From the NCBI GenBank assembly GCA_964364265.1, contig CAYILA010000004.1, positions 9,126 through 73,125 of the forward strand: 64,000 nt of DNA. The letters run 5' to 3'. The notes beneath the pieces were generated by a model. The model was not told where the DNA came from and did not search any database. It saw nothing but the letters and a program-made list of their open reading frames with translations. Every line of letters starts with the position of its first letter. Within the stretch, counting starts at the first letter, position 1. Positions 1 through 64,000 of the stretch are shown in pieces. Origin of the DNA: an uncultured Candidatus Saccharibacteria bacterium (GTDB lineage: Bacteria; Patescibacteriota; UBA1384; XYA2-FULL-43-10; 1-14-0-10-43-13). Made by a program: the position numbers and the translations under genes.

Positions 1-12
1 AGAAAGAAACTG

Positions 13-1110
13 CTAAACCGTATCTTCGATTTTCTCTTCATTATCTCCTCCTTTGGCTGCCTCGATTATTTTTTCTTTAATTTTATCCGCTATCTTTTTG
101 TCTTTTTGTAGGAATACTCTAGCGCTGTCCTTGCCCTGACCCAGTTTCTCGCCCTCGTAGGAGACCCAGGAGCCGGCTTTCTCAATGATGTTGTATTTTA
201 TGCCAAGGTCCACCAATTCGCCCACATAATCGATTCCATCACCAAAGAGAAGGTCAAACTCGGCTGTTTTGAAGGGCGGGGCCACTTTGTTCTTGACCAC
301 TTTGACCATAACATGACTGCCGATGTCAACATCGCCTCTTTTCAAGGCCGCTTTCCTCCGGATATCAAGCCGAACCGAGGAGTAAAATTTTAAAGCGTTG
401 CCGCCGGTGGTTGTCTCCGGATTTCCGAACATGATACCGATCTTCATTCTAATCTGGTTAATGAAAATTAATATAGTTTTTGATTTTGAAACGATTCCGG
501 TTAATTTGCGCAGGGCTTGGCTCATCAACCTGGCTTGAACTCCCATCATGGAGTCGCCCATCTCTCCTTCAATCTCGGCGCGCGGCACCAGGGCGGCCAC
601 CGAATCGACGACGATTACATCGACGGCATTGGAACGCACCAATGTCTCGGTAATCTCCAAGGCCTGTTCGCCGGTATCCGGCTGGGAAATCAGGAGATTA
701 TTCAAATCCACTCCCAACTTAGCGGCGTGGTCCGGATCCAGAGCGTGCTCGGCGTCGATGAAAGCAACCGCTCCGCCCTTTTTTTGCGCCTGCGCAATCA
801 CATTCAAGGCCAAGGTCGTCTTGCCGGACGCCTCCGGTCCGTAAATCTCTACCACTCTTCCTCTCGGCAACCCGCCGACCCCCAGAGCCAAATCCAGGCC
901 CAATGACCCGGTCGGGACGACATCAACCTTCATCCTCGAGTTCTCGCCCATACTCATGATCGCGCCCTTGCCGAACTGTTTTTCAATCGACGACAGCGCC
1001 GCTTTCAGCGCTTCCTTTTTCCCCTCATTTGCCCGTTCGCGTGTTTCTGACCCCTCCTGAATTTCAGTTTTCTTTAGCATTTTTCTCCTACTAATATTGC
1101 TTAAACTCAT
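13..1110 (-). CDS. recA: Recombinase RecA
   Basis: 365-aa ORF with Walker [13 protein letters not shown] and full-length RecA-like sequence; RBS aggagggg upstream of the ATG at 1110; roughly 25-aa N-terminal extension. Confidence 0.95.
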
Positions 1111-1116
1111 TATAGC

Positions 1117-1207
1117 CTTCCCCTCCTAATGTAGGAGGGGGTGGGGAGGTATAATTGTTTTAAATTTATTCTACTCCCGCTTACTCCCCCTACTCTAGTG
1201 GGAGAAC
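1117..1207. repeat. Hairpin A (cccctcctaatgtaggagggg) plus hairpin B (cttactccccctactctagtgggag) pair; looks like the empty site of the DUF559 element at 44113-44548
   Basis: Both hairpins, 13 nt apart, match the two ends of the element at 44113-44548; related copies at 11836-11925 and 33355-33415. Confidence 0.5.
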
Positions 1208-1209
1208 CA

Positions 1210-1932
1210 TCAGAAACTATTTTCTGATGTTGTCGCCTCGGCCGTCTTCGGCCGATACTCGACGGTGTAAACCTCCGAGCTTTCCTTTTTGGCCTTATTG
1301 ATCGCCCTAACCTCGATTACATTCACCCCTTTATGCAATTTATAGGAAAGCGAGAAGTGGCCGTCGTTCGTAACCGGAATTTTTTCGGTGTTAACAGTTA
1401 CAAAGGAATCAATATCGGCCACACCGGTCAAGTCAATGGTATCATTCTCAACCGTAACATTGTTGTCCGGTGAGGTAATCCGTAAATTGGGACTGCCGGC
1501 AAAACCGAGCACCTGATAGAAGATATATGAAAACATTCCTAAAACGAAAACTCCCAGAGTGAAATAGGCCAAGGTCTTGGGAGTGACGCTCAATTTGTTT
1601 TCTTTAATCGGCCGACCGTATGAGAGTTCCGGCGATTCATCGTCCTTATATATACCGGCTTCCATATCAAACAGTTTTGAAATTTCCTCGATGTCCTGAT
1701 TCAAAAATCTGGCGTAGGCCAAGACAAAACCTCTGGCATAAGCCGTCGAGGGAAGGTCAGACCAAACCCCCTTTTCAATCGCAATCAGATATTTTGCCCG
1801 AACTTTTGTGGCAATCTCGGCGTCGTAGATCTTGATTTCCTTTTTGCGCCTGGCGGTCTTTAAAATCTCTCCCAGCGAGAGCCGTTTGGCCATTTTTTTT
1901 GTAGAAAAGACTGGATTCATAATTTTAATCAC
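1210..1932 (-). CDS. rodZ: RodZ-like cytoskeleton protein (XRE-type HTH, one TM, C-terminal domain)
   Basis: N-terminal HTH LSLGEILKTARRKKEIKIYDAEIATKVRAKYLIAIEKG, a single TM segment, and a C-terminal beta-rich domain: typical RodZ architecture. Confidence 0.6.
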   Translation of the reverse strand: MIKIMNPVFSTKKMAKRLSLGEILKTARRKKEIKIYDAEIATKVRAKYLIAIEKGVWSDLPSTAYARGFVLAYARFLNQDIEEISKLFDMEAGIYKDDESPELSYGRPIKENKLSVTPKTLAYFTLGVFVLGMFSYIFYQVLGFAGSPNLRITSPDNNVTVENDTIDLTGVADIDSFVTVNTEKIPVTNDGHFSLSYKLHKGVNVIEVRAINKAKKESSEVYTVEYRPKTAEATTSENSF

Positions 1933-2021
1933 TAGATATAAGATATAAGATACAAGACAAACGATAAACGATATATGCGAACCCCCACTTTTATCTTCTT
2001 AACTTTTATCTCATATCTATT

Positions 2022-4256
2022 TTAAAACCCGCCCTTATTGTATTGGTCCTCATTAAAATCATCTTCTCGCCGGTTGTTTCTGGGTTGGTAGCCGTCAGCG
2101 CTGATATTCGAGATTAAGACATCGCGAGGTTTTGCTCCGTCAGACGGTCCGATAACACCGTTCTCTTCTAATATATCGAGCAACCTTGCAGCTCTGGCAT
2201 AACCGACTCGAAGACGTCTCTGTAAGAGCGAGGCCGAGGCCTTGCCGGCCTGCATAACCGTCTCAACGGCGTCATCGTAAAGGTCATCATCGCCCGAACC
2301 CTCTCCGCTCGAAAAACCGCCGCCTGATTTTGCTGATCTGAATGTTAGAATTGATTCATCATATTGGGCCAGACTTTTTGACCGGAGAAAGTTATTGAGC
2401 TCTTCAATCTCCCCGTCCGAAACAAAACAACCCTGAATCCGTCTTGGTTTGTCGATACCGTTTGAAATGTAGAGCATGTCGCCGTTGCCCAGTAGTTTCT
2501 CGGCGCCGGACATATCCAATATGGTTCGGGAATCGACTTGAGAGGCAGTCGCGAAAGCGATCCTGGTTGAAATATTAGCTTTAATCAGGCCGGTCAAGAC
2601 ATCAACCGAGGGCCGCTGGGTGGCGACGATTAGGTGAATACCGGTCGCTCGCGCCATTTGGGCGATTCGAACAATTGAACTTTCAACATCTTTGGAAGAA
2701 GTGGCCATCAGGTCGGCCAACTCATCGATTATGATTACGATATATGGCAAAGATCCTTCCTCAGTCGGTTCGGCATTGTAGGCAAGAATATTTCTTTTGC
2801 CAGATTTTGAAAATATTTCATAGCGTCTTTCCATTTCGGAAACCGCCCATTTTAATGCCGAAACGATCTTATCCACCTCGGTTACGACGGGGGTGAGCAG
2901 ATGTGGAATACCGTTATAACCGGTCAGTTCGACTCTTTTCGGATCAACCAAAAGAAGTTTCAAATCTTCCGGAGAATTGTTGAATAGAAGAGCTATGATT
3001 ATTGAGTTGATGCAGACCGATTTGCCAGATCCGGTGGCGCCGGCTACAAGAGCGTGAGGCATCTTTTCTAGGTCGACCGAAATCGGATCGCCGGCCACAT
3101 CGCGGCCAAGAGCAATCGCTAATTTACTTTTGACAGATTTAAAATTGTTTGAATCCAAAACCTCTTTTAATGTCACTTTGGCGCCGATCTTGTTTGGAAT
3201 CTCCAAACCGACCAAGTCCTTGCCCGGAATCGGCGCCTCAACTCTTAAGCTCTTAGCTGAAAGCGCCAAGGCCAGATCGTTTTGGCGGGCAACGATCTGA
3301 TTTAATTTCACACCGGTATCCGGTTTCAAAGTATATTGAGTTACGGTCGGACCGACATTGACATCTTTCGTCGCCACTTTGATGCCGAAGTTCTCCAAGG
3401 TCTTTCTGATGATATCGGCGTTCTTCTCGATATTACCCGAGCTGGCAATGTCGTCCGACTCTTTCAAAATGTCGAGCGGCGGATACTCCCAAGCCATACC
3501 GCGGGTCGGTCGTTCCATTCGCTCCGGAGGCGCTACCTCAATGACCGGAGCGCGACCGCGGTTCGGGTTGCGACGCAAAAACTTTCTCTTCATCAGCTCA
3601 AAAACCGAAACCCTTTGGGGAACCGGATCGGAATTGCTGTTATTAATATTGACCTTGCTTCTTAGCTCTTCCTCCTCGTCACCGCCACGGAAGTACTTGG
3701 CCATTGAGACATTGAAAATCATTAATATTGAGACGAATATAGCCGCCACCACTGCCAGGAAGGACGGGAAGAGACCGATGCTATCTCGAAGCGGTGTGGT
3801 GATCATATAACCGACCGTTCCTCCGCCGCGGACAAGAGAGACGGCGTCTTTGGCGTCTTCTATCGGAATAAAAAGATGGAAGAAAGCCGGGAAAGAAGCC
3901 ATAAATAGGAATATTCCGATAAAGCGCGAGGGAGCGTATGCCTTTTCGCCCTTTTGAGTCACGAGTAAAATGTATCCGAAATAGAAAAAGGCAATTACAA
4001 AGAAGTAAACACCGAGCGGCCCAAAGATTTTAGCAGCCGCCTCCGAAATTGAGGAACCGATTTGTCCGGCACTGCCAAAAAATCCCAGCACTATAACTGT
4101 TGCTGTGATGATTGATATCAGACCAAAAATCGCTCTCCATACCTCTCCCGACATACCGAGCCCAATATCAAAGACAAAATCACCCCAATCGTTCTCCTTT
4201 TGGTACCACTTCGGCTTGGTTTGTTTGTGCTTCGGATGTTTTCTTTTTCTGCCCAC
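2022..4256 (-). CDS. ftsK: DNA translocase FtsK/SpoIIIE
   Basis: N-terminal TM segments, Walker A GATGSGKS in the motor domain, and a C-terminal gamma winged-helix (LLQRRLRVGYARAARLLDILEENGVIG). Confidence 0.9.
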   Translation of the reverse strand: MGRKRKHPKHKQTKPKWYQKENDWGDFVFDIGLGMSGEVWRAIFGLISIITATVIVLGFFGSAGQIGSSISEAAAKIFGPLGVYFFVIAFFYFGYILLVTQKGEKAYAPSRFIGIFLFMASFPAFFHLFIPIEDAKDAVSLVRGGGTVGYMITTPLRDSIGLFPSFLAVVAAIFVSILMIFNVSMAKYFRGGDEEEELRSKVNINNSNSDPVPQRVSVFELMKRKFLRRNPNRGRAPVIEVAPPERMERPTRGMAWEYPPLDILKESDDIASSGNIEKNADIIRKTLENFGIKVATKDVNVGPTVTQYTLKPDTGVKLNQIVARQNDLALALSAKSLRVEAPIPGKDLVGLEIPNKIGAKVTLKEVLDSNNFKSVKSKLAIALGRDVAGDPISVDLEKMPHALVAGATGSGKSVCINSIIIALLFNNSPEDLKLLLVDPKRVELTGYNGIPHLLTPVVTEVDKIVSALKWAVSEMERRYEIFSKSGKRNILAYNAEPTEEGSLPYIVIIIDELADLMATSSKDVESSIVRIAQMARATGIHLIVATQRPSVDVLTGLIKANISTRIAFATASQVDSRTILDMSGAEKLLGNGDMLYISNGIDKPRRIQGCFVSDGEIEELNNFLRSKSLAQYDESILTFRSAKSGGGFSSGEGSGDDDLYDDAVETVMQAGKASASLLQRRLRVGYARAARLLDILEENGVIGPSDGAKPRDVLISNISADGYQPRNNRREDDFNEDQYNKGGF

Positions 4257-4481
4257 CTACCCTCCAATGATAGTATTATGTATCAAGTATTATGTATTAT
4301 GGCTCGCAGCTGCCCCCTTCCAAACCCTTAATACTCAACACAAGATACTTGATACTTTTTAAGTTGGTTTATACACAAAAAAGTGCCCCTTTTGCTACAT
4401 TATAGAATATTAACTATCAAGAAGCAAATGCCCAAATAAAAGGAAGTCTGGTGCCGGGGCTTTTTTGTTTTATAAACACAG

Positions 4482-4520
4482 AAAGCGGCCTGAAATAATC
4501 GAGAGCCGCTTTCTGTTATA
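4482..4520. other. 12-bp perfect stem-loop (acagaaagcggc ... gccgctttctgt)
   Basis: Inverted repeat seen in the sequence downstream of the four-helix-bundle gene; no clear T-run on either side. Confidence 0.4.
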
Positions 4521-4635
4521 GAAGAGGGGGGGAAGAGGGGTGAAATGGGACGGGAGGGGAGTTAGAATGGGACGGGAGGGGTTAGATTGGAGGAATAAGT
4601 AAAGTGGGATAAATCTGTTCCCTCTTCTCACCCCT

Positions 4636-5157
4636 TTAACCCTTTTCTCCCTTTTGGATAATTTTGCCGTCATTTGATTTTTCCAACCCCGCTTCGGCAA
4701 GAAGTTTTTCAAAAATATCCCTGTCATCATCCTTCTGATTTTTAAGAATCAGAGATTTTTCGCGCGAAGGGAGCGTTCCCTCTCTTTCCATTTTCAAATA
4801 CAGGGATTTGCGCAGCTGATTTAGGAGAAAATCAAGCTCATTGCATTTATTTTCACAGAAGTCACGAGTAACTTCTGTGATTTTCTTGTCTAGGAAGAGA
4901 TCCTTAATATCTTCTTTAATCTCGGCCAGAGAACCGAGAGAGAAACTTAAAAAATCGAAGTACTCTTTGGTCGTGGTCCGCTTCCAACCCTCGACAATAT
5001 TTTGTTTAACGGAACGGGCGGAATCGATTAAGTGAACTTTACGCCGTCGCTCATCATAAGACAATTTGTCGGTCAACTTGACGATATTGAGTCTTAATTC
5101 ATCGGATCTTTTGTAGACAAGAAGTTCGCGAAAACCATCGGGTTTATGTTGTCTCAT
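4636..5157 (-). CDS. Four-helix-bundle protein (formerly the 23S rRNA intervening-sequence protein family)
   Basis: 173 aa; matches the family core (LLVYKRSDELRLNIVKLTDKL...RRRKVHLIDSARSVKQNIVEGWKR...FLSFSLGSLAEIKEDI). Confidence 0.75.
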   Translation of the reverse strand: MRQHKPDGFRELLVYKRSDELRLNIVKLTDKLSYDERRRKVHLIDSARSVKQNIVEGWKRTTTKEYFDFLSFSLGSLAEIKEDIKDLFLDKKITEVTRDFCENKCNELDFLLNQLRKSLYLKMEREGTLPSREKSLILKNQKDDDRDIFEKLLAEAGLEKSNDGKIIQKGEKG

Positions 5158-5320
5158 TAACCTCCTTATTACATAAAGGGTTAAATGGGCGAAAAGGGAT
5201 AGAGGGGAATCAAATATCCAGTTTTTATCAAGTCCTAACTAAACCGAGAAGATGGGTTAGATGGGTTAGATGGGTTAGATAAGCAGGGTGGGACAATTCC
5301 GTCCCCCTTTTCTCCCTTTT
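4640..5320. mobile_element. Candidate inserted element carrying the four-helix-bundle gene, bounded by perfect 16-bp direct repeats cccttttctccctttt (4640-4655 and 5305-5320)
   Basis: Perfect direct repeats counted in the sequence; internal tandem repeats atgggacgggagggg x2 (4545-4585) and gatgggtta x3 (5253-5282); sits between ftsK and rnj. Confidence 0.35.
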
Positions 5321-5334
5321 TGCCCCTCTCTCCC

Positions 5335-7227
5335 CTATACTTCTATAACTACCGGAATTACCATTGGTCTTCGTTCGGTTTCGGTATAGAGGAACTCGCC
5401 GACCTCATCGCGCAGTTTTTGCTTCAAGAGCGACCAGTCCACCTTCGGACCGTTCTTTTCCGGCGCGTGGTGAGAAAATATTTTTTTAATCTCGGCTCTG
5501 GCTTTGTGGACCAGCTCCTCGTTCTCGCGCATATAGATGAAACCGCGCGAAATGATATCGGGAGATGTTACAATATCGCCGTTCTCATGGTCGACCGTCA
5601 TAATGATGACGAAGATACCGTCTTGGGCCATCGCTTTTCGGTCGCGTAGAACGATATTTCCGACATCGCCCACGCCTAAGCCGTCAACCAAGACATATGA
5701 GGCGGGGACTCGTTTATTTGTAACCTCGCCTTTGCCGCTGTGGAATTCAATGACCTGGCCGTCATCGGCGACCAAACAGTGGGCTTCATCGGCAATTCCC
5801 ATATCTTGGGCAAATTGAGAGTGAAGCATCAGGCGGTGGCGTTCGCCGTGGATCGGGATGAAGTACTGCGGGCGGATCAGGGCCAGCATCAATTTCAAGT
5901 CCTCTTGGTTGGCGTGTCCGGAGGTGTGAACATCCATCAATTTTTGATAAACAACTTTGGCGCCTTCGCGGAACAGATTGTCCATCAAACCCGAAACTGA
6001 TCGTTCGTTGCCTGGAATCGGCGAAGAGGACAGGATGACCAAATCGCCGTGTTTGATCTTGATCTGGCGGTGCTCGCCGGCGGCGATTCGGGTCAGAGCC
6101 GCCTTGTCCTCGCCCTGCGAACCGGTACAGACGATTACGATTTTGTCATCGGCATAATGCCCCATATCCTTTACATCAACAATTGTGTTTGGCGGAACGA
6201 TTAGGGCATCCAATGAGATTGCAATCTCAACCGTGTTCAACATACTTCGTCCGACGAAGGTAACCTTGCGGCCCAATTTGTGGGAGACATTCAAAACCTG
6301 CTGGATTCGGGAAATGAGGGTCGAGAAAGTCGAGACGATAATTCTACCCTTGGCATATTCAACCAATTTGTGAAGCGAGTACTCGATTTCTCGTTCTGAT
6401 ATTGAGTTGCCCGGCTTCTCGACATTGGTTGAATCGGAGAATAAAGCTAGGGGTTTCTTGGCTCCAAGCATGGCCAAAGCCGAAAAATCAGCCGGGCGGC
6501 CGTCGGCTGGCGTATGGTCGAATTTCCAGTCAGTAGTGTAGACCAAGAGACCTTCCGGTGTCTCGATCGCAAAGCCCATCGCTTGAGGAATACTGTGAGT
6601 TAGACGAAATGTAGAAATCCTAAAAACGCCAAGTTGCAAAACATCCTCCCCGATCTTGATGCTTTCCAATTTCGCCTTGTCGGCCAAGCCGACTTCCTCC
6701 AACTTGCTTTTAATTAGTCCGATTGAGAGCGGCGCCGAATAGATTGTCGGCGAACCGATTTTTTCATAAACATAAGGTATGCCGCCAATGTGGTCCAAGT
6801 GGCCGTGGGTTACGATCAAACCTCGGATTTTGCTCTTGTTCTGCTCCAGATAAGTTACATCCGGGATAATGTAATCGACTCCCGGCATCGTTTCATCCGG
6901 AAAATCCAGACCCATATCAACGACAATAATATCGTTGCCGTATTCAATTACGGTCGTATTCTTGCCGCCGGTTTCCTCGACACCACCCAAAGGGATGATC
7001 CGAAGACGCGGACCGGTGAAGAACTTGCCGTTGTTGGGATCGACTCTTTGAGCCGTGAACCTCGGCTCCGATTTTGATTTTAAGGCAAGGGCGTCTTTCT
7101 GACGGTCGCCCTGGCGACGCTCGGCGTTTTTGATATCGCCGGCGGTTCTGGTCGCCTTGCCACTAGTAGAATAACTTCGTGTTGCCAAACTCGAAGTTCT
7201 AGGTATTCTTTTAGTTCTATTTTCCAT
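5335..7227 (-). CDS. rnj: Ribonuclease J (metallo-beta-lactamase / beta-CASP)
   Basis: HGHLDHIG motif and RNase J-like N-terminus (LRIIPLGGVEETGGKNTTVIEYGNDIIVVDMG); about 75-aa basic, Ser/Thr/Arg-rich N-terminal extension. Confidence 0.9.
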   Translation of the reverse strand: MENRTKRIPRTSSLATRSYSTSGKATRTAGDIKNAERRQGDRQKDALALKSKSEPRFTAQRVDPNNGKFFTGPRLRIIPLGGVEETGGKNTTVIEYGNDIIVVDMGLDFPDETMPGVDYIIPDVTYLEQNKSKIRGLIVTHGHLDHIGGIPYVYEKIGSPTIYSAPLSIGLIKSKLEEVGLADKAKLESIKIGEDVLQLGVFRISTFRLTHSIPQAMGFAIETPEGLLVYTTDWKFDHTPADGRPADFSALAMLGAKKPLALFSDSTNVEKPGNSISEREIEYSLHKLVEYAKGRIIVSTFSTLISRIQQVLNVSHKLGRKVTFVGRSMLNTVEIAISLDALIVPPNTIVDVKDMGHYADDKIVIVCTGSQGEDKAALTRIAAGEHRQIKIKHGDLVILSSSPIPGNERSVSGLMDNLFREGAKVVYQKLMDVHTSGHANQEDLKLMLALIRPQYFIPIHGERHRLMLHSQFAQDMGIADEAHCLVADDGQVIEFHSGKGEVTNKRVPASYVLVDGLGVGDVGNIVLRDRKAMAQDGIFVIIMTVDHENGDIVTSPDIISRGFIYMRENEELVHKARAEIKKIFSHHAPEKNGPKVDWSLLKQKLRDEVGEFLYTETERRPMVIPVVIEV

Positions 7228-7274
7228 TTCCTTCCTTTCTTAAAGGAGACTCTTAGTTCTATATCCCCTGTTTG

Positions 7275-7373
7275 TCATCTCGAGCTCCAAGAGGGGCACT
7301 TTGGGCTGATCCGAGAGATCTTTTAAAAGATTCCTCCGCTCCCCGACAAGTCGAGGTCGGTCAGAATGACATC
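7275..7373. repeat. PE-1 palindromic element (gtcatcYcga ... tcagaatgac), intergenic between rnj and pnp
   Basis: Inverted termini, internal ggatcttttaaaagattcctccgctcc core, nested ccaagaggggcactttggg GC hairpin. Confidence 0.7.
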
Positions 7374-7463
7374 AATCGTTAATATTAAAAAATTAGATTG
7401 CAGAGAACTATCGCTTATTAGTTAATTACACAATATCAGAGAATTTCCGATAAGTCAAGTTTT

Positions 7464-9590
7464 TTATTGCATTGCTTTAATTGAGAGACCGATCCGGCCC
7501 TTTTCCGGATCGACTTCCATAACTTTGGCGGTGACGACATCGCCAACCCGCAAGACATCGGATACCTTTTCAACTCTTTTCTCGGAAATCTGTGAGATGT
7601 GAACCATTCCATCCATTTTCGGTGTGATTTCAACGATGGCGCCGATCTCTTTGCCGGTCATCCGGTCTTTTTTGATTTCGATAATCTTTCCGGTGATAAT
7701 CTCGCCCGGAACGATATCTCTTGTCATCGACTTTACGGTCTGGATCGCCTTTTCGCCCGCCGCTGAATCGAGGGATGAAATCATAACGGTGCCGTCATCC
7801 TCGATATCGATCGAGACCAACTCCTTGCCGCCGCAATCCTCGATAATCTTTTTAATGTTTTTGCCGCCCGGCCCGATCAATTCACCGATTTTATCAGGAT
7901 TGATCTTAACCGCCTCGATTCTTGGGGCGTATTTAGATAAATCAGCCCGTGGTGTACTGATCGCTTCTTCGATCCGTCCCAAAATCTCCAAACGGCCTGT
8001 TTTGGCCTGCGTAAATGTATTTCTAATAATATCCATTGAAAGTCCGGCGATTTTGGTATCCATCTGAACCGCGGTCACACCGTCGCGGGTTCCGGCCACT
8101 TTGAAATCCATATCGCCGGCAAAATCTTCCACACCCTGAAGGTCGGAAAGAATTTTATAATCGCTTGCATCTTCATTCGTAACCAAGCCCATAGCAATTC
8201 CGGCCACCGGTTTTGTAATCGGAACACCGGCGTCCATTAAGGCCAAGGTCGCGCCGCAGGTGGCGGCCATCGAACTGGAACCGTTTGAGCTTAAAATCTC
8301 GGAAACCAATCTTATAGTATAGGGAAAATCTTCTTGTGAGGGGATAACCGGTTTTAGGGCCTTTTCGGCCAAATAACCGTGCCCGACCTCTCGGCGTCCG
8401 GCGCCGCGCATCGGTCGGACTTCACCGGTCGAAAATGGCGGGAAGTTGTAATGATGCATAAAACGCTTGGTCGATTCGCCCTCCATCGTGTCTATCAGCT
8501 GCTCCATTCCGGGCGAGGCCAAGGTGGCAACGGTCAGCGCCTGCGTCTGGCCGCGGGAAAAAAGGGCCGAGCCGTGGGTTCGAGGCAAGAGTCCGACTTC
8601 GATTCCGATCGGGCGAATTTCTTCGTTCTTTCGGCCGTCGGGGCGGACCCCCTCTTCTAGAATAATCCGTCTTACCTCTTTTTCAACTAATTTAGCAAAA
8701 GCGCCCCTGATATCGATTTGTTTATGGGTTCCCTCTAAACTTTGCAGAACTTCCGCTTCATAAGCGGCTAACTTGGCCTCTCTTGCCTCCTTGTCCATCT
8801 CGGCCAAGGCCTCTTTAATCTTGGAATCAGCCAAAGCTTTGACATCGGTATGAAGAGCCGAAACCTCATCCTCTTCGGTCGCGGCCGTTCTTTGGAAGTC
8901 CTCGGCGATTTTATGCTGGATATCGATAATCGGTTTGGCGATAGCGAAGGACTTTTCAATCGCTTCGACAATCTTTTCCTCCGAAACTTCCTTCGACTCG
9001 ACTTCCAGCATCATCATCCGGTCTTTGGTCATCGCAATCGAAAGATTGAGGTCGGATTTCTCCAATTCCTCTTCAGTCGGGTTAAATACCAGTTCTCCGT
9101 CAACCATTCCAACGCCAAGAGCGGCAATCGGCTCCTTGAACGGAGCGCAGGTCTGCATCAGGGCGGCCGATGAGGCGACAATGGCCATAATGTCGGGGTC
9201 AACCGTTCCGTCGTATGACAAAACAGTGATAATTATTTGAATATCATTGCGAAAGTTCTTTGGGAACAGCGGGCGAAGAGGCCGGTCAATCTTTCTGGCG
9301 GCCAAAACGGCGGCTTCGGAAGGTCGGCTTTCTCTTTTTATAAAACGGGAACCGGAGATTTTGCCGGAAGCGTAAAATCTTTCCTCAAAATCTACCATCA
9401 GGGGAAAGAAATCGACACCTTCGCGAGGCTCTTTTCCAATTACAACCGTAGCTAAAACAACCGTTTCATTGCATCTGGCGACCATCGAACCGGTCGCAAA
9501 CTCGGCCAATTTTCCGCTCTCCAAATAGAGAGTCTTGCCGGCAAAATCGACTTCGTACTTCTTGAGATCGAACTCTTTGTTCTTGATCAT
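7464..9590 (-). CDS. pnp: Polynucleotide phosphorylase
   Basis: 708 aa; two RNase PH domains plus KH and S1 domains; classic rpsO-pnp gene order. Confidence 0.95.
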   Translation of the reverse strand: MIKNKEFDLKKYEVDFAGKTLYLESGKLAEFATGSMVARCNETVVLATVVIGKEPREGVDFFPLMVDFEERFYASGKISGSRFIKRESRPSEAAVLAARKIDRPLRPLFPKNFRNDIQIIITVLSYDGTVDPDIMAIVASSAALMQTCAPFKEPIAALGVGMVDGELVFNPTEEELEKSDLNLSIAMTKDRMMMLEVESKEVSEEKIVEAIEKSFAIAKPIIDIQHKIAEDFQRTAATEEDEVSALHTDVKALADSKIKEALAEMDKEAREAKLAAYEAEVLQSLEGTHKQIDIRGAFAKLVEKEVRRIILEEGVRPDGRKNEEIRPIGIEVGLLPRTHGSALFSRGQTQALTVATLASPGMEQLIDTMEGESTKRFMHHYNFPPFSTGEVRPMRGAGRREVGHGYLAEKALKPVIPSQEDFPYTIRLVSEILSSNGSSSMAATCGATLALMDAGVPITKPVAGIAMGLVTNEDASDYKILSDLQGVEDFAGDMDFKVAGTRDGVTAVQMDTKIAGLSMDIIRNTFTQAKTGRLEILGRIEEAISTPRADLSKYAPRIEAVKINPDKIGELIGPGGKNIKKIIEDCGGKELVSIDIEDDGTVMISSLDSAAGEKAIQTVKSMTRDIVPGEIITGKIIEIKKDRMTGKEIGAIVEITPKMDGMVHISQISEKRVEKVSDVLRVGDVVTAKVMEVDPEKGRIGLSIKAMQ

Positions 9591-9603
9591 TAGTTTCCCA
9601 ATC

Positions 9604-9716
9604 TCCTACGAAATTACGAATCAAACGAAATTACTAAACTACTAAATTACGAATATTAAATGCGCTTTTCGTAATTTAGTATTTTTGTTGAATTCGTACT
9701 TTCGTAGGGTTATTAT
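9604..9716. promoter_or_regulatory. PE-3 palindromic leader element (cctacgaaattacgaat ... attcgtactttcgtagg) between rpsO and pnp
   Basis: Large imperfect inverted repeat with inner hairpin actaaattacgaa/ttcgtaatttagt; in the position of the rpsO-pnp intercistronic processing hairpin; family copies at 13905-14012, 38232-38380, 53909-53965. Confidence 0.5.
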
Positions 9717-10007
9717 TTATTTTCTTAAACCTAAATCAGTAATTAATTTACTGTACTTCTCTGCGTTTACTTTGTTCAGGTAATTTAGAAGTCGGCGTCT
9801 CTTGCCAACCATCATCAAAAGACCTCGGCGGGAATCAAAATCTTTCTTATGATTCTTCAAGTGTTTGGTCAAATCAGAGATCTTTTTAGTTAAAACCGCG
9901 ATTTGGACTTCGGTTGAACCGGTATCATCCTTGTGGGTCTGATATTTGGTAATCAAATCAACTCTGGCAGCTTTTCCTGTATTCTGCCCCTGTACTGTCT
10001 TTGGCAT
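9717..10007 (-). CDS. rpsO: 30S ribosomal protein S15
   Basis: 96 aa, full-length S15 similarity. Confidence 0.95.
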   Translation of the reverse strand: MPKTVQGQNTGKAARVDLITKYQTHKDDTGSTEVQIAVLTKKISDLTKHLKNHKKDFDSRRGLLMMVGKRRRLLNYLNKVNAEKYSKLITDLGLRK

Positions 10008-10258
10008 ATCTTCCTTTCGGCCGGCAATTCAAGAACAATTGTTCAATTGTTTCATTGTTTCATTGTTGAAACCGCAATGACAACTTACGCATCCCAACAA
10101 TTTAGCAATTTAGCAATTTAGCAATGAACCTGAAACTGGTCACTAATTTCTATTACGTTTTTTATGATACTATAATTTATTGATTTTTACAAGTCTAAAA
10201 TGAATTAGAGGCGCCCGATACAGGAGGGCGCCTCACGCTGTGCTGGAACAAACATGTT

Positions 10259-10474
10259 TCAGTCTGCTCCAAAAAATGGTCCCGGTCCATGGCTCCGGAT
10301 CACGTGGGCAACAAGAATGCCGTTGCCCAGAACCGGGTCGTTGACCTTGCGGGACAATTCACACGCCTGCAAAGCAGGCACGTCCCGAACCGGTCCCAGC
10401 CGCTCCAAAATCGCCAAACCATGAACTGTGGCGTGGCATTCCAGTACCTGACGTTCATACAATTCTCGTTTCAT
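10259..10474 (-). CDS. Hypothetical small protein, GC-rich (about 60% GC) relative to its surroundings
   Basis: 71-aa ORF; GC hairpin gaggcgccc...gggcgcctc (10209-10235) just downstream; no recognisable family. Confidence 0.3.
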   Translation of the reverse strand: MKRELYERQVLECHATVHGLAILERLGPVRDVPALQACELSRKVNDPVLGNGILVAHVIRSHGPGPFFGAD

Positions 10475-10584
10475 TATTTCCTCCCCATCGGCGCCGGATA
10501 TTTAATATTATTACCTTATATTGATAAAAAAACAACCGCTGGCGGGTTGTTTTTCTCAATACAAGAGAAACATTATTTACTATT

Positions 10585-11736
10585 TTAAATCCTATTGTTT
10601 TCTTTTAGATAGCTCTTAATTTTCCGGATGATTTCAATCGCCGCCGCCGAAAGGGTTTTGTCCGGCATCTGAAAAGCGGCCGCCATCATGTGACCGCCTC
10701 CGCCGAAGAGCTTGGCGATCTCGGCCACATCGATAGAGGGAACGGATGAACGCAAAGAACCGTGAACCTCACCGCTCTTTTCCGAAAGAAGGAGAGCAAA
10801 ATTGGCGCCGGAGGCGGTTTTCAAAAGCTCGTCAATCAGGCCGCCCGATTCGTCCTCAGTCGCGGAAACCTCGGCAAAATCGCGCTTTCTAAGCTCGGAC
10901 CAGACGAATTTGTAGGCCATTTCGTCGTGCAAGTTAGAAAGAGCCCGCCCCCACAGCCGCAAAGTGGAAAGGGTTTTGGTTTTATAGATATTTTTAATAA
11001 TATCCTGCTGGCGCCCGCCTGATGCCACTAATTGGGCCGCCACCGTCAGGGATTTTGGAGTCGTGTTGGCATTTTGGAATGAGTTCGTATCGGCGATAAT
11101 ACCGGTTAGGAGAGAGGTGGCGATCGGTTCGTCGATGAATTTCGGATCGCCGGTCATAGCTTCAAAGACCGAGACCAGTATTTCAGAGGTTGATGTGGCC
11201 GTCATATCGATCAGATTAATCTTTCCAAAGTGGGTGTTGCCCGAATGATGGTCGATGTTTACTAGCGGTAATGAATAAAAGAGTTCGGCATTTTTTTCAT
11301 AGACCTCGCCCAGTCGCTCCAAATCGGTCGAATCAAGACAGATCACGGCGTCGTAGCCAAATCCGCCCTCCGGAAAAGTGACCATATCCGGTTCAAACTG
11401 CCCCATTTTTGGTGAAATAATTATCTCGAGTTGGTTGTCTTTGACCTTATATAGAAGCTTGTCAGCTTTAATATCTGAAACATTCAAAGAGATCACAAAA
11501 TCTTTTGTCGCCTTGAACTGGTCCTTGATCTCGGTAATTTCTTTTAAATAATTGAAGACGGCCGGCATCGAATCGTTGCAGACGGCCGTCACCTCTTTGC
11601 CCAGCTTTTTCATAGCCAAAACCACGGCCAAAGTGCTTCCGATCGCATCGCCGTCCGGTGATTTGTGAGTAAAAATAATAAACTTCTGTTTATTTCGTAA
11701 AATGTCGACGACTTGTTGTTTGGGTGTAAGTTCCAT
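10585..11736 (-). CDS. nrnA: DHH/DHHA1 phosphoesterase, NrnA-like nanoRNase / pAp phosphatase
   Basis: DHH motif NIDHHSGN and DHHA1 GGGGH motif. Confidence 0.85.
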   Translation of the reverse strand: MELTPKQQVVDILRNKQKFIIFTHKSPDGDAIGSTLAVVLAMKKLGKEVTAVCNDSMPAVFNYLKEITEIKDQFKATKDFVISLNVSDIKADKLLYKVKDNQLEIIISPKMGQFEPDMVTFPEGGFGYDAVICLDSTDLERLGEVYEKNAELFYSLPLVNIDHHSGNTHFGKINLIDMTATSTSEILVSVFEAMTGDPKFIDEPIATSLLTGIIADTNSFQNANTTPKSLTVAAQLVASGGRQQDIIKNIYKTKTLSTLRLWGRALSNLHDEMAYKFVWSELRKRDFAEVSATEDESGGLIDELLKTASGANFALLLSEKSGEVHGSLRSSVPSIDVAEIAKLFGGGGHMMAAAFQMPDKTLSAAAIEIIRKIKSYLKENNRI

Positions 11737-11835
11737 GAGACTTGCCTCATGCCTCGGCCTCGTTTCACTAGGTGAGACGGAACGGGCAGAATATTTTTTG
11801 AACTGACAAATATAGTCCTTTCGTACACGAATGTC

Positions 11836-11925
11836 AAATAGTTCTCCTCCTAATGTAGGAGGAGTCAGAGGAGGTATAATCCACTATTTACAGAGGTATA
11901 ATCCACTATTTACATTGGAACGAGA
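11836..11925. repeat. Hairpin A copy (ctcctcctaatgtaggaggag) followed by tandem gaggtataatccactatttaca x2; possible promoter for rpsT
   Basis: Same hairpin A as 1121 and 44118; two TATAAT-like boxes. Confidence 0.4.
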
Positions 11926-12074
11926 ATATGTTAAAGTGTCTATTGTATTCCAAGCGCATCATTCCACTTCGTGTCATCCCGACCGAAGTGGAGGGATCTT
12001 TTAAAAGATTTCTCGACTCGATAGATTCACTCACTCGAAATGACAAACTAATTAGAAATATAGGAATTACTGTT

Positions 12075-12386
12075 ATGCCTCTAACAAAATCAGCAAAAAA
12101 GGCCCTTGCCGTCTCAAAACGAAGAAAATTGGAGAATGACAAGATTAGAGCCAGAGTAAAAGGCGCCACCAAAGGCGTTCGAATTGGTGTTAAATCCGGC
12201 GCAGCCGATAATGCCTTGAAGCTTCAGCTTGCCTACCGCGAGCTTGATATGGCCGCCAAGAAAAAAGTTATTCATAAGAACAAGGCCAGCCGGCTGAAAT
12301 CCCGCCTTGCCAAGGCTGTCGCCGCCACTCCGGTGGTCGCCGAAGCCAAGCCGAAGAAAGCCAAGGCAGTCAAAAAAGCTAAATAG
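12075..12386 (+). CDS. rpsT: 30S ribosomal protein S20
   Basis: MPLTKSAKKALAVSKRRKLENDKIRARVK... is S20-like; the upstream part of ORF 11928-12386 is a translated PE-1 fragment, so I place the start at the ATG at 12075 (agga 9 nt upstream). Confidence 0.85.
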   Translation: MPLTKSAKKALAVSKRRKLENDKIRARVKGATKGVRIGVKSGAADNALKLQLAYRELDMAAKKKVIHKNKASRLKSRLAKAVAATPVVAEAKPKKAKAVKKAK

Positions 12387-12409
12387 TTAGACACTGGACA
12401 ACAGACAAT

Positions 12410-12441
12410 AAAATGCCTCTCGGGAAACCGAAGGCATTTTT
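12410..12441 (+). terminator. Rho-independent terminator after rpsT
   Basis: aaaatgcct-loop-aggcatttt stem followed by a T-rich run. Confidence 0.7.
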
Positions 12442-12458
12442 ATTATTTACTTAATTGA

Positions 12459-12550
12459 TGTCATCCCGAGCCCCAAAGGGGGCCCTTTGGGCCGGGTCGA
12501 GGGATCTTTTAAAAGATTCCTCCGCTCCCTGCGGTTGGTCGGAATGACAG
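12459..12550. repeat. PE-1 palindromic element with nested GC hairpin (ccccaaagggggccctttggg)
   Basis: gtcatcccgag ... ggtcggaatgacag inverted termini with the family core. Confidence 0.7.
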
Positions 12551-12589
12551 CTACTATTAGTACTCAAATAGTATTGCAATATATCCTCA

Positions 12590-13237
12590 TTGTGCTATAA
12601 TTACTTTCGGCATCACACAAACACTTATCCAGGAAGGGGGGTGTTGGGTTTGAATTTTACATTGATGCTATCAGCAACCGGTTTAGCAATGTACCTGATT
12701 GTGTTCTGCTGGTACATGCGATTGGTTATTCGCGGAGGAATAAGCCCAAACGCCTCCACATGGCTGATATGGGCAGTTCTCGGCATACTGAATGCCGCAT
12801 CTTATCAGACTCTTTCGGGAGACTGGGTAAAAGCGGCGGCGGCCTATGGTGCCTGTCTAACGAACGCGGCAACTTTCATTATCGCGCTAAAACTCGGAAG
12901 ATTTTATCCTTTGAGTCGGCGTGATTGGTTGATCGCAATTGTCGGGCTAATTGCTGCGACACTCTGGGCATTGAACCCGAAGGCACCCTATGCCAATGGG
13001 TTAGTACTGAGCTGCATAGCCTTTTCGGCCATACCAACACTTGTAGGCGTTTGGATAGATCCCAGTAGAGAAAGACCTATCGTCTGGAATCTTCTCGCTG
13101 TGTCGTATATCTTTCAGCTGATTGTAATAGGGTTACGCTGGAAGAGTGGTTGGGACTTAATGTTCCCAATCACAGCAATGTCAGTGAACCTGAGTGTCGG
13201 TATCACCAGTGGCTTACGACGACGGTTTATTGGCTGA
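12590..13237 (+). CDS. Hypothetical polytopic membrane protein (about 6 TM)
   Basis: Hydrophobic segments throughout; true start may be the internal Met near 12665; no family recognised. Confidence 0.45.
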   Translation: MCYNYFRHHTNTYPGRGVLGLNFTLMLSATGLAMYLIVFCWYMRLVIRGGISPNASTWLIWAVLGILNAASYQTLSGDWVKAAAAYGACLTNAATFIIALKLGRFYPLSRRDWLIAIVGLIAATLWALNPKAPYANGLVLSCIAFSAIPTLVGVWIDPSRERPIVWNLLAVSYIFQLIVIGLRWKSGWDLMFPITAMSVNLSVGITSGLRRRFIG

Positions 13238-13312
13238 TGAGGTCTCTTCTCATCCCATATGACCGGGGCAGCTATTCAGAATCTGAAACCCCGGTAATGA
13301 CGAATAAGATGC

Positions 13313-13348
13313 TCAGAAAACCAAGCGCCTCCCTGTATTCAGGGAGGC
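13313..13348. terminator. Bidirectional rho-independent terminator (agcgcctccctg-tatt-cagggaggcgc)
   Basis: 11-bp GC stem with T/A runs on both sides, between convergent genes. Confidence 0.7.
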
Positions 13349-13357
13349 GCGATTTTA

Positions 13358-13900
13358 TTAAAGTGATAGCGACCGCATTCGGGGGTAGATGATGAAAAGG
13401 GCGTGGCCCAGGAAGAACCGCTTCTCAACCCCTCCGAAATAGCGGGAGTCATTTGAATTCGGCCGGTTGTCGCCCATCAGGAAGTATTCAACCGTCGAAA
13501 GGGTCCATTTGCCGTCCGGCTCACTGTTCACACCGTAGGGAATGTATAGTTCTTTCAATAATTTATTATTAATGTAGACCTTTCCACCCTTGGTCTCAAC
13601 CGTCTCGCCGGGAAGGCCGACCACTCTTTTCACATATCGTTTTTTGGCCGGGTCGCCTGGATACTGAACCACCACCACATCGCCTCGGATTGGATTTTTT
13701 TGCTTCGTATAGGCATTCTTTTGGAGCAACACCAGCTCCCGGTCGTGTAGATTCGGTTCCATCGAGAGTCCGTCCACCACAAATACCGTCATCCAGAAGG
13801 CGTTGACTAAAATTAAGACGATAATCAGCATAATCACGCCTCTGGCCAAATCAAAAACGATTCCTCCCCCGTAAACGATAGAACCAATAAATTTATTCAT
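13358..13900 (-). CDS. lepB: Signal peptidase I
   Basis: S26 motifs: GDSMEP-like box and GDNRPNSNDSRYFG. Confidence 0.9.
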   Translation of the reverse strand: MNKFIGSIVYGGGIVFDLARGVIMLIIVLILVNAFWMTVFVVDGLSMEPNLHDRELVLLQKNAYTKQKNPIRGDVVVVQYPGDPAKKRYVKRVVGLPGETVETKGGKVYINNKLLKELYIPYGVNSEPDGKWTLSTVEYFLMGDNRPNSNDSRYFGGVEKRFFLGHALFIIYPRMRSLSL

Positions 13901-13904
13901 AAAA

Positions 13905-14012
13905 TTACCTAACTCTTACCAAATTACAAATATGTCGAAAATACTAAATTACGAAAATACAAATGTTTTAGTAATTTCGTATTTTTGTTTAATTCGTACT
14001 TTCGTAGGGTTT
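13905..14012. promoter_or_regulatory. PE-3 leader element upstream of lepB
   Basis: tactaaattacgaaaatacaaatgttttagtaatttcgta ... attcgtactttcgtagggtt, near-identical to 9665-9716. Confidence 0.45.
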
Positions 14013-14018
14013 GCGTGA

Positions 14019-15542
14019 CTACTCAAACCCCGGTTCGCGTAAGGCGACAAAGCTGCGCGAGACATAAGAAATAATCGGAAAGAGCGACAAGCAAAAATCC
14101 TCCAAAGCCAAACCGCCCTTCTCGGTCAAGAACCAAGTCGGCATCTCAAAGTTGTGGTCCGAAAAGCGTTTTGCCCAGGCCGCCTCGCAGTCCATAACGA
14201 TGGCGTAGGGAAGGTAGTTTTGGAAAATGGCGGCCAGATTTTGGGAATAAACCATCGGTTCCGGACTGGAGAGAAACTTTTTGAAGGCAAGCCAGTTGGT
14301 CAGCTCTTCCTGGCCGAGCGGCGTCCGAATCGGGATGTAGGAGGCGGCTCCGGTGATTACCACCGCCGAAATCATCATCCCGATCCAGAAAAAGACGACA
14401 TAGGGCGGGTTCGGGAAGTAGGCGAAACTCAAACCGAAACCTGTTAACCCCAAAAGGAAAGCGAGTATTCCGAAAAATCGATATTTGGCATGGACGCTTT
14501 GGGGGTTCGTCTTAAAATATCCGAGCCGGGTGGTCAGGGCGTAAATGCCGGCTGAAACCAGCGAGATTTTCTTGCTGTAAAAATGGTTGTTAATCCGTTG
14601 TTCAATCTCAATTCGGTCGGCGCTTAAATTATTTCTAAATATTTTTGAAAGCAGTATCTTTTCGTATCCCAAGAGCCGTTTGTCAAATTTGCCCTTGCCG
14701 AAGGCAAATCCCCGCTCCCGGTCGATGATCAGAATGTCTCCCCGAATCGCCATATCAATCAGGGTGGCGGCTATCTCTCGCGAACGAACCTTCTGATGCA
14801 TTAAGACCCCGACCAGAGCCGGCGGGATCGCCATCGGCGGAGCGTTGATCGGTTTATCGGGAATCTCAATCTTCTGGCGTTTTGTTTGAATCAAAAGGAA
14901 AAAAACCATAAATACGAAGGTGAAGGAGGGCAAGGCGATGGCCGCAATCAGCCAGTAATTAAAACTTTTTGAAGCCAAATTGGTCTGTATCTGTTGAGTG
15001 ACATTCGCCTTAATCGTTCCTTTCGGCATCTTGGCCACAATTGAGACCGTGGCATAGCCGGAGACATCGTCGATTTCGTAGATTATTGTTTTTGAATCGG
15101 AGACATAGGAATTGGTAGCGCCGGCGCCGTGGATTGCCAAGACCTCATGACTTGTTTGGTAAGCGACATCGCCGGGTAAAGTCAGGGTAATCTTTAAACT
15201 CGGCATCGAAACACCCGATTGGTCGATTACCGGAGTTCTTAGTTCGTCTCCATCAGCCAAAAAGTTGATTTTCTTGTCCGATTCCTCCCCATCGATCGTC
15301 ACCGATCCTTCGGTTGATATACCGACTGCAATATCCTTGTCGCCGGTCGCGTCTCCGGATATTATCGGGGACTGATCCGCCTGCGAATTGTTGTTTGAAA
15401 CAAAGACATAAACAGCCCAACCGGCAAGTAAAAGCAACGAGAAAAAGAGGAATTTACGGCCGTAAAATCCCAAAATACTCCTTCGCGCTCTGGACCGCTT
15501 ATTCACAAGATCCCTCCGACAGTTACTAATCTGGAGTGTCAA
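14019..15542 (-). CDS. DUF2207-like membrane protein (N-terminal TM, extracellular domain, C-terminal multi-TM region)
   Basis: Topology and length consistent with DUF2207; assigned by architecture only. Confidence 0.5.
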   Translation of the reverse strand: MTLQISNCRRDLVNKRSRARRSILGFYGRKFLFFSLLLLAGWAVYVFVSNNNSQADQSPIISGDATGDKDIAVGISTEGSVTIDGEESDKKINFLADGDELRTPVIDQSGVSMPSLKITLTLPGDVAYQTSHEVLAIHGAGATNSYVSDSKTIIYEIDDVSGYATVSIVAKMPKGTIKANVTQQIQTNLASKSFNYWLIAAIALPSFTFVFMVFFLLIQTKRQKIEIPDKPINAPPMAIPPALVGVLMHQKVRSREIAATLIDMAIRGDILIIDRERGFAFGKGKFDKRLLGYEKILLSKIFRNNLSADRIEIEQRINNHFYSKKISLVSAGIYALTTRLGYFKTNPQSVHAKYRFFGILAFLLGLTGFGLSFAYFPNPPYVVFFWIGMMISAVVITGAASYIPIRTPLGQEELTNWLAFKKFLSSPEPMVYSQNLAAIFQNYLPYAIVMDCEAAWAKRFSDHNFEMPTWFLTEKGGLALEDFCLSLFPIISYVSRSFVALREPGFE

Positions 15543-15552
15543 AACTATTTTA

Positions 15553-16512
15553 TCATCTAAGACAAAATTCCGCCAGAACCAAATCGAGCGCTAGTCTTAC
15601 TTCAATCTGTCCGTTTTTTATCTCCTTATCAATATTTCCCAATCTTAAAAAAAAGTTTTGAATCTCTTTCTGGCCGCTGTTTTTCAGATTATTAATCGTT
15701 TTTGAAACGACAAAGGGATGCATTTTGACTATTTTGGCAATATTTCCTTGCGATTCTCCCCTTATGTAATAATCAAGGACTGAAAGCATCGTCCGGTATT
15801 GGTAAACGATCATTGAAAAAATCAGGTTTTCATTCACTCCTCCCTTAATTAGCTTGTCCATAACCATACAGGCTCTTTTTCCGTTCCTTGCCGCCACCGC
15901 ATCGATCAGGTCAAAATTAGTGCTGAAATTTTCCGGCGCCAGATTTTCCTCAATGTCTCCTATTGTAATGTTCTCACGCCCGTTTGCCATGGCATAAAGC
16001 GATAATTTTTCAATCTCGGAATTTATCCGCCAAAGGTCGGAGCCCGAAAATTCGGCAATTTTTTCAGCCTCTTTTTGACCAATCCTGATTCCCAAGCTCT
16101 TCCCCTTCCCGATAATCCAGCTGAATAATCTGGAACCGATAATCTGTTTGAATTCAAATGCTTGTTTTGGCTTATTTAATTTTTTGAATAGCGAACTTCT
16201 CTTGTCCGGCAGGCCTGATTCTCTAAATATTATCAATGTCGTATCTGGAATTTTTTCCAAATTTTTGCCAATATATTCGGCCAAAGTTTTATCCTTATTT
16301 TCAAGCAAAAAATTCCTGATTTCGACAATTTTTTTGGCCGAAAATATAGAGACGGCAAAAGCAACCTCATCAAATTGCGGTTTGGTCAGATCGTCTCCGT
16401 TTAGAACAAAAACCTCCGGCGGAAACTCCGCCTTCGCCAGAATCTGCTCTTTTAAGGAAACGATTTTTTCTTTGAGAGAGAATGTATCCTCTCCGTAAAA
16501 TAGATAAAACAT
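15553..16512 (-). CDS. holA: DNA polymerase III delta subunit
   Basis: N-terminus MFYLFYGEDTF and length typical of HolA. Confidence 0.75.
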   Translation of the reverse strand: MFYLFYGEDTFSLKEKIVSLKEQILAKAEFPPEVFVLNGDDLTKPQFDEVAFAVSIFSAKKIVEIRNFLLENKDKTLAEYIGKNLEKIPDTTLIIFRESGLPDKRSSLFKKLNKPKQAFEFKQIIGSRLFSWIIGKGKSLGIRIGQKEAEKIAEFSGSDLWRINSEIEKLSLYAMANGRENITIGDIEENLAPENFSTNFDLIDAVAARNGKRACMVMDKLIKGGVNENLIFSMIVYQYRTMLSVLDYYIRGESQGNIAKIVKMHPFVVSKTINNLKNSGQKEIQNFFLRLGNIDKEIKNGQIEVRLALDLVLAEFCLR

Positions 16513-16635
16513 AGTAAAAGTATTAAGTATCCAGTATTAAGTATCCAGTATCAAGGAATGTCATAGACACAATGTATTTTGTGGTTAACCCCCTAATACC
16601 AAATACCTGATACTTGATACTGCACTAAGCGAAGC

Positions 16636-17928
16636 TTAGTGCTTTGCTTCCAGCCAGTTCTTGCCGTAGGCGACCTCCACTTCAAGAGGAACACAAAGCT
16701 TAACCGCCCCTTCCATCACCTCTTTAATCATTTTCGATACCGATTCGGCATCTTCTTCCGGCGCTTCCGCCACCAGTTCGTCATGAACAGTCAGAATCAA
16801 TCTCGGTCGTCGGCCTGCCTCGCCGGTGGGCGGGTCGTCGGTCGTCGGTCGTCGGTTAATTTCTTTATCCAATTCGATCATTGCCAGTTTCAATATCTCC
16901 GCCGCCGTGCCCTGGACCGGCGTATTGATCGCCATTCGCTCTCCGGCATTGGCCGTCTGCCAATTTTCCGATTTCAATTCGGCGATGTTGCGGCGGAAGC
17001 CGAACAGCGTCTCAACATAGCCGTCCTTGTCCGCCTTGGCCCGCATATTTTTGACATACCGGGCGATGCCGGTGTGGACATCGAAATATTTATCGATATA
17101 ATTTTGGGCATCCTGCCGGTTGATTCCCAGCGCCTGTGACAAACCGTATGAGGTCTGGCCGTATAAAACCCCGAAGTTAACTGTTTTGGCCGCCCTGCGT
17201 TGTTCTTTGGTCACCTTGTCGGCCGGGACGCCGAAAATCTCCGATGCTGTTTTCGAGTGAATGTCGACTCCGCTCTCAAACGCCTTCAACATCACCTCGT
17301 CTTGCGCCAGACAGGCCACGATTCTAAGCTCAATCTGCGAATAATCGGCCGAGATCAAAACCATTCTCTCCGGCGCGATAAATGCTTTTCTGATCTCGTC
17401 GCCAAGCTCACCCTTGATCGGAATATTTTGCAGATTGGGATTTTTGGATGTCATTCGGCCGGTCGAAGTTTCCTGGCCGTAAGTGGTGTGAATCCGGCCG
17501 TCTTTAGTTACCAAGGCCGGCAGAGGTTTTAAATATGTCGAGACCAATTTTGAAAGTTCGCGGTATTCCAAAACCGGTTCGATAATTTTGTGTTTGCTTT
17601 TTAATTTAGACAGTTCCGGCGCCGCCGTAGAAATCCCCGACTTTGTTTTTTTAAGGTCAAAAATGGGAAGCTTGAGTTTTTTGAATAAAAGTTCCGCCAT
17701 TTGGCTCGGAGAATTGATATTAAACTTTTCTCCCGCCGCCTTGTATATTTCCTTTTCCAGTTTCGATATTCTGATTTCGAGTCTCCGCTGGAGCTCGCTC
17801 AAAACTTTTCTATCGATTAATATCCCGGCGTTCTCCATGGCGCGCAAAACCGGCTCGACTTGTCTGTCGATCTCTCCCGCACTGATATTCGGGATTTTGA
17901 CGCCCTTTTCACGTAGATGTGACCACAT
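16636..17928 (-). CDS. polA: DNA polymerase I, polymerase domain only
   Basis: Pol A motifs (ISADYSQIELRI, RRAAKTVNFGVLYG, HDELV); carries an in-frame PPTGEAGRRPR insertion from a GC palindrome at 16800-16860. Confidence 0.85.
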   Translation of the reverse strand: MWSHLREKGVKIPNISAGEIDRQVEPVLRAMENAGILIDRKVLSELQRRLEIRISKLEKEIYKAAGEKFNINSPSQMAELLFKKLKLPIFDLKKTKSGISTAAPELSKLKSKHKIIEPVLEYRELSKLVSTYLKPLPALVTKDGRIHTTYGQETSTGRMTSKNPNLQNIPIKGELGDEIRKAFIAPERMVLISADYSQIELRIVACLAQDEVMLKAFESGVDIHSKTASEIFGVPADKVTKEQRRAAKTVNFGVLYGQTSYGLSQALGINRQDAQNYIDKYFDVHTGIARYVKNMRAKADKDGYVETLFGFRRNIAELKSENWQTANAGERMAINTPVQGTAAEILKLAMIELDKEINRRPTTDDPPTGEAGRRPRLILTVHDELVAEAPEEDAESVSKMIKEVMEGAVKLCVPLEVEVAYGKNWLEAKH

Positions 17929-18049
17929 AATTTTAGAATATTGATTTCAGATTGTAGAAGTTAGAATGAGATTAGAGATTAGCAATTAGCAATTAGATTC
18001 TATATTATACATTCATTCTAAAATCTAATATCTATCCTCTAAATTCTAG

Positions 18050-19144
18050 TTATAGCTCCAATCTTAATTGACTATCCTTCTTCTTCTGTTCCTCGGTTAT
18101 TTTCCGTTGTTCTTCCGTCCGCCGGCCGGCGGATCCGTCCTTTCGTCTTTCAGTTTCCTTCGTAAATCTTTCAAGCAACGATTTAAACTGCAATTCCTCA
18201 AACAACTTCCGCAGTTCCCCCCTATCATACTGCCCCCATTTGGCATCTGCAAGAGAAAAATCAATCGGCACATTGCGTTCAATCGTGGCCAGCATTTGGG
18301 ATTGAAATGCCTGATCCTTGTGTTCGATCAACAACCTTAATATGCGAGGCTTTATATCCATTTGCTCGGCAAGCTTATCGATTGCTTCATTGTTCGATTG
18401 TTCGATTGTTAAATCAGCAATTGAGCAATTGAGCAATTGAGCAATCAGCCCATAAAGCTTCTCCAGCGTATCAAATTTAAGAATAAGATCAGTTGCAGTT
18501 TTGGGACCTATTGAAGGAACCCCGGGGATATTGTCCGAGGGATCCCCGGCAAGGGCTTTTAAGTCGACGAAATCCTCCGGATCGAGATTGTAAACCTCTT
18601 TCAAGTGTTTATGATCAAATATCTCCGCCTCCGAAAAGCCGCGCTTTAACATTAAAACTTTGACATGACCGTTTAGAAGTTGATAAACATCCTTGTCGCC
18701 CGAGGCGATGTAAATCATCAATTCTTCCTCTTGACTTTCGCCTTTCGCCTTTCGCCTTTCGCCTTTTAGGCATTTCTCTACTATTGTGCCGAGAATGTCG
18801 TCCGCCTCATATCCCTCTAGAGATAAAACCGGAATCCCGAAGGCCGCAAGCATCTCTTTTACCCGAGGAATCTGATCATAGAGTTCCTGATCGGCTTTAA
18901 CCCGCTTTGCTTTATATTCTTTATATTCGACATGCCGGAATGTCGGGCCGGCCAAATCAAAAGCGGCCGCGATGTAGTCGGGATGAAGTTCTTCGAGCAC
19001 CTTAATCAGCGCCAGAGCAAAACCGTAGGTTACATTAGTTAGTTCGCCCTTTGAATTCGATAAATTCTTAGGCAAAGCATGATAAGCCCGATGGATGATG
19101 GCGTTTGAATCGAGCAGGACTAAAGTTTTCATAACAAGATCCAA
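18050..19144 (-). CDS. 5'-3' exonuclease (Pol I N-terminal FEN-like domain) as a separate ORF
   Basis: 5'-nuclease domain with conserved acidic residues and H3TH; in-frame tandem-repeat insertions (caattgagcaat x3; cgcctttcgccttt x3). Confidence 0.85.
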   Translation of the reverse strand: MDLVMKTLVLLDSNAIIHRAYHALPKNLSNSKGELTNVTYGFALALIKVLEELHPDYIAAAFDLAGPTFRHVEYKEYKAKRVKADQELYDQIPRVKEMLAAFGIPVLSLEGYEADDILGTIVEKCLKGERRKAKGESQEEELMIYIASGDKDVYQLLNGHVKVLMLKRGFSEAEIFDHKHLKEVYNLDPEDFVDLKALAGDPSDNIPGVPSIGPKTATDLILKFDTLEKLYGLIAQLLNCSIADLTIEQSNNEAIDKLAEQMDIKPRILRLLIEHKDQAFQSQMLATIERNVPIDFSLADAKWGQYDRGELRKLFEELQFKSLLERFTKETERRKDGSAGRRTEEQRKITEEQKKKDSQLRLEL

Positions 19145-19208
19145 AGTAATGTTCTTGATACAGTGCGTTAAAAGAAGCGAAGCGCACTTATATTACGATT
19201 TTATCATA

Positions 19209-20570
19209 TTAACCTGCCGGGGCTTCGGCGGGAACATCGACCGGAGCATTCCGATGGTGTTCCAGATCGGCAAAGCGCATTTGCGAAGGATTGAAGAATA
19301 CCTGCAATTCGCCGGTCGGGCCGTTTCGGTGTTTCTTGATCAATACTTCGGTAATGCCCTTCTTCTCGGTATCAGGTTTGTAGTACTCCTCGCGATATAG
19401 GAACATCACGATGTCTGCATCCTGTTCGATCGAACCCGATTCTCTAAGGTCGGATAATTGCGGTCTTTTGTCGTCGCGGTGTTCCACCGCGCGAGAGAGC
19501 TGGGAGAGGGCGATCACCGGCACATTCAATTCCCGAGCCAAACCTTTTAACCCACGAGAAATCTCCGAAATTTCCTGGACTCTATTGTTGTCGCCCTTAC
19601 TGGAGTGCCCCTCCATCAACTGCAGATAATCAACCACAATCAAACCCAGGCCATGTTCCATCTGCAGGCGCCTTGCTTTGGCCCGAATCTCCATCACATT
19701 GGCTCCCGGCGAGTCGTCGATAAATATCGGCGCTTCGGATAAAACACCCATGGCATACCCGATTTTTGGAAAATCCTCATCGGAGAGGTTTCCGGTTCGA
19801 AGTTTCCAGGAATCGACTCCGGCCTGCGATGACAAAAGCCGATCGACAAGTTGTTCTTTACTCATTTCAAGTGAAAATACCCCGACCGGCACTTTCTCCT
19901 CGATCGCGGCGTGTTCGGCCAAGTTTAGAGCGAATGAAGTCTTACCCATCGAAGGACGCGCTGCGATAATTATCAAATCGGATTTCTGAAAACCGGCCGT
20001 TTTACTGTCCAGATCCTTAAATCCGGAGGGGATGCCACGGAGCGCTCCCTTATCCTTGTCGCGGTGGATTCTATCAATTCGGTCAAATGCTTCGGTCAGG
20101 ACATCACGAATCGGCTGGAATTTATCCTTTAGAAATTTTTGGGAAACGGCAAAGAGCGACTGTTCCGATTTATCAAGCGTCTGGGCGATCTCCTCATCCT
20201 CCTCGTAACCCATTTCGGCGATGCGGCTCCCGGCTGTAATCAAGCGGCGCAAAATCGCCTTGTCCCGAACAATTTGGGCGTAGTGGACAATGTTGGTGGC
20301 GGTCGGGGTTGAATTGACAATATCAGCTAGATAACCCGATCCGCCGGTTTCCTTGATCTTACCCTCCGCCTCCAGTATTTCTGAAAGTGTCACGATATCA
20401 ACCGGCATCCGCTTATCAAAAAGTTTCAGCATCGCTTCGAAGATGATAGAGTGGCGGCTCTCATAAAAATCATCGGCAATCAGAATATCAATCACTTTGA
20501 TAATGGCGTCTTTGTCCAGCAAAATAGCGCCCAAGACGCTTCGCTCCGCCTCCGGATTCTGCGGTGGCAT
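19209..20570 (-). CDS. dnaB: Replicative DNA helicase DnaB
   Basis: DnaB N-terminal domain plus Walker A/B RecA-like fold; start placed at MPPQNPEAERSVLGAIL rather than the ORF-track start at 20684. Confidence 0.9.
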   Translation of the reverse strand: MPPQNPEAERSVLGAILLDKDAIIKVIDILIADDFYESRHSIIFEAMLKLFDKRMPVDIVTLSEILEAEGKIKETGGSGYLADIVNSTPTATNIVHYAQIVRDKAILRRLITAGSRIAEMGYEEDEEIAQTLDKSEQSLFAVSQKFLKDKFQPIRDVLTEAFDRIDRIHRDKDKGALRGIPSGFKDLDSKTAGFQKSDLIIIAARPSMGKTSFALNLAEHAAIEEKVPVGVFSLEMSKEQLVDRLLSSQAGVDSWKLRTGNLSDEDFPKIGYAMGVLSEAPIFIDDSPGANVMEIRAKARRLQMEHGLGLIVVDYLQLMEGHSSKGDNNRVQEISEISRGLKGLARELNVPVIALSQLSRAVEHRDDKRPQLSDLRESGSIEQDADIVMFLYREEYYKPDTEKKGITEVLIKKHRNGPTGELQVFFNPSQMRFADLEHHRNAPVDVPAEAPAG

Positions 20571-20649
20571 CCGTAAACCACCGTATTTCGTGTTTCTCTC
20601 TGAATTTTGTTCTTTTCCTCGAGCCACAACTCTCCTTATCTGGACAAAA

Positions 20650-20785
20650 TAAATCCTAAGTACTAAATCCGAAATCCTAAACAAATTCCAATGTTCGAAT
20701 TACTAAATCAAAACAACTTTATTTTTGAATATTATTATTATTTTGAATTTTTTTAGGATTTAGAAATTAGAATTTAGAGTTTGTT
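20650..20785. repeat. PE-2 element (aaatcctaa ... tttaggattt family)
   Basis: Shared arms with 22560-22670, 38655-38745, 39336-39428, 58598-58716. Confidence 0.6.
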
Positions 20786-20793
20786 CTTTGATA

Positions 20794-22533
20794 CTATATA
20801 ACCTCGAACACTTCCCCTACCGCTTTCTGTAATTCGTCATCGCTGGCCGGCTTCGCATCAATCTTTTTCCCGTCCATAAGTTCGCACCCTATTATACACT
20901 TTAAACCGGTAACATCATTCCAAATTTTTTCTAAAATCTGGCGATTTTTCACCTCCGATATCCGATCCTTGTGGAATTTGAATTTCACGCCCAAAACAAT
21001 TTTTTCGTTGCTGACCGTCAATGGTTTGGCGTCGCGGAGCAGTGCCGCCAGCGAGTTATTTTCCTTTTTGGTGGCATCGATTACCTTCTGCCAAAGATCG
21101 CCTGTCATCTCAAAAACCGGCGCCGGTGCTAGATCAGAATTGTTCAATTGCCCCAAAGGGGACTCTTCGGGTCTCATTGCTGAATTGTTGTCAGTAACAT
21201 CAGATTGTTTGGCTCCCGATTTCTTTTCGCTGTCATTGCGAGCCGTAGGCGCGGCAATCTTTTCTTCAGTTATGATAGATTGCTTCGTCGTTTCACTTCT
21301 CGCAATGACATCTTCTTTTAGCTTCTCCTTCTTTGGTTCTTCGGTTCCTCGGTTCTTCGGTTCTTCGATTTTTGAATCTTCCTCTTTTTGTTTTTCCTTC
21401 CTGGGCTGTTCCGCGTCCTTGGAATCCTCCCTTGATACTTGATACTTGATACTTGATACTTCTATGTTCGTCAACTCCACCACCGCCATCTCCAACGGCA
21501 AAATCGGGTTTGAGAGATCGCGGAGCAATCTCCCGCTTCCGATGAAGGTATCAATTGCTTTTTTGACCGTCTCATAATCGCAGTCAGAGGCCAATTTTTT
21601 GATTCTCTCGGTCCGCTCTTTCGTTTCCTCGAACAAGACACTGCCTGAAATTTGGTAAAGAAGTATTTTTCGCAGTGCTTCAATTACTTCGCGGATAAAC
21701 TGACTCGGATCGACTCCCTGTTCGTACAATTTTGAAATGATCGAAAGTCCTTTTTTCTGCTCTTTTGAAATTATCGCCTCGATCAGATCGAGGGCGCTCT
21801 CGCCGAATGATAGTCCCAGGAGGTTTTCGGCATCCTCTTTACTGATCTTACCGCCAAAACCGGCGACCTGCTCGAACAAGACGACTGAATCGCGAAAACC
21901 GCCCGCCGCCGCCGTGGCGATAGCGTCAAGCGCTCCGTCGTCTATGCTGATTTTCTCGGCCCTGGCTATCATTTTCAAATTTTTTATAATGTCCTCCTTG
22001 CCGACCCGCTTAAAATCGTAGCGCTGGGTCCGGGAGATGATAGTCGAAGGCAGTTTATGAATTTCGGTCGTCGCCAGGATGAAGACGACATGATCCGGCG
22101 GCTCCTCCAGCGTTTTGAGCAAGGCATTGAATGCCCCCTTCGAGAGCATATGAACTTCGTCGATGATATAAATCTTTTTGGAGGCCGAGGTCGGCGCCAA
22201 GCGGGCTTTGTCGATGATATCGCGGATATTGTCGACTCCCGTATGGGAGGCGGCGTCAATTTCGATTACATCAAGGGCGCTTCCGACCGCAATGGCCAGG
22301 CATTGATCGCACTTGTCGCAGGGTTCTCCGACCGCCAAATCCAAATTTTGGCAGTTGATCGCCTTAGCCAGAAGTCGGGCAGTGGTCGTCTTGCCGGTTC
22401 CGCGCGGACCGGTTAAGAGAAAGGCATGGGAAAGCCGGCCTAACTTGATTGCCGCCAGCAGGGTTTTACTGATGTGATCCTGGCCGATCAGGTCGGAGAA
22501 CTTTTGAGGACGGTATTTTTGATAAAAAGCCAT
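20794..22533 (-). CDS. dnaX: DNA polymerase III gamma/tau subunit
   Basis: AAA+ clamp-loader N-terminus (LLTGPRGTGKTT); in-frame tandem repeats ggttcttcggttcctcgg and atacttgat x3. Confidence 0.9.
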   Translation of the reverse strand: MAFYQKYRPQKFSDLIGQDHISKTLLAAIKLGRLSHAFLLTGPRGTGKTTTARLLAKAINCQNLDLAVGEPCDKCDQCLAIAVGSALDVIEIDAASHTGVDNIRDIIDKARLAPTSASKKIYIIDEVHMLSKGAFNALLKTLEEPPDHVVFILATTEIHKLPSTIISRTQRYDFKRVGKEDIIKNLKMIARAEKISIDDGALDAIATAAAGGFRDSVVLFEQVAGFGGKISKEDAENLLGLSFGESALDLIEAIISKEQKKGLSIISKLYEQGVDPSQFIREVIEALRKILLYQISGSVLFEETKERTERIKKLASDCDYETVKKAIDTFIGSGRLLRDLSNPILPLEMAVVELTNIEVSSIKYQVSREDSKDAEQPRKEKQKEEDSKIEEPKNRGTEEPKKEKLKEDVIARSETTKQSIITEEKIAAPTARNDSEKKSGAKQSDVTDNNSAMRPEESPLGQLNNSDLAPAPVFEMTGDLWQKVIDATKKENNSLAALLRDAKPLTVSNEKIVLGVKFKFHKDRISEVKNRQILEKIWNDVTGLKCIIGCELMDGKKIDAKPASDDELQKAVGEVFEVI

Positions 22534-22559
22534 ATTGAAATTTCCAGTAAATTCTAAGC

Positions 22560-22670
22560 ACTAAATCCTAAGCTCTAAACAAATTAACAATTATTCAAAT
22601 TACAATAAACAATAAATATTTTGGATTTAATTAGGATTTAGAAATTAGGATTTAGGATTTGTTCACCTGT
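22560..22670. repeat. PE-2 element upstream of dnaX
   Basis: ctaaatcctaagc ... ttaggatttagaaattaggatttaggattt. Confidence 0.6.
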
Positions 22671-22909
22671 TCAATTGTTAGACATTAGTCAGTGTCCTAA
22701 CACTACCACAAACTTATATATTATTTTACGACTTTATATCAACAAAGAATCCACAGGGTTATAAACACTAGCGAATAAGCTACTATCAATAACCTTCTGC
22801 TCTTTGCTTACCTGGCCCGGGCCAAAGGCCTCCCTTCGGGAAAGGGCACCCTTTGGGTCTTACATGCTTACCTGCTTACTATATTTCCCCTTTTTTCCAC
22901 ACAAAACAA

Positions 22910-22939
22910 TTGTTATATTATTGCTTTTAATGCTACAAT
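22910..22939 (+). promoter_or_regulatory. Sigma-70-like promoter (TTGTTA, 18-nt spacer, TACAAT) with RBS ggagggg
   Basis: Seen in the sequence 19 to 48 nt upstream of the ATG at 22958. Confidence 0.5.
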
Positions 22940-22957
22940 ACTTTTGGAGGGGAAGTA

Positions 22958-25375
22958 ATGACAAGAAAAGAGCTGGCGCGAGAAATCGCCCAAAAAAGCG
23001 GACTAAGCTACAACCAGGCCGAAAGTTTGGTTGTCGCTTTAGGCGATGTAATCAGAGAGTGCTTGGCCAAAGGCGACCGAGTCGTCTATTCTAATTTTGG
23101 CACTTTTTACACCGTCCACTACCCCTCAAAAGTGATCAACCACCCCAAATACGGGGCCCAAAAGAAGATAATAATGCTGCCGACCAATGTCGCTAAGTGG
23201 ATGCCCTCGGGAAACATCAAAAGCATGGTCGGTCAAGGCGAAGAAAGGGAGTCTGTGACTGCCCACGGTTTGAAGGGCGTCAAAAAGGCCGAACCGATTT
23301 CAAGCCCGAATCAGGAGTCAAATTTCAGTCAAAATTACTTCCGCAACGACCCGGAAAACTCAAATGATGAAAATAATAATCCCGACCTATCAAATACTGG
23401 CCGGATGACACCGGCATCCGAAGAACAACCAAAAACCAATGCCAATGTTTATGAAGAACTGATGAATGACGGCGGCCGCGAGGAAGCGACCTTTGACGGC
23501 GTAATCCGTCTACATGAGAGAAAACCGTTTTGGAAAAGAATCTTCCAAAAGGATTCCGAAACGACAGCCGACTCGGAGAGCCAGGGAATGGTCGGCTCCG
23601 GCATCTTCAATAAGGAAAACACCGAACTTCCCGATCACAATCCCTCCGCGCAACATCCGCCCGAACAACATACTTCAGCTTTTGCCAACCAACCTCATGA
23701 AGCGAAAGCTTACATCCAGCAACCGGCTTCCGGGCATACCGGGTTTGAATTTAGTCCCAAACCGGTTGATCCAACCGCTACAGCGGAACCAAAAGAACGA
23801 GATATGACTCCGTTCAAAGCGCCGGCCGGCCAGATTACCTATACCGATCTTTCCAGAAAAGTGGTGCCCAAAGAACTTCTCGCCAAAATTCCCGAGAAAA
23901 TCGCCCGCCAGTTTATGGCGGTGCCGGTCGAGGAAACTCCGACCGAGATGATTGTCGGCATGATCGATCCGGAGGATATTGAAGCGCGCGAATTAATAAA
24001 GAAATTAGTCCAAAAGACGGTTGTCCCGAAGCTGGCGACCGAGGAAGATGTCAACCACATTCTGGATCAATATCAGGGGCTGGAGTCCGAGGTCAAAGAG
24101 GCAATCGAGGAGGCGAAAGAAGAAGACGATCTGGTGATCAAGAAATCGGAGAATAGTAAAACCCTCTTTGATATCGCCGCCGACGACGCTCCGGCCGCCC
24201 GAATTGTCGGTTCGCTTCTGAAGCGGGCGATTCGCGATAAGGCCTCTGACATCCACATCGAACCGCTTGAAACCGAGATTCAGGTCCGGTTTCGAATTGA
24301 CGGCGTTTTGCAGAAGAAAATCACTCTGCCCAAGGATATCCTCTCGGCAGTCGTGTCGCGGGTCAAGATTATGTCAAACCTAAAAATCGACGAGCAACGG
24401 CTTCCCCAGGACGGTCGATTTTCAATCCATATGGATGAAAGGAAGGTTGATTTCCGTGTTTCAAGTATGCCGACCGCTTTCGGCGAAAAAGTTGTTATGA
24501 GAATATTGGATAAGATGACCGGTATTCTGACCGTCGAACAGCTCGGTCTGGAGGGCTCCGGCTTGGAGAAATTAAAAAACAATCTGGAGAAATCCCATGG
24601 CATGATTCTGGTGACCGGACCGACCGGTTCAGGCAAAACCACAACACTCTACGCCCTCATCGACCGACTCTTTGCCGAGGGAGTAAATATCGTAACCTTA
24701 GAGGATCCGATCGAATACCAGATTCCGGGTATCAATCAAAGCCAGGTCAATCCCGATATTAAATACACTTTTGCCAACGGCCTGCGCTCCATCGTCCGCC
24801 AGGACCCGGATATCATTATGATTGGCGAAATCCGCGACGGCGAGACGGCCGAGATGGCGGTCCAGTCGGCTCTGACCGGCCACATCGTCCTTTCTACGCT
24901 TCATACGAACGACGCCGCCGGCGCCTCCCCCCGACTGATCGATATGGGAGTCGAGCCGTTCCTGCTAACTTCATCCGCCAATGTGATTATCGGCCAAAGA
25001 TTGGCTCGAAAAATCTGTCCTGATTGTAAAGAACAGGTTACTTTGCCTGTGTCTGAAATTGAAAAGATTAAAGAGATTGTCAATAAAATGCCTGAAAAAG
25101 AGCGGACCGCAGTTTTAAGCAAGCCCCCCGTTTTCTATCACGGCAAGGGATGCAAAAGCTGTAACGATTCCGGCTATACCGGCCGGCTCGGTATCTTTGA
25201 GGCTCTGGAGATGACTGAAAAAGTCAAGGAGTCGATCTTAAAAAAAATATCATCCAGCCAAATCCAGGAACTGGCCATTTCGGAGGGAATGGTCACTATG
25301 ATCCAGGATGGCATAATCAAAGCCCTAAAGGGTATGACCTCAATCGATGAGGTCTGGAGAGTAACCAAGGACTAG
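22958..25375 (+). CDS. pilB: HU/IHF-like DNA-binding domain fused through a ~200-aa disordered linker to a type IV pilus assembly ATPase PilB/GspE
   Basis: Residues 1-92 resemble HU; the C-terminal part has a T2SSE N-domain, Walker A GPTGSGKTTT and a tetracysteine motif; one uninterrupted 805-aa frame. Confidence 0.8.
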   Translation: MTRKELAREIAQKSGLSYNQAESLVVALGDVIRECLAKGDRVVYSNFGTFYTVHYPSKVINHPKYGAQKKIIMLPTNVAKWMPSGNIKSMVGQGEERESVTAHGLKGVKKAEPISSPNQESNFSQNYFRNDPENSNDENNNPDLSNTGRMTPASEEQPKTNANVYEELMNDGGREEATFDGVIRLHERKPFWKRIFQKDSETTADSESQGMVGSGIFNKENTELPDHNPSAQHPPEQHTSAFANQPHEAKAYIQQPASGHTGFEFSPKPVDPTATAEPKERDMTPFKAPAGQITYTDLSRKVVPKELLAKIPEKIARQFMAVPVEETPTEMIVGMIDPEDIEARELIKKLVQKTVVPKLATEEDVNHILDQYQGLESEVKEAIEEAKEEDDLVIKKSENSKTLFDIAADDAPAARIVGSLLKRAIRDKASDIHIEPLETEIQVRFRIDGVLQKKITLPKDILSAVVSRVKIMSNLKIDEQRLPQDGRFSIHMDERKVDFRVSSMPTAFGEKVVMRILDKMTGILTVEQLGLEGSGLEKLKNNLEKSHGMILVTGPTGSGKTTTLYALIDRLFAEGVNIVTLEDPIEYQIPGINQSQVNPDIKYTFANGLRSIVRQDPDIIMIGEIRDGETAEMAVQSALTGHIVLSTLHTNDAAGASPRLIDMGVEPFLLTSSANVIIGQRLARKICPDCKEQVTLPVSEIEKIKEIVNKMPEKERTAVLSKPPVFYHGKGCKSCNDSGYTGRLGIFEALEMTEKVKESILKKISSSQIQELAISEGMVTMIQDGIIKALKGMTSIDEVWRVTKD

Positions 25376-25376
25376 G

Positions 25377-26567
25377 ATGCAATTCACATATTCCGCCAGA
25401 GACAATTTAAGCCAGATTAAAAAAGGCGCGATTGAGGCAACCGATCAAAACGCCGCTATTTCGGTTCTCCGCAGCCGGGGTCTTTATCCGATTGAAGTCA
25501 AGGCAACAAATGCGGGAAGAAAATGGTTTCACCGCAAAGTCGGTCTCAAAGACAAGATCATCTTCACCGATCAGCTTGAGATTATGATCCGGTCAGGCCT
25601 TTCAATCATTGAGGCCCTAAAATCAATGCGGGAGGAGACCGAAAATAAATACTTTGCCGGCCAGATTAACCAGATCGTCTCCGATGTCGAAGGCGGCGAG
25701 CCTCTCTCCGAAGCCCTCTCCAAACACCCCGACACCTTCAACGAAATCTATATCAATTTGGTAAAGTCCGGCGAACGCTCCGGCAAAGTCGATATCGTTT
25801 TAAAGAGATTGTCGGGACAACTGGAAAAGGATTACGAGCTAAACAGAAAAATCCGGGGAGCGATGGCTTATCCGGCCTTCGTCATGCTTGCCCTGGCAGC
25901 GGTTATGGTTTTAGTCCTTGTAGTTATCATTCCCCAACTGAAAGTTATTTTCGATGACGCCGGCGTCGAACTTCCGATTTTGACCCGCGCCATTATCAAA
26001 GCCAGCCAATTGATTGTTGACTATGGCCTTTATCTTCTGGTTATCGTAATTCTGTCGGTAATCGGTTTGTCGCGCTGGAGAAAGACCGATTCCGGCCGCC
26101 ATTTCTTTGATTCAATGGTCACGAAGATTCCAGTTATCGGCACGCTTTTAAAAAAATCATATATGGCTCGGTTCACCCGCACCTTTGCTTCGCTTGCCTC
26201 CTCCGGTTTACCTCTCTTGGAGATATTCAAGGTTACAAGCGGGGTAGTCGGAAATGTAATCTATAAAAAAGAGATCGATGAAATGGCCGTCAAAATTAAA
26301 AATGGCGTCAGCATCTCCAGGTCGCTCAAAGAAAGCAAACTGTTCCCGGGGGTGATTGCCCAGCTGGCCTCGGTTGGAGAAAAGTCCGGAAGTTTGGATG
26401 ATGTCTTTGATTCACTGGCCAACTTCTTCGACCGCGATGTCGATTCAATCACTTCCAATCTTTCAACGCTTCTTGAACCGGTTTTGTTGGTGATTATGGG
26501 CATCGGAATCGGCGCGATTATTATTTCCGTTCTTCAACCGATTTACGGCCTCGTCAATGCGATATAA
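25377..26567 (+). CDS. pilC: Type IV pilus assembly protein PilC (GspF family)
   Basis: Two GspF repeats and 3 TM segments. Confidence 0.9.
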   Translation: MQFTYSARDNLSQIKKGAIEATDQNAAISVLRSRGLYPIEVKATNAGRKWFHRKVGLKDKIIFTDQLEIMIRSGLSIIEALKSMREETENKYFAGQINQIVSDVEGGEPLSEALSKHPDTFNEIYINLVKSGERSGKVDIVLKRLSGQLEKDYELNRKIRGAMAYPAFVMLALAAVMVLVLVVIIPQLKVIFDDAGVELPILTRAIIKASQLIVDYGLYLLVIVILSVIGLSRWRKTDSGRHFFDSMVTKIPVIGTLLKKSYMARFTRTFASLASSGLPLLEIFKVTSGVVGNVIYKKEIDEMAVKIKNGVSISRSLKESKLFPGVIAQLASVGEKSGSLDDVFDSLANFFDRDVDSITSNLSTLLEPVLLVIMGIGIGAIIISVLQPIYGLVNAI

Positions 26568-26591
26568 TAAGTCAAAAGGTAAAAGTCACGA

Positions 26592-26657
26592 ATGTCATCC
26601 CGAGCGAGTATAACGAGCCGAGGGATCCCTCCGTTCGCTCCGCTCAGTCGGGATGAC
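26592..26657. repeat. PE-1 palindromic element
   Basis: gtcatcccgagcgag ... ctcagtcgggatgacac. Confidence 0.65.
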
Positions 26658-26748
26658 ACTAATGTATTACTTTAAGGACTTTATAGACTTTCGACTATAA
26701 TTTCATTAATGTTATAATTACCAATAGAAATGAATTGCTAGGAGGGTA

Positions 26749-27726
26749 ATGGGTATGTTTGGAGGCGAGGCTAGTTTCGGGCTTGATATCGGATTCGAAA
26801 CCCTAAAACTGGTCCAACTTAATAGAGGCAGAAACATCGCGCTTCGAGGAGCGGTTGATTTTCCGATTACCGCTCGCCTTTTGGAAAAAGACCGTTTCCG
26901 CGATAAGCAGGTTACCGCCGATATGATTAAAAAGGCCTGCGCCGCCGCAAAACCGCATCAGATCACAGCCAAAAAAATCATTTCAGCCCTTCCGGAAACC
27001 TTTGTTTTTTCAAAGACAATCCAAATGCCGAAAATGTCAGACAAAGAGTATCAAACCGCCGTTCCTTCGGAAGCGACCAAGTATCTGCCGATACCGATTG
27101 ACGAGGTCTATATTGATTACCAAAAGTTAATCGTCCACCCCGACGAACCTCTGATCGACCTTCTGCTTGTTGCCGCTCCAAAAAGATTGGTAGACGACTA
27201 TGTCGAGGTCGCCAAGATGGCCGGATGCGAACTGGCCGCTCTTGAAACAAAACCTCTCGCCGTCGGACGCGCCCTGATACCAGCCAGGAATAACCGCGGA
27301 ATCTTAATCTTGGAAATTGGAACCGAGGTTTCCCGCATTTCAATCTGGGATTCAGGCAAGATCCGCCTTGCCACCACCGTCGGTGTCGGTAAAAATCAGA
27401 TTGCCAATGCGGTCGGTATATCGCCCAATCAAGGGCTGAACGACGGCAGTTTTGAGGAGCCAATCCGAAAGAGCGGCGTCTTAAAGCCGATCATCGATGA
27501 GATCACTGTTACCATCCGCTATCACCAAAACCGCGACTATCATCCCAAACCGATTGAGGAGATTATGCTTTGCGGATCGGGATCAAAGTTCTTGGGCATC
27601 GACAAATTTATCCAATCCGAAACAAAAATCAAAACCAATATCATATCGCCCCATCTCTCGGGCGACAGTAAATTGGACACCAGTTTTACCACCGCTTATG
27701 GTTTGGCCTTAAGAAAAGAGATCTGA
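26749..27726 (+). CDS. pilM: Type IV pilus assembly protein PilM (actin-like)
   Basis: Actin/HSP70-fold, PilM-like N-terminus FGLDIGFETLKLVQL. Confidence 0.85.
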   Translation: MGMFGGEASFGLDIGFETLKLVQLNRGRNIALRGAVDFPITARLLEKDRFRDKQVTADMIKKACAAAKPHQITAKKIISALPETFVFSKTIQMPKMSDKEYQTAVPSEATKYLPIPIDEVYIDYQKLIVHPDEPLIDLLLVAAPKRLVDDYVEVAKMAGCELAALETKPLAVGRALIPARNNRGILILEIGTEVSRISIWDSGKIRLATTVGVGKNQIANAVGISPNQGLNDGSFEEPIRKSGVLKPIIDEITVTIRYHQNRDYHPKPIEEIMLCGSGSKFLGIDKFIQSETKIKTNIISPHLSGDSKLDTSFTTAYGLALRKEI

Positions 27727-28265
27727 TGTCAGTCAACATCCTGCCGCCACAAATTAAACAGGAGAAAGAAACCGGCAAAAAAATCCGCCGCTCGATTTTC
27801 TACGTTTTTTTATTGACTATTTTGCTCCTGGTGATTGGAGGCGGACTATACTTATACAATCTGGAGCTCGGTCTGAAAATCCAAAACTTAAACAGCCGTC
27901 AAGACCAATTAGCCAAGGACGCTAAACAATACGAACAGGTCGCCACCCAAATCGCTACTATCAATAAAAAACTGACCAAGATTGACGATATCAATAAAAA
28001 CCGTATCATCTGGAGTCTGATTCTTTCCAATATGGCCCGCTCCACCCCCACCCAGGTCAAACTTTCTACGCTTTCTCTTGATAAGAGTACTAAAAAAGTT
28101 ACCATGACCGGAGAGGCGGAATCTCGCATGGAAATAGCCAGATTTAAGGAGAAATTAGAAAGTTCCGATTATTTTAAAAATGTGATCTTCTCTTCATCGT
28201 CACACAATCAACAGGAAGATAATTTTACATTCAATCTAACCGCCGAATTGGAGAAAACAAACTGA
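27726..28265 (+). CDS. pilN: PilN-like pilus assembly protein
   Basis: Single N-terminal TM plus coiled coil; gene order M-N-O. Confidence 0.7.
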   Translation: MSVNILPPQIKQEKETGKKIRRSIFYVFLLTILLLVIGGGLYLYNLELGLKIQNLNSRQDQLAKDAKQYEQVATQIATINKKLTKIDDINKNRIIWSLILSNMARSTPTQVKLSTLSLDKSTKKVTMTGEAESRMEIARFKEKLESSDYFKNVIFSSSSHNQQEDNFTFNLTAELEKTN

Positions 28266-28861
28266 TGAAAGTATTCGGTTTTACAAAAAAATATTTTATC
28301 TTTGTCGCTTTGCTTTCGCTTTTTTTGGGCGGAGTGGTTTGGTTTGGTGTCGTCGCCCAGATCCAGACCATTATTTCGAACAATACTCTTATCAAGCAAA
28401 AAATCAGCGACAACACAAAGACCGAGGAGCGGATCGCCAAGTTGAAAGAGGCAAGTTCTAATTCTGCCGAGGTTACAAAAGCTTTTGACACAGTCAACAA
28501 TCTTTGGCCGGACAAAGAAGATGTCAGCAAGTTCATCGTTCAATCGGAGGGTTTGGCCTCGGAGAAACAAATCGTATTAGATAGTATCACTGTCGCCGAA
28601 ATGGTTGTCAAAGATACCAAAAGCACTGCTAAAACCAGTAAGGACGCCGAATCAATCGACAGCTCTGTTTCTAAAAAAGTTACCAAGGAAACCGGTATTA
28701 AATTTTCTTTTCAAACCGTAGCTCCCTACAACCAACTATTTGATTTTATCGTCGGCATGGAACGGCTAGCCAGATTTAACTCCGAAAGCCAGATCAGCAT
28801 TTCAGGGGCGGCTGGTAATGAATTAACCTTGCGATTAACCGGCTATATCTATGCAAAATAA
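28265..28861 (+). CDS. pilO: PilO-like pilus assembly protein
   Basis: N-terminal TM plus coiled coil, operon position. Confidence 0.55.
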   Translation: MKVFGFTKKYFIFVALLSLFLGGVVWFGVVAQIQTIISNNTLIKQKISDNTKTEERIAKLKEASSNSAEVTKAFDTVNNLWPDKEDVSKFIVQSEGLASEKQIVLDSITVAEMVVKDTKSTAKTSKDAESIDSSVSKKVTKETGIKFSFQTVAPYNQLFDFIVGMERLARFNSESQISISGAAGNELTLRLTGYIYAK

Positions 28862-29099
28862 GTTACCAAAAAACATATTGGCGGTTGTCCTGATTTTGGC
28901 GCTTTTAGGAAGCGTTTATTTCGCCTACACCAAAATGTATCCCAAGAAGAAAACCGCCACGGGGAGCACCGATACCTCCAGCTATCAAATCAACAACAAC
29001 ATCTATAAAAGCATCGCCAACCCGAAGGACTTTGGCGGCGCAATCTCGACTGATGCCGCCGGATTCGGACGGGAAAATCCCTTCGCCGATTACAAATAA
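28851..29099 (+). CDS. Small membrane protein (PilP-like position)
   Basis: 82 aa, one TM; operon position only. Confidence 0.35.
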   Translation: MQNKLPKNILAVVLILALLGSVYFAYTKMYPKKKTATGSTDTSSYQINNNIYKSIANPKDFGGAISTDAAGFGRENPFADYK

Positions 29100-29177
29100 T
29101 AAATACGGATGACGAATCATAAGGATAACTAATAACAAATCTGTTATTCGTCATCCCAATAATCTGTTATCCGTATT

Positions 29178-29621
29178 TTATGAATCCTTTACTTCTTCAG
29201 CCGGATATTCCTCTCTCGTCTCCTCTTTTGCGGGTTCTGCGGCTGCACCGCCGGCCTTGCCAAGTGATTCCTCTATCTTCTTGACTACATCGCCGGGCAT
29301 AATATCGCTTTTGATAAGGTAGTCATCCCCCGGCTTCATCATCTCCTTTACCTTGTCAATCTCGCGGACCAGGGCGGTCAGAAGAATTATCGGGATATGG
29401 GCGATCTCGTGATTGGCTCTGACCTTTTTCATAACATCGATGCCGTTCATCTTCGGCATCATAATGTCGAGCAGGATCAGATCGGGTTTTTCTTTTTCGA
29501 TCTTTTCGTATGTTTCTTCGCCGTCGGCGGCCGAAACCACGGTGTAACCGCCCTCCTTTAATCGGGTCTCATACATTTCTTTTAAGATCATATCATCATC
29601 CGCAATCAATATTTTAGCCAT
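29178..29621 (-). CDS. Single-domain response regulator (CheY-like receiver)
   Basis: Receiver-domain acidic pocket DDD...D and conserved Lys; no output domain. Confidence 0.8.
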   Translation of the reverse strand: MAKILIADDDMILKEMYETRLKEGGYTVVSAADGEETYEKIEKEKPDLILLDIMMPKMNGIDVMKKVRANHEIAHIPIILLTALVREIDKVKEMMKPGDDYLIKSDIMPGDVVKKIEESLGKAGGAAAEPAKEETREEYPAEEVKDS

Positions 29622-29665
29622 ATTCCTCCCAAAAGTTTAATTGCCTTCATTATACACCAAAACAA

Positions 29666-30706
29666 TTACTCCGCTTTATAAAGCACATAATCAAACAAAT
29701 CATACAAGCTTCCCGACTGGCGGTCAACTTTTGCCACCAACCCTCGCCTAATTCCCATATAATATCCGTTGGCGGTAATAACATTGCCGGAGCCAAGCAT
29801 GCCCTGATCGTCGCCATCCGGAGTATACCCGATGGCAAACCTGACATCGGCCCCGATCGGTTTGATAAATATCTCCGCGTCTTTACTTAAATTCTCCGAC
29901 CCCCAAATACTGCTTTTTAGACCGAGAATAGTGTAATAGCTGTTGCCGGACATCGGATAATAATTTCCGTAGCTTTCGCGCGGCGCGCGAAGATCGATGA
30001 CATCGTTGGCGGAGTACTTGGTCTGGCAGTCGGATGAACCGTTGAAAAAAAGTTTTTTCTTCTCCCGCAAGGGATATATGTTCGCGCCGCCGGACGCGAC
30101 ATAGCTATTATTGCCCACGATTTTTATTTCCAGGACAACACATTTTGAATCGGAAAAGATGGCGCTCGAACCGCCTTCGGAACCGAGAACCGGCTTGAAA
30201 TAGAGGTCGTAAAATATATTGGTTTTGGAAAAATCCAAATCAAACTTTTTTGATTCGTCTCTTCTAATTGAAAATTCAGGAGATGTCGAGGTTGTTATAC
30301 CCTCGCTCGGACTCGCCCCTTCGCCGATAAAGCGGACTCTCGGGTTCATCCGAAGATCGTAAATCTGATCGAAAATATTGCTGACCGGCTCGTTTGCCGA
30401 GATGCCGTTGCCGGAAACACCGGTCGATATCACCGAGACTTGAGTCAGATTGTTTCTAAAAGCGTAATCATTTTTATATGAGAATTCATCGCCGTAGGGG
30501 AGATTGGCGCCTTGATTGTAGCGGTAGCGCAAGAAACCCTCCTCGATTCCCGATTCGGCCGCGTAATAGGCGTAAACGCCTTTTTCGTAGGCGTTGGCCG
30601 AACCGATTTGGAGGTAAATTAATCTTCCGATACCAAGAGCGACGCTGCCAACAGCGCTAATGATAAAAACGGCAATAATCAGGGCCGATCCCATCTGGTG
30701 CTTCAT
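29666..30706 (-). CDS. PilX-like minor pilin / pilus-associated protein
   Basis: N-terminus MKHQMGSALIIAVFIISAVGSVALGI resembles the PilX N-domain; remainder is Gly/Ser/Asn-rich and beta-rich. Confidence 0.5.
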   Translation of the reverse strand: MKHQMGSALIIAVFIISAVGSVALGIGRLIYLQIGSANAYEKGVYAYYAAESGIEEGFLRYRYNQGANLPYGDEFSYKNDYAFRNNLTQVSVISTGVSGNGISANEPVSNIFDQIYDLRMNPRVRFIGEGASPSEGITTSTSPEFSIRRDESKKFDLDFSKTNIFYDLYFKPVLGSEGGSSAIFSDSKCVVLEIKIVGNNSYVASGGANIYPLREKKKLFFNGSSDCQTKYSANDVIDLRAPRESYGNYYPMSGNSYYTILGLKSSIWGSENLSKDAEIFIKPIGADVRFAIGYTPDGDDQGMLGSGNVITANGYYMGIRRGLVAKVDRQSGSLYDLFDYVLYKAE

Positions 30707-30802
30707 AATTGCTTCTTGCCTTAATTATAACAAAATCCTGAATACAATAAAATATTTCCGAACAATTGTAGTATAATTGGTTTGACTTGAAAAAGGAGGC
30801 AA

Positions 30803-31321
30803 ATGGAATCAGAGAACAATATCTTAATAGTGTTGGCTAACAAGGATTTCCGCGACGAGGAATACAACATCCCGGAGGCGATCTATAAGGAAAATGGCAT
30901 TGGCATCAAGGTGGCGGCAGCCGACCCGAACGATTGTATCGGCACAGGCGGGACAATAATTTCTCCCGACCTAACCTTTGATCAGGTCAACGAGGATCAA
31001 TTTGACGCCATAATGTTTGTGGGAGGGTTGGGAGTCGAACGATATTTTGCCGATGAGTCGGCAATCGGCTTAGCCAAGCAATTCTATCAAGACAAAAGAA
31101 TCGTCTCGGCCATCTGTTGGGCTCCAGTGATACTGGCCAAGGCAGGGATAGTTTCCGGAAAAAGGGTTACCGGGTCGAGCGACTCGAAAAACGATTTGGT
31201 GGCGGCCGGCGGAAATTACACCGGCGCGGAAGTCGAAATCGATAGCAACATCATCACCGGCAACGGACCGGAAGCATCGGAAAAATTTGCCCAAACCGTA
31301 ACAGACGCGATTATCAAATAA
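30803..31321 (+). CDS. DJ-1/PfpI family protein
   Basis: Class I glutamine amidotransferase-like fold with a nucleophile-elbow Cys (SAICWAP). Confidence 0.8.
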   Translation: MESENNILIVLANKDFRDEEYNIPEAIYKENGIGIKVAAADPNDCIGTGGTIISPDLTFDQVNEDQFDAIMFVGGLGVERYFADESAIGLAKQFYQDKRIVSAICWAPVILAKAGIVSGKRVTGSSDSKNDLVAAGGNYTGAEVEIDSNIITGNGPEASEKFAQTVTDAIIK

Positions 31322-31370
31322 CGATTGAAAATCACTCGAGTTTGTGTTAAAATCACATGGTATTTTTTAT

Positions 31371-31447
31371 GCCGCGTTCGTCTAGTGGTCCAGGACATCG
31401 CCCTCTCACGGCGAAGATCATGGGTTCGACTCCCATACGCGGTACCA
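31371..31447 (+). tRNA. tRNA-Glu (anticodon CTC), CCA encoded
   Basis: Cloverleaf folded by hand: acceptor gccgcgt/acgcggt, anticodon loop cuCUCac, T-arm atggg-ttcgact-cccat; resembles E. coli tRNA-Glu. Confidence 0.85.
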
Positions 31448-31454
31448 AAATTAT

Positions 31455-31528
31455 TCCGAGATCGTCTAGCGGCAGGACAGCGGATTCTGGCTCCGCCAAC
31501 CTAGGTTCGAATCCTAGTCTCGGAACCA
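31455..31528 (+). tRNA. tRNA-Gln (anticodon CTG), CCA encoded
   Basis: Acceptor tccgaga/tctcgga with U1:A72, anticodon stem gcgga/tccgc with loop ttCTGgc, T-arm ctagg-ttcgaat-cctag. Confidence 0.85.
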
Positions 31529-31542
31529 TACATTCTTTACTT

Positions 31543-31661
31543 TCTAATATCCTTTGATGCAGTCTAGCGGTCCGCCTGCCCTCCGGGCAGAGCGAGATCT
31601 CGCCCGAAGGGCGGACAGGACAGCGGATTCTGGCTCCGCCAACCTAGGTTCGAATCCTAGT
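31543..31661 (+). pseudogene. tRNA-Gln duplicate with a 43-nt palindromic insertion in the D-loop and a degenerate 5' acceptor strand
   Basis: From gtctagcgg onward identical to tRNA-Gln (31455-31528) except for the insert tccgcctgccctccgggcagagcgagatctcgcccgaagggcgg at 31561-31603; 5' strand tttgatg pairs poorly. Confidence 0.4.
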
Positions 31662-31698
31662 CTCGGAACCAAAAAAAACGAATACCCTCTCGGTAGTC
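31661..31698 (+). terminator. Rho-independent terminator after the tRNA cluster
   Basis: aaaaaaaacgaatacc-ctctc-ggtagtcgtttttt. Confidence 0.75.
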
Positions 31699-31856
31699 GT
31701 TTTTTAAATGAAGAGAAACTGTTTTCGCTTATCGCTAAAGTAAATTCAATCGGGGAGCGTCAAAGTCGCCCAACATTAAAAGGATGGTCGGCCTCGGGCC
31801 AAGACTTGCTTACTAGCTAATTTGCTGATGCGCTGACTAGCTGATAAGCTAATCTT

Positions 31857-32414
31857 ATGAACACCCCGATTTTTGTCATTTCCGGACCCTCCGGATCGGG
31901 CAAGGACTCTGTCATTGCCCCCTATAAAAATAATCCGGCTTTTTCGATTTTGGTGACCTGCACCACTCGTCCTATCCGCGAGGGTGAGATCGCCGACAGG
32001 GATTACCATTTCCTGTCAGACGATGAGTTCGAAAAAGAAATCCAAAACGACCACTTTCTCGAATGGGAACCGGTTTTTAATGACAAATACGGCAGTCGGA
32101 AAAACGATCTGGAGAATTTATTAAAATTAGGCCGTCCGGTAATCGCAAAACTCGATGTCAAGGGGGCGATGAACATAAAAAAGCGCTATCCCGATGCTGC
32201 GACCGTTTTCATAATGCCGCCCGATATCAAAGACGCTGAAAAACGGCTCGAAAAGCGTTCGACCGAGAGCGAAGAAGCGATCTGCGTCCGCAAATCCCGC
32301 TATCGACTCGAGCTCGGTTACAAGGATAAATTTGATTTTGTAATCATCAACGACGATCTTAAAAAAGCGCAAGAGGAGTTTGCGTCAATAATCCAGCGCT
32401 TTATCAACATTTGA
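31857..32414 (+). CDS. gmk: Guanylate kinase
   Basis: P-loop ISGPSGSGKDS and GMP-binding region. Confidence 0.85.
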   Translation: MNTPIFVISGPSGSGKDSVIAPYKNNPAFSILVTCTTRPIREGEIADRDYHFLSDDEFEKEIQNDHFLEWEPVFNDKYGSRKNDLENLLKLGRPVIAKLDVKGAMNIKKRYPDAATVFIMPPDIKDAEKRLEKRSTESEEAICVRKSRYRLELGYKDKFDFVIINDDLKKAQEEFASIIQRFINI

Positions 32415-32445
32415 CGAAAACTATTTCCGACAGTAAGATAAACAT

Positions 32446-32871
32446 ATGAATAATACTGATAAAAATGATATGACCGTTTCCGAGCTTGCCCGGATAATGG
32501 ACAAAAAGTTTGACGGATTGACCGAGATTATGATCTCCGGTTTTGACCGTTTGGAAAAACGATCGGACGATATAGAGAGCGATGTAGAGATCATCAAATC
32601 CGATGTCGGAGTACTCAAGTCTGATGTTGGCACGCTCAAGTCTGATGTTGGCACGCTCAAGTCTGATGTTGGCACGCTCAAGTCTGATGTTGGCACGCTC
32701 AAGTCTAGTATGATAGATGTTCAATTAACTCAGAGAAAACATACTGAAACGCTTGCCGAACATTCAAAAATCCTTCACCGGATAGAAGGCGATGTAGAGA
32801 TGCTGATCGACCGCGACCTCAATCATGAAACGCGTATCGGAAGATTGGAAAAAATCGCCAAACCGATTTAA
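32446..32871 (+). CDS. Coiled-coil protein with 4 tandem 7-aa repeats (KSDVGTL) from a 21-nt DNA repeat
   Basis: caagtctgatgttggcacgct x4 at 32618-32701; heptad periodicity. Confidence 0.5.
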   Translation: MNNTDKNDMTVSELARIMDKKFDGLTEIMISGFDRLEKRSDDIESDVEIIKSDVGVLKSDVGTLKSDVGTLKSDVGTLKSDVGTLKSSMIDVQLTQRKHTETLAEHSKILHRIEGDVEMLIDRDLNHETRIGRLEKIAKPI

Positions 32872-32879
32872 TTATTGTT

Positions 32880-32925
32880 CGAGCGAGGTCGCCACGGCGA
32901 CCGAATCGAGAACTCCTCGTCCACT
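32880..32925. repeat. ttgttcgagc-hairpin-tcgagaac element (family copies at 52140-52200 and 53950-54005)
   Basis: gttcgagcgaggtcgccacggcgaccgaatcgagaac. Confidence 0.5.
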
Positions 32926-33059
32926 GTCATTTCGAGTGATCCGCCAGCTGGCGGAGAACCGAGAAATCTTCTGATTAATGTGATCAAACAAAAAAGACCC
33001 CGTCATTCGACAGGGTCCTTTTGCTTCTTCCGTATAGCTTAACAAATTAAGCAATTCGG

Positions 33060-33340
33060 GGAAGCGGCCGCCCACGGGGGGCGGCACGCTGTTCTGCTAG
33101 GTTTGAACGACGGCCCTAGCAAGCCTAAGACCAGAAGGATCAAATATTGATCACTTTGGTCTTGCCTCAATCCGGATTAGATTAAGGCAGGTGACGAGCG
33201 GGACGCGCCCCGACCCCATATAGGGGATGGCAAGCGGGGGCAATACCCACGGCGCTCCATAGAGCGTGTCCGCACTCGGAGACAAAGCTTGCTTTCGCAT
33301 GGTTCCTTGCCTCGAGGGTCCTCCTCCTGGATCAGGAGGA
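33060..33340. ncRNA. Candidate structured ncRNA of unknown class inside a 780-bp gene-free region
   Basis: Five or more consecutive stable hairpins (gccgccc-acgg-gggcggc, gctagg...cctagc, aagaccagaagg...cactttggtctt, cccc-atat-agggg, gcgctc-cata-gagcgt); no ORF; RNase P, tmRNA and SRP signature motifs not convincingly found. Confidence 0.25.
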
Positions 33341-33354
33341 GTTAGAGGAGGTAG

Positions 33355-33415
33355 TTAAATAGATTTTTCTATCTTACTACCCTCACTAACTCTCCCTAAT
33401 CTAGGGAGAGAACAT
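33355..33415. repeat. Hairpin B copy (ctccctaatctagggagag) of the DUF559-element family
   Basis: cttactaccctcactaactctccctaatctagggagag. Confidence 0.4.
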
Positions 33416-33626
33416 ATCGAGACAAAGCGACTTGGCGCGAATGTGCGCCAGATCAGCATGCTACGCGTCTATGCTTACTTGCCCCAAAGGGGACCCCTTG
33501 GGTCTTACCAGCTTACGCGCTTACAAGCTTTATTATGTTGTTAAAGAACTGATTGAACCCTGGAGGGCCCAATCCCACTCTCATCATTGATGCAGATATT
33601 ACCACATATCGCATCATTTGTCAACC

Positions 33627-33655
33627 ATAAAAATAGCCCTTTGGGGGCTATTTAT
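33627..33655 (-). terminator. Rho-independent terminator of the GT4 gene
   Basis: On the minus strand, atagcccccaaagggctat followed by ttttt. Confidence 0.7.
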
Positions 33656-33665
33656 CTTCACGCTC

Positions 33666-34793
33666 TTACTTACCTATTAGATTCGTAAAAACTGGCTCGT
33701 ACTCTCGGCTGATATCGCTCCAGAGGAACTCATTTGCCCGTTTTAGGCCATTTTTTGCATATTTTTCGTATTTTCGCTTGTCATTTAACACACTCACAAT
33801 AGCCTCGGCGAGTGCCTTCGTATCGGCCGGTTTTATGAGCTCTCCAGACTCATTATTTTCAATAATATCCTTGAGGCCGCCCACACTCGAGGCGATCACC
33901 GGAATGCCCGCCGAAAGCCCCTCCAGGGCAACGATTCCAAATGGCTCGTTTAGAGAGGGAACTATGAGTAAATCCCACTCTTTCAAGTACTTATCTGCCT
34001 CTGTTTTTCTTCCCAGCAGCTTCACCTGCCCTTCCAGCTTCAGTTTACGAATGATTGATTCCAATCGCTTACGATCCCCCCCCTCGCCGATAATCTCCAG
34101 TTTGACTGATGGGATCTTTTCCAATATCGCCGGCATTGCCTCTACTAGATATCTAAATCCTTTGCGCTCATTCAGCTGTCCGATTGCGCCGATAACCGGC
34201 TTTTGGTTAGCTTCAGTTTTAGCCTTGTCTGATATCAATTTTTCAATTCCGTTTGGAATCACCGTAGTCCGCTCCGGATCGGCCATTTTGTTCTCAACTA
34301 AATATTCCTTGACCGAATTGGAGACGGCGATAATCAGGTCGGTTTTCTGATTCAGGCGTGACAACAACATTTTTTGTAAATAATGATTGATAGGATTTCT
34401 TATTCTGTACCCATAATCAAAGATATGTTCGGTATAAATATACTTAGCCCCGTGAACTTTGAGTATCCGGCCCAGAAACCCGGCCCGCGGCCCGTGAAGA
34501 TGGATGATTACCGGTCCAAAGGGATCTTTTGACTCGGCTCTTATCTTATCGATCAATCGATGCAGGGCATAGGCGGAAATGAGATCGTATTTTGATTTAA
34601 ATTCAAGGTTTTTGATATCAAGACGGGTCAGCTTCCGCGCTTCATCATTCAAATACCCTTCGGGACAGATCAAGGTACACTCGAATGATTCTCTGTTGAT
34701 GCCGGATAGCAAACCCAGAATATGCTTCGGACCCCCGCCCAAAGCAGAATCACCGATTACCTCAATCAGTTTTATCTTCCTCTTTGTTTTCAT
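33666..34793 (-). CDS. Glycosyltransferase family 4 (GT-B fold)
   Basis: C-terminal GT1/GT4 EX7E-type motif region (EPFGIVALEGLSAGIPVIAS). Confidence 0.85.
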   Translation of the reverse strand: MKTKRKIKLIEVIGDSALGGGPKHILGLLSGINRESFECTLICPEGYLNDEARKLTRLDIKNLEFKSKYDLISAYALHRLIDKIRAESKDPFGPVIIHLHGPRAGFLGRILKVHGAKYIYTEHIFDYGYRIRNPINHYLQKMLLSRLNQKTDLIIAVSNSVKEYLVENKMADPERTTVIPNGIEKLISDKAKTEANQKPVIGAIGQLNERKGFRYLVEAMPAILEKIPSVKLEIIGEGGDRKRLESIIRKLKLEGQVKLLGRKTEADKYLKEWDLLIVPSLNEPFGIVALEGLSAGIPVIASSVGGLKDIIENNESGELIKPADTKALAEAIVSVLNDKRKYEKYAKNGLKRANEFLWSDISREYEPVFTNLIGK

Positions 34794-34796
34794 AGA

Positions 34797-36176
34797 TTAT
34801 AAGAGCTTCGCGATTGCGTAGTCGATTCTTTTCAATGATTCGGTTCGGTCGAGTGCGATTAACAGCTCGACCGGAGAAGGCGATTTTTCCTTGCCCGAAA
34901 GCGCCACGCGCACCGGCCAGAAGACATCGCCGTTCGTCATTTCGCTTCCAGCCACAGTTTCCGATAATAGATTTTGCAGCTCTTCTTCGCTCCAGACGCT
35001 GGCGGTTGCCAATTTCTGGCGGGCGACATTTAACCCTTTTTGTGTTGTTGGCGCATCTGATTTATTGAATATTAATAACTCTCTCTGATAGTCGGGCTCG
35101 GCGCGCAGTTTTTTTAGATAATCGGCAATTTCAACAAGGGTCTTGAACCCGCCCCGTTTTGCCAAGGCAATCTCCCCGTCGGTTAAATCATTGATATTCG
35201 CCGCCTCTTGCAATTCATTTTTCAACTGGCCGAAATCGCGCCCGCGGATATAGCTTTCGTTGATATGGTTTAATTTATCGATATCGAAGATAGCGGGGGA
35301 TTTATTTACATTTTCGAGCCTAAAATCGCTGATTAGCCGCTCGGCCGAGAACTCCTCGCACTCATCGCCCGGATTCCAGCCCAGAAGAGCCAAGAAATTG
35401 ACGACTGCGTCCGGCAGATACCCTATTGTCTTGTACTCGAGAACCGCTGTCGCGCCATGGCGCTTGGAAAGCTTCTTCTTGTCCGTGCCCAGAATCATCG
35501 GTAGATGGGCAAAGGCCGGCGCCTGCCAATCGAAAGCTTGATACAAGGTAATATGTTTGGGCGTGGACGAAAGCCACTCTTCGGCTCGGATCACATGGCT
35601 GATTTCCATTTCGTGATCATCGACGACAGAAGCTAGGTGGTATGTTGGAAATCCGTCTGATTTTAATATCACCGGGTCGTCCACGAGTTTGCCGTCAAAC
35701 TTGACTTTGCCTCGGATCAGATCGTCGACCACGATATCATTCGTTGGCATCTTGAGCCGGATTACACAACCCTCTTTATATTCTAAATTTTTATCGACAC
35801 AGGCACGATCATACATCGGCGCCTGTTTATTGGCGTTTTGCGTATTGCGCAAAGCCAGAAGCCGTTCTTTGGAGCATTCGCAGACATAGGCGGCGCCTTT
35901 CTCGACTAATGTAAGGGCGTGTTTTTTATAAATCTCGGTGCGCTCGGACTGAACCAGGATATCGTCGTAGTTGTCCGGCCGGATTCCCAGCCATTGAAGC
36001 GATTCTTTGATTCCGTCGACCGAGCCCTCCACATACCTCTCGCGGTCGGTGTCCTCAATCCGAAGATAGAATTGGCCATTTTCGTGCTTGGCAAAAAGAT
36101 AAGAGAATAGGGCGGTTCTGACTCCGCCGATATGAAGCTCGCCTGTGGGACTTGGAGCAAATCGTGTTCGTATCAT
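34797..36176 (-). CDS. gltX: Glutamyl-tRNA synthetase
   Basis: HIGH-class motif PSPTGELHIGG, KMSK-like KLSKR. Confidence 0.95.
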   Translation of the reverse strand: MIRTRFAPSPTGELHIGGVRTALFSYLFAKHENGQFYLRIEDTDRERYVEGSVDGIKESLQWLGIRPDNYDDILVQSERTEIYKKHALTLVEKGAAYVCECSKERLLALRNTQNANKQAPMYDRACVDKNLEYKEGCVIRLKMPTNDIVVDDLIRGKVKFDGKLVDDPVILKSDGFPTYHLASVVDDHEMEISHVIRAEEWLSSTPKHITLYQAFDWQAPAFAHLPMILGTDKKKLSKRHGATAVLEYKTIGYLPDAVVNFLALLGWNPGDECEEFSAERLISDFRLENVNKSPAIFDIDKLNHINESYIRGRDFGQLKNELQEAANINDLTDGEIALAKRGGFKTLVEIADYLKKLRAEPDYQRELLIFNKSDAPTTQKGLNVARQKLATASVWSEEELQNLLSETVAGSEMTNGDVFWPVRVALSGKEKSPSPVELLIALDRTESLKRIDYAIAKLL

Positions 36177-36223
36177 AGTTTAACAATATCAAATTATTCT
36201 ATCCCTGTCATCAAACCCCCCTT

Positions 36224-36304
36224 CTGTCATTCCGACCGAAGTGGAGGGATCTCTTTGATTCTATCACAAAGGGATTCTCACGTCGCTTCGCTCCTCAGAA
36301 TGAC
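36224..36304. repeat. PE-1 palindromic element
   Basis: ctgtcattccgaccgaagtggagggatc ... cagaatgacgc. Confidence 0.65.
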
Positions 36305-36385
36305 GCATTGAGAGAGGATATAGCGCTTACTTGCTTACTTGCCCTGAAAGGGCCCCTTTCCCAAAGGGAAGCCTTCGGCTTGGGG

Positions 36386-36766
36386 TTAATATACTGCGTT
36401 AATCAGGTGATCAATCACTTCCTGGCCCTCAAAATCGTACTCAACCCCGACAACATCAATCCTCACAGTTCTGTCTGGATATTTCTGTTCAATCGCCCGA
36501 GCCAATAATTTCAGTTTATTTTGCTTTTTATAACGCACCAACTCTTGCGCCGATCCAAAACCGGTTCCTCGCACCGATTTCACTTCGACAATTACAATTG
36601 CCTTTTTATCCTGCGCCAAAATATCAATCTCGCCGCAAAACAATTTATAGTTCCGTTTTAATATTTTATAGCCGAGGCCTTTTAAATAAATTTCCGCCTC
36701 ATTTTCCCCGGCCTCTCCCGTTTTTTTATTTCTTGTTTTATCCATAAACAAAATACCTCTTGACAA
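36386..36766 (-). CDS. yraN: YraN family (UPF0102) endonuclease-like protein
   Basis: GEIDILAQD...VIVEVK core typical of YraN. Confidence 0.75.
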   Translation of the reverse strand: MSRGILFMDKTRNKKTGEAGENEAEIYLKGLGYKILKRNYKLFCGEIDILAQDKKAIVIVEVKSVRGTGFGSAQELVRYKKQNKLKLLARAIEQKYPDRTVRIDVVGVEYDFEGQEVIDHLINAVY

Positions 36767-36923
36767 CTGCCGCGCCTTCAGGAATGCCCCCTATCGACCT
36801 GGCCAAGCCGCAATGATGGTTTGCCAATGTAAATTGTTCGGGAACCTACCCTCCATTACTCTGTAATGACTGCATTATACACTTTGTTATCAATTGCCTG
36901 CAAATTACCTGACTCTTGCGTCT

Positions 36924-37463
36924 TCACTTTTTGCGTTTTTTAGCACATTCTAAAATCATCTGCTTCGTTATAAGCACGGTCTCTGAACAATTTGCCTTCA
37001 GGGCTCTGCTAATTGATTTATCAAAACCAACATAAATTATTTTCTTGCCTGCTTTTTGAGCGTCAAGTATAGCAGGAATAATGTCTGTATCTGATGAAAC
37101 CAGAAAACACCGGCTGTATTCGTTCTTTAGCGCGCCGCGGACAATATCAATCGCAATCTGGACATCTACGCCTTTTTCGTGGTATTGCAAATGGCGCAAC
37201 ATATAGCCCTTCTTGACAACTACACCCTGTTGCTCGAGATGATAAAAGAGCGACTGCTGGTTGGCGTAAAGGGTTTGAGATTTTATATCTCTTTTATTCT
37301 GCCTAATTTCTCCAACACAATATTCAATGCTACAATTGTCTCCTCCCGCAATAAGCTTGACCAATTTTTCGTAATCAAAATCAATCAAGTGCGTCCGCAA
37401 AGATAATTGCTTAGCACCATGATAAAAGTTACTTCCATCAAAAATTACAAGATCTTTCTTCAC
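36924..37463 (-). CDS. NYN domain (LabA/DUF88-like) protein
   Basis: LVIFDGSNFYH N-terminus with SSDTD acidic motif. Confidence 0.7.
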   Translation of the reverse strand: MKKDLVIFDGSNFYHGAKQLSLRTHLIDFDYEKLVKLIAGGDNCSIEYCVGEIRQNKRDIKSQTLYANQQSLFYHLEQQGVVVKKGYMLRHLQYHEKGVDVQIAIDIVRGALKNEYSRCFLVSSDTDIIPAILDAQKAGKKIIYVGFDKSISRALKANCSETVLITKQMILECAKKRKK

Positions 37464-37489
37464 CTTTTCAGTTTACAATTTCATTGGCA

Positions 37490-37530
37490 AAAATAAAACC
37501 CCCAGCTCCTTGTGAGAACTGGGGGGATTT
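37490..37530 (-). terminator. Rho-independent terminator after rplS
   Basis: cccccagctc...gaactggggg stem with a T-run on the minus strand. Confidence 0.65.
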
Positions 37531-37731
37531 AGCATATTGACGGTGAAATCACCATCTTAATAGTATCAAAGTCGCCCATTTGTTGTCAATAGTACAAAAA
37601 TGCCCCGGCTTTTTGCTAACCAGAATATCTTGTGATATCTGGCTTCGCGCAAGCTAGGGCATTTGTTGTTTGCTTAAATGTATATTGTTCGAGCTTGCCT
37701 GCGGCAGGCAGGTTATCCGTCTTTGGTTTGG

Positions 37732-38229
37732 TTACTCCTTGACTCGGTCGCCGGCGGCAGCTTTTGCTTTTCTTTCCAGTTCCTCTTCCTCGGCTTTCTT
37801 TTTGGCTTCGGCTATCTCTGCCTCTTTCGCCTTTTCTTCGGCGATCTTAGCCAATTCTTCTTCGGCGTCTTTTTCCTCCCAAACTTTGTGGTCGCGGTTG
37901 GTTTCCTTTAGGCGGGCATTCTTGCCGGAAAGCTCGCGGATGAAGTAAAGTTTGCTCCTGCGAACCCTGGACTGTTTGATTCTTTCAATCTTAACAATTC
38001 TTGGGCTGTGAATCGGGAAGACCCGCTCAACTCCGATTCCGAACGATTCTTTTCTGACTGTAAAAGTGCCGTCAAGCGTAGTGCCGTGTCTGGCGCCAAT
38101 CACAAGACCTTCAAAGATCTGGATTCTTTCCTTGCCGCCCTCGCGGACCTTGATATGAACTTTGACCGTGTCACCGGTCGAAATCTGGGGAATATTTTTT
38201 TTATTATATTTTTCTAAAATCTTTTGCAT
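37732..38229 (-). CDS. rplS: 50S ribosomal protein L19 with a Lys/Glu/Ala-rich C-terminal extension
   Basis: L19 core over residues 1-115; the extension is encoded by low-complexity gaagc/ggc repeats. Confidence 0.9.
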
Positions 38230-38231
38230 AA

Positions 38232-38380
38232 ATTTCCTAACTCCTACGAAATTACGAATCTACCGAAAGTACGAATCTTACAAATACTGCAATAGGATCT
38301 TAATCATTCGTAATATTTGTAATTTCGAGCAATTCGTAGATTGGTAGTAGCGAATCTACGAAGTAGATTCGACGTGAACA
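38232..38380. promoter_or_regulatory. PE-3 leader element upstream of rplS
   Basis: cctaactcctacgaaattacgaat ... gaatctacgaagtagattcg. Confidence 0.45.
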
Positions 38381-38637
38381 TACATTCTTTTCTGTCTGTT
38401 GCCGGAAAAACCGGTAACTCTTTTTTCCTGGAATTTGACTGTGCCGGCCGCTAACGCAAAAAGAGTGTCATCGCCCGATCGGCTGACATTTTCACCCGGA
38501 TGATATTTTGTTCCACGCTGGCGAACGATGATTCCACCGGCATTAATCTGCTGGTCTCCAAAGACCTTCACGCCCAATCTTTTGGAAACGGAATCTCGTC
38601 CTAATCTGGTACTGCCAGCCGCTTTCTTATGAGCCAT
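38356..38637 (-). CDS. rpmA: 50S ribosomal protein L27
   Basis: [24 protein letters not shown] matches the L27 N-terminus. Confidence 0.9.
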
Positions 38638-38654
38638 TACAAACTCCGTTTGAA

Positions 38655-38745
38655 AATTCTAATATCGAATATCTAAATCCGAAACAATTTTCAAAATTCG
38701 AATTTCTAATTTGTTTCGATATTCGGATTTCGAGTTTCGTATTTA
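38655..38745. repeat. PE-2 element; also encodes the C-terminus (ETRNPNIETN) of the methyltransferase ORF
   Basis: atctaaatccgaaacaattttcaaaattcgaatttctaatttgtttcgatattcggatttcg. Confidence 0.6.
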
Positions 38746-40250
38746 AGAAATACAATCTCTCTTTTTACGACTTGATAATCTCTGCCATAAATCAATGGCG
38801 GACGCTCTTCAATATATCCTAAACTTTTAATTTCGTCAACACTCTCCCAATACAAACTGTAGCGTTTATTTTCCGTTGTCTCGATGAGTGGAAATACGAT
38901 ACAGACCGCCTCAATCTTTTTATCCAACTTTTTGATATTTTTCAAGAAATTGATGTAAGTATCCTTCACTTTCCGGTACTCACCTGCGGCGGCGCTCTGT
39001 GAAGGCATAAACTTCTTTGGCTCACCCAAGTAAGGTTCCGTAACCAGAACCATATTAGAATCTAGATTTTTGCCATGCCTGCCGGCAGGCAGGATTTTAG
39101 AATTTAGAATATTAATAAGTTCAGATGAAGTTGCATCTTCCTTAAAAAATCCTAAATTCGTACTTCTAGAATCTAGCATCTTCTCTTTTAGCCATTCCAA
39201 ATTCTTTTTTGTGTCTGATACCGCCTTCTCACTGATATCAGAGCCGATTACATCGCACCACAGCATCGCGGCTTCCATTAAAATATTACCGGAACCGCAG
39301 AAGGGATCTACCACCGCACAACGGTGGAAATCCAAATCCCTAATATCTAAATCCGAAACAATTTTTGAATTTTCAAAATTCGAATTTTTGATTTCTTTAG
39401 GATTTAGGATTTCGGATTTCGGATTTGCGTATGCGAGTGCAATGTTAACCATTGCACGAGCTAATTTATGTGGCATCATTCCCGAATATTTGTCAAAAGC
39501 CGGTTTTTCGTAGTCTCGCTCTGACCATTCTTCCGCATCGCTCAAACCGACGAGAACCCCCGCTGCCACCCCCGGTGTGGCAGCGGGGGTGTCGAACAAT
39601 CCTATCTCGATGCCTTTCCCGACAAGGTCGTTTTTAAGGGAAACGATGGATGAAAGAGCGTCCTCTTGACGAGATTCAATAAATCTTGCGGGGTGAGCGC
39701 CTTTTAACAAACGTTTTACCTCCAACCCCAAAGTATATATTTCACTCTTTTTAGCTGCGCCGAAATATTGGGAGATTCCAAAATTAATCTTACCGGTCCG
39801 CCCCATCTTCTCACGCTTAATTATGTCAGCTATTGCTATAGCCAATCCATGACTTGTCATCCCGACCGTTCCTCCTGTCATCCCGACCGAAGTGGAGGGA
39901 TCTTTTGATAGGAGACGTCGTCCCGAGCTTGCCGAGGGATTCCTCGGCTTCTTTTCATTTCGCTCGGAATGACAATTAATGAGACGGAATATTTTTATAG
40001 TGCCGCCAAGTATTTCGGAGAGCTTCGCCACTTCATCAGCTTCAATATTTTCTATGTTGATGACGGCAACATTTCCCGTTACTATGGGTTTATCAAAACA
40101 AAAACCAAGACGGCCCAAAGTCGCCTCCAACTCGACGAGCGCAATCTCTTTTTCTCGTCCCAAAACAAAAGCATATGTTCTATAGGTTTGGCTATTGTCC
40201 ATAATCGTATAATCATACCAGAAACACTTTATCCTGTCACGAGTAATCAA
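38706..40250 (-). CDS. Putative THUMP-type RNA (guanine-N2/adenine-N6) methyltransferase carrying four in-frame repeat-element insertions
   Basis: SAM motif VVDPFCGSGN; PE-1 x2 (39855-39974), PE-2 (39336-39428), GC palindrome (39068-39100) and a terminal PE-2 all read through in frame. Confidence 0.55.
   Translation of the reverse strand: MITRDRIKCFWYDYTIMDNSQTYRTYAFVLGREKEIALVELEATLGRLGFCFDKPIVTGNVAVINIENIEADEVAKLSEILGGTIKIFRLINCHSERNEKKPRNPSASSGRRLLSKDPSTSVGMTGGTVGMTSHGLAIAIADIIKREKMGRTGKINFGISQYFGAAKKSEIYTLGLEVKRLLKGAHPARFIESRQEDALSSIVSLKNDLVGKGIEIGLFDTPAATPGVAAGVLVGLSDAEEWSERDYEKPAFDKYSGMMPHKLARAMVNIALAYANPKSEILNPKEIKNSNFENSKIVSDLDIRDLDFHRCAVVDPFCGSGNILMEAAMLWCDVIGSDISEKAVSDTKKNLEWLKEKMLDSRSTNLGFFKEDATSSELINILNSKILPAGRHGKNLDSNMVLVTEPYLGEPKKFMPSQSAAAGEYRKVKDTYINFLKNIKKLDKKIEAVCIVFPLIETTENKRYSLYWESVDEIKSLGYIEERPPLIYGRDYQVVKREIVFLKYETRNPNIETN
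39336..39428. repeat. PE-2 element inside the methyltransferase CDS, in frame
   Basis: Encodes NPKSEILNPKEIKNSNFENSKIVSDL. Confidence 0.7.
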
Positions 40251-40395
40251 TAGAGACTAATTACAAATTTCTAATTCCTCATCAAATCTCAATTGTAAAA
40301 TTAAATAATTGGTGTTTGGTCATTATTTAGAAATTAGAAATTCTGATTTAGAAATTTAAGGGATCCCTCCGCTTCGGTCGGGATGACAGCAATTT

Positions 40396-43300
40396 ATGCC
40401 AGATGAATCTAAAACTGAAGAGTTCAAGCCTTCTCCCTTCGTCCACCTCCATGTGCACAGTCATTATTCGATGCTGGACGGTATGGGCAAGATCCCCGAT
40501 CTGGTCGCTAAGGCCAAAGCCGACGGTCAAACCGCCCTTGCTATTACCGACCACGGCGTCATGCATGGGGCGATTGAGTTCTATGAAGAATGTGAAAAAG
40601 AGGGCATTTTGCCCCTGATCGGGGTCGAGATATATATGGCGCCCCGGACACTCAAGGACAAAACCCCCCGGATCGACGCCAACCCCTATCACCTCGTTCT
40701 GATCGCCAAGAACGAAGAGGGTTATAAGAATCTATTAAAAATCACGACAATCGCCCATCTGGAGGGATATTATTACAAACCGAGAATCGATAAGGCCACG
40801 CTCAAGAAACACTCCGCCGGTTTGATTGCCCTTTCCGCCTGTTTGCAGGGCGAAATCCCGCGCAAAGCGCTTGAAAATATGGACAGAGCAAGAGGAGCAA
40901 TCTTGGAATACAAGGAGATATTTCCAAACGGCGATTTTTATCTCGAAGTCCAAAAACACCCCTCGATCCAGATTCAAGACCGGGTCAATAAATTGATATT
41001 ACAACTTGCCAAAGAAACTGGTCTCAAAGTAGTCGCCACCTGCGACACCCATTATGTCAATCCGGACGACGCCATTGCCCAAGACGCTCTCATCTGCCTC
41101 CAGACCGGCCGTATTCTCTCCGATACCAACCGTATGTCGATGAAGGGGGATGATTACTCCTTAAAGACCACCGCCGAGATGATGGCCAATTTCCCCGATA
41201 ATCCCGAGACAATCACTAACACCCAAGAGATCGCGGAGAAGTGCAACCTTCACCTCGAGCTCGGCGGAATGATCTTTCCGGTCTTTCCTGTCCCGGAGAA
41301 CTATAGCATTGAATCTTATTTTATGGAGAAGGCCTATCTCGGGCTGAACTGGCGCTACGGAAGCGAGAAGATCAATAAAGATGATCTATATGCCGCTATT
41401 GATGTCATTCCCACCTCCTCTCCTGTCATCCCGACCGAAGCGGAGGGATCCCTCGACTCGCAAACCACACTCTCTCGGGATGACATTTTTAATGTTCAAT
41501 TCAAGAAAATAACGGCAGATATATTAAAAATATCACCTGAAATCTGGGAACGAGCCGAATACGAACTGGGCGTGATTAATAAAATGGGCTATCAGGGCTA
41601 TTTCTTAATTGTGGCCGACTATGTCAACTGGGCCAAGGAGCAGGGAATAGCCGTCGGTCCGGGCCGCGGCTCGGCCGCCGGTTCAATCATCGCTTTCGGC
41701 ATGAATATCACCAATCTTGACCCGTTGCAGTTCGATCTCCTCTTTGAACGATTTTTGAACCCCGATCGAATAAGCATGCCGGATGTTGATATGGATTTTG
41801 CCGATTCCAGACGGGGTGAGGTAATTGAATATGTTTGTTCCAAATATGGCCGCGATCATGTCGCCCAGATTATCACCTTTGGCACCATGGCTGCCAGGAT
41901 GGCGATACGCGATGTCGGGCGGGTTTTGGGCATGAGCTATGCCGAGGTTGACCTGATAGCCAAGCTAATTCCCCTTGGCATGCATCTGCAGGAGTCGATC
42001 GATTTCGTCTCCGAGCTCAAGGATCTCTACTCGGCTAATGCTCAAGTCAAGGAGTGTCTCGATATCGCCAAGAAGCTGGAGGGTGTTGTCCGCCACGCCT
42101 CCGTTCACGCCGCAGGCGTGGTCATTTCAAAGGAAAGATTGACCGAATATGTCCCCCTCCAGGAAGCTGCCAAAGGTGATATTTCAGTCGTAACCCAGTA
42201 CTCGATGAACCCGATCGAACACCTCGGCCTTTTGAAAATGGACTTTCTCGGCCTTTCCAACCTCACCATCATCCAAAATGCTCTTCGTATCATTCGCAAA
42301 ACTAAAAATACCGAGCTCGATATTGATAGTATCCCCTTGGATGATAAAGAAAGTTACAAGCTCCTCTCCCGCGCCGAAACGATCGGCATCTTCCAATTGG
42401 AATCGGAGGGCATGCGCCGCTACCTGAAAGAACTCAAACCGAATGTCTTTGAAGATATTATCGCTATGGTCGCTCTCTATCGTCCCGGCCCGATGCAATG
42501 GATTGACTCCTTCATCGCCCGCAAACACGGCAAAGAGCCGATCAGCTACGCTCACGAAAAAGCCAAGGCCTCGCTTGAAAATACCTACGGAATCATTGTC
42601 TATCAGGAACAGTTGATGCAGATGGCCAAGGATATGGCCAATTTCAGCGGCGGCCAGGCCGACACTCTCCGCAAAGCGACCGGCAAGAAAATCAAGGAAT
42701 TGATGGTTAAGGTCGGCAAAGAGTTTGTCGAAGGTTGTATTAATAACGAGATTGATAAGAAAATCGCCGAAGAGCTTTACCACGCTATGCAGGATTTCGC
42801 CCAATACTCCTTCAACAAATCCCATGCCGCCTGCTACGCCCTAATCTCTTATCAGACCGCCTATCTTAAAGCCCACTATCCCTCCGAATTTATGGCTTCT
42901 TTAATGACCTCGAACCAGGGCGATCTCGATAAGCTGGCGATTGACATTTCCGAATGCGAGCGGATGGACATTAAAGTCCTCCCCCCTTCGGTTAATGAAT
43001 CCTTCGTCGAGTTCGGTGTGGTCAAGGAAACCGGTAATGTCCGCTTCGGCCTTTCGGCTATCAAGAATGTCGGTGCGGCCGTGGCCGAAGAGATCGTCGA
43101 GGAGAGGAAGAATAATGGAATCTATGCCGACCTCAAAAGTTTGATAACGCGGCTTGATGCCAAAGTAATAAACAAGAAATCACTCGAAGCCCTGATTATG
43201 GCCGGCGCTTTGGATGACCTGGGGGAGAGAGCCGAATTGATATACAATCTGGAACGGATTTTGAGCTTTGCCAATTCTTTTTCAAAAAACAAGACCTCGG

Positions 43301-44124
43301 GCCAGAATTCGCTCTTCGGTGAATCGGAGATTCAAATCGGCGATATTGAATTGGAAAAAACCAAACCGGCGGACCGCAAACAACGGCTGACCTGGGAGCG
43401 TGAACTTTTGGGAATGTATGTCTCGGAACACCCCCTGCAGGGAATCGCCCACACTCTTGAACCAAACCGAAACAAGAAGATGAACGAGATCACAGAAGAT
43501 ATTGAAGGCGAATTCATCCGCGTCGCCGGCATCATTACCACAATCCAAAAGATTCTAACCCGCTCCAACCAAAACATGGTCTTTGCCAAACTGGAGGATT
43601 TAAACGGCAATGTTGAAATTCTGGCTTTTCCCAAAGTTCTGGAAGCTAATCCGCTTCTCTGGCTGGCTGATAAGATCGTGGCTGTTGACGGTTATGTCTC
43701 GTTTAAGGACGGCGCGCCCAAGATTTTGGCCGAAGCGATCCATGAAATATCAGAAACTAAGAATGCCCCCGCTTTTGAACCCAGGGCTAAGAAAAAAAGG
43801 GAATTTGGTTCTCCTCCTAGGGTAGGGGGAGTTAGTAGGGGTACGAATGCACCTGATGGCCCCCAAAATGCCGTTAGTGTAGCTTCTATCACCTCCCGGA
43901 CCCCCAAATTAATAACTATTACCGTTCCGGCCGGTTCCCACATGGATATCCTGCAGGATATTAAAGAGATTTTGCAAAAGCACCCGGGCGAAACTGCCGT
44001 AACATTAAAAATCCCCAACAACGGATCGGGTTATAAAGAGATTAAAATCAAAACTAAAGTCGAGCGCAATCCGGTGCTTCTGCGCCAGTTAAAAGAATTG
44101 GTCGGCAAAGAAAATGTTGTTTAA
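40396..44124 (+). CDS. dnaE: DNA polymerase III alpha subunit
   Basis: PHP domain (HLHVHSHYSMLDG), polymerase core and OB domain; about 110-aa C-terminal extension; in-frame PE-1 insertion at 41423-41484 (PVIPTEAEGSLD...LSRDD). Confidence 0.95.
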   Translation: MPDESKTEEFKPSPFVHLHVHSHYSMLDGMGKIPDLVAKAKADGQTALAITDHGVMHGAIEFYEECEKEGILPLIGVEIYMAPRTLKDKTPRIDANPYHLVLIAKNEEGYKNLLKITTIAHLEGYYYKPRIDKATLKKHSAGLIALSACLQGEIPRKALENMDRARGAILEYKEIFPNGDFYLEVQKHPSIQIQDRVNKLILQLAKETGLKVVATCDTHYVNPDDAIAQDALICLQTGRILSDTNRMSMKGDDYSLKTTAEMMANFPDNPETITNTQEIAEKCNLHLELGGMIFPVFPVPENYSIESYFMEKAYLGLNWRYGSEKINKDDLYAAIDVIPTSSPVIPTEAEGSLDSQTTLSRDDIFNVQFKKITADILKISPEIWERAEYELGVINKMGYQGYFLIVADYVNWAKEQGIAVGPGRGSAAGSIIAFGMNITNLDPLQFDLLFERFLNPDRISMPDVDMDFADSRRGEVIEYVCSKYGRDHVAQIITFGTMAARMAIRDVGRVLGMSYAEVDLIAKLIPLGMHLQESIDFVSELKDLYSANAQVKECLDIAKKLEGVVRHASVHAAGVVISKERLTEYVPLQEAAKGDISVVTQYSMNPIEHLGLLKMDFLGLSNLTIIQNALRIIRKTKNTELDIDSIPLDDKESYKLLSRAETIGIFQLESEGMRRYLKELKPNVFEDIIAMVALYRPGPMQWIDSFIARKHGKEPISYAHEKAKASLENTYGIIVYQEQLMQMAKDMANFSGGQADTLRKATGKKIKELMVKVGKEFVEGCINNEIDKKIAEELYHAMQDFAQYSFNKSHAACYALISYQTAYLKAHYPSEFMASLMTSNQGDLDKLAIDISECERMDIKVLPPSVNESFVEFGVVKETGNVRFGLSAIKNVGAAVAEEIVEERKNNGIYADLKSLITRLDAKVINKKSLEALIMAGALDDLGERAELIYNLERILSFANSFSKNKTSGQNSLFGESEIQIGDIELEKTKPADRKQRLTWERELLGMYVSEHPLQGIAHTLEPNRNKKMNEITEDIEGEFIRVAGIITTIQKILTRSNQNMVFAKLEDLNGNVEILAFPKVLEANPLLWLADKIVAVDGYVSFKDGAPKILAEAIHEISETKNAPAFEPRAKKKREFGSPPRVGGVSRGTNAPDGPQNAVSVASITSRTPKLITITVPAGSHMDILQDIKEILQKHPGETAVTLKIPNNGSGYKEIKIKTKVERNPVLLRQLKELVGKENVV

Positions 44125-44548
44125 TTCCCTCCCCTAAATTAGGGGAGGATAGGTGGGGTACTATGAATAAATATCATTTTAATAACTCAGACATTAAAAT
44201 AATTAGACAAGTATTACGAAGAAATATGCCTCAACCGGAGGTGATCCTCTGGAATAGGATACGGGGCAAACAGTTGGGATATAAATTCAGAAGACAGTTT
44301 AGCATTATTAATTACATAATCGATTTTTATTGCCCGGAAAAACATCTTGCAATTGAAATTGATGGAGAATCTCATTTCCGACCAAGAAATATTGAATGCG
44401 ATAATATTAGAGACAATAACCTGAGAACAATTGGGATTAAAGTTTTAAGATTTACAAACATTGAGATTAAAGACAACATGGATGGGGTGATAACAGCTAT
44501 ACTTTCAGAGCTCAATACCCCCTCTTACTCCCCCTAATCTAGGGGAAG
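44113..44548. mobile_element. Hairpin A / hairpin B bounded element carrying a DUF559 gene
   Basis: Hairpin A cctcccctaaattaggggagg at 44118-44140 and hairpin B cttactccccctaatctaggggaag at 44520-44545 match the empty pair at 1117-1207. Confidence 0.5.
44163..44537 (+). CDS. DUF559 endonuclease-like protein (Vsr / restriction-endonuclease-like fold)
   Basis: QLGYKFRRQFSIINYIIDFYCPEKHLAIEIDGESH ... GIKVLRFTNIEI is the canonical DUF559 core. Confidence 0.8.
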   Translation: MNKYHFNNSDIKIIRQVLRRNMPQPEVILWNRIRGKQLGYKFRRQFSIINYIIDFYCPEKHLAIEIDGESHFRPRNIECDNIRDNNLRTIGIKVLRFTNIEIKDNMDGVITAILSELNTPSYSP

Positions 44549-44588
44549 CAAACTATTATAATTAATTAATGATTGTTATAATGTTTTT

Positions 44589-45125
44589 ATGAGCGAAAAC
44601 CAATTTGATAAAATCAAGGAGAAAGACGAGATCCTTTTGTCGGTTTACCGCAAGAGCATTCTTCCCTATTACAGCCAGTTGATACTGGGCCTGATCTGCG
44701 GTCTCGGCTCGATTATACTGACCTCCTTTTTTCCCGACCTGGCTTACGCCGCTTGGATCTTCGGCATCGGCTTCACCCTGATGGCCTATTTCATTCTACG
44801 CGCCTGGTACTGCTGGAACAAAAGCCTGTTCTTTATCACCAACTTGCGGGTGATCGCCCTGACACAGGAGGGGATTTTCTCACAGAAAAAGGAGGAATCA
44901 TATCTCGAGGACATCTGCCAGACCGCCGCCAAGGTGAAGGGCTTCAGACAGTCAATATTCCACTACGGCCGCGTCCTGGTCCAAACCGAAGCCGAACTCT
45001 GGCTTGAAGATATCGAGAGGCCGCATGAGGTTAATGACGCTATTTTCGACGCCGTCCGCAAGCATGTCCATCAACACACAAATACGCTTCCAAACAAATT
45101 CTGGAAGATGAAGGACAAGAAATAA
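44589..45125 (+). CDS. Hypothetical membrane protein (2 TM plus cytoplasmic domain)
   Basis: Architecture similar to ORF 48489-48992; no motif recognised. Confidence 0.4.
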   Translation: MSENQFDKIKEKDEILLSVYRKSILPYYSQLILGLICGLGSIILTSFFPDLAYAAWIFGIGFTLMAYFILRAWYCWNKSLFFITNLRVIALTQEGIFSQKKEESYLEDICQTAAKVKGFRQSIFHYGRVLVQTEAELWLEDIERPHEVNDAIFDAVRKHVHQHTNTLPNKFWKMKDKK

Positions 45126-45180
45126 AACAAAGCCTATCAGCATATCAGCCCCAACGGGGACCTTTCGGGTCTGGTCAGCT

Positions 45181-45209
45181 AATCAGCCTAATTACAGGCT
45201 GATTTTTTT
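45181..45209. terminator. Bidirectional rho-independent terminator (aatcagcct-aattac-aggctgatt plus T7) overlapping the 3' end of the GT4 phospho-sugar transferase gene
   Basis: Seen in the sequence. Confidence 0.7.
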
Positions 45210-46283
45210 AGTTCTGATATTAAGAAATTTAATCAGGACCACAAGCGCGACTAGGAGCACAAAAGCAAAAATTACTTTGTCCAGAGTTTTTAGTTCCAGG
45301 GCGGCGTAGCCGAAGCCGGCCGAGATTAAATATAAAAATACGATTGACTGCCGGGCCGAAAAGCCGGCCGAGAGAAACCGATGATGAAGATGGGTCTTGT
45401 CGGGGGTGGTAAATGGATTTTTATGTCGCAGAATCCGCCCGCCTGCCACCAAGACGCCGTCCAGTATCGGAAATCCCAGGACTAAAAATGCCGTTGCCAG
45501 CTTCCCGCCGGAGATGATTGCCAAAATCGCCAAGATGTAGCCCAGGAACATACTGCCGGAGTCGCCCATAAAGATTTTGGCCGGCGGAAAGTTCCAGACC
45601 AGGAACCCGGCCGCCACGCCGGCGACAATTATTGAAAGCATTGCCGTAGCCGGTTGGTTTACTCCCAAACTTATTGATAAGAAAAATATCGTCAAAGCCG
45701 AAATGCCGGCGATTCCGCCCGCCAGTCCATCCACCCCATCGACAAAATTGATCACATTCATCATCCCGACCAGCCAGATTAGAGTCAAAAGGTCGGATAT
45801 GAGCGAAAAGTGATAAGTGATGCCATGATAGGTCAATATTGGAATGTACACAGTGTTCAGATTAATCGGATTGCCGAAGGGATTTGAGAGCAGATCAATC
45901 CCGACGCCGGAGGCGATTACCATCAGCGCGGCTAATATCTGAAATGACAATTTCTGCCAGGCCCTAAGGCCGCGGATATCATCGATTAGCATCGAAAGGA
46001 CAATTATCGTCGCTCCAAACCAGATGCCGACCAAGTGTTTATCTAAAGTTAGCCAATTGCCATTTCCAAACCTCGCTTCGGTCAAATAAAGATAGGCGAT
46101 CAAGGAGGTGATCAGGAAGGACAGGAATATGGCCACACCCCCGACTCTGGGAACCGGTATTATATGAACATCCCGTTTGCGCGGTCTTCTGACTATGCCA
46201 AAACGAGCGCCCGCATTGCGCGCTAACCATGTGAGTGTAAGAGATAAACCGAAAGCTATGACAAATGCTACAAAATAATTCAT
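45192..46283 (-). CDS. Glycosyltransferase family 4 phospho-N-acetylhexosamine-1-phosphate transferase (MraY/WecA family)
   Basis: NVINFVDGVDGLAGG, IFMGDSGS and HLHHRF motifs; about 10 TM. Confidence 0.75.
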   Translation of the reverse strand: MNYFVAFVIAFGLSLTLTWLARNAGARFGIVRRPRKRDVHIIPVPRVGGVAIFLSFLITSLIAYLYLTEARFGNGNWLTLDKHLVGIWFGATIIVLSMLIDDIRGLRAWQKLSFQILAALMVIASGVGIDLLSNPFGNPINLNTVYIPILTYHGITYHFSLISDLLTLIWLVGMMNVINFVDGVDGLAGGIAGISALTIFFLSISLGVNQPATAMLSIIVAGVAAGFLVWNFPPAKIFMGDSGSMFLGYILAILAIISGGKLATAFLVLGFPILDGVLVAGGRILRHKNPFTTPDKTHLHHRFLSAGFSARQSIVFLYLISAGFGYAALELKTLDKVIFAFVLLVALVVLIKFLNIRTKKISL

Positions 46284-46336
46284 AATTTCTAATGACTAAT
46301 TTCTAATCAAACCCCAATGAACAAATAACCACTCAT

Positions 46337-46420
46337 CCATCTTGTCATTCCGGCCTAGAAGCTTGAGAGCCGGAATCTTTCTCAAGATTCCCGATCAGGT
46401 CGGGAATGACATCACTTGAT
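46337..46420. repeat. PE-1 palindromic element
   Basis: cttgtcattccggcctag ... ggtcgggaatgacatc. Confidence 0.65.
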
Positions 46421-46497
46421 TGAATTGCTAATTTGGTAATTGGTTGTTGATTAGTAATTAGAAATTCTTAATTCGACATTTGCAATGTTTAGTTCTA

Positions 46498-47100
46498 CTA
46501 AAACATTGCGGAGTGGTCTGCGCGCTCGTAATCGTATATTTCCTCTTCCGAGAACCAATGGGCAATTTCGTGCTTGGCTTCCTCTTTGTTTTCAGAAGCG
46601 TGAATCAAATTTTTGATAGCTCGACCGGATAAATTTGCAGCGGCTGGAGAGTCAATCGAGTAATCACCGCGGATTGTGCCGATCTCCGCATTGTGCGGCA
46701 AAGTAGCGCCGACGATCTTTCTAACCATGTCTACGGCGTGCACTCCCTCAACCACCATCGCCACCACCGGGGCGTCGGCAATGAAATTGACCAGCCACTC
46801 CCGAACCATCCTGCCGGCTTCCTTTTTGTCGTCGGTTCCCATTACATCCTTTGGGTTCATTCCATATTCGGCAAAAGTATTGAAACCCTTTTCTCCCAAA
46901 CGCTCAATCCAGGTCTCGTCCTTGGGATAGTGTGCGTCAACATGCTCGATCGAGGGCTTCATCATCTTCATGGCCGCAATCTTTAATCCGCGGCGCTCGA
47001 ACCTGGAAACGATATCTCCGATTAATCCTCGCTCGACACCGTCTGGTTTAACCATCACAAAAGTTCTATCCAACACGATTTCAGGTATTCGCTTATCCAT
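46498..47100 (-). CDS. ndk: Nucleoside diphosphate kinase with a ~45-aa C-terminal extension
   Basis: NDK active-site region NAEIGTIRGDY... and overall fold. Confidence 0.9.
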   Translation of the reverse strand: MDKRIPEIVLDRTFVMVKPDGVERGLIGDIVSRFERRGLKIAAMKMMKPSIEHVDAHYPKDETWIERLGEKGFNTFAEYGMNPKDVMGTDDKKEAGRMVREWLVNFIADAPVVAMVVEGVHAVDMVRKIVGATLPHNAEIGTIRGDYSIDSPAAANLSGRAIKNLIHASENKEEAKHEIAHWFSEEEIYDYERADHSAMF

Positions 47101-47107
47101 GCATCTC

Positions 47108-48394
47108 CTATAACATAAATAGATTTGTAATATCTTTCTCTTCGAGTGCCGGTCCGATGTACGCCAAAGACATTCGGTTGTCCACCAAATATTTCTTCGC
47201 TATTTTCAATATATCACTCGGTCTGACTTTTTCATACTCTTTCAAAATTTCCTCCGGTGATTTCGTAACACCGGCGATTGTCTCGTATCGGGCGTAGTGG
47301 TCGGCTACCTCGAATGAGTCCTCAAGGTCAATCATGGTCTGACCGTTTAAAATCTCCTTTACTCTGCTTAATTCTGACTCTGTTACCTCTTTTTCAGTCA
47401 CTTTCCGGTATTCATCCAATATCGCTTTGATCGTTTCTTTAACTTTTGAATGCGGCACCCCCGCCTGCGTTTCAATCGATCCCGCCTCGCGGTAACAGCC
47501 GAACGATGTCCGGACGGCGTAGGCCAACCCTCTTTTCTCCCGCACCTCGACGAACATTCTCGAACTCATCGATCCGCCCAAAATCACGCCAAGTAATTTC
47601 AAGGCGCTTCTGTCTTCGGAGACAAACGGAGGACCGAAGAAGCCAATCATCAAGTGGGACTGTTCCGTCTTTTTGGGAACGATAATTACAGATTTACTCT
47701 GATTAAGGACAATCTGTTCCGGATTCTCCGGACTGCCTGCCTTGGAGACAGCCTTTGTGCCGGTAAAAACAAATTTTTCCTCAATCAATTTTTCAATTTG
47801 CGCCTCGGTCGTCTCGCCGAAATTTCCGGCCATCGCCACAACGCAGTTCTCGGCCGTGTAGTGGTGTTTGCGATACTCCAATAAGTCATCCCTCTCCAAG
47901 CCCGACACGCTCTCCTTCGTTCCGATAATGTCGCGGCCGAGGGCGTTTTTACCAAATAGAGCTTCCTCGAATTTGTTATCGATATTCTCCATCGGTTGGT
48001 CTTCGTACATATTGATCTCTTCGATAATGACTCCTTTTTCCTTTTTCAGTTCCTCCGAGTCGTATGTCGAGTGTAAGACATTGTCGGAAACGAAATCGAC
48101 CCCCTTCTCCAAATGCTTGGGCGTGACCTTTGTGTAATAGGCGGTGTACTCCTTGCCGGTGAAGGCGTTGTGTTCGCCCCCGATCGACTCGATAAATTCC
48201 GCCACTTCCAGAAATGTCGGGCGTTTCAAGGTCCCCTTGTAGTTCATATGCTCGAGCAGATGCGAGATTCCGGCCAGTTTATCTGATTCGTGTCTGCTTC
48301 CGACTCCGAACATCGTCATAATCGTGACCACGCCGGTGGATTTATTCGGCATCAGCATCAGCCGAACCCCGTTCTTCAGAACAATCTTTTTCAT
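47108..48394 (-). CDS. M16 family zinc peptidase (insulinase-like)
   Basis: Inverted zinc motif HLLEHM at the N-terminus. Confidence 0.8.
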   Translation of the reverse strand: MKKIVLKNGVRLMLMPNKSTGVVTIMTMFGVGSRHESDKLAGISHLLEHMNYKGTLKRPTFLEVAEFIESIGGEHNAFTGKEYTAYYTKVTPKHLEKGVDFVSDNVLHSTYDSEELKKEKGVIIEEINMYEDQPMENIDNKFEEALFGKNALGRDIIGTKESVSGLERDDLLEYRKHHYTAENCVVAMAGNFGETTEAQIEKLIEEKFVFTGTKAVSKAGSPENPEQIVLNQSKSVIIVPKKTEQSHLMIGFFGPPFVSEDRSALKLLGVILGGSMSSRMFVEVREKRGLAYAVRTSFGCYREAGSIETQAGVPHSKVKETIKAILDEYRKVTEKEVTESELSRVKEILNGQTMIDLEDSFEVADHYARYETIAGVTKSPEEILKEYEKVRPSDILKIAKKYLVDNRMSLAYIGPALEEKDITNLFML

Positions 48395-48410
48395 TTATGC
48401 TCCATTCTGG

Positions 48411-48483
48411 TATGCCTGGGAGGACTTGAACCTCCGACCCCCAGCTCCGCAAGCTGGTGCTCTATCCGCTGAGCTACAGGCAC
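48411..48483 (-). tRNA. tRNA-Arg (anticodon GCG as read; unusual)
   Basis: Minus-strand cloverleaf: acceptor gtgcctg/caggcat, D-arm gctc-agcggat-agagc, anticodon stem ccagc/gctgg with loop ttGCGga, T-arm ggagg-ttcaagt-cctcc. Confidence 0.75.
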
Positions 48484-48488
48484 ATATC

Positions 48489-48992
48489 TTAAAATCTCAA
48501 GAAGCGATTAAAGAAATCTCCGACATCTTCGCCTCTCGGTTCCTCTTCCGGAAGATGTTTGACGAGCAACTCTCGAACCTTATCGATATCTATCTTTTCA
48601 AGAGGCATCGTGATCTCGCCGGATAATCTGCCCAGGAGTTTGAATTTAATCTTCGGGATTTCGCCGGTTGTCAGCCAGAATGATTTGAACTGCTCATACT
48701 TGTACGGCTTTGATTCGATAATGACTCCCTGCTGGAATATCTCGCAATGAATTTCTTTAGGTTTGACTACCGACATAATGGCGAAAACGGCCGTGGCCGC
48801 AACGACTACAATCGAACCGCTCAATTGGCCGAAATAGTAAAGTCCGGCCGCAATGACGATGCCGGCCAGAGAAACCAACACATACCAATTATTGCTCTTG
48901 CTGTAATGAACATACTCTGCCGAATCCCATGAGAGAATTGGTTTCTGCATCTGCTCGTTCAATTTCTTGTCTTCAATCTTTTCTTCAGCCAT
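48489..48992 (-). CDS. Hypothetical membrane protein (2 TM)
   Basis: 167 aa; hydrophobic pair followed by a soluble domain. Confidence 0.4.
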   Translation of the reverse strand: MAEEKIEDKKLNEQMQKPILSWDSAEYVHYSKSNNWYVLVSLAGIVIAAGLYYFGQLSGSIVVVAATAVFAIMSVVKPKEIHCEIFQQGVIIESKPYKYEQFKSFWLTTGEIPKIKFKLLGRLSGEITMPLEKIDIDKVRELLVKHLPEEEPRGEDVGDFFNRFLRF

Positions 48993-49014
48993 ATTTCCTC
49001 CTTTTATGTGAATG

Positions 49015-49050
49015 GCGGGACGCTAAGCGTCCCTTTCGCCACGCTTAGCG
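49015..49050. other. Two adjacent perfect palindromes (gggacgc-taa-gcgtccc and cgccacgc-tta-gcgtggcg) immediately 3' of tRNA-Ser
   Basis: Seen in the sequence; likely transcript 3' structure. Confidence 0.5.
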
Positions 49051-49143
49051 TGGCGGAGAGAATGGGATTCGAACCCATGTGGCGGCTTTTAGACCACCGA
49101 CGGTTTAGCAAACCGTTCCCTTAAGCCTCTCGGGCATCTCTCC
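49051..49143 (-). tRNA. tRNA-Ser (anticodon GCT), long variable arm, CCA encoded
   Basis: Acceptor ggagaga/tctctcc, anticodon stem acggt/accgt with loop ttGCTaa, variable arm cggtggtctaaaagccgccac, T-arm atggg-ttcgaat-cccat. Confidence 0.85.
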
Positions 49144-49147
49144 ATAA

Positions 49148-49399
49148 TTATTTCATTAATCTTTTGAAAGCTTCACCGCCTTTATAAGATTTGATTTGTT
49201 TTTCCCGTCTCATCGCTTCTGACCTTGTTTCAAAGATCTCCGTGTATTTGACTATCCAAGGAATGCCGTTCTTAGTAGACCGAGTCATGCCATCGTTGTG
49301 TCTCTCTAATCTGACTGTCATATCCTCGCACGATCCGATATAAAATCTTCCGTGTTTTTTACTTTGAATCACATAAGCATAAAACGACATATAATCCAC
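49148..49399 (-). CDS. GIY-YIG nuclease family small protein
   Basis: YAYVIQSKKHGRFYIGSCEDMTVRLERHN...REKQIK matches the GIY-YIG core; likely start is the ATG at 49390, since the GTG at 49399 lies inside the tRNA-fragment repeat. Confidence 0.8.
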   Translation of the reverse strand: MDYMSFYAYVIQSKKHGRFYIGSCEDMTVRLERHNDGMTRSTKNGIPWIVKYTEIFETRSEAMRREKQIKSYKGGEAFKRLMK

Positions 49400-49442
49400 C
49401 GACGGTTTAGTCCCGCCAACGGCGGGATTCCCTTATCCGCAT
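49391..49442. repeat. Diverged duplicate of the 5' half of tRNA-Ser flanking the GIY-YIG gene
   Basis: ggagagatgc ... aagggaa ... ctaaaccgtcggtgg is shared with the 5' part of tRNA-Ser at 49099-49143. Confidence 0.5.
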
Positions 49443-49594
49443 CTCTCCATTTGTAACACTAAACAAGAGAACTTTGCTATGTTCCCGGTTGCTTGGCTCT
49501 TGTTTTCAGTAACCAAATTACCACAAGTTGACATAATTGTATACTGCAGATGCGTAGTAGTGAGTGCGTACCAAAATATTTCACTTATCTAATT

Positions 49595-49625
49595 CTTGAC
49601 GGCAGTACTACGGAATAGTATATAA
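49595..49625 (+). promoter_or_regulatory. Strong sigma-70-like promoter (TTGACG, 17-nt spacer, TATATAAT) giving a leaderless or near-leaderless transcript for ORF 49634
   Basis: Consensus boxes read directly; ATG 9 nt after the -10 with no RBS. Confidence 0.55.
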
Positions 49626-49633
49626 TCAAACCC

Positions 49634-50158
49634 ATGAAGAAATTACTCCTAATTGCATTATTGAGTTCTGGTTTTGTACCGCTCTCTGCAGGTCAAGCTT
49701 ACGCCCAATGTCCTGTCTGCACCGCCGCCGCGCTGGGCGGCGTCGGCCTGGCCAGGTGGCTGAAAATTGATGATCTGGTGACCGGACTCTGGGTCGGCGG
49801 GGCTCTTGCCTCAACCACAGCCTGGACAATCAACTGGCTAAACAAGAAGAATATCAAATTTGTAGGCAGGAAGATTCTTATAGCTCTCATCACTTACGGA
49901 TTCGTCCTTGTTCCTTTCCACTACAAGGGGATTATCACTCACCCGCGCAATAAATACATCGGCGATTTTTACCTCGGAATCGATAAACTGGTCCTTGGGA
50001 TAATTATCGGCACTATTTTTCTGGCCGTAGCTGTCATGGCTTACGAAACGGTCAAGAGAAAGAACGCCGGCCACGCCCATTTCCCATTCGAAAAAGTTGC
50101 TTTCCCGATCGGCGCTTTGGCAATAATGAGCGTCATATTTTATTTCATAACCAAATAG
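49634..50158 (+). CDS. Hypothetical secreted/membrane protein (signal peptide plus about 4 TM)
   Basis: N-terminal signal-like MKKLLLIALLSSGFVPLSAGQAYA; no family recognised. Confidence 0.45.
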   Translation: MKKLLLIALLSSGFVPLSAGQAYAQCPVCTAAALGGVGLARWLKIDDLVTGLWVGGALASTTAWTINWLNKKNIKFVGRKILIALITYGFVLVPFHYKGIITHPRNKYIGDFYLGIDKLVLGIIIGTIFLAVAVMAYETVKRKNAGHAHFPFEKVAFPIGALAIMSVIFYFITK

Positions 50159-50165
50159 GAACAAG

Positions 50166-50687
50166 ATGGCGATATCCAATCCAGACGACCTGCTCAAAAA
50201 AATCAAATTAAGCAAAGAGAACAAGCTCGACCTTTCGGCCGATGAAGACCTTTCAATTGCTATCATGAACTTGATCTCAATCGAGGAGCACTTCTTCTTC
50301 ACCGCCAAGAAAACCGGCAAAGCCAAGTATTTTGATCTGCTCAAAGAAGTTCGCGAGATGCGGAAAGACCTGCTAAAAAGAATTGTGAAGGACTCCGAAG
50401 GCGAGGTCTGGTGCATCTCCAAGCACCTTTTAGCTTCATCGATGCGCCTGATGGAGGTCGGGACTAAGGAGCTAGGTCGCGGCCGCAAAAAAGAAGCCGA
50501 GGATTTATTCGAAAAGGCCTATAATCTTTATTCCCTGTTCTGGGGCATCAACTTGAATGCTATCGACATTGGAGATGTCAAAAAGATCGACGACGATAAA
50601 ATTGATAAAAACGATACTAAAAAGAACTCCGTAATGAGTAAATTGGGAAGTTTAGTAAAGCGCGCGATAGACTGTTGCATAGAATAA
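50166..50687 (+). CDS. Hypothetical helical cytoplasmic protein
   Basis: Adjacent to the preceding ORF on the same strand (8-nt gap); no family recognised. Confidence 0.45.
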   Translation: MAISNPDDLLKKIKLSKENKLDLSADEDLSIAIMNLISIEEHFFFTAKKTGKAKYFDLLKEVREMRKDLLKRIVKDSEGEVWCISKHLLASSMRLMEVGTKELGRGRKKEAEDLFEKAYNLYSLFWGINLNAIDIGDVKKIDDDKIDKNDTKKNSVMSKLGSLVKRAIDCCIE

Positions 50688-50739
50688 ATCTGTCTTGCCC
50701 TGCGTAGCTCGAAGAGCGAAGTGGGGTTGCATAGAATAA

Positions 50740-51717
50740 CTAATATGGAGCTGGGATCAAGTTGGCGATTATTTTGATGATCGTGTCCTTATCTTTTGGG
50801 TTGCTGATAGCCACCAGTAATGCCAAAGCGACCAAAGTATCTTTGTCGATGCGCAGGAAACCATTTTGATCTAAATAATAGACGAATAGAAGCGAGGCAA
50901 TCCGTTTGTTGCCGTCAAAGAACGGGTGGTCTTTGACCACAAAGTAGAGCAGATGAGATGCTTTCTCGGCTGCAGTCGGATAAAGATCCACCCCATCAAA
51001 ACTTTGATATAAGTTGCCGATAATGCCAGGCAAGCGGTCACCATTATCGCGGCCAAAAAGATCGCCGGCCTCTTTTTTTGATGTGAGGTCATTTTTCAGT
51101 TCCGCTATGATTTTCTGGCAATCTTCATATTCAAGGTGATATTTGCCTTTCGTTCCCTTCGGAAGTTTAAGATTCCCTTCGTCATATTTGTACAACAAAG
51201 AAAACGAATCGGTGTAGTTGTCGATAATTTGAATCAGATCACCCTTTTTGCCTTCCAGCAAATCCGAATCGGCTGAATTCCGGATGAATTTGATAGCGTT
51301 TTGCAGTTCCAGGAATGCTTGCCTTTGCTCAAGCAGACGCTTCTCGTTGACGGCATAGCCCTTCACCAGATAATCCCGCAGTATTTTATTCGCCCAGATA
51401 CGGAATTGCGTCCCTTGTTTTGATTTGACGCGAAAACCGACCGAAATGATGACATCGAGATTGTAATACGCCACCTCGTATGTTTTCCCGTCCGCAGCAG
51501 TTGTTGCAAATTTTGCAACAACTGAATTCTTGGATAGTTCTTTCTCGCGAAAGATATTGCTGATGTGCCGTGAAATTACCGACTTATCACGACAGAAAAG
51601 TTCGGCCATCTGGTCTAAACTTAGCCAAACCGTTTCACCGAGTAATCTAACTTCAATCTTCGCTTTGCCTAAAGCATAGATTTTAACTTCACCCTTTTTG
51701 AGTTCTTCCTTTTTCAT
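50740..51717 (-). CDS. Fic/Doc family protein with an N-terminal RhuM-like domain
   Basis: RhuM-like N-terminus (TVWLSLDQMAELFCRDKSVISRHISNIF ... YNLDVIISVGFRVKS ... GTQFRIWA) and Fic motif HPFFDGNKRIASLLF. Confidence 0.85.
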   Translation of the reverse strand: MKKEELKKGEVKIYALGKAKIEVRLLGETVWLSLDQMAELFCRDKSVISRHISNIFREKELSKNSVVAKFATTAADGKTYEVAYYNLDVIISVGFRVKSKQGTQFRIWANKILRDYLVKGYAVNEKRLLEQRQAFLELQNAIKFIRNSADSDLLEGKKGDLIQIIDNYTDSFSLLYKYDEGNLKLPKGTKGKYHLEYEDCQKIIAELKNDLTSKKEAGDLFGRDNGDRLPGIIGNLYQSFDGVDLYPTAAEKASHLLYFVVKDHPFFDGNKRIASLLFVYYLDQNGFLRIDKDTLVALALLVAISNPKDKDTIIKIIANLIPAPY

Positions 51718-51837
51718 AACACCCCTCCTTAAATATTAAGACGATCATACCGAACATATACCAAACATGTCAACACATAGTTATAGAAAAGGCGGCTGGC
51801 TGGAGATAAGCTCCAACACAGCCGCCTGAATTGCGGT

Positions 51838-52047
51838 TCACCCGCCGCGTTTTGCCGCCGCCCGTTTGAACGAGCGGCGCACTCGCAAGGGAACAAATGT
51901 TTCCGGGTTGCTTCTGCAAGTCCCCGGGCAAGGACAGAGTGTTTTAACCTGATAACCCGAGGCATTGGGCATATACCGAACATGAATATGCCCGTCGCAA
52001 TATACGGCAGACAAGCCGTATGCTGCTCGCTCAATCATCTGAACCAT
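51838..52047 (-). CDS. Hypothetical small Cys-rich protein in a GC-rich patch (about 58% GC)
   Basis: 69-aa ORF with RBS gagagg; its own terminator hairpin ggcggctg...cagccgcc plus T-run at 51792-51830 on the minus strand. Confidence 0.3.
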   Translation of the reverse strand: MVQMIERAAYGLSAVYCDGHIHVRYMPNASGYQVKTLCPCPGTCRSNPETFVPLRVRRSFKRAAAKRGG

Positions 52048-52270
52048 CGAGACCTCCTCTCAAGGGCGCGTCCAGTCGAAATGATAGTACATTATGGCTC
52101 TCAAATTAGTCAACAAAAAAGCTGGGTGACCGCAAGGTTAAAAGGCTCTTTTCCTATTGATAGTTCTCGACCCCGCCTTGGCGGGGCTCGAACAATAATG
52201 AAGCTGGATTCCCGCTGGAGTTTATCCCGTACTCCGATACGGGGCGGGAATGACTCGACAAAATATCGCC

Positions 52271-53521
52271 TTAAATTTTCCCTCGTAACTTGGCGGCGGA
52301 GAGGATGCGTTTCATAGCTATAATGTAGGCCGCGGTGCGGTAGTCGGTTTTTGATTCCTTCGCCTGATCGGAAACCCGCTTCCAGGCGTCTTTCATCATT
52401 AGTTCAAGCTTCTTCTTCAGGTACTCCGGATCAAGGATATTTCCGGTCCGATTCTGCGCCCACTCAAAGTAGGAGACAACCACGCCTCCGGCGTTGGCTA
52501 GGATATCAGGAACGATCGCCACACCTTTTTCAAACAATATCTTGTCCGCTTCAGGCGTAATTGGCCCGTTTGCAAGTTCAATTATGTACTTGGCTTTAAT
52601 CTTGCCGGCGTTCTCCTTCGTAATCTGATTTTCAAGCGCCGCCAATATCAGGACATCAACATCCAATTCCAATAATTCATCATTGGAAATCTGCCGGCCC
52701 ATTGGACATTCACAGCTTTTGACGGTACCCTCTTTTTCCTTCAAAGCCGTTAGTTTATCAAAGCAGATCTTTTTTTGGCAGTTCATCCCCCCTCGGCTGT
52801 CCGAAACGCCGACTATCCGGTATCCGGCATCAAGGAGCATCTTGGCAAAGTTATGCCCGGCGTTGCCGAACCCTTGAATTGCGATTTTTAAGTCCTTTTT
52901 ATTCGTAAGATCCCTCGACTTCGCTCGGGATGACAGGGAGGAGATAAGCTCCTCGAATATTAGATAGGCACCGCGCGCAGTTGAATCCGATCGCAAAGCG
53001 ATTCCGCCAAGGTCGATTGGCTTGCCGGTTATCATCCCCGGCTCATGATGCCCGACTTTCTTCTCGTATTCATCCAAAATCCAAGCCATAATCTGGCCGT
53101 CGGTATAAACATCTGGCGCCGGTATATCGGTGTCCTGTCCCAAGACCTTGTAGAAGGCGCGAGAATAGCTTCTGGAAACTTTTTCTAGGTATTTTTGGCT
53201 CTTGCCCTTCGGATTAAATTTCACTCCGCCTTTTGCGCCGCCGTACGGGAGACCAAGCAAAGAATTTTTCATACTCATCCAAAATGAGAGCGATTTGACC
53301 TCGTCTTCCGATACTTCGGGGTGAAATCTGATCCCGCCCTTGCCCGGTCCCAAATCATTGTTGTGAACAATTCGCCAACTCGGCAGCTTATCGCCTTCAA
53401 TATTCAATATCGATTTGCTGACCTGATGGTGCTTTAATAAATATTTGATCTCGTTGTCATTAAATCCGGCAATATCTTTAATTTTATCTAATCTATCAAT
53501 AATCGAGTTGAATGTGGACAT
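52271..53521 (-). CDS. gdhA: Glutamate dehydrogenase (Glu/Leu/Phe/Val dehydrogenase family)
   Basis: GGIRFHP ... GGAKGG catalytic region and NAD(P)-binding Rossmann motif GFGNAG; in-frame PE-1 half-insertion (LSSRAKSRDL). Confidence 0.9.
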   Translation of the reverse strand: MSTFNSIIDRLDKIKDIAGFNDNEIKYLLKHHQVSKSILNIEGDKLPSWRIVHNNDLGPGKGGIRFHPEVSEDEVKSLSFWMSMKNSLLGLPYGGAKGGVKFNPKGKSQKYLEKVSRSYSRAFYKVLGQDTDIPAPDVYTDGQIMAWILDEYEKKVGHHEPGMITGKPIDLGGIALRSDSTARGAYLIFEELISSLSSRAKSRDLTNKKDLKIAIQGFGNAGHNFAKMLLDAGYRIVGVSDSRGGMNCQKKICFDKLTALKEKEGTVKSCECPMGRQISNDELLELDVDVLILAALENQITKENAGKIKAKYIIELANGPITPEADKILFEKGVAIVPDILANAGGVVVSYFEWAQNRTGNILDPEYLKKKLELMMKDAWKRVSDQAKESKTDYRTAAYIIAMKRILSAAKLRGKI

Positions 53522-53570
53522 AAAACCTTATTTATAGTTAATCAGCTTACCTGCTTACCAGCTGTTACGC

Positions 53571-53903
53571 TTATTTCACTGCCTCCAATATTTTTTCTTT
53601 CAGATCGGCAGCCGGGCGGGCGCCGGTAATTTCCGATACTACTTTGCCTCCCTTGAAAACCCGCAAATTTGGCACGCTCATTATCCGTAATTCGTTCGCC
53701 AAATCCATATTCTCGTCTTTGTCTATTTGCAACTTGGCAATCTTCACAACACCCTCTAGTCCCTTGTCCTTCGCAAGTTCGTCGATAATCGGGTTCATCA
53801 TCTGGCAGGGCTGGCACCAGCTCGCCCAAAAGTCTACAAAAACAGGCGCTTCTGAATCAAGCACCTCTGTCTTAAAGTTTTTTGCATCCAGTTCTATTGG
53901 CAT
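53571..53903 (-). CDS. trxA: Thioredoxin
   Basis: WCQPC active site (variant of WCGPC). Confidence 0.9.
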   Translation of the reverse strand: MPIELDAKNFKTEVLDSEAPVFVDFWASWCQPCQMMNPIIDELAKDKGLEGVVKIAKLQIDKDENMDLANELRIMSVPNLRVFKGGKVVSEITGARPAADLKEKILEAVK

Positions 53904-53908
53904 ATAGT

Positions 53909-53965
53909 CTCCTAACTCCTACTAAATTACGAATTTATTCAAAATTACGAAATTACGAATTATTT
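53909..53965. promoter_or_regulatory. PE-3 leader element upstream of trxA
   Basis: cctaactcctactaaattacgaatttattcaaaattacgaaattacgaat. Confidence 0.45.
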
Positions 53966-54247
53966 ATTGTTCGAGCCCCGCCAAGGCGGGGTCGAGAACT
54001 ATCTCTAATATGATCTCGACATTACATGCCTACCGATAGGCAGACCTGCCTGCGGCAGGCAGGTTCGAAGAATAAGTAATAGATATTTTAACAATAGATT
54101 GGAAACAATACAATACAAAAAGTTATCAACAACAAAACTTAAACCAACATGTAAAATAAATTTATATCCTCTAAAATTGGCTTCTGCTCTAATCAATTAA
54201 AAAACTATCTTTTGTGTTTGCAAAAACAAGTTGTCGCGGTAATAACT

Positions 54248-54448
54248 TTATGCCTCTTTTTCTTTGCTCCAGAAGGCAACTGCGACATAGATTGCCGCTA
54301 GGCCGACAAGCGTGTAAACGACTCTAGTCACCGTTGACAGATCACCAAATATTGCCGCGACCAAATCATACTTGAACAAGCCGACAAGTCCCCAGTTCAA
54401 CCCGCCGATTATCAAAAGAACGATTGATGTTACGTACATTTTTTTCAC
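54248..54448 (-). CDS. DUF378 family small membrane protein
   Basis: GGLNWGLVGLF motif. Confidence 0.7.
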   Translation of the reverse strand: MKKMYVTSIVLLIIGGLNWGLVGLFKYDLVAAIFGDLSTVTRVVYTLVGLAAIYVAVAFWSKEKEA

Positions 54449-54544
54449 CTCCCTTCGTAACTTAATGATTTAATTATATCACTACCTGCAATAATTAAAA
54501 CAATATCTGGTAATTTATGCCGTTTTATTGTAGAATCATTCGAC

Positions 54545-55840
54545 ATGAAGAAAGTATTTATTGCAATGAGCGGTGGGGTAGACAGTTCTGTGGCCGCGGC
54601 TCTCCTCAAAGATCAGGGATACGATGTTACCGGCGTATTCATGAAGTTCTGGAGCCCCAACTTCGCTTCCGCCTCCGGCGGAGCTTCGCTGGGCGAGCCC
54701 GACGACAATCAGAGCTCTTTTTGCCTATGGAAGAAGGAGCGCGAAGATGCCCTGCGCGTCGCCGCCATCATAGATATTCCACTTTTAACTTGGGATTTCA
54801 CTAAGGAATACGAGAGTAAGGTTGTTGATTATATGATTGATGCCTACAAACAGGGTATAACTCCCAATCCCGATCTGATGTGTAACAAAGAGATCAAGTT
54901 CGGAATGTTCTTTAATAAAGCTCTTGCCGAAGGCGCCGATTTAATCGCGACCGGACATTACGCGCAAATTAGAATTAAGAATCAAGAATTAAGAATCAAG
55001 GGTAGTTGTCATTCCTGCGAAAGCAGGAATCTTAAGATCCCTGATCTAGTCAGGGATGACAGTCATAACGGATACGAACTGTTAAAGGCGAAAGATCTCA
55101 ATAAAGATCAAAGCTATTTCCTATACACGCTTAACCAGAAACATCTAAGCAAGACCTTGTTCCCAATCGGAAAATACACCAAACCACAAGTGCGTGAACT
55201 TGCAAAGAAGTTCGGTCTCCCGACAGCCGAGAAGAAGGATAGCCAGGGCGTCTGCTTTATCGGACCACTCAAAGTCAGGGAATTTCTGAAGGAGAGAATC
55301 AAACCGAAAAAAGGCAGCATAGTCAAAATTAGTAAATCAGCCCCGAAGGGGAGCCTTCGGCTCCATCAGCTAATCAGTAAATCAGTTATAAAATCTGATC
55401 CGCTTGTTTTTGGTACTCACGACGGAGTTTATTACTACACTATCGGCCAGCGGCACGGTATGGACATTAAAAACGGCGGCGGTCCATACTTTGTGACCAG
55501 AAAAGATGTTAAGAAAAATATTCTCTATGTCGGAGAAGAGAAAGATCTCTATTCCGATACGGCCATTGTGCCTAATGTAACTTGGGTTGGGGCAATGCCA
55601 ATACTACCCGCCGAAATTGGAGTTAAGATTAGGTATAGAAGCGAGTCCATTCCGTGTGTGCTGGAAAACAATGAAGCAATTGAACAATTGAACAATGACG
55701 GGCTTTGTACTGCTGAATCAGAGAGATATAATCATTCACTAAAACTACGATTTCATAAAAGAGCAAGAGCCATCACACCCGGACAGGCTGCTGTCTTCTA
55801 TGACGATGATAAAGTCCTCGGAGGCGGGACAATTATTTAA
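54545..55840 (+). CDS. mnmA: tRNA-specific 2-thiouridylase MnmA
   Basis: PP-loop SGGVDSS; in-frame inserts: aattaagaatcaag tandem, PE-1 (55006-55062, CHSCESRNLKIPDLVRDDS), and a caattgaacaat tandem (NNEAIEQLNN). Confidence 0.9.
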   Translation: MKKVFIAMSGGVDSSVAAALLKDQGYDVTGVFMKFWSPNFASASGGASLGEPDDNQSSFCLWKKEREDALRVAAIIDIPLLTWDFTKEYESKVVDYMIDAYKQGITPNPDLMCNKEIKFGMFFNKALAEGADLIATGHYAQIRIKNQELRIKGSCHSCESRNLKIPDLVRDDSHNGYELLKAKDLNKDQSYFLYTLNQKHLSKTLFPIGKYTKPQVRELAKKFGLPTAEKKDSQGVCFIGPLKVREFLKERIKPKKGSIVKISKSAPKGSLRLHQLISKSVIKSDPLVFGTHDGVYYYTIGQRHGMDIKNGGGPYFVTRKDVKKNILYVGEEKDLYSDTAIVPNVTWVGAMPILPAEIGVKIRYRSESIPCVLENNEAIEQLNNDGLCTAESERYNHSLKLRFHKRARAITPGQAAVFYDDDKVLGGGTII

Positions 55841-57401
55841 TCGGCAGGGAGAAGGCGAAGGTGCTGCCTTTGCCCTTTTCCGACTTCAGCCAGATATCAC
55901 CGCCGTGTAATTTAATGATGCTTTTGCAGATGTATAAGCTCAAACCGGTGCCCTGCTGTTCCTGCGGATGATCTTCGTCAAACCTTCCTGGCTGGTAGAA
56001 TTTCTCAAAGAGATGCTCTTGGTCGGTCTCGGAAATCCCGACGCCGCTGTCCGAGATGGAAATAACTACGCGGTCGTCCTCTAAGCGAGAGTTGATGATG
56101 ATTTTGCCTTTGGATGTGAACTTGTTGGCATTGCTGATTAAATTCTCCAGAACCTGCTTAATCTTGTCCCGATCAAAAGCAATTTTAACATTTAAATCTT
56201 TGAGACCGTAAAATTCCAGGACATTGTTATTCTTGACAATCTCGCGCTCAAAACCGGATGCGATATCCCTGACAAAACTATTAATATCCGTCTCAACCGG
56301 ACGAAGCTCAATCTTTTTCTGGTCAAGTTGTATTACATCAAGCGTGTCTTTCACCATCTTAGCCAGACGACCAGAATCGGCTAAAACGGGCAAAAGAAAC
56401 CTGCTCTGGTCGGGAGTCAAATGTGAAAGATTCTCGTGTATCGCCATATCGAGCCGACCGCGGATCGCCGTAATCGGCGTATTCAATTCGTGCGTCGCCA
56501 TATCGATAAACTCGTCTTTCATCTTGTCAAGCTTCTCCAGCTCCTCTTTATCCTTTTCGAGTTGGATATTTTTCTGCCGCAAAGCGGCGTTTGCCTTTGA
56601 TTCGGAAAGAACGGAGTTCACCAGCAAGGCGCTGCCAATCGCAATCATGCCCAATATCACAAATTCCAGCGTGCCGTGACTGATTGAAACCGATGCGATC
56701 GCCGCCAATATCAAAAGCAATGCCCAAACCTCGGAAAGCACGACGCGCGGTTCCCAAATGTGATGCTTGGTCGCCATATAGGCAGTCGCCATGCTCCAGG
56801 GTAAAATGGTGAGGGGGCCGTAGCCGGTGTAGTCGTAGATTTTCATCATCGGCAGAATCATATTAGTCAAAGTTGTAATTCCCAATGTAAAAGCAAATCC
56901 GGCCGAGAGATAATTCAATTGAACCCGTTTTATGCCGGTTAGGGTCTTATAACCGATATAAATTACCTTGATCAGCCAAGCAACATAAAAGAAATAAAGA
57001 ATTTCAAAAATCAGCAGGAGCGGTCCGGCTCCCTCGGTCACAATGCTCCCCTGTATTATCTCCATTTTAGGAAAGAGCATCCCCTCTGTCGGCGCCAGCA
57101 ATGCCACAACGAACGGCGGGGCGAATAAAAGCGTCGCCTGCCACTTTGCAATAATTCGACCGGCCAGCAGCTTCAAAAAGACAATGCAACTCGGTATCGC
57201 AAAAATGCCGAACGAGAAAGTCAGCCGGCCGAAGAAAGTGCTTTGATAGATTGAGGTCAAAACGATGCTGCCGGCCCAAAAAGCAAGCAGAAGCAAGGCC
57301 AAACATATCAGTTTATTCATAACCGACTTGCGGTTGGAAAATAACACCAAAAGGGCGATGACAAAAGTCGTGCCCACGCTGATTATTTCAATTATGGTCA
57401 A
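55833..57401 (-). CDS. Sensor histidine kinase (polytopic N-terminus, HisKA, HATPase_c)
   Basis: H-box HELNTPITAI; G-boxes in the C-terminus. Confidence 0.85.
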   Translation of the reverse strand: MTIIEIISVGTTFVIALLVLFSNRKSVMNKLICLALLLLAFWAGSIVLTSIYQSTFFGRLTFSFGIFAIPSCIVFLKLLAGRIIAKWQATLLFAPPFVVALLAPTEGMLFPKMEIIQGSIVTEGAGPLLLIFEILYFFYVAWLIKVIYIGYKTLTGIKRVQLNYLSAGFAFTLGITTLTNMILPMMKIYDYTGYGPLTILPWSMATAYMATKHHIWEPRVVLSEVWALLLILAAIASVSISHGTLEFVILGMIAIGSALLVNSVLSESKANAALRQKNIQLEKDKEELEKLDKMKDEFIDMATHELNTPITAIRGRLDMAIHENLSHLTPDQSRFLLPVLADSGRLAKMVKDTLDVIQLDQKKIELRPVETDINSFVRDIASGFEREIVKNNNVLEFYGLKDLNVKIAFDRDKIKQVLENLISNANKFTSKGKIIINSRLEDDRVVISISDSGVGISETDQEHLFEKFYQPGRFDEDHPQEQQGTGLSLYICKSIIKLHGGDIWLKSEKGKGSTFAFSLPIK

Positions 57402-57430
57402 AATATTTTCGATACACCCCTCCTAGGCCT

Positions 57431-60076
57431 TTATTTCGGCCACTTTGCGATCATAATCGATTCCGATAGTTTCGGATAAATCTGGCGCAAATCCTGCCAG
57501 ACAGCTTCGGTTACAAACGGCATGAATGGGTGAAGCATAATTAGAGTTTCTGAAAGAACTTTCATTAAGATTTTCTTCGTATTTGTGATCACCTCAATAG
57601 ATTCATTGTCATTCGGTTTTCGGTTTTCGGTTACGAGACCCGTTTCGGTTACGTCGGACGTTTTACGTGACCGCTCGACGATACGGACTTCGCCTGCCTC
57701 GCCGGTAGGCGGGTTACCGTTACCGCATGACGGTTGTAGCTGTGCCTTCGATGCTTCGATGTAAACATCGGCAAAGCTGTGCCAGAAGTACTCGTACAGC
57801 TTCTCACCCGCAAGCGAAAATTTATATTCATCGAGTAAGCGTGTTACTTCATTTTTGATCTCTTCATGCTCTTTCAAGATTGCTTTGTCGGCATCTGTCA
57901 ACCCGGGGACAGTCCCCGAGGGGGACAGTCCCCTTGCAATCCTTGATTCTCCAATGTCACCGCTCTGTAAGTCACCGTCTGAAACTCGCAGGATCACATA
58001 GCGCGAGGCGTTCCATATTTTATTCGAGAAATTTCGATATCCCTTGATTTTCGCCTCGCCAATGGGAATATCCTGGCCGGGCGTTGAGCCCACCACAAGT
58101 GCCATACGCATGGCGTCCGTACCGTATTTGGGTATTAAATCAAGAGGATCAAGGACATTGCCCAAAGATTTGCTCATCTTGCGGTTCTGCTCATCGCGCA
58201 CTAAACCATGGAGATAAACAGTCTCAAAGGGCGCTTTACCTGTAAATTCCAGTCCAAACATTATCATTCTAGCTACCCAGAAGAAGAGGATGTCGTAGCC
58301 GGTCTCCATCACACTCGTCGGATAGAAATATTGATAATCGCAATTAGTTATTCCCGACGCATAGGAGAATGGATGACTATTGCAATTTTCTTCGCTGTCA
58401 TCCTCGGGCTTGACCCGGGGATCTTTCGAAAGATTCCCGATCTGGTCGGGAATGACATCGCTGGACTGAGGCCAGCCAAGAGTTGAGAACGGCCAAAGAG
58501 CAGAGGAGAACCAGGTATCAAGCACATCCTCGTCCTGAACCCAGCCATCGCCTTCCGGCGGTTCAACGCCGACATAGATCTCGCTGTCGCTCGACAAATC
58601 CGAATCTCTAATATCTAAACCTACCTGTCCGGTAGGCAGGTCCGAAACAATTTTTGAATTTTCAAAATTCGAATTTCTAATTTCTTTAGGATTTAGGATT
58701 TCGGATTTCGGATTTCCTGCCTGTCTGTACCAAACCGGTATCTGATGTCCCCACCAGAGCTGACGCGAAACACACCAGTCGCGGATATTATCCATCCACT
58801 GGTAATACACTTTATCGAACCTGTTTGGAATTATTTTAATCTCACCGCTCTCAACCGCTTCTTTCGCCTTGTCGGCCAACGGCCGCATCTTTACAAACCA
58901 CTGTTTGGATGGAATCGGCTCAATCGATCCCCCACACCTATAACACTTGGATAAGTTATTCGTAATCTCCTGCTCCTTTTCAAGCAGTCCCTGGCTCTTC
59001 AAGTATTCAACCAATTTCTCGCGTGCCTCCGACACTTTTATACCGGTATATTTCCCGGCTTCATCCGTCATCTTGCCGTATTCATCAATAACTTTGATGA
59101 CAGGCAAACCGTTATCCTCGGCCATTTTCCAATCGGCGAATGAGTGCGCCGGCGTCAAACCGACCGCGCCTGTTCCGAATTCCTTATCTATCGATCGATT
59201 GGCGATAATTTTAATAGTCCTTTTGACTCCATCAATATCAACTTCATATGATTTACCCACAAATTCCTGATATCGCCGGTCATCCGGGTTTACGGCCACG
59301 CCGGTGTCGCCCAATTTTGTTTCGGGACGGGTGGTGGCGATGGTTACGGGAAAATTTTTATCGTATTTGAAGTAATATAATTTAGCGTTTTGTTCCTCGT
59401 ATTCCACCTCATCATCGGAAATTGCCGTCTGGCAACGCGAACACCAATTCACTACCCGCAACCCTCGATAGATGAGGCCTTTTTCGTATAGCTGGACGAA
59501 AGCTTCGCGCACGGCGCGGTTTAAGCCCTCATCCAATGTAAAGCGCTCTCTTGACCAATCGCAAGACGCTCCGAGGCGCTTTATCTGCTCGGTGATGATA
59601 CCTCCGTACCGCTCCTTCCACTCCCAAACTTTTTCGACAAATTTCTCCCGCCCAAGATCGTGCCTATTGATCCCCTGTTTCCGTAATTCTTTATCAACCA
59701 CTGTTTGAGTGGCAATACCGGCATGATCCGTGCCTGGCAGCCACAGAGTCGGCTCGCCTTTCAAACGATGATATCGAGTCAAAATATCTTCCAAGGTGAC
59801 AAACATGGCGTGACCCATATGCAATTTACCTGTAACATTCGGCGGCGGCATTGAAATCACAAAGGGCTTGCCGTCTTTGTCTCGATCATAGCTGAAGGAA
59901 CAACCACCAACCTTGTCATCCTCGGGCTTGACCCGGGGATCTTTTGCAACAAGATTCCCGCTTTCGCGGGAATGACAATAAGAAGTCTCCGGTTTAAAAT
60001 AACCTTTTTCTTCCCATTGTTTATAGAGTTCGGTTTCAAAATTTTGCGGTTCATATGCCTTTGGTATGTTTTTCAT
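57431..60076 (-). CDS. valS: Valyl-tRNA synthetase with three in-frame repeat-element insertions
   Basis: HIGH-class motif PPPNVTGKLHMGHA and KMSKS; PE-1 at 59914-59977 and 58405-58470; PE-2 with a nested GC palindrome at 58598-58716. Confidence 0.95.
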   Translation of the reverse strand: MKNIPKAYEPQNFETELYKQWEEKGYFKPETSYCHSRESGNLVAKDPRVKPEDDKVGGCSFSYDRDKDGKPFVISMPPPNVTGKLHMGHAMFVTLEDILTRYHRLKGEPTLWLPGTDHAGIATQTVVDKELRKQGINRHDLGREKFVEKVWEWKERYGGIITEQIKRLGASCDWSRERFTLDEGLNRAVREAFVQLYEKGLIYRGLRVVNWCSRCQTAISDDEVEYEEQNAKLYYFKYDKNFPVTIATTRPETKLGDTGVAVNPDDRRYQEFVGKSYEVDIDGVKRTIKIIANRSIDKEFGTGAVGLTPAHSFADWKMAEDNGLPVIKVIDEYGKMTDEAGKYTGIKVSEAREKLVEYLKSQGLLEKEQEITNNLSKCYRCGGSIEPIPSKQWFVKMRPLADKAKEAVESGEIKIIPNRFDKVYYQWMDNIRDWCVSRQLWWGHQIPVWYRQAGNPKSEILNPKEIRNSNFENSKIVSDLPTGQVGLDIRDSDLSSDSEIYVGVEPPEGDGWVQDEDVLDTWFSSALWPFSTLGWPQSSDVIPDQIGNLSKDPRVKPEDDSEENCNSHPFSYASGITNCDYQYFYPTSVMETGYDILFFWVARMIMFGLEFTGKAPFETVYLHGLVRDEQNRKMSKSLGNVLDPLDLIPKYGTDAMRMALVVGSTPGQDIPIGEAKIKGYRNFSNKIWNASRYVILRVSDGDLQSGDIGESRIARGLSPSGTVPGLTDADKAILKEHEEIKNEVTRLLDEYKFSLAGEKLYEYFWHSFADVYIEASKAQLQPSCGNGNPPTGEAGEVRIVERSRKTSDVTETGLVTENRKPNDNESIEVITNTKKILMKVLSETLIMLHPFMPFVTEAVWQDLRQIYPKLSESIMIAKWPK
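58598..58716. repeat. PE-2 element inside valS, in frame, with a nested GC palindrome
   Basis: Encodes NPKSEILNPKEIRNSNFENSKIVSDL then PTGQVG. Confidence 0.7.
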
Positions 60077-60178
60077 AAGATTAGTATTATGTATTATGTA
60101 TTATGTAAAACACTATCATATTAAATAATGATTTTCTATATCTTGCTTGATACTTACTACATTAATACTAAATACCGG

Positions 60179-61480
60179 CTAAAGCTCGGCGTTTGAATCA
60201 ATATTTATCTCGTTCCACTTGGCAATATCGTCTCTTTTGATATGGTAATAGGCCGCGATTCCAATCATGGCGGCATTGTCGCCGCAGAGGGAAAGCGGGG
60301 GAATCAAGAGTCTTTTTCCTGATTGTTTGAAAACCGCCTCATCAAGCGTTTTACGCAATTTCTCGTTTGCCGACACACCGCCGGCCAATACAAAGGTATT
60401 TGGCTTCAATTTATCATACGCCTTCATACTTTTAGACACCAGGACATCGACGACCGCGTCTTCAAAAGCGGCCGAGATCTCTTGTTTTTTATCCTCATCT
60501 AAATATTTTGAATCAATCACTTCCCGAAGCACCGCTGTTTTAAGACCGGAGAAGGAGAAATTAAAGTTGTTCTCCTTTAATAATGGCCGTGGGAAAATGA
60601 TTGTGCCTGAAATGTTTTTCTGTCTGAATATCATCGCTTTCTTAGATATTTTCGGTCCGCCCGGATAGCCCAATTTCAGCAGCTTTGCCACTTTATCAAA
60701 TGCCTCGCCGGCGGCATCATCAAGAGTTTCCCCGATTACTTGGTACTTTCCCTCACTTTTTGCGTATATCAAAGATGTATGTCCACCCGATACCACCAAT
60801 GCAAGTAGCGGATATTGATAATTTTCCATACATTCATATATTTGCCTTTCGACTTTTGCCTTTTGTCTTTCGGCACAAAGTGCCGAAAAGATGTGTCCCT
60901 CAATGTGATTTATCGGAATAACCGGTAAATCTTTCGCGTAGGCGAGTGACTTTGCCGCATTGAAACCGACTAATAATGATCCGATCAGCCCCGGACCGTT
61001 TGTTACAGCAATGTGGGTTAAATCACTAAATAAATCCATGGCAGACGGCTTACGGTTCACGGTAACGATGCCCGTATCGGTCGCCGTTATTCGTTTTCCG
61101 GCCTGCCTGTCGGCAGACATGGCCGTATACCGCTCACCGCTAGACGATACGGGTTTCGTAACCCTTAAACGATTACCGAGTTCCTGTGTTTCTCTGGCTG
61201 TTTCTAGGGCTTCTTGTATCACCGGCATTATTGCCTCCATATGAGCTCTGCTGGCCACTTCCGGTACAACCCCGCCGGTTTTGGCATGCAGATCGATTTG
61301 TGAGGATACTATGTTCGATAGAATAACCGGACGATTGCCTACCGACGACAGACTACCGCTTGATTTTCGTTCTTGTCCTGTTGTCTGTCGTCCGTCGACT
61401 GTTGTCTCTGTAATCACGGCCGCCGCCGTTTCATCGCAAGAACTTTCGATCGCAAGAATTTTTATTGTTTGTTCCTTCAT
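60179..61480 (-). CDS. tsaD: tRNA N6-adenosine threonylcarbamoyltransferase TsaD (Kae1/Gcp family) with low-complexity insertions
   Basis: ASKHD/ACTIN fold with metal-binding His pair (HIEGH); about 90 extra residues versus typical TsaD, including a palindrome-derived segment at 61090-61120. Confidence 0.9.
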   Translation of the reverse strand: MKEQTIKILAIESSCDETAAAVITETTVDGRQTTGQERKSSGSLSSVGNRPVILSNIVSSQIDLHAKTGGVVPEVASRAHMEAIMPVIQEALETARETQELGNRLRVTKPVSSSGERYTAMSADRQAGKRITATDTGIVTVNRKPSAMDLFSDLTHIAVTNGPGLIGSLLVGFNAAKSLAYAKDLPVIPINHIEGHIFSALCAERQKAKVERQIYECMENYQYPLLALVVSGGHTSLIYAKSEGKYQVIGETLDDAAGEAFDKVAKLLKLGYPGGPKISKKAMIFRQKNISGTIIFPRPLLKENNFNFSFSGLKTAVLREVIDSKYLDEDKKQEISAAFEDAVVDVLVSKSMKAYDKLKPNTFVLAGGVSANEKLRKTLDEAVFKQSGKRLLIPPLSLCGDNAAMIGIAAYYHIKRDDIAKWNEINIDSNAEL

Positions 61481-61532
61481 TCGTTAGGTGATACTACCAT
61501 TTTTTCTTGTTTTTCTCAAGCTCAACATATGC

Positions 61533-61650
61533 GATATATTGTTTTGTCATCCCGAGTGAAACGAAGTGTAACCGAGGGATCTTTGTATAGTAAACTCGAT
61601 TTATTTATAAGATTCCTCCGCTCTCGCGACACACCGGTCGGAATGACAAT
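61533..61650. repeat. PE-1 palindromic element
   Basis: gtcatcccgagtgaaacg ... gattcctccgctctcg ... ggtcggaatgacaat. Confidence 0.65.
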
Positions 61651-61662
61651 TCGGATATATCT

Positions 61663-62628
61663 GTGATAGAATATACCTACATGGAAAACATATTCCAATC
61701 CGATGAGTGGGCTGATTTTAAGTTGGCAACCGGATATCAGGAGAGCTTCCGGATCAATAGCATTTTAATATTAAAAAAAATCCTCCCGTTCGGCCGCTCG
61801 ATGCTCTACTCGCCGATGGTGTCCGGTTCGCAGGTTGCGGGACTTAGGGCGCAGACATTCATTGACCAAGTAAATTCTATCGTTTTGAAATCTAAATCAA
61901 TTTTTTTTCGTCTGGAGTTAGATGTGCCTAGCGACAATGAAGCAATTAAACAATTTAACAATTTGCGAAAGCCGGGCTTTCGCAAGGCATTTGAGGAAAT
62001 GCAGCCCGAAAACTCACTTGTAATTGACCTCGCAAAGACCGAAGAAGAGATTTTATCCGGTATGAAGCAAAAGGGTCGCTATAATATCAAAATCGCCCGG
62101 AACGCCGGCCTTCTTATTTCATCGGACAATAAGAAAGGGGAGATGCTTGACAATTTTTACTGGCTTTATACCGAGACCGCCAAACGGCAGAAGATCACCT
62201 TTAGAGCCAAGGCATATTTTGAAAAGCTACTTGATAATTTAGGTGGAAAGGATTATGCTCGCCTGTACAATGTTTACGCCAGAAATCCGGACGATGGGAA
62301 AGTCTTGTCAGCCGCAATCGTCGTCTATTCGGGGGAGAAAGCGATATATCTTTTCGGCGCTTCCTCCGACGAACACCGGAATCTGATGGCGCCATACCTG
62401 ATGCAATGGCAGATGATTAGAGACGCCAAAGAGAAGGGTTATAAAACATACGATTTCTTCGGGATTGCTCCCAACGACGACGAAAATCACCCTTGGGCCG
62501 GCATAACCAGATTCAAAAAGCAATTCGGAGGCGAAGAGATAAAGATTTTGGGCAGTTACGACCTTGTCTTTAAACCATTTGAGTACAAAGTGTTTAAAAT
62601 GGCTGAAAAACTTAGGAGAAAGAGCTAA
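61663..62628 (+). CDS. FemAB family peptidoglycan interpeptide-bridge aminoacyltransferase (likely start at the MEN Met near 61681)
   Basis: FemAB-type GNAT-like halves; in-frame caattaaacaatttaacaat repeat (DNEAIKQFNN). Confidence 0.7.
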   Translation: MIEYTYMENIFQSDEWADFKLATGYQESFRINSILILKKILPFGRSMLYSPMVSGSQVAGLRAQTFIDQVNSIVLKSKSIFFRLELDVPSDNEAIKQFNNLRKPGFRKAFEEMQPENSLVIDLAKTEEEILSGMKQKGRYNIKIARNAGLLISSDNKKGEMLDNFYWLYTETAKRQKITFRAKAYFEKLLDNLGGKDYARLYNVYARNPDDGKVLSAAIVVYSGEKAIYLFGASSDEHRNLMAPYLMQWQMIRDAKEKGYKTYDFFGIAPNDDENHPWAGITRFKKQFGGEEIKILGSYDLVFKPFEYKVFKMAEKLRRKS

Positions 62629-62666
62629 TTGCTCAATGGCTCGATTGCTCGATTGTTAGGATAACA

Positions 62667-64000
62667 ATGGAACAGTCGAACAATAGAACAATGGAGCTTA
62701 TGAAGCGTTTTTTATCCAACATTCTTCCCCAGTCTACAAAAAACAAGTATCACAAAGCCCAAGCCAAATGGGCTCGTATTAGGTATGGAAACCCGAGTCG
62801 CGACCTAACAATTATCGGCGTCACCGGCACCAAAGGCAAAACAACCGTCTGCTCGATGATCTCGGCAATTTTAGACGCCGCCGGGCTTCATAACGCCATG
62901 GAGACCACAATCTCCACCAAGATCGGCAACTTGGTTACTCCACACAGGGTCAAAGACAAGTGGGTGACCACCCCGCCGGCTTCGGTGATCAATAAATTCT
63001 TTAGGCAAGCACTCGACGCAGGTTGCAAGTATCTGATTATGGAAGTAACCTCACAAGCGATTGACCAATACCGCGTCTTCGGGATTGAATTTGATGTTTT
63101 GGTCTATACCAATCTTTCTCACGACCACCTTGACTACCACAAAACCAAGGAGAACTATCTTGCCGCCAAAATGAAAGTGTTTGAAGACAATCCGAACGCT
63201 ATATTCGTAATTAATCGTGACGACGCTCACTGGAATAAGTTTTACGATCTTCCAGCCAAGGAGAAATTTCTTTATTCGGTGAAGACCCCGATTGAGCACG
63301 GTGCAGTAGCCAGAAAGATATTGAAGACATCCGACACCGCTACCTTTACCGCCGCCTATGATGACGGTCAATTTGCCGGTCAAATCACAGTTGCCCTAAA
63401 CCTCCCGGGAGTGTTCAATGTTCAAAACGCTCTTTCCGCTTTCTGTGTCGGCCGTGCCTTGGCCATCGAACCGGAAATAATCAAGAAGGGACTGGAAAGT
63501 ATTGAAACAGTTACCGGCCGGATGGAATCAATCAGAGTCTCCCAAAAGCAGGATTTTACAGTCCTGGTTGACTACGCTCACAACCCGGATTCGCTCAAAA
63601 ATGTCTACGAAACGGTCCGCGAGAGCATCGACAAGACAGGCGGACGGATAATTGCCGTCTTGGGCGCTACCGGCCGCCGCGACCGGACAAAACGGCCGAT
63701 TATGGGTGCCTTGGCCGGTTGTTATGCCGATTATGTTATTTTTACGAATGAGGATCCTTACGATGAGGCACCCGAAGCTATTATGGAAGAGGTAGCCGAG
63801 GGTATTCACAGGGGAAGCAAAAAGCATCAATGGTACCTAAACCGCAATTATTGGAAGGTACTTGACAGAGGCCAGGCGATTCACAAGGCGATTAAAGAGG
63901 CAAAGAAGAATGATGTCGTCATTATAACCGGCAAGGGTGCTGAAGAGGTGATGGCTGTCGGCCGTGACAAGTTTGTGCCTTTTTCCGACCGCAAGATCGC
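62667..64000 (+). CDS. Mur ligase family (MurE/MurF-like UDP-MurNAc-peptide ligase), 3'-truncated by the window end
   Basis: Translated by hand: IGVTGTKGKTT P-loop and DYAHNPDS motif; absent from the ORF track only because there is no stop before position 64000. Confidence 0.75.
   Translation, partial: MEQSNNRTMELMKRFLSNILPQSTKNKYHKAQAKWARIRYGNPSRDLTIIGVTGTKGKTTVCSMISAILDAAGLHNAMETTISTKIGNLVTPHRVKDKWVTTPPASVINKFFRQALDAGCKYLIMEVTSQAIDQYRVFGIEFDVLVYTNLSHDHLDYHKTKENYLAAKMKVFEDNPNAIFVINRDDAHWNKFYDLPAKEKFLYSVKTPIEHGAVARKILKTSDTATFTAAYDDGQFAGQITVALNLPGVFNVQNALSAFCVGRALAIEPEIIKKGLESIETVTGRMESIRVSQKQDFTVLVDYAHNPDSLKNVYETVRESIDKTGGRIIAVLGATGRRDRTKRPIMGALAGCYADYVIFTNEDPYDEAPEAIMEEVAEGIHRGSKKHQWYLNRNYWKVLDRGQAIHKAIKEAKKNDVVIITGKGAEEVMAVGRDKFVPFSDRKI

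Follow-up and report, generated by a model that had tools for sequence, protein, structure and literature searches.

How does a gene for a nuclease of 80 residues come to stand between an intact tRNA gene and the remains of a second copy of the same tRNA? The question is raised by a locus near 49 kb of the window, by which we mean the whole 64,000-nt stretch of DNA analysed here. A sequence-only reading of the locus had answered it with an insertion into, or a duplication of, a tRNA-Ser gene, driven by a GIY-YIG element of the homing type.

Organization of the locus

On the minus strand, from which all of the features below are read, the locus proceeds in the order conserved flank, dead tRNA copy (tRNA positions 1–50), ORF and intact tRNA, so that the locally duplicated gene of the resident tRNA-Ser(GCT) encloses a cassette of ~300 bp. 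The functional copy, 93 nt in length, occupies 49051–49143 directly downstream of the ORF; it was called by both ARAGORN and Rfam (tRNA model, 55.1 bits, E=8.8e-11), and its 5′ end falls at 49143, where it had been placed previously. Direct reading gives a 4-nt spacer, TTAT (49144–49147), between tRNA position 1 and the stop codon of the ORF (TAA, 49150–49148). The ORF itself (49148–49390) matches Pfam PF01541, encodes 80 aa from an ATG at 49390 and is the sole GIY-YIG ORF in the 64 kb. The earlier description of a GIY-YIG gene of 80 aa was correct as to the ORF and its domain, but the start it gave, 49399, corresponds only to an alternative in-frame GTG that would add three residues; the alignment of homologues favours the ATG.

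Upstream of the ATG, a second spacer read directly, ATTAT (5 nt, 49391–49395), leads to the pseudo-tRNA remnant, and the GGTGG that precedes this spacer could act as a Shine-Dalgarno-like sequence. The remnant begins with CTAAACCGTCGGTGG (49396–49410), which is 15/15 identical to 49094–49108 and represents tRNA positions 36–50; it covers the last two anticodon bases, the 3′ anticodon stem and the 5′ strand of the variable arm, the copy ending in the variable-arm loop. Next to it, at 49411–49427, is a GC hairpin, TCCCGCC-GTT-GGCGGGA (17 nt, with a 7-bp stem and a 3-nt loop), which replaces tRNA positions 28–34, and at 49428–49448 the 5′ segment of the pseudo-tRNA, GGAGAGATGC-GGAT-AAGGGAA, which aligns with tRNA positions 1–27 less 7 nt of the D-loop. 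This 5′ segment occupies the ancestral tRNA position beside the conserved left flank, with the same start point as the intact tRNA of a related genome, L085, and the flank itself (49449–49640) is common to both genomes at 81% identity. Presumably the flank holds the tRNA promoter, which would now drive the ORF as well; a simple scan of its minus strand returned no sigma-70 hit. A Fic/RhuM-type gene is found 1.3 kb from the cassette.

The pseudo-tRNA and its hairpin

Three exact blocks are common to the copy and the tRNA on the minus strand, namely GGAGAGATGC at 49448–49439 (tRNA positions 1–10), AAGGGAA at 49434–49428 and CTAAACCGTCGGTGG at 49410–49396 (tRNA positions 36–50). The 15-mer CTAAACCGTCGGTGG, with no more than two mismatches, is expected 0.03 times per window and was found at these two places only, and none of 200 shuffles matched the local alignment score of the copy against the tRNA. 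The copy of the tRNA 5′ half that had been placed at 49391–49442 is therefore real on alignment, although its true span is 49396–49448; the earlier interval, some 6 nt off, drops the first six bases of the copy and takes in the 5-nt spacer. It had also been described as diverged, and it does differ from the tRNA, but the divergence is structured, consisting of the 7-nt D-loop deletion and of the GC hairpin, an interruption at positions 28–34 that had been missed and is the most informative feature. The 7 nt displaced, CGGTTTG, run along the anticodon stem on its 5′ strand as far as the wobble base, and the perfect 17-nt hairpin (49427–49411) stands in their place, 5 nt plus 15 nt upstream of the ATG. 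The copy in the window is an old one, the first hairpin of the module known from CPR loci being missing and the D-loop deleted, and it therefore tells little about fresh events.

At the window site and at nine loci with the full two-hairpin module, Rfam returned tRNAs only and no other RNA motif. We considered the hairpin as an intrinsic terminator and rejected this, as no T-run follows it and its flanks are not conserved.

The GIY-YIG protein and its homologues

The Pfam match spans residues 6–71 (E=1.1e-12; 48.5 bits against a cut-off of 22.6) and is the only Pfam domain of the protein, whose C-terminus lies 9 residues past it; no second domain, such as a DNA-binding domain, was found in any of the domain libraries searched (Pfam, PADLOC, PHROGs and NCBIfam). 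Residues Y6, Y17, G19, R27, H31 and E51 are invariant in 26 family members, the window protein included, and we take them to correspond to the catalytic numbering of I-TevI (Tyr of 'GIY', Tyr of 'YIG', Arg, His and Glu). By its domain match and catalytic residues, the protein is assigned to the GIY-YIG superfamily and is predicted to be a nuclease. A defence-system or phage gene was also considered and rejected, as PADLOC, PHROGs and NCBIfam gave only marginal matches to homing endonucleases.

Homologues are 78–105 aa in length, share 50–64% identity irrespective of phylum, and amount to 6231 cluster representatives at E≤1e-10 (clusters at 50% identity); thousands of these small genes are annotated as 'GIY-YIG nuclease family protein' without function. 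The family profile lies nearest to bacterial UPF0213/Slx1-like and Ssn-like proteins and not to homing enzymes of the I-TevI type. Its best matches among solved structures are the UPF0213/Slx1-like proteins 1zg2 (E=6e-13) and 1ywl (E=5e-10), and I-TevI is the weakest relevant PDB match (E=1e-3, versus 6e-13 for UPF0213).

The locus in related genomes

In L085, whose DNA is ~85% identical to that of the window, a single intact tRNA-Ser(GCT) sits exactly at the position of the window's pseudo-copy, with neither ORF nor hairpin. On this comparison the L085 locus is an empty site, and one that could equally be explained by precise loss. L086 and L087, in which the locus is more distantly related, have no tRNA-Ser at this position and are uninformative.

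We also entertained the possibility that the cassette brings in a tRNA of its own and inactivates the one already there (window, L002 and L007), and controls refuted it. The divergence of tRNA-Ser between the window and L085 (84% identity) is ordinary, because the tRNA-Arg (76%), the neighbouring gene (86%, DNA) and the left flank (81%) diverge comparably. The supposedly special type of tRNA-Ser (GTCGCATAGYGGYCTAGTGC) frequently occurs with no ORF beside it (97 of the 102 metagenome loci that could be evaluated); the ORF is adjacent to 5 of the 102 evaluable tRNA-Ser genes of that sequence type, which amounts to sporadic occurrence.

A common layout at tRNA genes

The family set comprised 81 homologous loci from CPR, Bacteroidota, Ignavibacteria, Omnitrophota and others. 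An intact tRNA on the same strand lies within 120 nt of the ORF in 68 of these (downstream in 50, upstream in 18), and seven isotypes are so linked (Ser, Tyr, Pro, Thr, Glu, Lys and Gly). As a rule of the family, the stop codon of the ORF abuts or overlaps the 5′ end of the tRNA or pseudo-tRNA, and in 54 of the 68 tRNA-linked loci a tRNA 5′ end falls 0–37 nt past the conserved C-terminal motif. Across the ORF, most loci carry a second, hairpin-bearing copy of the same tRNA, partial or whole; this opposite flank often copies the tRNA perfectly, with the break at position 34–36, and in Bacteroidota nearly whole second copies of tRNA-Pro lie beside the ORF. Exactly one tRNA copy remains intact, and the hairpin is in the other. 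This tRNA*-ORF-tRNA layout is seen in dozens of unrelated loci, in which the GIY-YIG gene is the only constant partner and no other ORF is conserved. In 42 of 58 cases the linked isotype is also that of the nearest protein neighbour (random expectation, 27%). Tandem arrays of the types (ORF-tRNA*)n and (hairpin-fragment)n are frequent: L018 carries 12 x 86 nt, L043 carries 7 x 66 nt and at least 3 x 359 nt, and L019 has a period of 363 nt. In two Doudnabacteria, the pseudo-tRNA 5′ half and the start of the hairpin are 47/47 identical, with the ORF at ~68% (an estimate from the alignment) and the intact tRNA at ~88%.

Hairpins of the window type occur in 67 of the 81 loci, at a density of 0.42/kb versus 0.022/kb in control loci (a 19-fold enrichment). 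The two outer pairs of the 7-bp stem covary by Watson-Crick changes (77/108 and 87/108, versus 46 and 44 expected), and the rarity of G.T pairs in the stem fits a DNA hairpin. Within the pseudo-tRNA the hairpin is found at arm boundaries (8–9/24–28, 26/44 and 49/65). It is either inserted, at anticodon position 34–36 or in the D-loop, or substituted at the base for an entire arm (D, anticodon or T); in the exact exchange seen in L066, the arm lost and the hairpin gained both measure 17 nt. In CPR loci it lies just upstream of the ATG. The hairpin is the signature repeat of the tRNA-linked GIY-YIG gene family, and one that resembles the core of the Ssn NTS/SRM hairpin. The members examined obey a strict rule, that of residence inside duplicated tRNA genes, which as far as we have found has gone undescribed; a full-text literature search returned no earlier description of a tRNA-linked small GIY-YIG gene.

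Comparison with known systems

Like the window protein, those of the Ssn family (SsnA, CDD cd10448) are single-domain GIY-YIG proteins of 80–100 aa. SsnA, of 94 aa, binds the hairpin repeat CGTCATTCCCGCG-MAV-GCGGGAATCYRG exclusively when the DNA is single-stranded and makes its cut upstream of the repeat, the 5′ GTCAT flank being essential for cutting (Chenal et al. 2025, Nat Commun 16:2388; PMC11893778). Accompanying short GC hairpin repeats, a feature of the Ssn family, are present at the window gene, and the stems are nearly the same (TCCCGCG...GCGGGA in the Ssn NTS, TCCCGCC...GGCGGGA in the window). As in Ssn, hairpin copies are scattered elsewhere and may bracket genes, the window containing a 40-nt inverted pair around two genes, and protein and hairpin variants co-vary between lineages. 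Canonical SRMs sharing this TCCCGC/GCGGGA stem are also present at other places in the window, at 46344–46412, 58396–58459 and 59914–59977.

The window gene, however, lies within a duplicated tRNA whose dead copy incorporates the hairpin, whereas six NTS-flanked Ssn-like genes have no tRNA nearby; tRNA goes unmentioned in the main text of the Ssn paper (PMC11893778). The window hairpin lacks the 5′ GTCAT flank of Ssn repeats, and the published SRM pattern, with its oriented 5′ flank HGTCWY included, gave 0 matches in 80 family loci (none at 49411–49427) and 263 in NTS-selected positive controls. The tRNA-linked proteins are shorter and end in IKSYKGGEAFKKL, in contrast to the Ssn tail, KKWxRAWKLxLIExxNPxWRDL. 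The family profile matched six NTS-flanked Ssn-like ORFs, a set containing no experimentally characterised SsnA sequence, with a probability of 98.5% (E=3e-15, 69 columns, 26% identity), and in the family HMM the Ssn-like ORFs (50.9 bits) are no closer than UPF0213 BH0048 (51.9 bits). The UPF0213/Slx1-like proteins (PDB 1zg2, 1ywl) share with the window protein a minimal GIY-YIG domain without the C-terminal Asn region (Dunin-Horkawicz 2006, PMC1564403), and eukaryotic Slx1 cuts branched and stem-loop DNA; unlike the window family, UPF0213 proteins are not reported to be linked to tRNA genes or to hairpin repeats.

In REP/BIME with RAYT and in IS200/IS605, as here, short GC hairpins go with a small gene, multiply across the genome and cluster beside that gene, and the enzymes recognise hairpins in single-stranded DNA. 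Those enzymes are HUH/Y1 transposases, however, which form covalent intermediates and can rejoin DNA where a GIY-YIG hydrolase cannot, and they have no tRNA specificity; no Y1/HUH transposase gene was found with the hairpins of the family loci, the associated gene being GIY-YIG. Integrative elements that target tRNA genes by means of tyrosine integrases were reportedly surveyed by Williams in 2002, with sublocations in the anticodon loop and the T-loop. Such elements resemble the present loci in that the breaks lie in loops of the tRNA, of which a complete copy is kept and a partial one stays behind. They differ in possessing an integrase and in size (10–100 kb, as opposed to 0.3 kb), and here either the 5′ or the 3′ part is duplicated and the dead copy bears a hairpin. 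No tyrosine or serine recombinase gene lies between the tRNA repeats of the window, where the 80-aa ORF is alone.

Origin and maintenance of the cassette

As judged from sequence, an insertion with partial tRNA duplication linked to the GIY-YIG gene, which had been proposed at the outset, is supported by the L085 empty site and the recurrent tRNA*-ORF-tRNA layout; classical homing is not supported. On balance, we consider that the locus is probably a minimal selfish nuclease-plus-hairpin cassette living in duplicated tRNA genes. The ORF, presumably without a promoter or terminator of its own, would be read from the tRNA promoter, and cleavage by RNase P at the intact tRNA would free its message and leave the tRNA supply unharmed. 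The nuclease, like SsnA, may bind its own hairpin in single-stranded DNA (during replication, busy transcription of tRNA genes, or in incoming DNA) and nick beside it. Breaks in the repeated tRNA segment would then be repaired by recombination between the tRNA copies, and such repair could yield partial duplications, (ORF-tRNA*)n and (hairpin-fragment)n arrays and, through precise loss, empty sites. As a hydrolytic nuclease is unable to insert DNA alone, host recombination would have to do the work; selection would preserve one intact tRNA copy, so that the hairpin is seen in the dead copy only. Excised circles, or transformed fragments with tRNA-sequence ends, could permit the cassette to enter the same tRNA elsewhere.

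Several considerations count against such a cassette: the need for host recombination, the absence of the GTCAT flank and of the SRM pattern, a family profile no closer to Ssn-like proteins than to UPF0213, the age of the window copy, and precise loss as an equal explanation of the empty site. Further, if cutting needs the hairpin, naive tRNA genes would go uncut, and first entry into a new tRNA is not accounted for; furthermore, the exact replacement of an arm by a hairpin (as in L066) would not be predicted from simple break repair. More tentatively, and with appreciable doubt, we suggest that the loci may represent an unrecognised class of minimal selfish element, ~0.3–0.4 kb in size and ranging from CPR to Bacteroidota, in which a gene for a hairpin-directed single-strand nuclease parasitises tRNA genes, duplicates the host tRNA, disables one copy by its own hairpin (inserted or swapped for a whole arm) and uses the tRNA promoter. 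The highly conserved tRNA sequence would supply homology carried along by the element, by which it could be excised, amplified in tandem or established in that tRNA of another genome.

Classical homing, in which the GIY-YIG protein would cut double-stranded tRNA-Ser genes that lack it and double-strand-break repair would copy the gene in, as with SegB in the tRNA cluster of phage T4, strikes us as unlikely. It would account for the GIY-YIG fold and intact catalytic residues, the weak matches to homing-endonuclease models in PADLOC, PHROGs and NCBIfam, and the tendency of protein lineages to follow tRNA isotype. Filled and empty alleles of one site in related genomes, a trait of homing endonucleases, are also seen here, with L085 empty and 97 of 102 comparable tRNA-Ser genes free of the ORF. 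There is precedent as well, in that SegB and other free-standing GIY-YIG homing endonucleases are encoded among or beside tRNA genes and show presence/absence polymorphism; SegB is a GIY-YIG homing enzyme among tRNA genes (PMC2330249), and a reported segmental amplification of a tRNA locus driven by it (PMC13096335) echoes the tandem arrays of the family. The Seg enzymes, however, have more than 200 aa and a DNA-binding domain, cut double-stranded DNA and lie between genes without duplicating them, with no hairpin. The label "homing-type" given to the element initially fits poorly: the protein is a catalytic domain of 80 aa, with neither the linker nor the DNA-binding domain required by known GIY-YIG homing enzymes, and its profile lies closer to other GIY-YIG proteins than to I-TevI. 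If the tRNA gene is the target, moreover, with an intact copy of it 4 nt from the gene the carrier would not be immune. Homing also does not generate target duplications, tandem arrays or a conserved hairpin.

Similarly improbable, in our estimation, is a host-serving gene that is no longer mobile, i.e. a housekeeping factor in repair, recombination or DNA uptake expressed from tRNA operons, with the pseudo-tRNA and hairpin as a leader or autoregulatory site. Domestication has been proposed for Ssn by its authors, together with a role for Neisseria SsnA in the control of DNA uptake (PMC11893778). The ORF is intact and conserved, its placement suits expression from a strong promoter, the hairpin is just upstream of the ATG in CPR loci, and the 47/47 identity in Doudnabacteria hints at constraint on the "dead" copy. 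The distribution argues otherwise, since the gene is patchy (5 of 102 comparable tRNA genes), is absent from the empty site of a congener, and is spread over seven isotypes and many phyla with the same 50–64% protein identity whatever the phylum. Perfect recent duplications and large perfect arrays also speak against a settled host gene, and GIY-YIG is among the genes that Patescibacteria have passed to other bacteria (PMC12455944).

We find it very hard to credit that ancient tandem tRNA-Ser genes, one of them since decayed, came to have an unrelated small ORF arise or land between them. Identical tandem tRNA genes are known in bacteria, and the Bacteroidota ORF is flanked by a near-whole second tRNA-Pro; but comparison of the tRNA-Ser locus in relatives, which the sequence-only reading had suggested, revealed no such ancient decayed tandem, the closest relative having one intact tRNA and no ORF. 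In every second copy the family-specific hairpin is found at set places in the tRNA structure, seven isotypes in distant phyla show this one layout, and the ORF belongs to a conserved family with thousands of members. Least credible of all is the remnant of an att site from an integrase-type island. Islands of this sort often integrate at tRNA genes, with partial tRNA duplicates as the trace, and a partial tRNA repeat broken in a loop and the Fic/RhuM-type gene nearby might call them to mind. But no integrase lies in or beside the cassette, a mere ~250 bp separates the repeats, with nothing but the nuclease gene between them, the 5′ half is duplicated where integrases duplicate the 3′ part, and the pattern recurs with the GIY-YIG gene as its only constant partner.

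Implications and annotation of family loci

Were the selfish nuclease-plus-hairpin cassette to prove correct, the layout would offer Ssn-like, hairpin-directed single-strand nucleases a candidate genomic role, that of selfish maintenance and local amplification at tRNA genes. The exact exchange of an arm for a hairpin raises the question of how single-stranded tRNA-gene DNA is recognised and rebuilt, and matched pairs of enzyme and hairpin could become tools for cutting single-stranded DNA.

Several features of the family loci bear upon their annotation. ARAGORN and Rfam still report as tRNA those pseudo-tRNAs whose D arm has given way to a GC hairpin, some gene predictions run on N-terminally through the pseudo-tRNA, and some family ORFs take their stop codon from tRNA bases 8–10.

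Results

The tRNA-Ser(GCT) gene, called by both ARAGORN and Rfam, occupies 49051-49143 on the minus strand. On the same strand an 80-residue ORF runs from an ATG at 49390 to a TAA at 49150-49148, its stop lying four bases upstream of the first base of the tRNA; an in-frame GTG at 49399 is, judging from the alignment of homologues, a less likely start. The ORF matches the Pfam GIY-YIG profile (48.5 bits, E=1.1e-12), and this gene (49148-49390) holds the sole GIY-YIG ORF of the 64-kb window. Beginning five bases upstream of the ATG, a partial copy of the 5' part of the tRNA (49396-49448, minus strand) retains three exact blocks in common with it, GGAGAGATGC (49448-49439), AAGGGAA (49434-49428) and CTAAACCGTCGGTGG (49410-49396). 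The last of these, a 15-mer, is expected by chance 0.03 times per window, and none of 200 shuffles reached the alignment score of copy against tRNA. The sequence-only reading had described this arrangement of tRNA-Ser, GIY-YIG gene and 5'-half copy, and was correct in doing so, although the ends it assigned to the copy were about 6 nt off and the divergence it noted is a structured one: seven bases of the D-loop are deleted, and where the tRNA has CGGTTTG, from the 5' side of the anticodon stem through to the wobble base, the copy has instead a perfect hairpin of 17 nt, TCCCGCC-GTT-GGCGGGA (49427-49411). The copy breaks off after position 50, within the loop of the variable arm.

A pattern scan, its only source, also gave an alternative 10-pair hairpin (CCGTTGGCGG...CCGTCGGTGG, G.T pairs allowed; 49396-49422, minus strand) that competes with the GC hairpin. 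The GGTGG just 5' of the ATG would fall within this alternative structure, which, if formed in RNA, could possibly act as a translational switch. Some 1.3 kb from the cassette lies a RhuM/Fic-domain gene (325 aa; 50740-51717, minus strand), and between the two are a pair of small ORFs without a family match; as gene order differs here among the relative L085 and the more distant L086 and L087, the neighbourhood is a variable one.

The window derives from a CPR (Patescibacteria) population in Hainich groundwater, and a search with the neighbouring 167-aa gene located L085, a relative from another sample in which that gene is 93% identical in protein and 86% in DNA. The left flanks are 81% identical right up to the start of the window's pseudo-tRNA, at which point L085 has a single intact tRNA-Ser(GCT) and, immediately after it, the 167-aa gene; comparison of the two loci revealed no ORF, hairpin or second tRNA copy in L085. 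Because the intact tRNA of L085 starts at the same flank point, the pseudo-copy occupies the ancestral tRNA position, and relative to L085 the ORF and second tRNA 5' part are extra DNA. The single tRNA of L085 argues against an ancient tandem tRNA that has since decayed, and the insertion or duplication proposed in the sequence-only reading thus stands, although its attribution to a homing-type element is unsupported. That the cassette brought its own tRNA was rejected, as the tRNA-Ser genes of the window and L085 (84% identical) show no special divergence relative to tRNA-Arg (76%). Import of a particular tRNA-Ser type was likewise rejected, the type found beside many of the ORFs being common without them (97 of 102 loci); carriage is therefore sporadic, at about 5% of comparable tRNA genes.

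The layout recurs widely. A scan of one genome per species with a motif built from 26 aligned homologues, in which Y6, Y17, R27, H31 and E51 are invariant, gave 237 confirmed loci, and the family of small single-domain ORFs numbers 6231 representatives at E<=1e-10. Among the best 80 of the 237 plus the window, 68 of 81 loci carry an intact same-strand tRNA within 120 nt of the ORF (50 downstream, 18 upstream); a contig end truncates several of the 13 tRNA-less loci. By isotype, the intact tRNAs are Tyr(GTA) at 21, Ser(GGA/GCT/TGA) at 25 and Pro at 15, with Thr, Glu, Lys and Gly also represented, and the hosts include many CPR lineages, Bacteroidota, Ignavibacteria, Chlorobiota, Omnitrophota, Zixibacteria, Planctomycetes and others. 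A tRNA-Phe(AAA) call at locus L062 is probably a pseudo-tRNA, since the called sequence includes the hairpin and duplicates the 3' portion of the tRNA-Tyr next to it. Nearest protein relatives share a tRNA isotype in 42 of 58 cases, versus 27% expected, so lineages keep to one kind of tRNA.

At 54 of the 68 tRNA-linked loci, tRNA positions 1-10 are found again 0-37 nt past the conserved C-terminal motif, and many ORFs run into the tRNA, where U8-A9-G10 is read as the stop TAG; protein tails such as ...GEVA are the consequence. Many database proteins of the family are 100-130 aa long, and their domain begins only at residue 20-50; gene calls wrongly extended across the pseudo-tRNA and hairpin, to a false start codon, probably account for these long versions. 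The same tRNA is present a second time across the ORF. At loci with a downstream intact tRNA, positions 1 to ~35 reappear in the upstream flank, often perfectly (L015, L027, L034, L038, L044, L050, L058, L060); at loci with an upstream one, the downstream flank contains a copy of the tRNA from position 36 onwards (perfect in L020) or of nearly the whole tRNA.

The dead copy bears the hairpin. Counting those with a CCGC...GCGG core and a stem of 6 bp or more, hairpins are present at 67 of 81 loci. Their density is 0.42 per kb around the gene versus 0.022 per kb in control loci of similar organisms (746 kb), and no Rfam family matches them. CPR loci have a two-hairpin module, CCACCGCC-loop-GGCGGGG followed by TCCCGCC-loop-GGCGGGA, inserted cleanly at anticodon 34/35 or 35/36 or in the D-loop, with tRNA sequence resuming at once. 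Since the window copy retains only the second of these hairpins and has suffered further deletions, it shows the module in an old, eroded state. Bacteroidota and some others have one hairpin in place of a whole tRNA arm, exact at the arm base. The arm replaced is the D arm (flanked by positions 8-9 and 24-28), the anticodon arm (26 and 44; 17 nt for 17 nt in L066) or the T arm (49 and 65). The stem is 7 bp long, and its outer two pairs vary by lineage with compensating Watson-Crick changes (TCCCGCC/GGCGGGA, TGCCGCC/GGCGGCA, TTCCGCC/GGCGGAA, CCCCGCC/GGCGGGG), Watson-Crick pairs numbering 77/108 and 87/108 versus 46 and 44 expected, while the next pair outwards is at chance level. The few G.T pairs are as expected of a DNA rather than an RNA hairpin.

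Hairpins also mark the junctions of tandem repeats beside the gene, which form long perfect arrays at L018, L043 and L019. At L018 (1925-2920) an 86-nt unit, made up of hairpin, the 3' part of tRNA-Tyr and a terminator, occurs 12 times in tandem; L043 carries seven 66-nt units of upstream flank, tRNA-Pro 1-10 and hairpin (940-1390), then at least three 359-nt units of pseudo-tRNA-Pro, terminator and ORF (1390-2300). In L019, L025, L036 and L042 a tRNA-Pro is followed by repeated ORF-pseudo-tRNA-Pro units, which in L019 (1000-2500) have a period of 363 nt. ARAGORN still calls the D-arm-replaced copies (L019 1369-1445, 1733-1809 and 2096-2172; L025, L036, L042) as tRNAs of 77 nt with the anticodon at position 37, and Rfam accepts them at 37-48 bits versus 59 bits for the true gene; tRNA-Pro gene counts in such Bacteroidota annotations are probably too high. 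In a pair of Doudnabacteria loci, L002 (1395-1441) and L007 (alignment A4 columns 90-136), the pseudo-tRNA 5' half and hairpin start are identical at 47/47 positions, with the ORF ~68% and the intact tRNA ~88% identical (both estimated from the alignment), and the pseudo half and the intact copy belong to different tRNA-Ser sequence types. Constraint and gene conversion are both possible explanations.

Discussion

Against solved structures the family profile matches bacterial UPF0213 best (E=6e-13, 5e-10), then eukaryotic SLX1 (1e-6) and I-TevI (1e-3), and the family thus falls into the minimal 'Slx1-like' branch of Dunin-Horkawicz et al. 2006 (PMC1564403). The Ssn family (2025, PMC11893778) comprises single-domain GIY-YIG proteins of ~94 aa that bind hairpin repeats and cut beside them only in single-stranded DNA; their genes are typically flanked by such repeats (in Neisseria the NTS, CGTCATTCCCGCG-MAV-GCGGGAATCYRG), and tRNA is never mentioned in that work. 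The stem of our hairpin is nearly that of the NTS. From NTS-containing contigs of a viral collection we recovered six NTS-flanked ORFs (96-104 aa), which the family profile matches with 98.5% probability (E=3e-15, 26% identity). We therefore regard the gene as probably working like an Ssn-type hairpin-directed nuclease, yet the profile is no closer to the Ssn-like ORFs (50.9 bits) than to UPF0213 (51.9 bits). Furthermore, family proteins lack the C-terminal tail of the NTS-flanked ORFs, the six NTS-flanked genes have no nearby tRNA, and the family hairpin is without the GTCAT flank required for SsnA cutting; the published SRM pattern had 0 matches in the 80 family loci.

GIY-YIG genes are listed among those exported by Patescibacteria (PMC12455944), and full-text literature searches gave no earlier account of a tRNA-linked small GIY-YIG gene. 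The locus is one eroded member of a widespread tRNA-embedded variant, apparently new to the literature, of the hairpin-plus-minimal-GIY-YIG theme.

The mechanism that we infer behind the observed architecture, empty site, hairpin rules and arrays would run as follows. Having no signals of its own, the ORF would depend on the tRNA promoter for transcription and on RNase P for release, and the nuclease would nick beside its own hairpin in single-stranded DNA. Breaks in the repeated tRNA segments, repaired by recombination between copies, could yield duplications and arrays as well as precise loss; a circle or fragment of the ORF and part of the tRNA might recombine with a chromosomal tRNA gene to give both layouts, the outcome being set by the position of the exchange relative to the hairpin, with selection acting against products whose sole tRNA copy bears it. 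Against this mechanism, DNA joining is beyond a hydrolase, the hairpin that would attract the enzyme is absent from naive tRNA genes, and exact arm replacement is not accounted for; the identity of the Doudnabacteria pseudo-tRNA halves beside such dissimilar ORFs also suggests a further constraint.

The window holds other repeats of this kind. Two further hairpin copies are carried by the arms of a perfect inverted repeat of 40 nt (52159-52198 and 53964-54003; GATAGTTCTCGA-CCCCGCCTTGGCGGGG-CTCGAACAATAA), the GC hairpin being central in each arm, and the pair encloses 1765 nt with a Glu/Leu/Phe/Val-dehydrogenase (glutamate-type) gene and a thioredoxin gene, a bracketing that recalls the 'repeat-gene-repeat' pattern of Neisseria. 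L085 has, at a different place, a version without the hairpin (TAGTTCTCGACCGGCTCGAACGATAA), as though a small repeat already in place had acquired the hairpin at its tip. The published SRM pattern matches canonical window repeats with the GTCAT flank, of which TGTCATTCCCGCGAAAGCGGGAATCTTG (59950-59977) is almost the Neisseria consensus, with the TCCCGC/GCGGGA stem in common. These make up three composite palindromic elements, each 64-69 nt long, bounded by TGTCAT...ATGACA and holding two Ssn-motif hairpins, one intergenic (46344-46412) and two (58396-58459, 59914-59977) in frame inside an 881-aa valyl-tRNA synthetase ORF (57431-60076, minus strand), to which they add peptides such as CHSRESGNLVAKDPRVKPEDDK, in the manner of the palindromic elements of Rickettsia.

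Follow-up and report, generated by a model that had tools for sequence, protein, structure and literature searches.

A widely conserved Patescibacteria gene pair behind tRNA genes, a candidate membrane thiol relay, next to a mobile RhuM-Fic gene

The region from 49595 to 52270 of the window, i.e., of the whole 64,000-nucleotide stretch of DNA analysed here, had been taken in a preliminary description for one small accessory island behind tRNA genes; the explanation that we prefer, tentatively and with slightly less than even confidence, is that a conserved housekeeping operon lies next to an accessory gene unrelated to it and an orphan stretch of non-coding DNA, and that there is no single island. 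The operon consists of two plus-strand genes, mem174 (174 aa, 49634-50158), encoding a membrane protein, and hel173 (173 aa, 50166-50687), encoding a helical protein, separated by 7 nt and not by the 8 nt given before. Within the same explanation, whose grade applies jointly to all of its parts, these two are a translationally close pair that is inherited vertically and occurs throughout Patescibacteria as well as in Synergistaceae, and the RhuM-Fic gene that follows would be a single-gene, horizontally mobile, Doc-type toxin or defence candidate in a variable spot after the conserved operon. The pair probably functions in thiol-redox or metal handling, and its best reading is that of a putative new thiol/disulfide relay across the membrane.

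The conservation of the pair carries the first part of this argument. Relatives of hel173 number more than 8000 at ~70% identity across Patescibacteria, homologues of mem174 were found in 620+ cases, and in 81 of 85 loci the mem174 gene lies directly upstream of the hel173 gene, in the same orientation. In relatives the order GT4-NDK-M16 peptidase-167 aa-tRNA-Arg/tRNA-Ser-pair is conserved, the two tRNA genes preceding the pair there as well, and instead of being missing at this site in relatives, as island cargo should be, the pair stands behind the same tRNAs in three of them (L001, L004 and L005). Because of the abundance of hel173 relatives, the adjacency and the kept synteny, the cassette is neither island cargo nor a toxin/immunity pair. 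The distribution of mem174 and hel173 is not patchy, PADLOC gave no match for either, and no RhuM-Fic gene occurs in the 85 pair loci, all of which argues against the suggested toxin/immunity or defence pair. Both proteins turned out to be conserved genes of the lineage with uniform composition, the very outcome that had been named beforehand as speaking against the island.

A composition and content differing from the backbone had also been claimed for the region, and this could not be upheld: the tetranucleotide distance stays at z -1.4 to +0.5 across 49.25-52.75 kb, windows covering the cassette belong to the most typical in the whole window, and codon usage is host-like for mem174, hel173 and RhuM-Fic. 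The sole compositional outlier is a GC-rich stretch of ~300 nt, at the 98th percentile for GC. As to the hallmarks of tRNA-linked islands, no integrase or recombinase ORF was found within 49.4-52.3 kb and no direct repeat of a tRNA 3' end (att) bounds the region, the only tRNA-derived repeat being a 5'-half copy that flanks a GIY-YIG ORF. It is highly implausible, in our opinion, that the whole of 49.6-52.3 kb is an accessory island beside the tRNA genes in which the two uncharacterized proteins form a toxin/immunity or defence pair acting with RhuM-Fic. Such an island would be in keeping with the position of the pair downstream of tRNA-Arg and tRNA-Ser, with the match of RhuM-Fic to a catalogued defence candidate, with the variation among relatives of the stretch past hel173 and with a 14-bp repeat at the junction, but it conflicts with the shared site and adjacency in relatives, the typical composition and codon usage, the missing integrase and att repeat, the PADLOC result and the absence of any locus that holds both RhuM-Fic and the pair. 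The direct repeat in question, GTTGCATAGAATAA (50674..50739, plus strand), has copies at 50674-50687 and 50726-50739 around a unique 38-nt spacer; the first copy is the last 14 nt of hel173 and the second abuts the RhuM-Fic stop codon, and the repeat may be the scar of a junction where the variable region begins. What varies between relatives is indeed RhuM-Fic and beyond, starting after the hel173 stop. Most of the sequence features noted at first, together with the accessory, defence-type nature of RhuM-Fic and the variable stretch, are real and stand, whereas mem174 and hel173 as island cargo do not: island status is lost for the two-gene cassette.

Upstream of the pair, a near-consensus promoter with a leaderless start had been proposed. 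A promoter-like element on the plus strand (49596..49626) comprises TTGACG at 49596 as the -35-like hexamer and TATAAT at 49621-49626 as the -10, which ends 7 nt before the mem174 ATG, with no SD sequence. The -10 block followed by the start codon, GTATATAATC-N6/7-ATG, is kept in two related genomes (L001 and L004), in which the -35 is not conserved, and a leaderless or very short-leader start would be compatible with this block. A generic promoter scan of the region lent no further support (8 sites versus 6.3 +/- 2.7 in shuffles, i.e., no excess), and it missed the TTGACG/TATAAT element because the spacer is 19 nt. The two hexamers of the original proposal are confirmed.

For mem174, the signal peptide and four transmembrane (TM) helices described earlier were recovered, the signal peptide being of AxA type, along with an extra N-terminal hydrophobic helix. 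The homologue alignment shows C26, C29, T30, D47 and W53 among the invariant residues, and in 55 of 55 aligned membrane proteins an AxA-like site comes directly ahead of the CxxCT motif, which places the CxxC at the N-terminus of the mature protein. Positive-inside analysis assigns the K+R-rich loops 68-79 and 141-153 to the cytoplasmic side, and the CxxC is predicted to lie outside; it is the only cysteine pair, and neither the TM helices nor the cytoplasmic parts contain an invariant Cys or His. The AF2 model (pLDDT 88) retrieved from the PDB with Foldseek only unrelated TM proteins (best E 0.49, not significant), Pfam, NCBIfam and PADLOC gave no match, and the PDB sequence-profile search returned nothing.

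The partner hel173 is, as had been stated, an all-helical protein in its AF2 model, which has moderate confidence (pLDDT 73). Its invariant residues are E40 E41 H42, C83, K86 H87, M93, M96 and the C-terminal C170 C171 x E173. Neither Pfam, NCBIfam nor PADLOC matched it, the PDB sequence-profile search yielded only a designed coiled coil, and Foldseek against the PDB gave generic four-helix bundles (best E 0.18, not significant), so that the claim of no recognisable family is borne out for both proteins in the Pfam, NCBIfam, PDB-profile and Foldseek searches. Several hel homologues carry informative additions: a thioredoxin is fused at the N-terminus of P0254, a glutaredoxin matching the operon's Trx-fold HMM at 1.9e-21 is inserted in P0277 and P0278, and inteins interrupt P0312 and P0347 exactly at W|C83. 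Long hel homologues considered as mem-hel fusions proved to be tandem hel duplications instead. A few other homologues (P0269, P0272) have an N-terminal signal-anchor.

In relatives the operon commonly has a third member. In 43 of 59 informative loci the gene directly upstream of the pair encodes an exported Trx-fold protein with a CPHC motif; this product is signal-anchored or a lipoprotein in most relatives, carries a cis-Pro loop (GVP), and has a profile that matches glutaredoxin 7c10_A at E 3.6e-7 and Trx and DsbA more weakly. The linkage to an exported Trx-fold CxxC protein that would be typical of a thiol relay is thus seen in relatives and not in the 64-kb window, where no gene for this partner is present, the genome carrying a two-gene version. 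In Synergistaceae the operon order is an exported 144-aa protein, a mem homologue (5e-14, SCPLC), a hel homologue and an exported Redoxin-like CPEC protein. No description of the mem174/hel173 pair was found in the literature.

Based on these features, we propose that mem174 is exported via a cleavable signal peptide, whose removal puts the CxxC at the very start of the mature protein, on the outside and ahead of the four TM helices; hel173 would stay in the cytoplasm as a helical bundle that has an invariant Cys-x3-His site and, at its C-terminal end, a flexible tail closing with Cys-Cys. Together with the exported Trx-fold protein they may form a thiol/disulfide relay across the membrane, following a DsbD/CcdA- or DsbB-like logic with unrelated proteins, in which hel173 would swap electrons with cytoplasmic thioredoxin or glutaredoxin and, via mem174, with the exported partner. 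We infer the electron relay itself, its direction and the physical contact of mem174 and hel173. The fullest version of this scheme, namely an undescribed, quinone-free, three-component membrane thiol relay that is structurally unrelated to DsbB, VKOR, DsbD and CcdA, near-universal as a housekeeping system in Patescibacteria and present in Synergistaceae too, with a CC tail that swings like an arm and is serviced by thioredoxin or glutaredoxin, is in our view possible, though doubtful.

The comparison with known systems is instructive here. DsbD/CcdA works with exported thioredoxin-like partners, e.g., CcdA-ResA/TlpA and CcdA-Etrx, and has 6 TM helices, with one Cys in each of two of them. As there, the present operon joins a polytopic membrane protein bearing one Cys pair (essential in DsbD/CcdA) to an exported, tethered Trx-fold CxxC protein, a link to cytoplasmic thioredoxin is provided by the fusion in P0254, and in Synergistaceae the mem174 homologue takes ccdA's usual place beside an exported Redoxin-like gene. 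Unlike DsbD/CcdA, mem174 shows no similarity to it in sequence or fold (no DsbD_TM; Pfam, PDB, Foldseek), has four TM helices with its Cys pair as a CxxC at the outer mature N-terminus, and is accompanied by an extra, obligatory partner, a cytoplasmic helical bundle with a CC tail, that has no counterpart there. The DsbA-DsbB and MdbA-VKOR systems are resembled in the exported CPHC (DsbA motif) Trx-fold protein beside a small 4-TM protein with an extracytoplasmic CxxC; however, DsbB and VKOR combine a quinone site with two extracytoplasmic Cys pairs, whereas mem174 has one pair and no homology to them, and only the mem174/hel173 system includes a cytoplasmic Cys-protein partner. Both MdbA-like proteins and VKOR have been described in CPR (PMC6744442).

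Several observations sit uneasily with a relay. Since mem174 has only one outer Cys pair, and no invariant Cys or His in its TM or cytoplasmic parts, the route of reducing equivalents over the membrane is in doubt, and because the glutaredoxin inserted in hel173 homologues and the supposedly exported partner are homologous, a conflict of topology arises, to which the signal-anchored hel homologues add. The two-gene version in this window, the modest confidence of the hel173 model and the nearby copper genes, which equally indicate metal handling, also count against it. About 9-12 of the 85 loci have a Cu-type P1B ATPase (HMA + E1-E2) no more than 2 kb upstream and in the same orientation, a Cu P-type ATPase or CsoR is near the pair in about 10-12 of them as well as in L007 and L170, the trio in L007 stands directly behind CsoR, HMA-DsbD_TM, cupredoxin and CopA, and a CsoR-like gene is 2.6 kb from the Synergistaceae operon. 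The pair and the exported CxxC protein might accordingly handle a thiophilic metal such as Cu(I), the exported CxxC and the outer CxxC of mem174 capturing the ion, mem174 passing it across, and hel173 receiving it on its CC tail and Cys/His/Met site as chaperone, buffer or sensor. This alternative, which we rate as rather unlikely in outline as in detail, gains from the invariant C83, H87, H42, M93, M96 and vicinal CC of hel173, and from the lack of cytoplasmic cysteines in mem174, better suited to transport than to an electron relay; it loses from the GVP cis-Pro loop and CPHC of the exported partner, as in redox-active thioredoxin-fold enzymes, from fusion partners that are thioredoxin and glutaredoxin and not HMA domains, from ~70% identity over the whole superphylum, which is unusual among metal-resistance genes, and from most loci having no metal gene nearby.

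The mercury relay MerP-MerT-MerA offers a similar logic for such metal transfer. Here, too, an exported CxxC protein is combined with a small membrane protein whose first helix carries a Cys pair at its outer end, and with a cytoplasmic protein that uses a C-terminal vicinal Cys-Cys, but no homology exists, the exported partner has the Trx fold and not the HMA fold, hel173 lacks a flavin or NAD(P)H domain, and the near-ubiquitous housekeeping pair is no resistance cassette.

Another conceivable function is sensing or regulation at the membrane, of an anti-sigma-like or signalling kind, in which the outer CxxC would sense redox state or metal and hel173 would transmit the signal in the cytoplasm. 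In two loci (L172 and L173) an ECF sigma factor gene and one for a membrane protein precede a hel-Grx fusion, four-helix sensor domains (LytS-N, chemoreceptor LBDs) are among the weak best Foldseek matches, and the contiguous invariant stretches suggest protein-protein interfaces. Those Foldseek matches are, however, not significant, no domain for binding DNA or a sigma factor was detected, neither a sigma nor a regulator gene is a recurrent neighbour of the pair in the 85 loci, and such conservation is rare among anti-sigma factors, so we regard this function as decidedly unlikely and retain the thiol relay as the best reading.

Patescibacteria make up a large share of bacterial diversity, and most of the lineage's enriched protein families are without assigned function (PMC6744442). 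Among such families mem174 and hel173 belong to the most conserved, with the identity given above over the superphylum and inteins at the core cysteine, and the pair offers a concrete hypothesis on how Patescibacteria may handle extracytoplasmic thiols or thiophilic metals. If confirmed, the relay would extend the few known membrane thiol-relay systems by a new protein architecture. The negative outcome for the island has its own meaning: these unassigned genes behind a tRNA proved to be no island, and a catalogued RhuM-Doc candidate is the one mobile gene.

That gene (50740-51717, minus strand) codes for a 325-aa fusion of a RhuM and a Fic/Doc domain, as originally recognised: RhuM (PF13310) scores 92.6 bits against a Pfam cut-off of 33.7 and Fic (PF02661) 42.8 bits against 24, and HPFFDGNKR at aa 264-272 (50902-50928) conforms to the core motif HxFx(D/E)GN(G/K)R, so that both gathering score and motif place it in Fic/Doc. 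The K of this motif marks the Doc-type variant. Residues 8-321 match the PADLOC family PDC-S23 at E 4e-119 (PADLOC-DB v2), and the P1 Doc subfamily model TIGR01550 DOC_P1 gave 30.4 bits, below its cut-off of 38.65. Upstream of the gene, an 11/12 promoter-like match, TTGACA-18-TATGAT (51744..51773, minus strand), is followed by an SD, AAGGAGGGG. RhuM is often fused to DOC (PMC3710099). The full-length match, the RhuM N-domain with a GNKR-bearing (Doc-type) Fic/Doc C-domain and the single-gene layout agree with RhuM-DOC/PDC-S23, but the gene here lies outside a restriction-modification locus and has no Phd-like antitoxin gene: there is no small antitoxin ORF upstream, the neighbour being an orphan ORF without family. 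A restriction-modification context was rejected more generally, no neighbour recurring in 80 RhuM-Fic loci. The phyletic spread of RhuM-Fic is patchy across phyla, with no relatives in viral contigs, and the co-occurrence of Fic genes with the pair, proposed as a check, was found in 0/80 RhuM-Fic loci and 0/85 pair loci. No other accessory gene is present here, and RhuM-Fic belongs to a type that has been described before; it is not an undescribed module.

The last part of the region is a GC-rich structured unit (51782..52077, minus strand), a candidate orphan sRNA by folding and GC, which contains ORF69 (69 aa, 51838-52047, minus strand). It had been given a flat 58% GC; the richness is genuine, but the value is 55.7% over 51782-52077, 57% in the best 200 nt and 62% in the best 150 nt. 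Folding gave an MFE of -130.2 kcal/mol with z -4.96, but 6% of this sequence's windows reach z<=-4 in a reduced window-wide scan, and the z-score alone is weak evidence for a structured RNA. Rfam 15 over 49380-52320 yielded nothing at E<=10 except one noise match, the unit had no phage BLAST match, and blastn, nhmmer and tblastx found no match in 173 comparison loci. An RNA tied to RhuM-Fic was rejected, the unit being missing from 80/80 RhuM-Fic loci. Upstream, TTGACT-18-TACTAT (52084..52113, minus strand) is promoter-like at 9/12, no better than chance for the region.

The earlier view of ORF69 as a Cys-rich gene with its own RBS and terminator holds for the intact frame, for GGAGG 5 nt ahead of the ATG and for a terminator-like hairpin, GGCGGCUG...CAGCCGCC and then CUUUUC (51782-51826), but a real protein it probably is not. 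A 69-aa Cys-rich, perhaps zinc-binding, protein that has an SD and a terminator of its own and was recently acquired from a higher-GC donor, or arose de novo, would also fit the C/H-rich motifs CDGHIH and CPCPGTC and the CDS in the public annotation. However, no homologue exists among 5.8 billion proteins, back-translated patterns found no match in JGI metagenome DNA, Pfam and NCBIfam were without match, and the codon-usage score is non-coding-like, falling below all 2000 in-frame gene pieces of the window. We therefore consider this protein very unlikely; the region is more likely to be an orphan structured RNA or else DNA without function.

A few further elements were noted around the region. 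To its left (49051..49450, minus strand) lie an intact tRNA-Ser(GCU) (49051-49143), the GIY-YIG ORF (49148-49399) and a decayed copy of the 5' ~55 nt of tRNA-Ser (49396-49450). For a second structured region at 33 kb, a TnpB/omega-RNA reading was rejected, the adjoining ORF being a glycosyltransferase. Finally, a 40-nt hairpin element with the core GAGCCCCGCCAAGGCGGGGTCGAG at 52159..52198 has an exact inverted second copy at 53964-54003.

The real interest of this region, which comes from a Patescibacteria (CPR) genome of Hainich groundwater (sample ERZ1292623), lies in a conserved, unannotated cysteine-motif operon. An ORF call returned all four genes named in the preliminary description: a 174-aa membrane protein (mem174, 49634-50158, plus strand), a 173-aa helical protein (hel173, 50166-50687, plus strand), a 325-aa RhuM-Fic fusion (50740-51717, minus strand) and a 69-aa ORF (ORF69, 51838-52047, minus strand). 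The first two are closely adjacent as described, the gap being 7 nt and not 8 nt. Upstream of the pair lie tRNA-Arg(GCG) (48408-48483) and an intact tRNA-Ser(GCU) (49051-49143); in relatives the pair is preceded, in order, by GT4, NDK, M16 peptidase, a 167-aa protein and the tRNA-Arg and tRNA-Ser genes, and the sequence 3' of it is different in every genome. At least 8000 relatives of hel173 were found (8000 of 8000 scored candidates returned), the best 120 being 68-92% identical and named Patescibacteria, Berkelbacteria and similar, and mem174 has at least 620 at ~50% identity. Of 85 loci with a hel173 homologue, 81 have a mem174 HMM match immediately 5' of it in the same orientation; for the other four the match lay elsewhere (one), was absent (two) or the locus was truncated (one). 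The cassette is a conserved operon, and the toxin/immunity module formerly proposed for it was a wrong reading. The hel173 family extends outside CPR to Synergistaceae, where an operon (L170/L171, 3849-6275) encodes an exported 144-aa protein, a mem174 homologue (5e-14 to A2, the profile HMM of the mem174 alignment; motif SCPLC), a hel homologue and an exported Redoxin/AhpC-TSA-like CPEC protein. In another non-CPR lineage (L172, 3874-5879) an ECF sigma factor and a membrane protein are followed by a hel-glutaredoxin fusion. No description of the pair was found in the literature; Méheust et al. (PMC6744442) reported 106 families enriched in CPR, most of them without annotation, and an MdbA-like oxidoreductase with adjacent VKOR in 88 of 750 genomes.

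The same segment had been regarded as an accessory island of differing composition. GC content is 46.2% for the whole window, 48.2% and 43.7% for the cassette genes and 43.0% for RhuM-Fic; the tetranucleotide distance of 1-kb windows over 49.25-52.75 kb gave z = -1.4 to +0.5, with the cassette windows at the 4th-13th percentile, i.e., among the most typical, and the codon-usage log-odds of mem174 (0.159), hel173 (0.282) and RhuM-Fic (0.191) were gene-typical (in-frame gene pieces, 0.203 +/- 0.076). By k-mer distance and codon usage, cassette and RhuM-Fic are thus host-typical, and neither an integrase nor an att-type repeat of a tRNA 3' end was found at this region. Since the pair is conserved and adjacent across relatives, with uniform composition, which the preliminary description itself had named as speaking against an island, that reading falls for the cassette; the island or defence idea survives only trivially, for RhuM-Fic, and the observation behind it was largely accurate.

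Profile and structure-prediction searches of both proteins gave no match in Pfam, NCBIfam, PADLOC, PDB sequences or PDB folds, bearing out the earlier remark that neither has a recognisable family. For mem174 (AF2 model, pLDDT 88), each of the 55 sequences in the alignment has an AxA-like signal-peptide site right ahead of an invariant CxxCT; loops 68-79 (mean K+R 4.0) and 141-153 (3.0) are predicted to be cytoplasmic, and the CxxC and acidic loop 43-47 to face the outer side. This site and the loop charges together give a predicted topology of a hydrophobic N-terminal helix on the outer face, then four TM helices. In the hel173 model (AF2, pLDDT 73) a helical bundle leads through a linker of low confidence to a C-terminal helix; E40, E41, H42, C83, K86, H87, M93, M96, E97, C170, C171 and E173 are invariant, and the stretch GEVWCISKHLLAxSMRLMEVGTK nearly so. 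Searching 1.84 billion representatives with a profile yielded 637 hel173 relatives. Among these are tandem duplicates, a protein whose N-terminal domain is a thioredoxin (P0254), two that carry a glutaredoxin insert ahead of the CC tail (P0277, P0278) and two (P0312, P0347) interrupted exactly between W and C83 by an intein with LAGLIDADG. Since inteins tend toward positions that are catalytic or critical in some other way, C83 probably forms the functional core of hel173.

When neighbouring genes were clustered over the 85 loci, a third gene of ~131 aa emerged; it lies directly upstream on the same strand, frequently with an overlap, in 43 of the 59 informative loci. Its product carries an N-terminal signal-anchor (a lipobox in three cases), CPHC (the DsbA motif), a GVP cis-Pro-type loop and two more invariant cysteines; its profile hit glutaredoxin best (7c10_A, E 3.6e-7), then thioredoxins and DsbA, and the glutaredoxin insert of the L172 fusion matched the Trx-fold HMM of the CPR operon at 1.9e-21. 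As the 64-kb window holds no copy of this gene, its lineage has the two-gene form. Because cysteine chemistry recurs in the exported Trx-fold protein, the CxxC membrane protein and the cytoplasmic Cys protein, the last sometimes Trx- or Grx-fused, we favour, for the pair, a thiol/disulfide relay across the membrane, which would be DsbD/CcdA-like if reductive and DsbB-like if oxidative. Its weak points are that mem174 has no cytoplasm-facing cysteine, that the Grx fusion poses a topology question and that a few hel homologues bear signal-anchors. The main rival holds that the pair handles a thiophilic metal, and to this point a Cu-type P1B ATPase just upstream in ~9-12 of the 85 loci, CsoR, HMA-DsbD_TM, cupredoxin and CopA immediately 5' of the trio in one locus (L007), and a CsoR-like gene near the Synergistaceae operon.

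The hexamers of the sigma-70-like promoter claimed before mem174 were found (TTGACG at 49596, TATAAT at 49621-49626, 7 nt to the ATG), and no Shine-Dalgarno sequence precedes the ATG. The block GTATATAATC-N6/7-ATG is kept in two related genomes, in which conservation of the -35 with it was not seen; this block makes the leaderless or near-leaderless start proposed earlier plausible. An SD-like sequence is missing before the first gene in 62 of 66 homologous operons, where start calls are approximate and crude and genomes AT-rich, a hint that the mem-hel operon of CPR may commonly have a leaderless start. A TATAAT-like hexamer stands 4-12 nt 5' of the ATG in ~44% of operon first genes (hel173 loci L001-L007 and L090-L169; crude starts, AT-rich genomes).

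The RhuM-Fic fusion with its HPFFDGNKR motif was recognised correctly, both Pfam domains being matched (RhuM 92.6 bits, Fic 42.8 bits); the Lys of this motif is typical of Doc kinases. TIGR01550 scored 30.4 bits, under its cut-off, and PADLOC PDC-S23 matched over the full length (E 4e-119); the protein is of an already known type. A strong promoter-like TTGACA-18-TATGAT and an SD lie upstream. In a scan that took a single genome for each species, 203 relatives were confirmed; the top 80 (43-59% identity) come from several CPR classes, Bacteroidota, Bacilli/Tenericutes, Elusimicrobiota, Actinomycetes and Campylobacterota. These 80 loci share no recurrent neighbour gene, and the co-occurrence of pair and Fic that had been suggested for checking was not seen elsewhere (0 of 80 RhuM-Fic loci, 0 of 85 pair loci). 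Anantharaman et al. (PMC3710099) had already described frequent fusion of RhuM to DOC and proposed a toxin role. A 14-bp exact direct repeat, GTTGCATAGAATAA, occupies 50674-50687, the last 14 nt of hel173, encoding the invariant C-terminal (C)CIE and stop codon, and 50726-50739, abutting the RhuM-Fic stop codon; the 38-nt spacer is unique, and the repeat may be a junction scar and may mark where recombination joined the variable region.

The segment holding ORF69 (51782-52077) is GC-rich as noted, at 55.7% (98th percentile for the window) and not 58%. Its minus strand folds at -130.2 kcal/mol (z -4.96; plus strand z -3.62), with an imperfect GC hairpin and then CUUUUC at its end, and a promoter-like site upstream fits 9 of 12 positions, in a promoter scan at chance level; on balance, we lean towards an orphan structured transcript. 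Non-functional DNA is a less probable though appreciable alternative. A z<=-4 was also reached by 10 of 160 control windows of this sequence, no Rfam family matched, and no related DNA occurred among the loci compared, all RhuM-Fic loci included. A real small protein is improbable; the good SD and a terminator-like hairpin-CUUUUC, as in the earlier reading, hold, and protein-coding status probably does not, given a non-coding codon score (-0.065, under all 2000 in-frame gene pieces) and no homologue in 5.8 billion proteins or JGI metagenome DNA, nor any Pfam or NCBIfam family. A second GC-rich (0.55-0.59) region without ORFs, 33040-33560, between a coiled-coil ORF (32446-32871, plus strand) and a GT4 glycosyltransferase (33666-34793, minus strand), is very strongly structured (minus strand -235.7 kcal/mol, z -9.7; plus strand z -6.8), with no Rfam match beyond noise, and is a candidate orphan ncRNA of ~500 nt, arguably the stronger of the two. 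A coarse scan (12 shuffles) gave z -4.9 to -7.1 for the 300-nt windows 9601-9900, 10401-10700, 16401-16700 and 31601-31900 (minus strand).

An 83-aa GIY-YIG ORF (49148-49399, minus strand) separates the intact tRNA-Ser(GCU) from a decayed copy of its 5' ~55 nt (49396-49450), and the homology of the two tRNA copies stops exactly at ...CCGTCGGTGG, where this ORF starts. The arrangement suggests that a very small GIY-YIG element entered the tRNA gene and made it whole again by supplying a 5' half of its own. GIY-YIG ORFs also occur nearby in two relatives (L001, L099). Farther downstream, exact 40-nt inverted copies with the hairpin GAGCCCCGCCAAGGCGGGGTCGAG (52159-52198 and 53964-54003) are REP-like; the first is found downstream of gdh or the thioredoxin gene's upstream side holds it, each copy taking one of these two places, and a third, weaker copy lies near 32868-32914.

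Follow-up and report, generated by a model that had tools for sequence, protein, structure and literature searches.

In-frame palindromic insertions in housekeeping genes of a Patescibacteria genome resemble pairs of NTS/SRM-type hairpins

We analysed a 64-kb stretch of DNA (the window, about 84% coding) from a Berkelbacteria-like member of the Patescibacteria (candidate phyla radiation) in Hainich groundwater, and found about 17 copies of a palindromic repeat, PE-1. Judged from its sequence, PE-1 is not new as a repeat: each full element consists of two NTS/SRM-type hairpins, which belong to a family found across phyla and associated with the Ssn GIY-YIG nucleases (PMC11893778). Seven copies lie in six intact genes: valS (two copies), dnaE, dnaX, mnmA, gdh, and a gene for an RlmK-like methyltransferase. 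These genic segments are insertions and not ancestral sequence. PE-1 is likely to be a non-autonomous, MITE-like derivative of SRM-ssn-SRM units that would be moved in trans on single-stranded DNA, the genic survivors having been filtered by selection.

A PE-1 unit consists of a 5' (T)GTCAT, a hairpin whose stem opens with AT and encloses a variable loop, and a closing ATC, and most copies contain two inverted units (Table 1). The doublets are 53-118 nt long and have no coding capacity of their own, and their ends, TGTCATYCCGA...TCGGRATGACA, form terminal inverted repeats. With at most one mismatch, GTCATCCCGA matched the window 25 times, as against 4.9 times in shuffled sequences, while the hairpin unit GTCAT-NNN...rc(NNN)-AT was found 25 times as against 1.4. 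In the window and three relatives together there were 57 strict units (3.1 expected), with eight different stem triplets, each paired with its own complement. Repeat units include GTCATCCCGACCGAAGYGGAGGGATC, which is a 26-mer of the commonest window unit, and GTCATCCTCGGGCTTGACCCGGGGATC. The flanks of 24 doublets contained no direct repeat that could be a target-site duplication, only a T before GTCAT and an A after ATGAC, and an Rfam scan of the window gave nothing at threshold beyond four tRNAs. The original prediction placed intergenic copies at 7275, 12459, 26592, 36224, 46337, and 61533, and all of them were recovered (at 7273, 12459, 26593, 36225, 46343, and 61545). The original prediction did not include the dnaX variant (21231-21310), the copy at 11972-12045, which lies 5' of rpsT, or three half units (at 32925, 40362, and 52206).

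Table 1. PE-1 copies in the 64-kb window, with strand and reading where available
Copy	Location	Position	Strand	Reading or remark
Full element, an inverted pair of hairpin units	valS, insertion site 1 near the N-terminus	59914..59977		read as CHSRESGNLVAKDPRVKPEDDK
Full element	valS, insertion site 3 after STLGWP	58396..58458		read as VIPDQIGNLSKDPRVKPEDDS; fits the published SRM pattern
108-nt window-specific insertion	dnaE, aa 332-367	41389..41496	+	partial end (41404-) and full element (41424-41485); read as VIPTSSPVIPTEAEGSLDSQTTLSRDD
Full element	mnmA	55007..55061		read as CHSCESRNLKIPDLVRDDS
Single half unit, 27 nt / 9 codons	gdh	52909..52935	-	read as SLSSRAKSR
Partial end, half unit, and full element	RlmK-like methyltransferase gene	39855..39974		read as CHSERNEKKPRNPSASSGRRLLSKDPSTSVGMTGGTVGMT
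Variant full element	dnaX linker	21231..21310		stem ATTGCGAG/CTCGCAAT; read as VIARSETTKQS...IAAPTARND
Full element	intergenic, RNase J / PNPase genes	7273..7371		
Full element	5' of the part of rpsT that encodes the S20 domain	11972..12045		S20 domain from residue 53 of a long ORF
Full element	intergenic, 3' of rpsT	12459..12549		
Full element	intergenic, pilC-like (T2SSF) / pilM genes	26593..26658		
Single half unit	intergenic	32925..32968	+	
Full element	intergenic, gltX / UPF0102 gene	36225..36305		
Single half unit	spacer between methyltransferase and dnaE start codons	40362..40388	-	same spacer in L085 without the unit
Full element	intergenic, glycosyltransferase-4 / ndk genes	46343..46411		same spacer in L085 without the element
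Single half unit	directly 3' of the gdh stop codon	52206..52255	-	
Full element	intergenic, tsaD / femAB-like genes	61545..61648		

The published SRM pattern (HGTCWY..stem..loop..stem..RNCYNB) matched the window four times, as against 0.13 times in shuffled sequences, and three of the four matches were in valS. One valS arm (59953-59976, GTCATTCCCGCGAAAGCGGGAATC) is an exact match to the Neisseria NTS core CGTCATTCCCGCGMAVGCGGGAATCYRG. Most window units keep GTCAT...ATC and have loops longer than the pattern permits, and thus the remaining units follow only a relaxed form of it. Nearly all PE-1 units retain GTC 5' of the stem and C 3' of it, and SsnA requires these same bases for both cleavage and binding (PMC11893778).

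The exact 26-mer GTCATCCCGACCGAAGYGGAGGGATC was found in at least 119 metagenome contigs, over a range of 32-69% GC. Seven of 80 fetched loci with the 26-mer (442 kb) encode a homolog of N. gonorrhoeae SsnA (E 1e-11 to 1e-24), and in five of these seven the 26-mer is within about 300 nt of the ssn ORF. Furthermore, the dnaE and methyltransferase copies share their composite end, TGTCATYCC..ACC-(Y-rich)-TGTCATCCCGACCGAAGYGGAGGGATC, with the ssn flanks in two loci, L157 and L089. Nine of the 88 copies of the 26-mer in the 80 loci were in long open frames, mostly in high-GC contigs where such frames have low informative value, and we therefore stop short of treating in-frame insertion as a general property of this unit.

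The original prediction had the repeat read in frame twice in valS, a minus-strand gene (57431..60076) with an 881-aa product, and the two copies were there (58396-58458 and 59914-59977), translated as ...VIPDQIGNLSKDPRVKPEDDSE... and ...CHSRESGNLVAKDPRVKPEDDK.... With T. thermophilus ValRS (1GAX) as well as with orthologs of 717-720 aa, the alignment breaks at exactly these two places, and at 58396..58458 about 40 aa are inserted between 1GAX residues 474 and 475. In an AF2 model of ValRS (mean pLDDT 84) the inserts are low-confidence coil between confident core elements, with pLDDT of 54-58 at residues 41-60 (the 59914..59977 copy) and below 50 at residues 541-572 (the 58396..58458 copy), values that a thin alignment in the insert columns could also lower. 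As DNA, the 59914..59977 copy folds into two hairpins (-16.5 kcal/mol, z -4.7), and the other copy folds at -15.9 kcal/mol (z -3.9). The 107 ValRS orthologs aligned here span 706-903 aa, and their inserts of 10 aa or more gather at four hot spots. Many contain SRM-type peptides, and in other orthologs the hot spots are filled by unrelated inserts. A signature regex was too strict for these peptides (two matches), and direct inspection of the segments at the hot spots told more. A near-identical doublet occupies sites 1 and 3 in the window and site 4 in the relative L002.

The copies predicted in dnaE and mnmA were found at 41403-41485 and 55007-55061. The 36-aa dnaE stretch (nt 41389-41496) is missing in all nine of the closest aligned orthologs, one of them at 77% identity, and the empty site is present in the syntenic relative L085. 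In the methyltransferase gene (38706..40250, minus strand), the sequences on either side of the insert are conserved with the L085 ortholog, which is without it. Two tandem copies had been proposed for this gene; the repeat is there (39855-39974), as about 1.5 elements plus a partial end and not as two clean copies. The mnmA insert falls between residues 134 and 137 of the solved B. subtilis MnmA (9hlv alignment), and its DNA folds into two hairpins (-15.1 kcal/mol, z -5.8). The L004 ortholog of mnmA has a different SRM-type insert in the same loop. The gdh repeat (LSSRAKSRDL) is likewise in place and in frame (52909-52935), but as one half unit of 27 nt and nine codons and not as a full palindrome. 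Only three of 120 gdh orthologs have extra residues in this loop. The variant element in dnaX folds at -19 kcal/mol (z -5.8) and has Pfam DnaX domains on either side in one frame, and the genic copies are in general flanked on both sides by protein domains in one frame.

Alignment to orthologs had been suggested as a check on loop insertion, and the inserts are lineage-specific and located in unstructured loops according to the ortholog and PDB alignments and the AlphaFold model. Loop placement was examined for ValRS and MnmA, from the breaks in the 1GAX and 9hlv alignments and the predicted coil of the ValRS inserts. The dnaE, valS, mnmA, methyltransferase, and gdh segments are all insertions in the ortholog or PDB alignments, and none is the conserved ancestral sequence that the original prediction named as the outcome against it. 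An ancestral origin of these protein segments, or an origin as assembly artefacts, is extremely improbable. The window is from a metagenome contig of low coverage (cov_7 in the record name), but an identical ValRS protein is on record from two assemblies, and inserts of this kind recur across many independent assemblies and are also present, in frame, in an annotated plasmid gene of an isolate, the ileS of an alphaproteobacterium (sphingomonad). Lineage-specific presence in the alignments also argues against an ancestral origin.

None of the genic copies introduces a stop, as originally noted, in part because intact genes are recognised that way. The frame and stop counts proposed earlier for the full genome were run on the window copies: the genic ones are in frame and stop-free, and the intergenic ones are open in one to three of six frames, which is random-like. 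Element lengths modulo three are distributed 9/9/6, and between them the genic copies use all three frames. Since the lengths are even modulo three and few intergenic frames are open, a built-in coding design like that of the Rickettsia palindromic elements (RPEs) was rejected. Genic copies are 7 of 17 (41%) as against 84% coding sequence, a depletion in coding regions (binomial p 8e-5). In so compact a genome many insertions would hit genes, and selection would eliminate those that break the frame, bring in a stop, or fall outside permissive surface loops. Translation of the rest would add disordered loops of about 9-40 aa.

The inserts might instead be removed before the mature protein is formed, by RNA processing, translational bypass, or protein splicing, as stable hairpins could in principle be processed or hopped. 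We consider this very improbable, because all genic copies are in the host frame and stop-free while intergenic copies have fewer than half of their frames open, the dnaE insertion totals 108 nt, a multiple of three, no intergenic copy divides two halves of one gene, and there are no intein or intron features, with Rfam giving tRNAs only. Split genes around intergenic copies, a hint of RNA removal, were looked for, and the flanking ORFs proved to be distinct and complete genes.

The closest relative is without copies in dnaE, the methyltransferase gene, and two nearby spacers. Since these copies are missing there and the same doublet is elsewhere in a relative's valS, the sequences point to mobility of the PE-1 elements. 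Their full-length relatives would be the SRM-ssn-SRM units, with a gene for an Ssn-family GIY-YIG ssDNA endonuclease of about 90 aa set between hairpin ends of the same kind, and the short doublets would most likely be mobilised in trans on single-stranded DNA. Here we infer both the single-strand mechanism and the mover, be it Ssn or any particular enzyme.

Neither the 64-kb window nor the related, element-dense loci L001-L004 and L085 contained an ssn gene. No transposase of any Pfam family was encoded in the scanned larger ORFs of the window or in those loci, and Y1_Tnp had no match in the scanned window ORFs of 100 aa or more or in the 80-aa GIY-YIG ORF. One might ask whether ssn is only a passenger or a controller, and the elements are moved by a tyrosine transposase of the IS200/IS605 or RAYT type (as with REP/REPIN), by hairpin-driven template switching during replication, or by gene conversion among copies. 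The five related loci and the window, all element-dense and without ssn, would fit this, as would the REPIN-like doublets, the absence of target duplication seen also with ssDNA transposons, and the fact that PMC11893778 demonstrates only a nuclease activity of Ssn. Movement without Ssn is nevertheless unlikely, given that the conserved head is GTCAT and not the GTAG of REPs, that the scanned window ORFs have no Y1 transposase domain, and that the exact unit and the composite end flank ssn ORFs in unrelated contigs.

The window's sole GIY-YIG gene (49148..49390) encodes a single-domain protein of 80 aa (Pfam PF01541, E 9.5e-13; T5orf172 negligible at E 0.055). In domain content and size it is like the Ssn family (cd10448), whose members are single-domain proteins of about 80-100 aa. 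In PMC11893778, family members were called by blastp to Neisseria SsnA, with E below 1e-10 and a coverage of 75% or more. The window protein, with 28% identity to N. gonorrhoeae SsnA (from L087), 36.6 bits, and a pairwise E of 1e-9, is outside this cutoff. In tblastn it had no match at 1e-3 in a plasmid collection that includes two mis-filed Neisseria chromosomes. In 80 loci with homologs of the gene (410 kb), flanking matches to the SRM pattern numbered 1 as against 0.8 expected, and relaxed units 34 as against 24. The homologs adjoin a same-strand tRNA gene in 50 of the 50 loci scanned. The gene was rejected as the cognate Ssn on its low identity to SsnA, the lack of SRM enrichment at its homologs, and its tRNA adjacency, and it belongs instead to another clade, one linked to tRNA genes.

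The gdh half unit is in a 28-nt run identical in the L004 ortholog, the longest exact match of a gene pair that is 61% identical. Third-codon positions of the pair are otherwise only 44% identical, and indels flank the run on both sides. Such identity in two species ill fits simple neutral decay of an insertion made long ago. The run might indicate that intragenic copies are kept for a host function, either as Ssn targets that limit recombination of incoming ssDNA, as in Neisseria, or as RNA hairpins acting in translation pausing or mRNA stability. The modulation of Neisseria transformation by SsnA with NTS (PMC11893778) and the persistence of the exact 26-mer over so wide a range of GC contents are consistent with such a role. 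We regard it as quite improbable, since copies are strongly depleted in coding sequence, the closest relatives are without copies at the same sites with no visible consequence, and the ValRS hot spots hold unrelated inserts in other orthologs. Separate insertions of a common unit into one and the same permissive loop would also account for the gdh case.

The spread of protein-coding palindromes, the Rickettsia elements among them, has gone unexplained for 25 years. The in-frame insertion phenomenon is now tied to a hairpin family with a biochemically characterised partner nuclease, Ssn, and therefore the question whether Ssn moves the doublets becomes testable. A wider and more doubtful possibility is that SRM doublets in general are MITEs mobilised by Ssn and form a cross-phylum source of in-frame loop insertions (Patescibacteria, sphingomonads, and possibly RPEs). 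If so, Ssn would be a new class of transposase, and the long unexplained RPEs might belong to the same system. To our knowledge, transposition by Ssn has never been demonstrated. Chenal et al. (2025; PMC11893778) reported ssDNA cleavage and an effect on transformation only, and called the IS-like reading a hypothesis. The insertions explain part of the odd length variation in housekeeping proteins of Patescibacteria, such as ValRS with its four hot spots. Moreover, repeat-derived peptides (such as VIPAKAGIQ, SFPRRRES, and LRGNDK) and spurious low-complexity segments can mislead annotation, domain searches, and alignments of CPR proteins.

Among known systems, REPs are almost entirely extragenic. 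The REP/BIME/REPIN family, with its RAYT transposases, shares with PE-1 short hairpins with a conserved 5' head, often in inverted doublets and linked to a small gene for a single-domain nuclease flanked by the same hairpins, as well as a presumed action on ssDNA and no target duplication. PE-1 differs in its head (GTCAT, not GTAG) and in its partner, a GIY-YIG nuclease and not a Y1 (HUH) transposase. Like the MITEs Correia, ERIC, and Nezha, PE-1 is small, non-coding, and present in many copies, with terminal inverted repeats and ends in common with a longer coding unit, but it is without target-site duplication and its presumed partner is not a DDE transposase. For some MITEs, intragenic in-frame copies are described in PMC10969869.

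A likeness to the RPE phenomenon had been proposed from the outset, and it holds because the genic segments are loop insertions. As presented in PMC10969869, RPEs (Ogata et al. 2000, 2002) are dispersed palindromes of about 100-150 bp in ten families, described for Rickettsia, often in frame in unrelated housekeeping genes, yielding fold-compatible peptides and having no known transposase. On that account, both RPEs and PE-1 are dispersed palindromes in frame in intact genes with inserts at fold-compatible positions, but each RPE family has a conserved peptide, whereas PE-1 uses three frames and has no coding design. Rickettsia is among the genomes with more than 300 SRMs (PMC11893778), and a link between RPEs and SRMs is therefore plausible. 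A plasmid search for an RPE-like variant had no Rickettsia record among its matches. The phenomenon had been thought undescribed for genomes of this kind, and our literature searches likewise gave no description for Patescibacteria, the paper on Ssn and a review of MITEs being all that was relevant.

The closest match is to NTS/dRS3 of Neisseria and the SRMs, which have the same unit of (C/T)GTCAT, a stem opening with ATYCC, a loop, and GGRAT-C (PMC11893778). Strong over-representation of the units is common to both, and the window's exact 26-mer flanks ssn in metagenome contigs in the SRM-ssn-SRM layout described there. PE-1 differs in that its host is from a Patescibacteria lineage absent from PMC11893778, with no ssn within the 64-kb window, and in that most of its units are in inverted pairs, many with longer, structured loops that the published pattern misses. 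The copies that are genic and in frame make up 41% here, as against the 2% reported for N. meningitidis (PMC11893778).

The palindromic repeat PE-1 is not a chance pattern. With up to one mismatch, GTCATCCCGA was found 25 times in the window (4.9 in shuffles), and the hairpin unit GTCAT-NNN...rc(NNN)-AT was also found 25 times (1.4 in shuffles). There are about 17 PE-1 loci, 10 intergenic and seven genic. The genic copies are in valS (two copies), dnaE, mnmA, gdh, an RlmK-like methyltransferase gene, and dnaX, and these host-gene identities are backed by Pfam. The original prediction had named all of them except the dnaX copy, which it overlooked. Both valS copies were found where it had placed them (see table), and they are read through as VIPDQIGNLSKDPRVKPEDDS and CHSRESGNLVAKDPRVKPEDDK. 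The gdh copy is present too, but it is only a half unit (27 nt, nine codons). valS, dnaE, and dnaX are essential in general, a statement about these genes rather than about this organism. The window belongs to a Berkelbacteria-like member of the Patescibacteria (CPR). The nearest relatives of the window ValRS are from named Berkelbacteria or Patescibacteria, and an identical protein is on record from an NCBI contig and an ENA contig (Hainich groundwater well H51).

The basic unit consists of (T)GTCAT, a stem starting from the AT of this head, a variable loop (itself a small hairpin in some units), the complementary stem, and ATC. At most loci two inverted units are paired with a short spacer between them (TGTCATYCCGA...TCGGRATGACA, 53-118 nt), forming a doublet or full element. 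The window and three related contigs contain 57 strict units, where chance would give 3.1. Among them are eight different stem triplets, each with its exact complement, and thus the pairing is conserved and not the letters. Folded as ssDNA, PE-1 forms two adjacent hairpins or a single long one. The z-scores of seven full elements were -2.2 to -5.8, and the gdh half unit alone was no more stable than shuffles (z -0.4). No target-site duplication was found at the flanks of 24 doublets, and element lengths modulo 3 are evenly distributed among 0, 1, and 2.

The Neisseria repeat NTS (CGTCATTCCCGCGMAVGCGGGAATCYRG) represents dRS3 in its oriented form (Chenal et al. 2025, PMC11893778). The wider Ssn-related motifs (SRM) are hairpins that SsnA, a 94-aa nuclease with a single GIY-YIG domain, binds as ssDNA. 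Its cleavage depends on the GTC upstream of the stem, and its binding on the C that immediately follows the stem. The motif typically stands on both sides of ssnA genes, an arrangement that the authors liken to an insertion sequence (PMC11893778). The PE-1 unit is a member of this NTS/SRM family. One valS arm is the NTS core, and the published degenerate SRM pattern has four matches in the window (0.13 in shuffles); the other units keep GTCAT...ATC with loops longer than the published pattern. At least 119 metagenome contigs, with GC contents of 32-69%, contain the 26-mer GTCATCCCGACCGAAGYGGAGGGATC exactly as in the commonest window unit. With SsnA from an N. gonorrhoeae chromosome as probe (94 aa; seven NTS in the 600 nt to either side of its gene), a homologue was found encoded in seven of the 80 26-mer loci examined (442 kb). 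In five of these seven, no more than about 300 nt separate the 26-mer from the ORF, and there are clear SRM-ssn-SRM units. Moreover, the dnaE and methyltransferase copies have a composite end (TGTCATYCC..ACC, a pyrimidine run, and the 26-mer) that is the sequence flanking ssn in two metagenome loci, L157 and L089. A MITE is expected to stand in this relation to its autonomous parent. We infer that PE-1 is mobilized by Ssn through a single-strand mechanism.

Neither an ssn gene nor, in Pfam scans, a transposase of any Pfam family was found in the window or related loci. The window encodes one small GIY-YIG protein, but its identity to SsnA is only 28%, its 80 homologous loci (L005-L084) show no enrichment of SRM, and at each of the 50 homologous loci scanned its gene directly adjoins a tRNA gene. 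Therefore, it is not supported as the partner. The ORF of this single-domain protein of 80 aa ends 5 nt before tRNA-Ser(GCT) and follows a partial copy of the 5' part of this tRNA (common GGAGAGATG...CTAAACCGTCGGTGG). In the 50 scanned loci (CPR, Bacteroidota, Ignavibacteria, and others) the adjoining tRNA is on the same strand. In some loci tRNA-Pro is repeated in tandem at a distance of about 363 nt, a spacing that places the ORF between the copies. The arrangement suggests a GIY-YIG element that is associated with tRNA genes and differs from Ssn.

The genic PE-1 copies are insertions. Alignment with orthologues lacking the element bore out the original prediction for the valS, dnaE, mnmA, gdh, and methyltransferase segments. 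The window ValRS has 881 aa versus 717-720 aa in the shortest orthologues, and the excess forms four blocks coinciding exactly with breaks in the alignment to T. thermophilus ValRS (1GAX). Blocks 1 and 3 are occupied by PE-1 copies; in 1GAX numbering, block 3 separates residue 474 from 475, and block 4 separates 659 from 663. A 36-aa stretch of DnaE is missing in all nine closest orthologues aligned, one of them 77% identical. In L085, the syntenic contig of the closest relative, the methyltransferase insert is also missing, and so are two further copies, one upstream of dnaE and one in the glycosyltransferase-ndk spacer. In MnmA, the copy corresponds to a site between residues 134 and 137 of the B. 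subtilis structure. Three of 120 GDH orthologues have additional residues in the loop with the GDH half unit. An AlphaFold model of the window ValRS based on 107 orthologues (mean pLDDT 84, pTM 0.83) predicts coil with pLDDT below 50 at 455-496, 541-562 (also 570-572), and 784-818, and weaker dips at 42-45 and 54-56 (pLDDT 54-58 over blocks 41-60). In this model the low-pLDDT stretches are the four inserts only, and the low values may come partly from sparse alignment in the insert columns.

Among the 107 orthologues, ValRS inserts of at least 10 aa are concentrated at the same four hot spots. Many are SRM-type peptides (e.g., CHSGLDPES...DSRLRGNDK, VIPAKAGIQ...DPRVKPEDD, and VIARSETTKQS...LAMT), and others have an unrelated sequence. 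Mobility is indicated by the related locus L002, whose ValRS is 65% identical: the same doublet sits in block 4 there, and neither block 1 nor block 3 has it. Over 27 nt, one of its arms matches the window's without a difference, and the other differs at one loop base. Unit density in L002-L004 equals that of the window. In the same loop, the window and L004 share the gdh half unit as an identical run of 28 nt, with indels on both flanks. The two gdh genes show 61% identity overall, with matches at only 44% of the third-codon positions of conserved residues. The shared run could reflect two independent insertions of a common unit in one permissive loop, or nucleotide-level constraint. In-frame insertion extends beyond the CPR phylum. 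Plasmid pMC4 (NZ_CP076395.1) of the alphaproteobacterium Sphingopyxis indica has an annotated, intact ileS (locus 517-3588) with a full NTS-type doublet at locus 2503-2579, in frame and read as RHPRESGDPERASANPTLDSRFRGNDK, and an additional half unit at 817-840.

Other repeats were also observed. A second palindromic element (about 100 nt, AT-rich, AAATCCGAAATCC...GGATTTCGGATTT) has one copy in valS and one in the methyltransferase gene, with about 96% identity between them. Both are in frame and read as NPKSEILNPKEI(R/K)NSNFENSKIVSDL; the valS copy has an additional 21-nt hairpin. NPKS/IRNSN-like peptides occupy the same ValRS hot spot (site 2) in other orthologues. The mnmA copy (ENNEAIEQLNND) of a third family (ATTGTTCGATTGTT...CAATTGAGCAATTGAGCAAT) is missing in the L004 orthologue, and the exonuclease Pfam match bridges about 25 additional residues at the other in-frame copy. 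A DUF559 (Vsr/REase-like) endonuclease gene between dnaE and the next gene is bracketed by CTCCTCCTAnnnTAGGAGGAG... repeats and is missing in L085. The exact repeat of the 3' 56 nt of tRNA-Gln, 143 nt downstream, resembles a duplicated attachment site or the remains of a tRNA-adjacent insertion. In the short GCCCCAAAGGGGACYCTTCGGGTCT hairpin family, one copy is nested in PE-1 at 12459, and the dnaX copy is in frame (MRPEESPLGQL).

Positions of features in the window
Feature	Position	Remark
valS	57431..60076	minus strand
PE-1 in valS	58396-58458, 59914-59977	
NTS-core arm in valS	59953-59976	
DnaE 36-aa stretch	41389-41496	108 nt
GIY-YIG gene	49148..49390	minus strand
tRNA-Ser(GCT)	49051-49143	minus strand
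Partial tRNA-Ser copy	49397-49450	
AT-rich element	58600-58716, 39325-39427	valS site 2; methyltransferase
Related AT-rich repeats	20648-20785, 22546-22660, 38651-38745, 40249-40357, 46276-46481	
Third family, in frame	18373-18453, 55660-55696	5'-3' exonuclease; mnmA
Third family, intergenic relatives	10038-10125, 61934-61970, 62624-62700	
DUF559 gene	44163-44537	124 aa
CTCCTCCTAnnnTAGGAGGAG... repeats, bracketing DUF559 gene	43808-43843, 44498-44544	
CTCCTCCTAnnnTAGGAGGAG... repeats, elsewhere	1117-1200, 11841-11876, 33318-33406	
tRNA-Gln and partial repeat	31455-31528, 31616-31671	
GC-rich perfect hairpin GATAGTTCTCGACCCCGCCTTGGCGGGGCTCGAACAATAA	52159-52198, 53964-54003	40 nt; inverted, flanking gdh-thioredoxin pair
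ORF	32446..32871	141 aa; no Pfam match
Tandem 21-nt repeats GATGTTGGCACGCTCAAGTCT in this ORF	32581-32706	at least 4; would encode 7-aa repeat
DNA polymerase I polymerase domain	16636..17928	ORF separate from and adjacent to exonuclease
5'-3' exonuclease	18050..19144	
PilB-like T2SSE ATPase	22958..25375	HU-type (Bac_DNA_binding) domain fused N-terminally
GCCCCAAAGGGGACYCTTCGGGTCT hairpins	12461-12494, 21141-21174, 33472-33505, 36332-36359, 45139-45172, 55331-55364	second in dnaX

PE-1 elements have no coding design. The intergenic copies have one to three of six frames open, as in random sequence, and all three frames relative to GTCAT are in use among the genic copies. With seven of 17 copies genic versus 84% coding, the repeat is depleted in coding sequence (p = 8e-5). 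None of the window's intergenic copies splits one gene in two, which argues against removal of the element from RNA. The simplest reading is random insertion and loss of disruptive copies: insertion would be random, and copies that break the frame, bring a stop, or hit a structured part of the protein would then be lost. The remaining PE-1 inserts are probably translated.

In N. meningitidis, 2% of the repeats are reported to be genic (PMC11893778), whereas the window copies are far more often genic. Literature searches found no paper on in-frame SRM doublets in Patescibacteria genes. The in-frame behavior of the window copies is the phenomenon already known from Rickettsia palindromic elements. 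What is new is that, in a Patescibacteria lineage, genes of replication and translation frequently carry in-frame insertions of SRM doublets, and that these doublets are tied to ssn-flanking ends.
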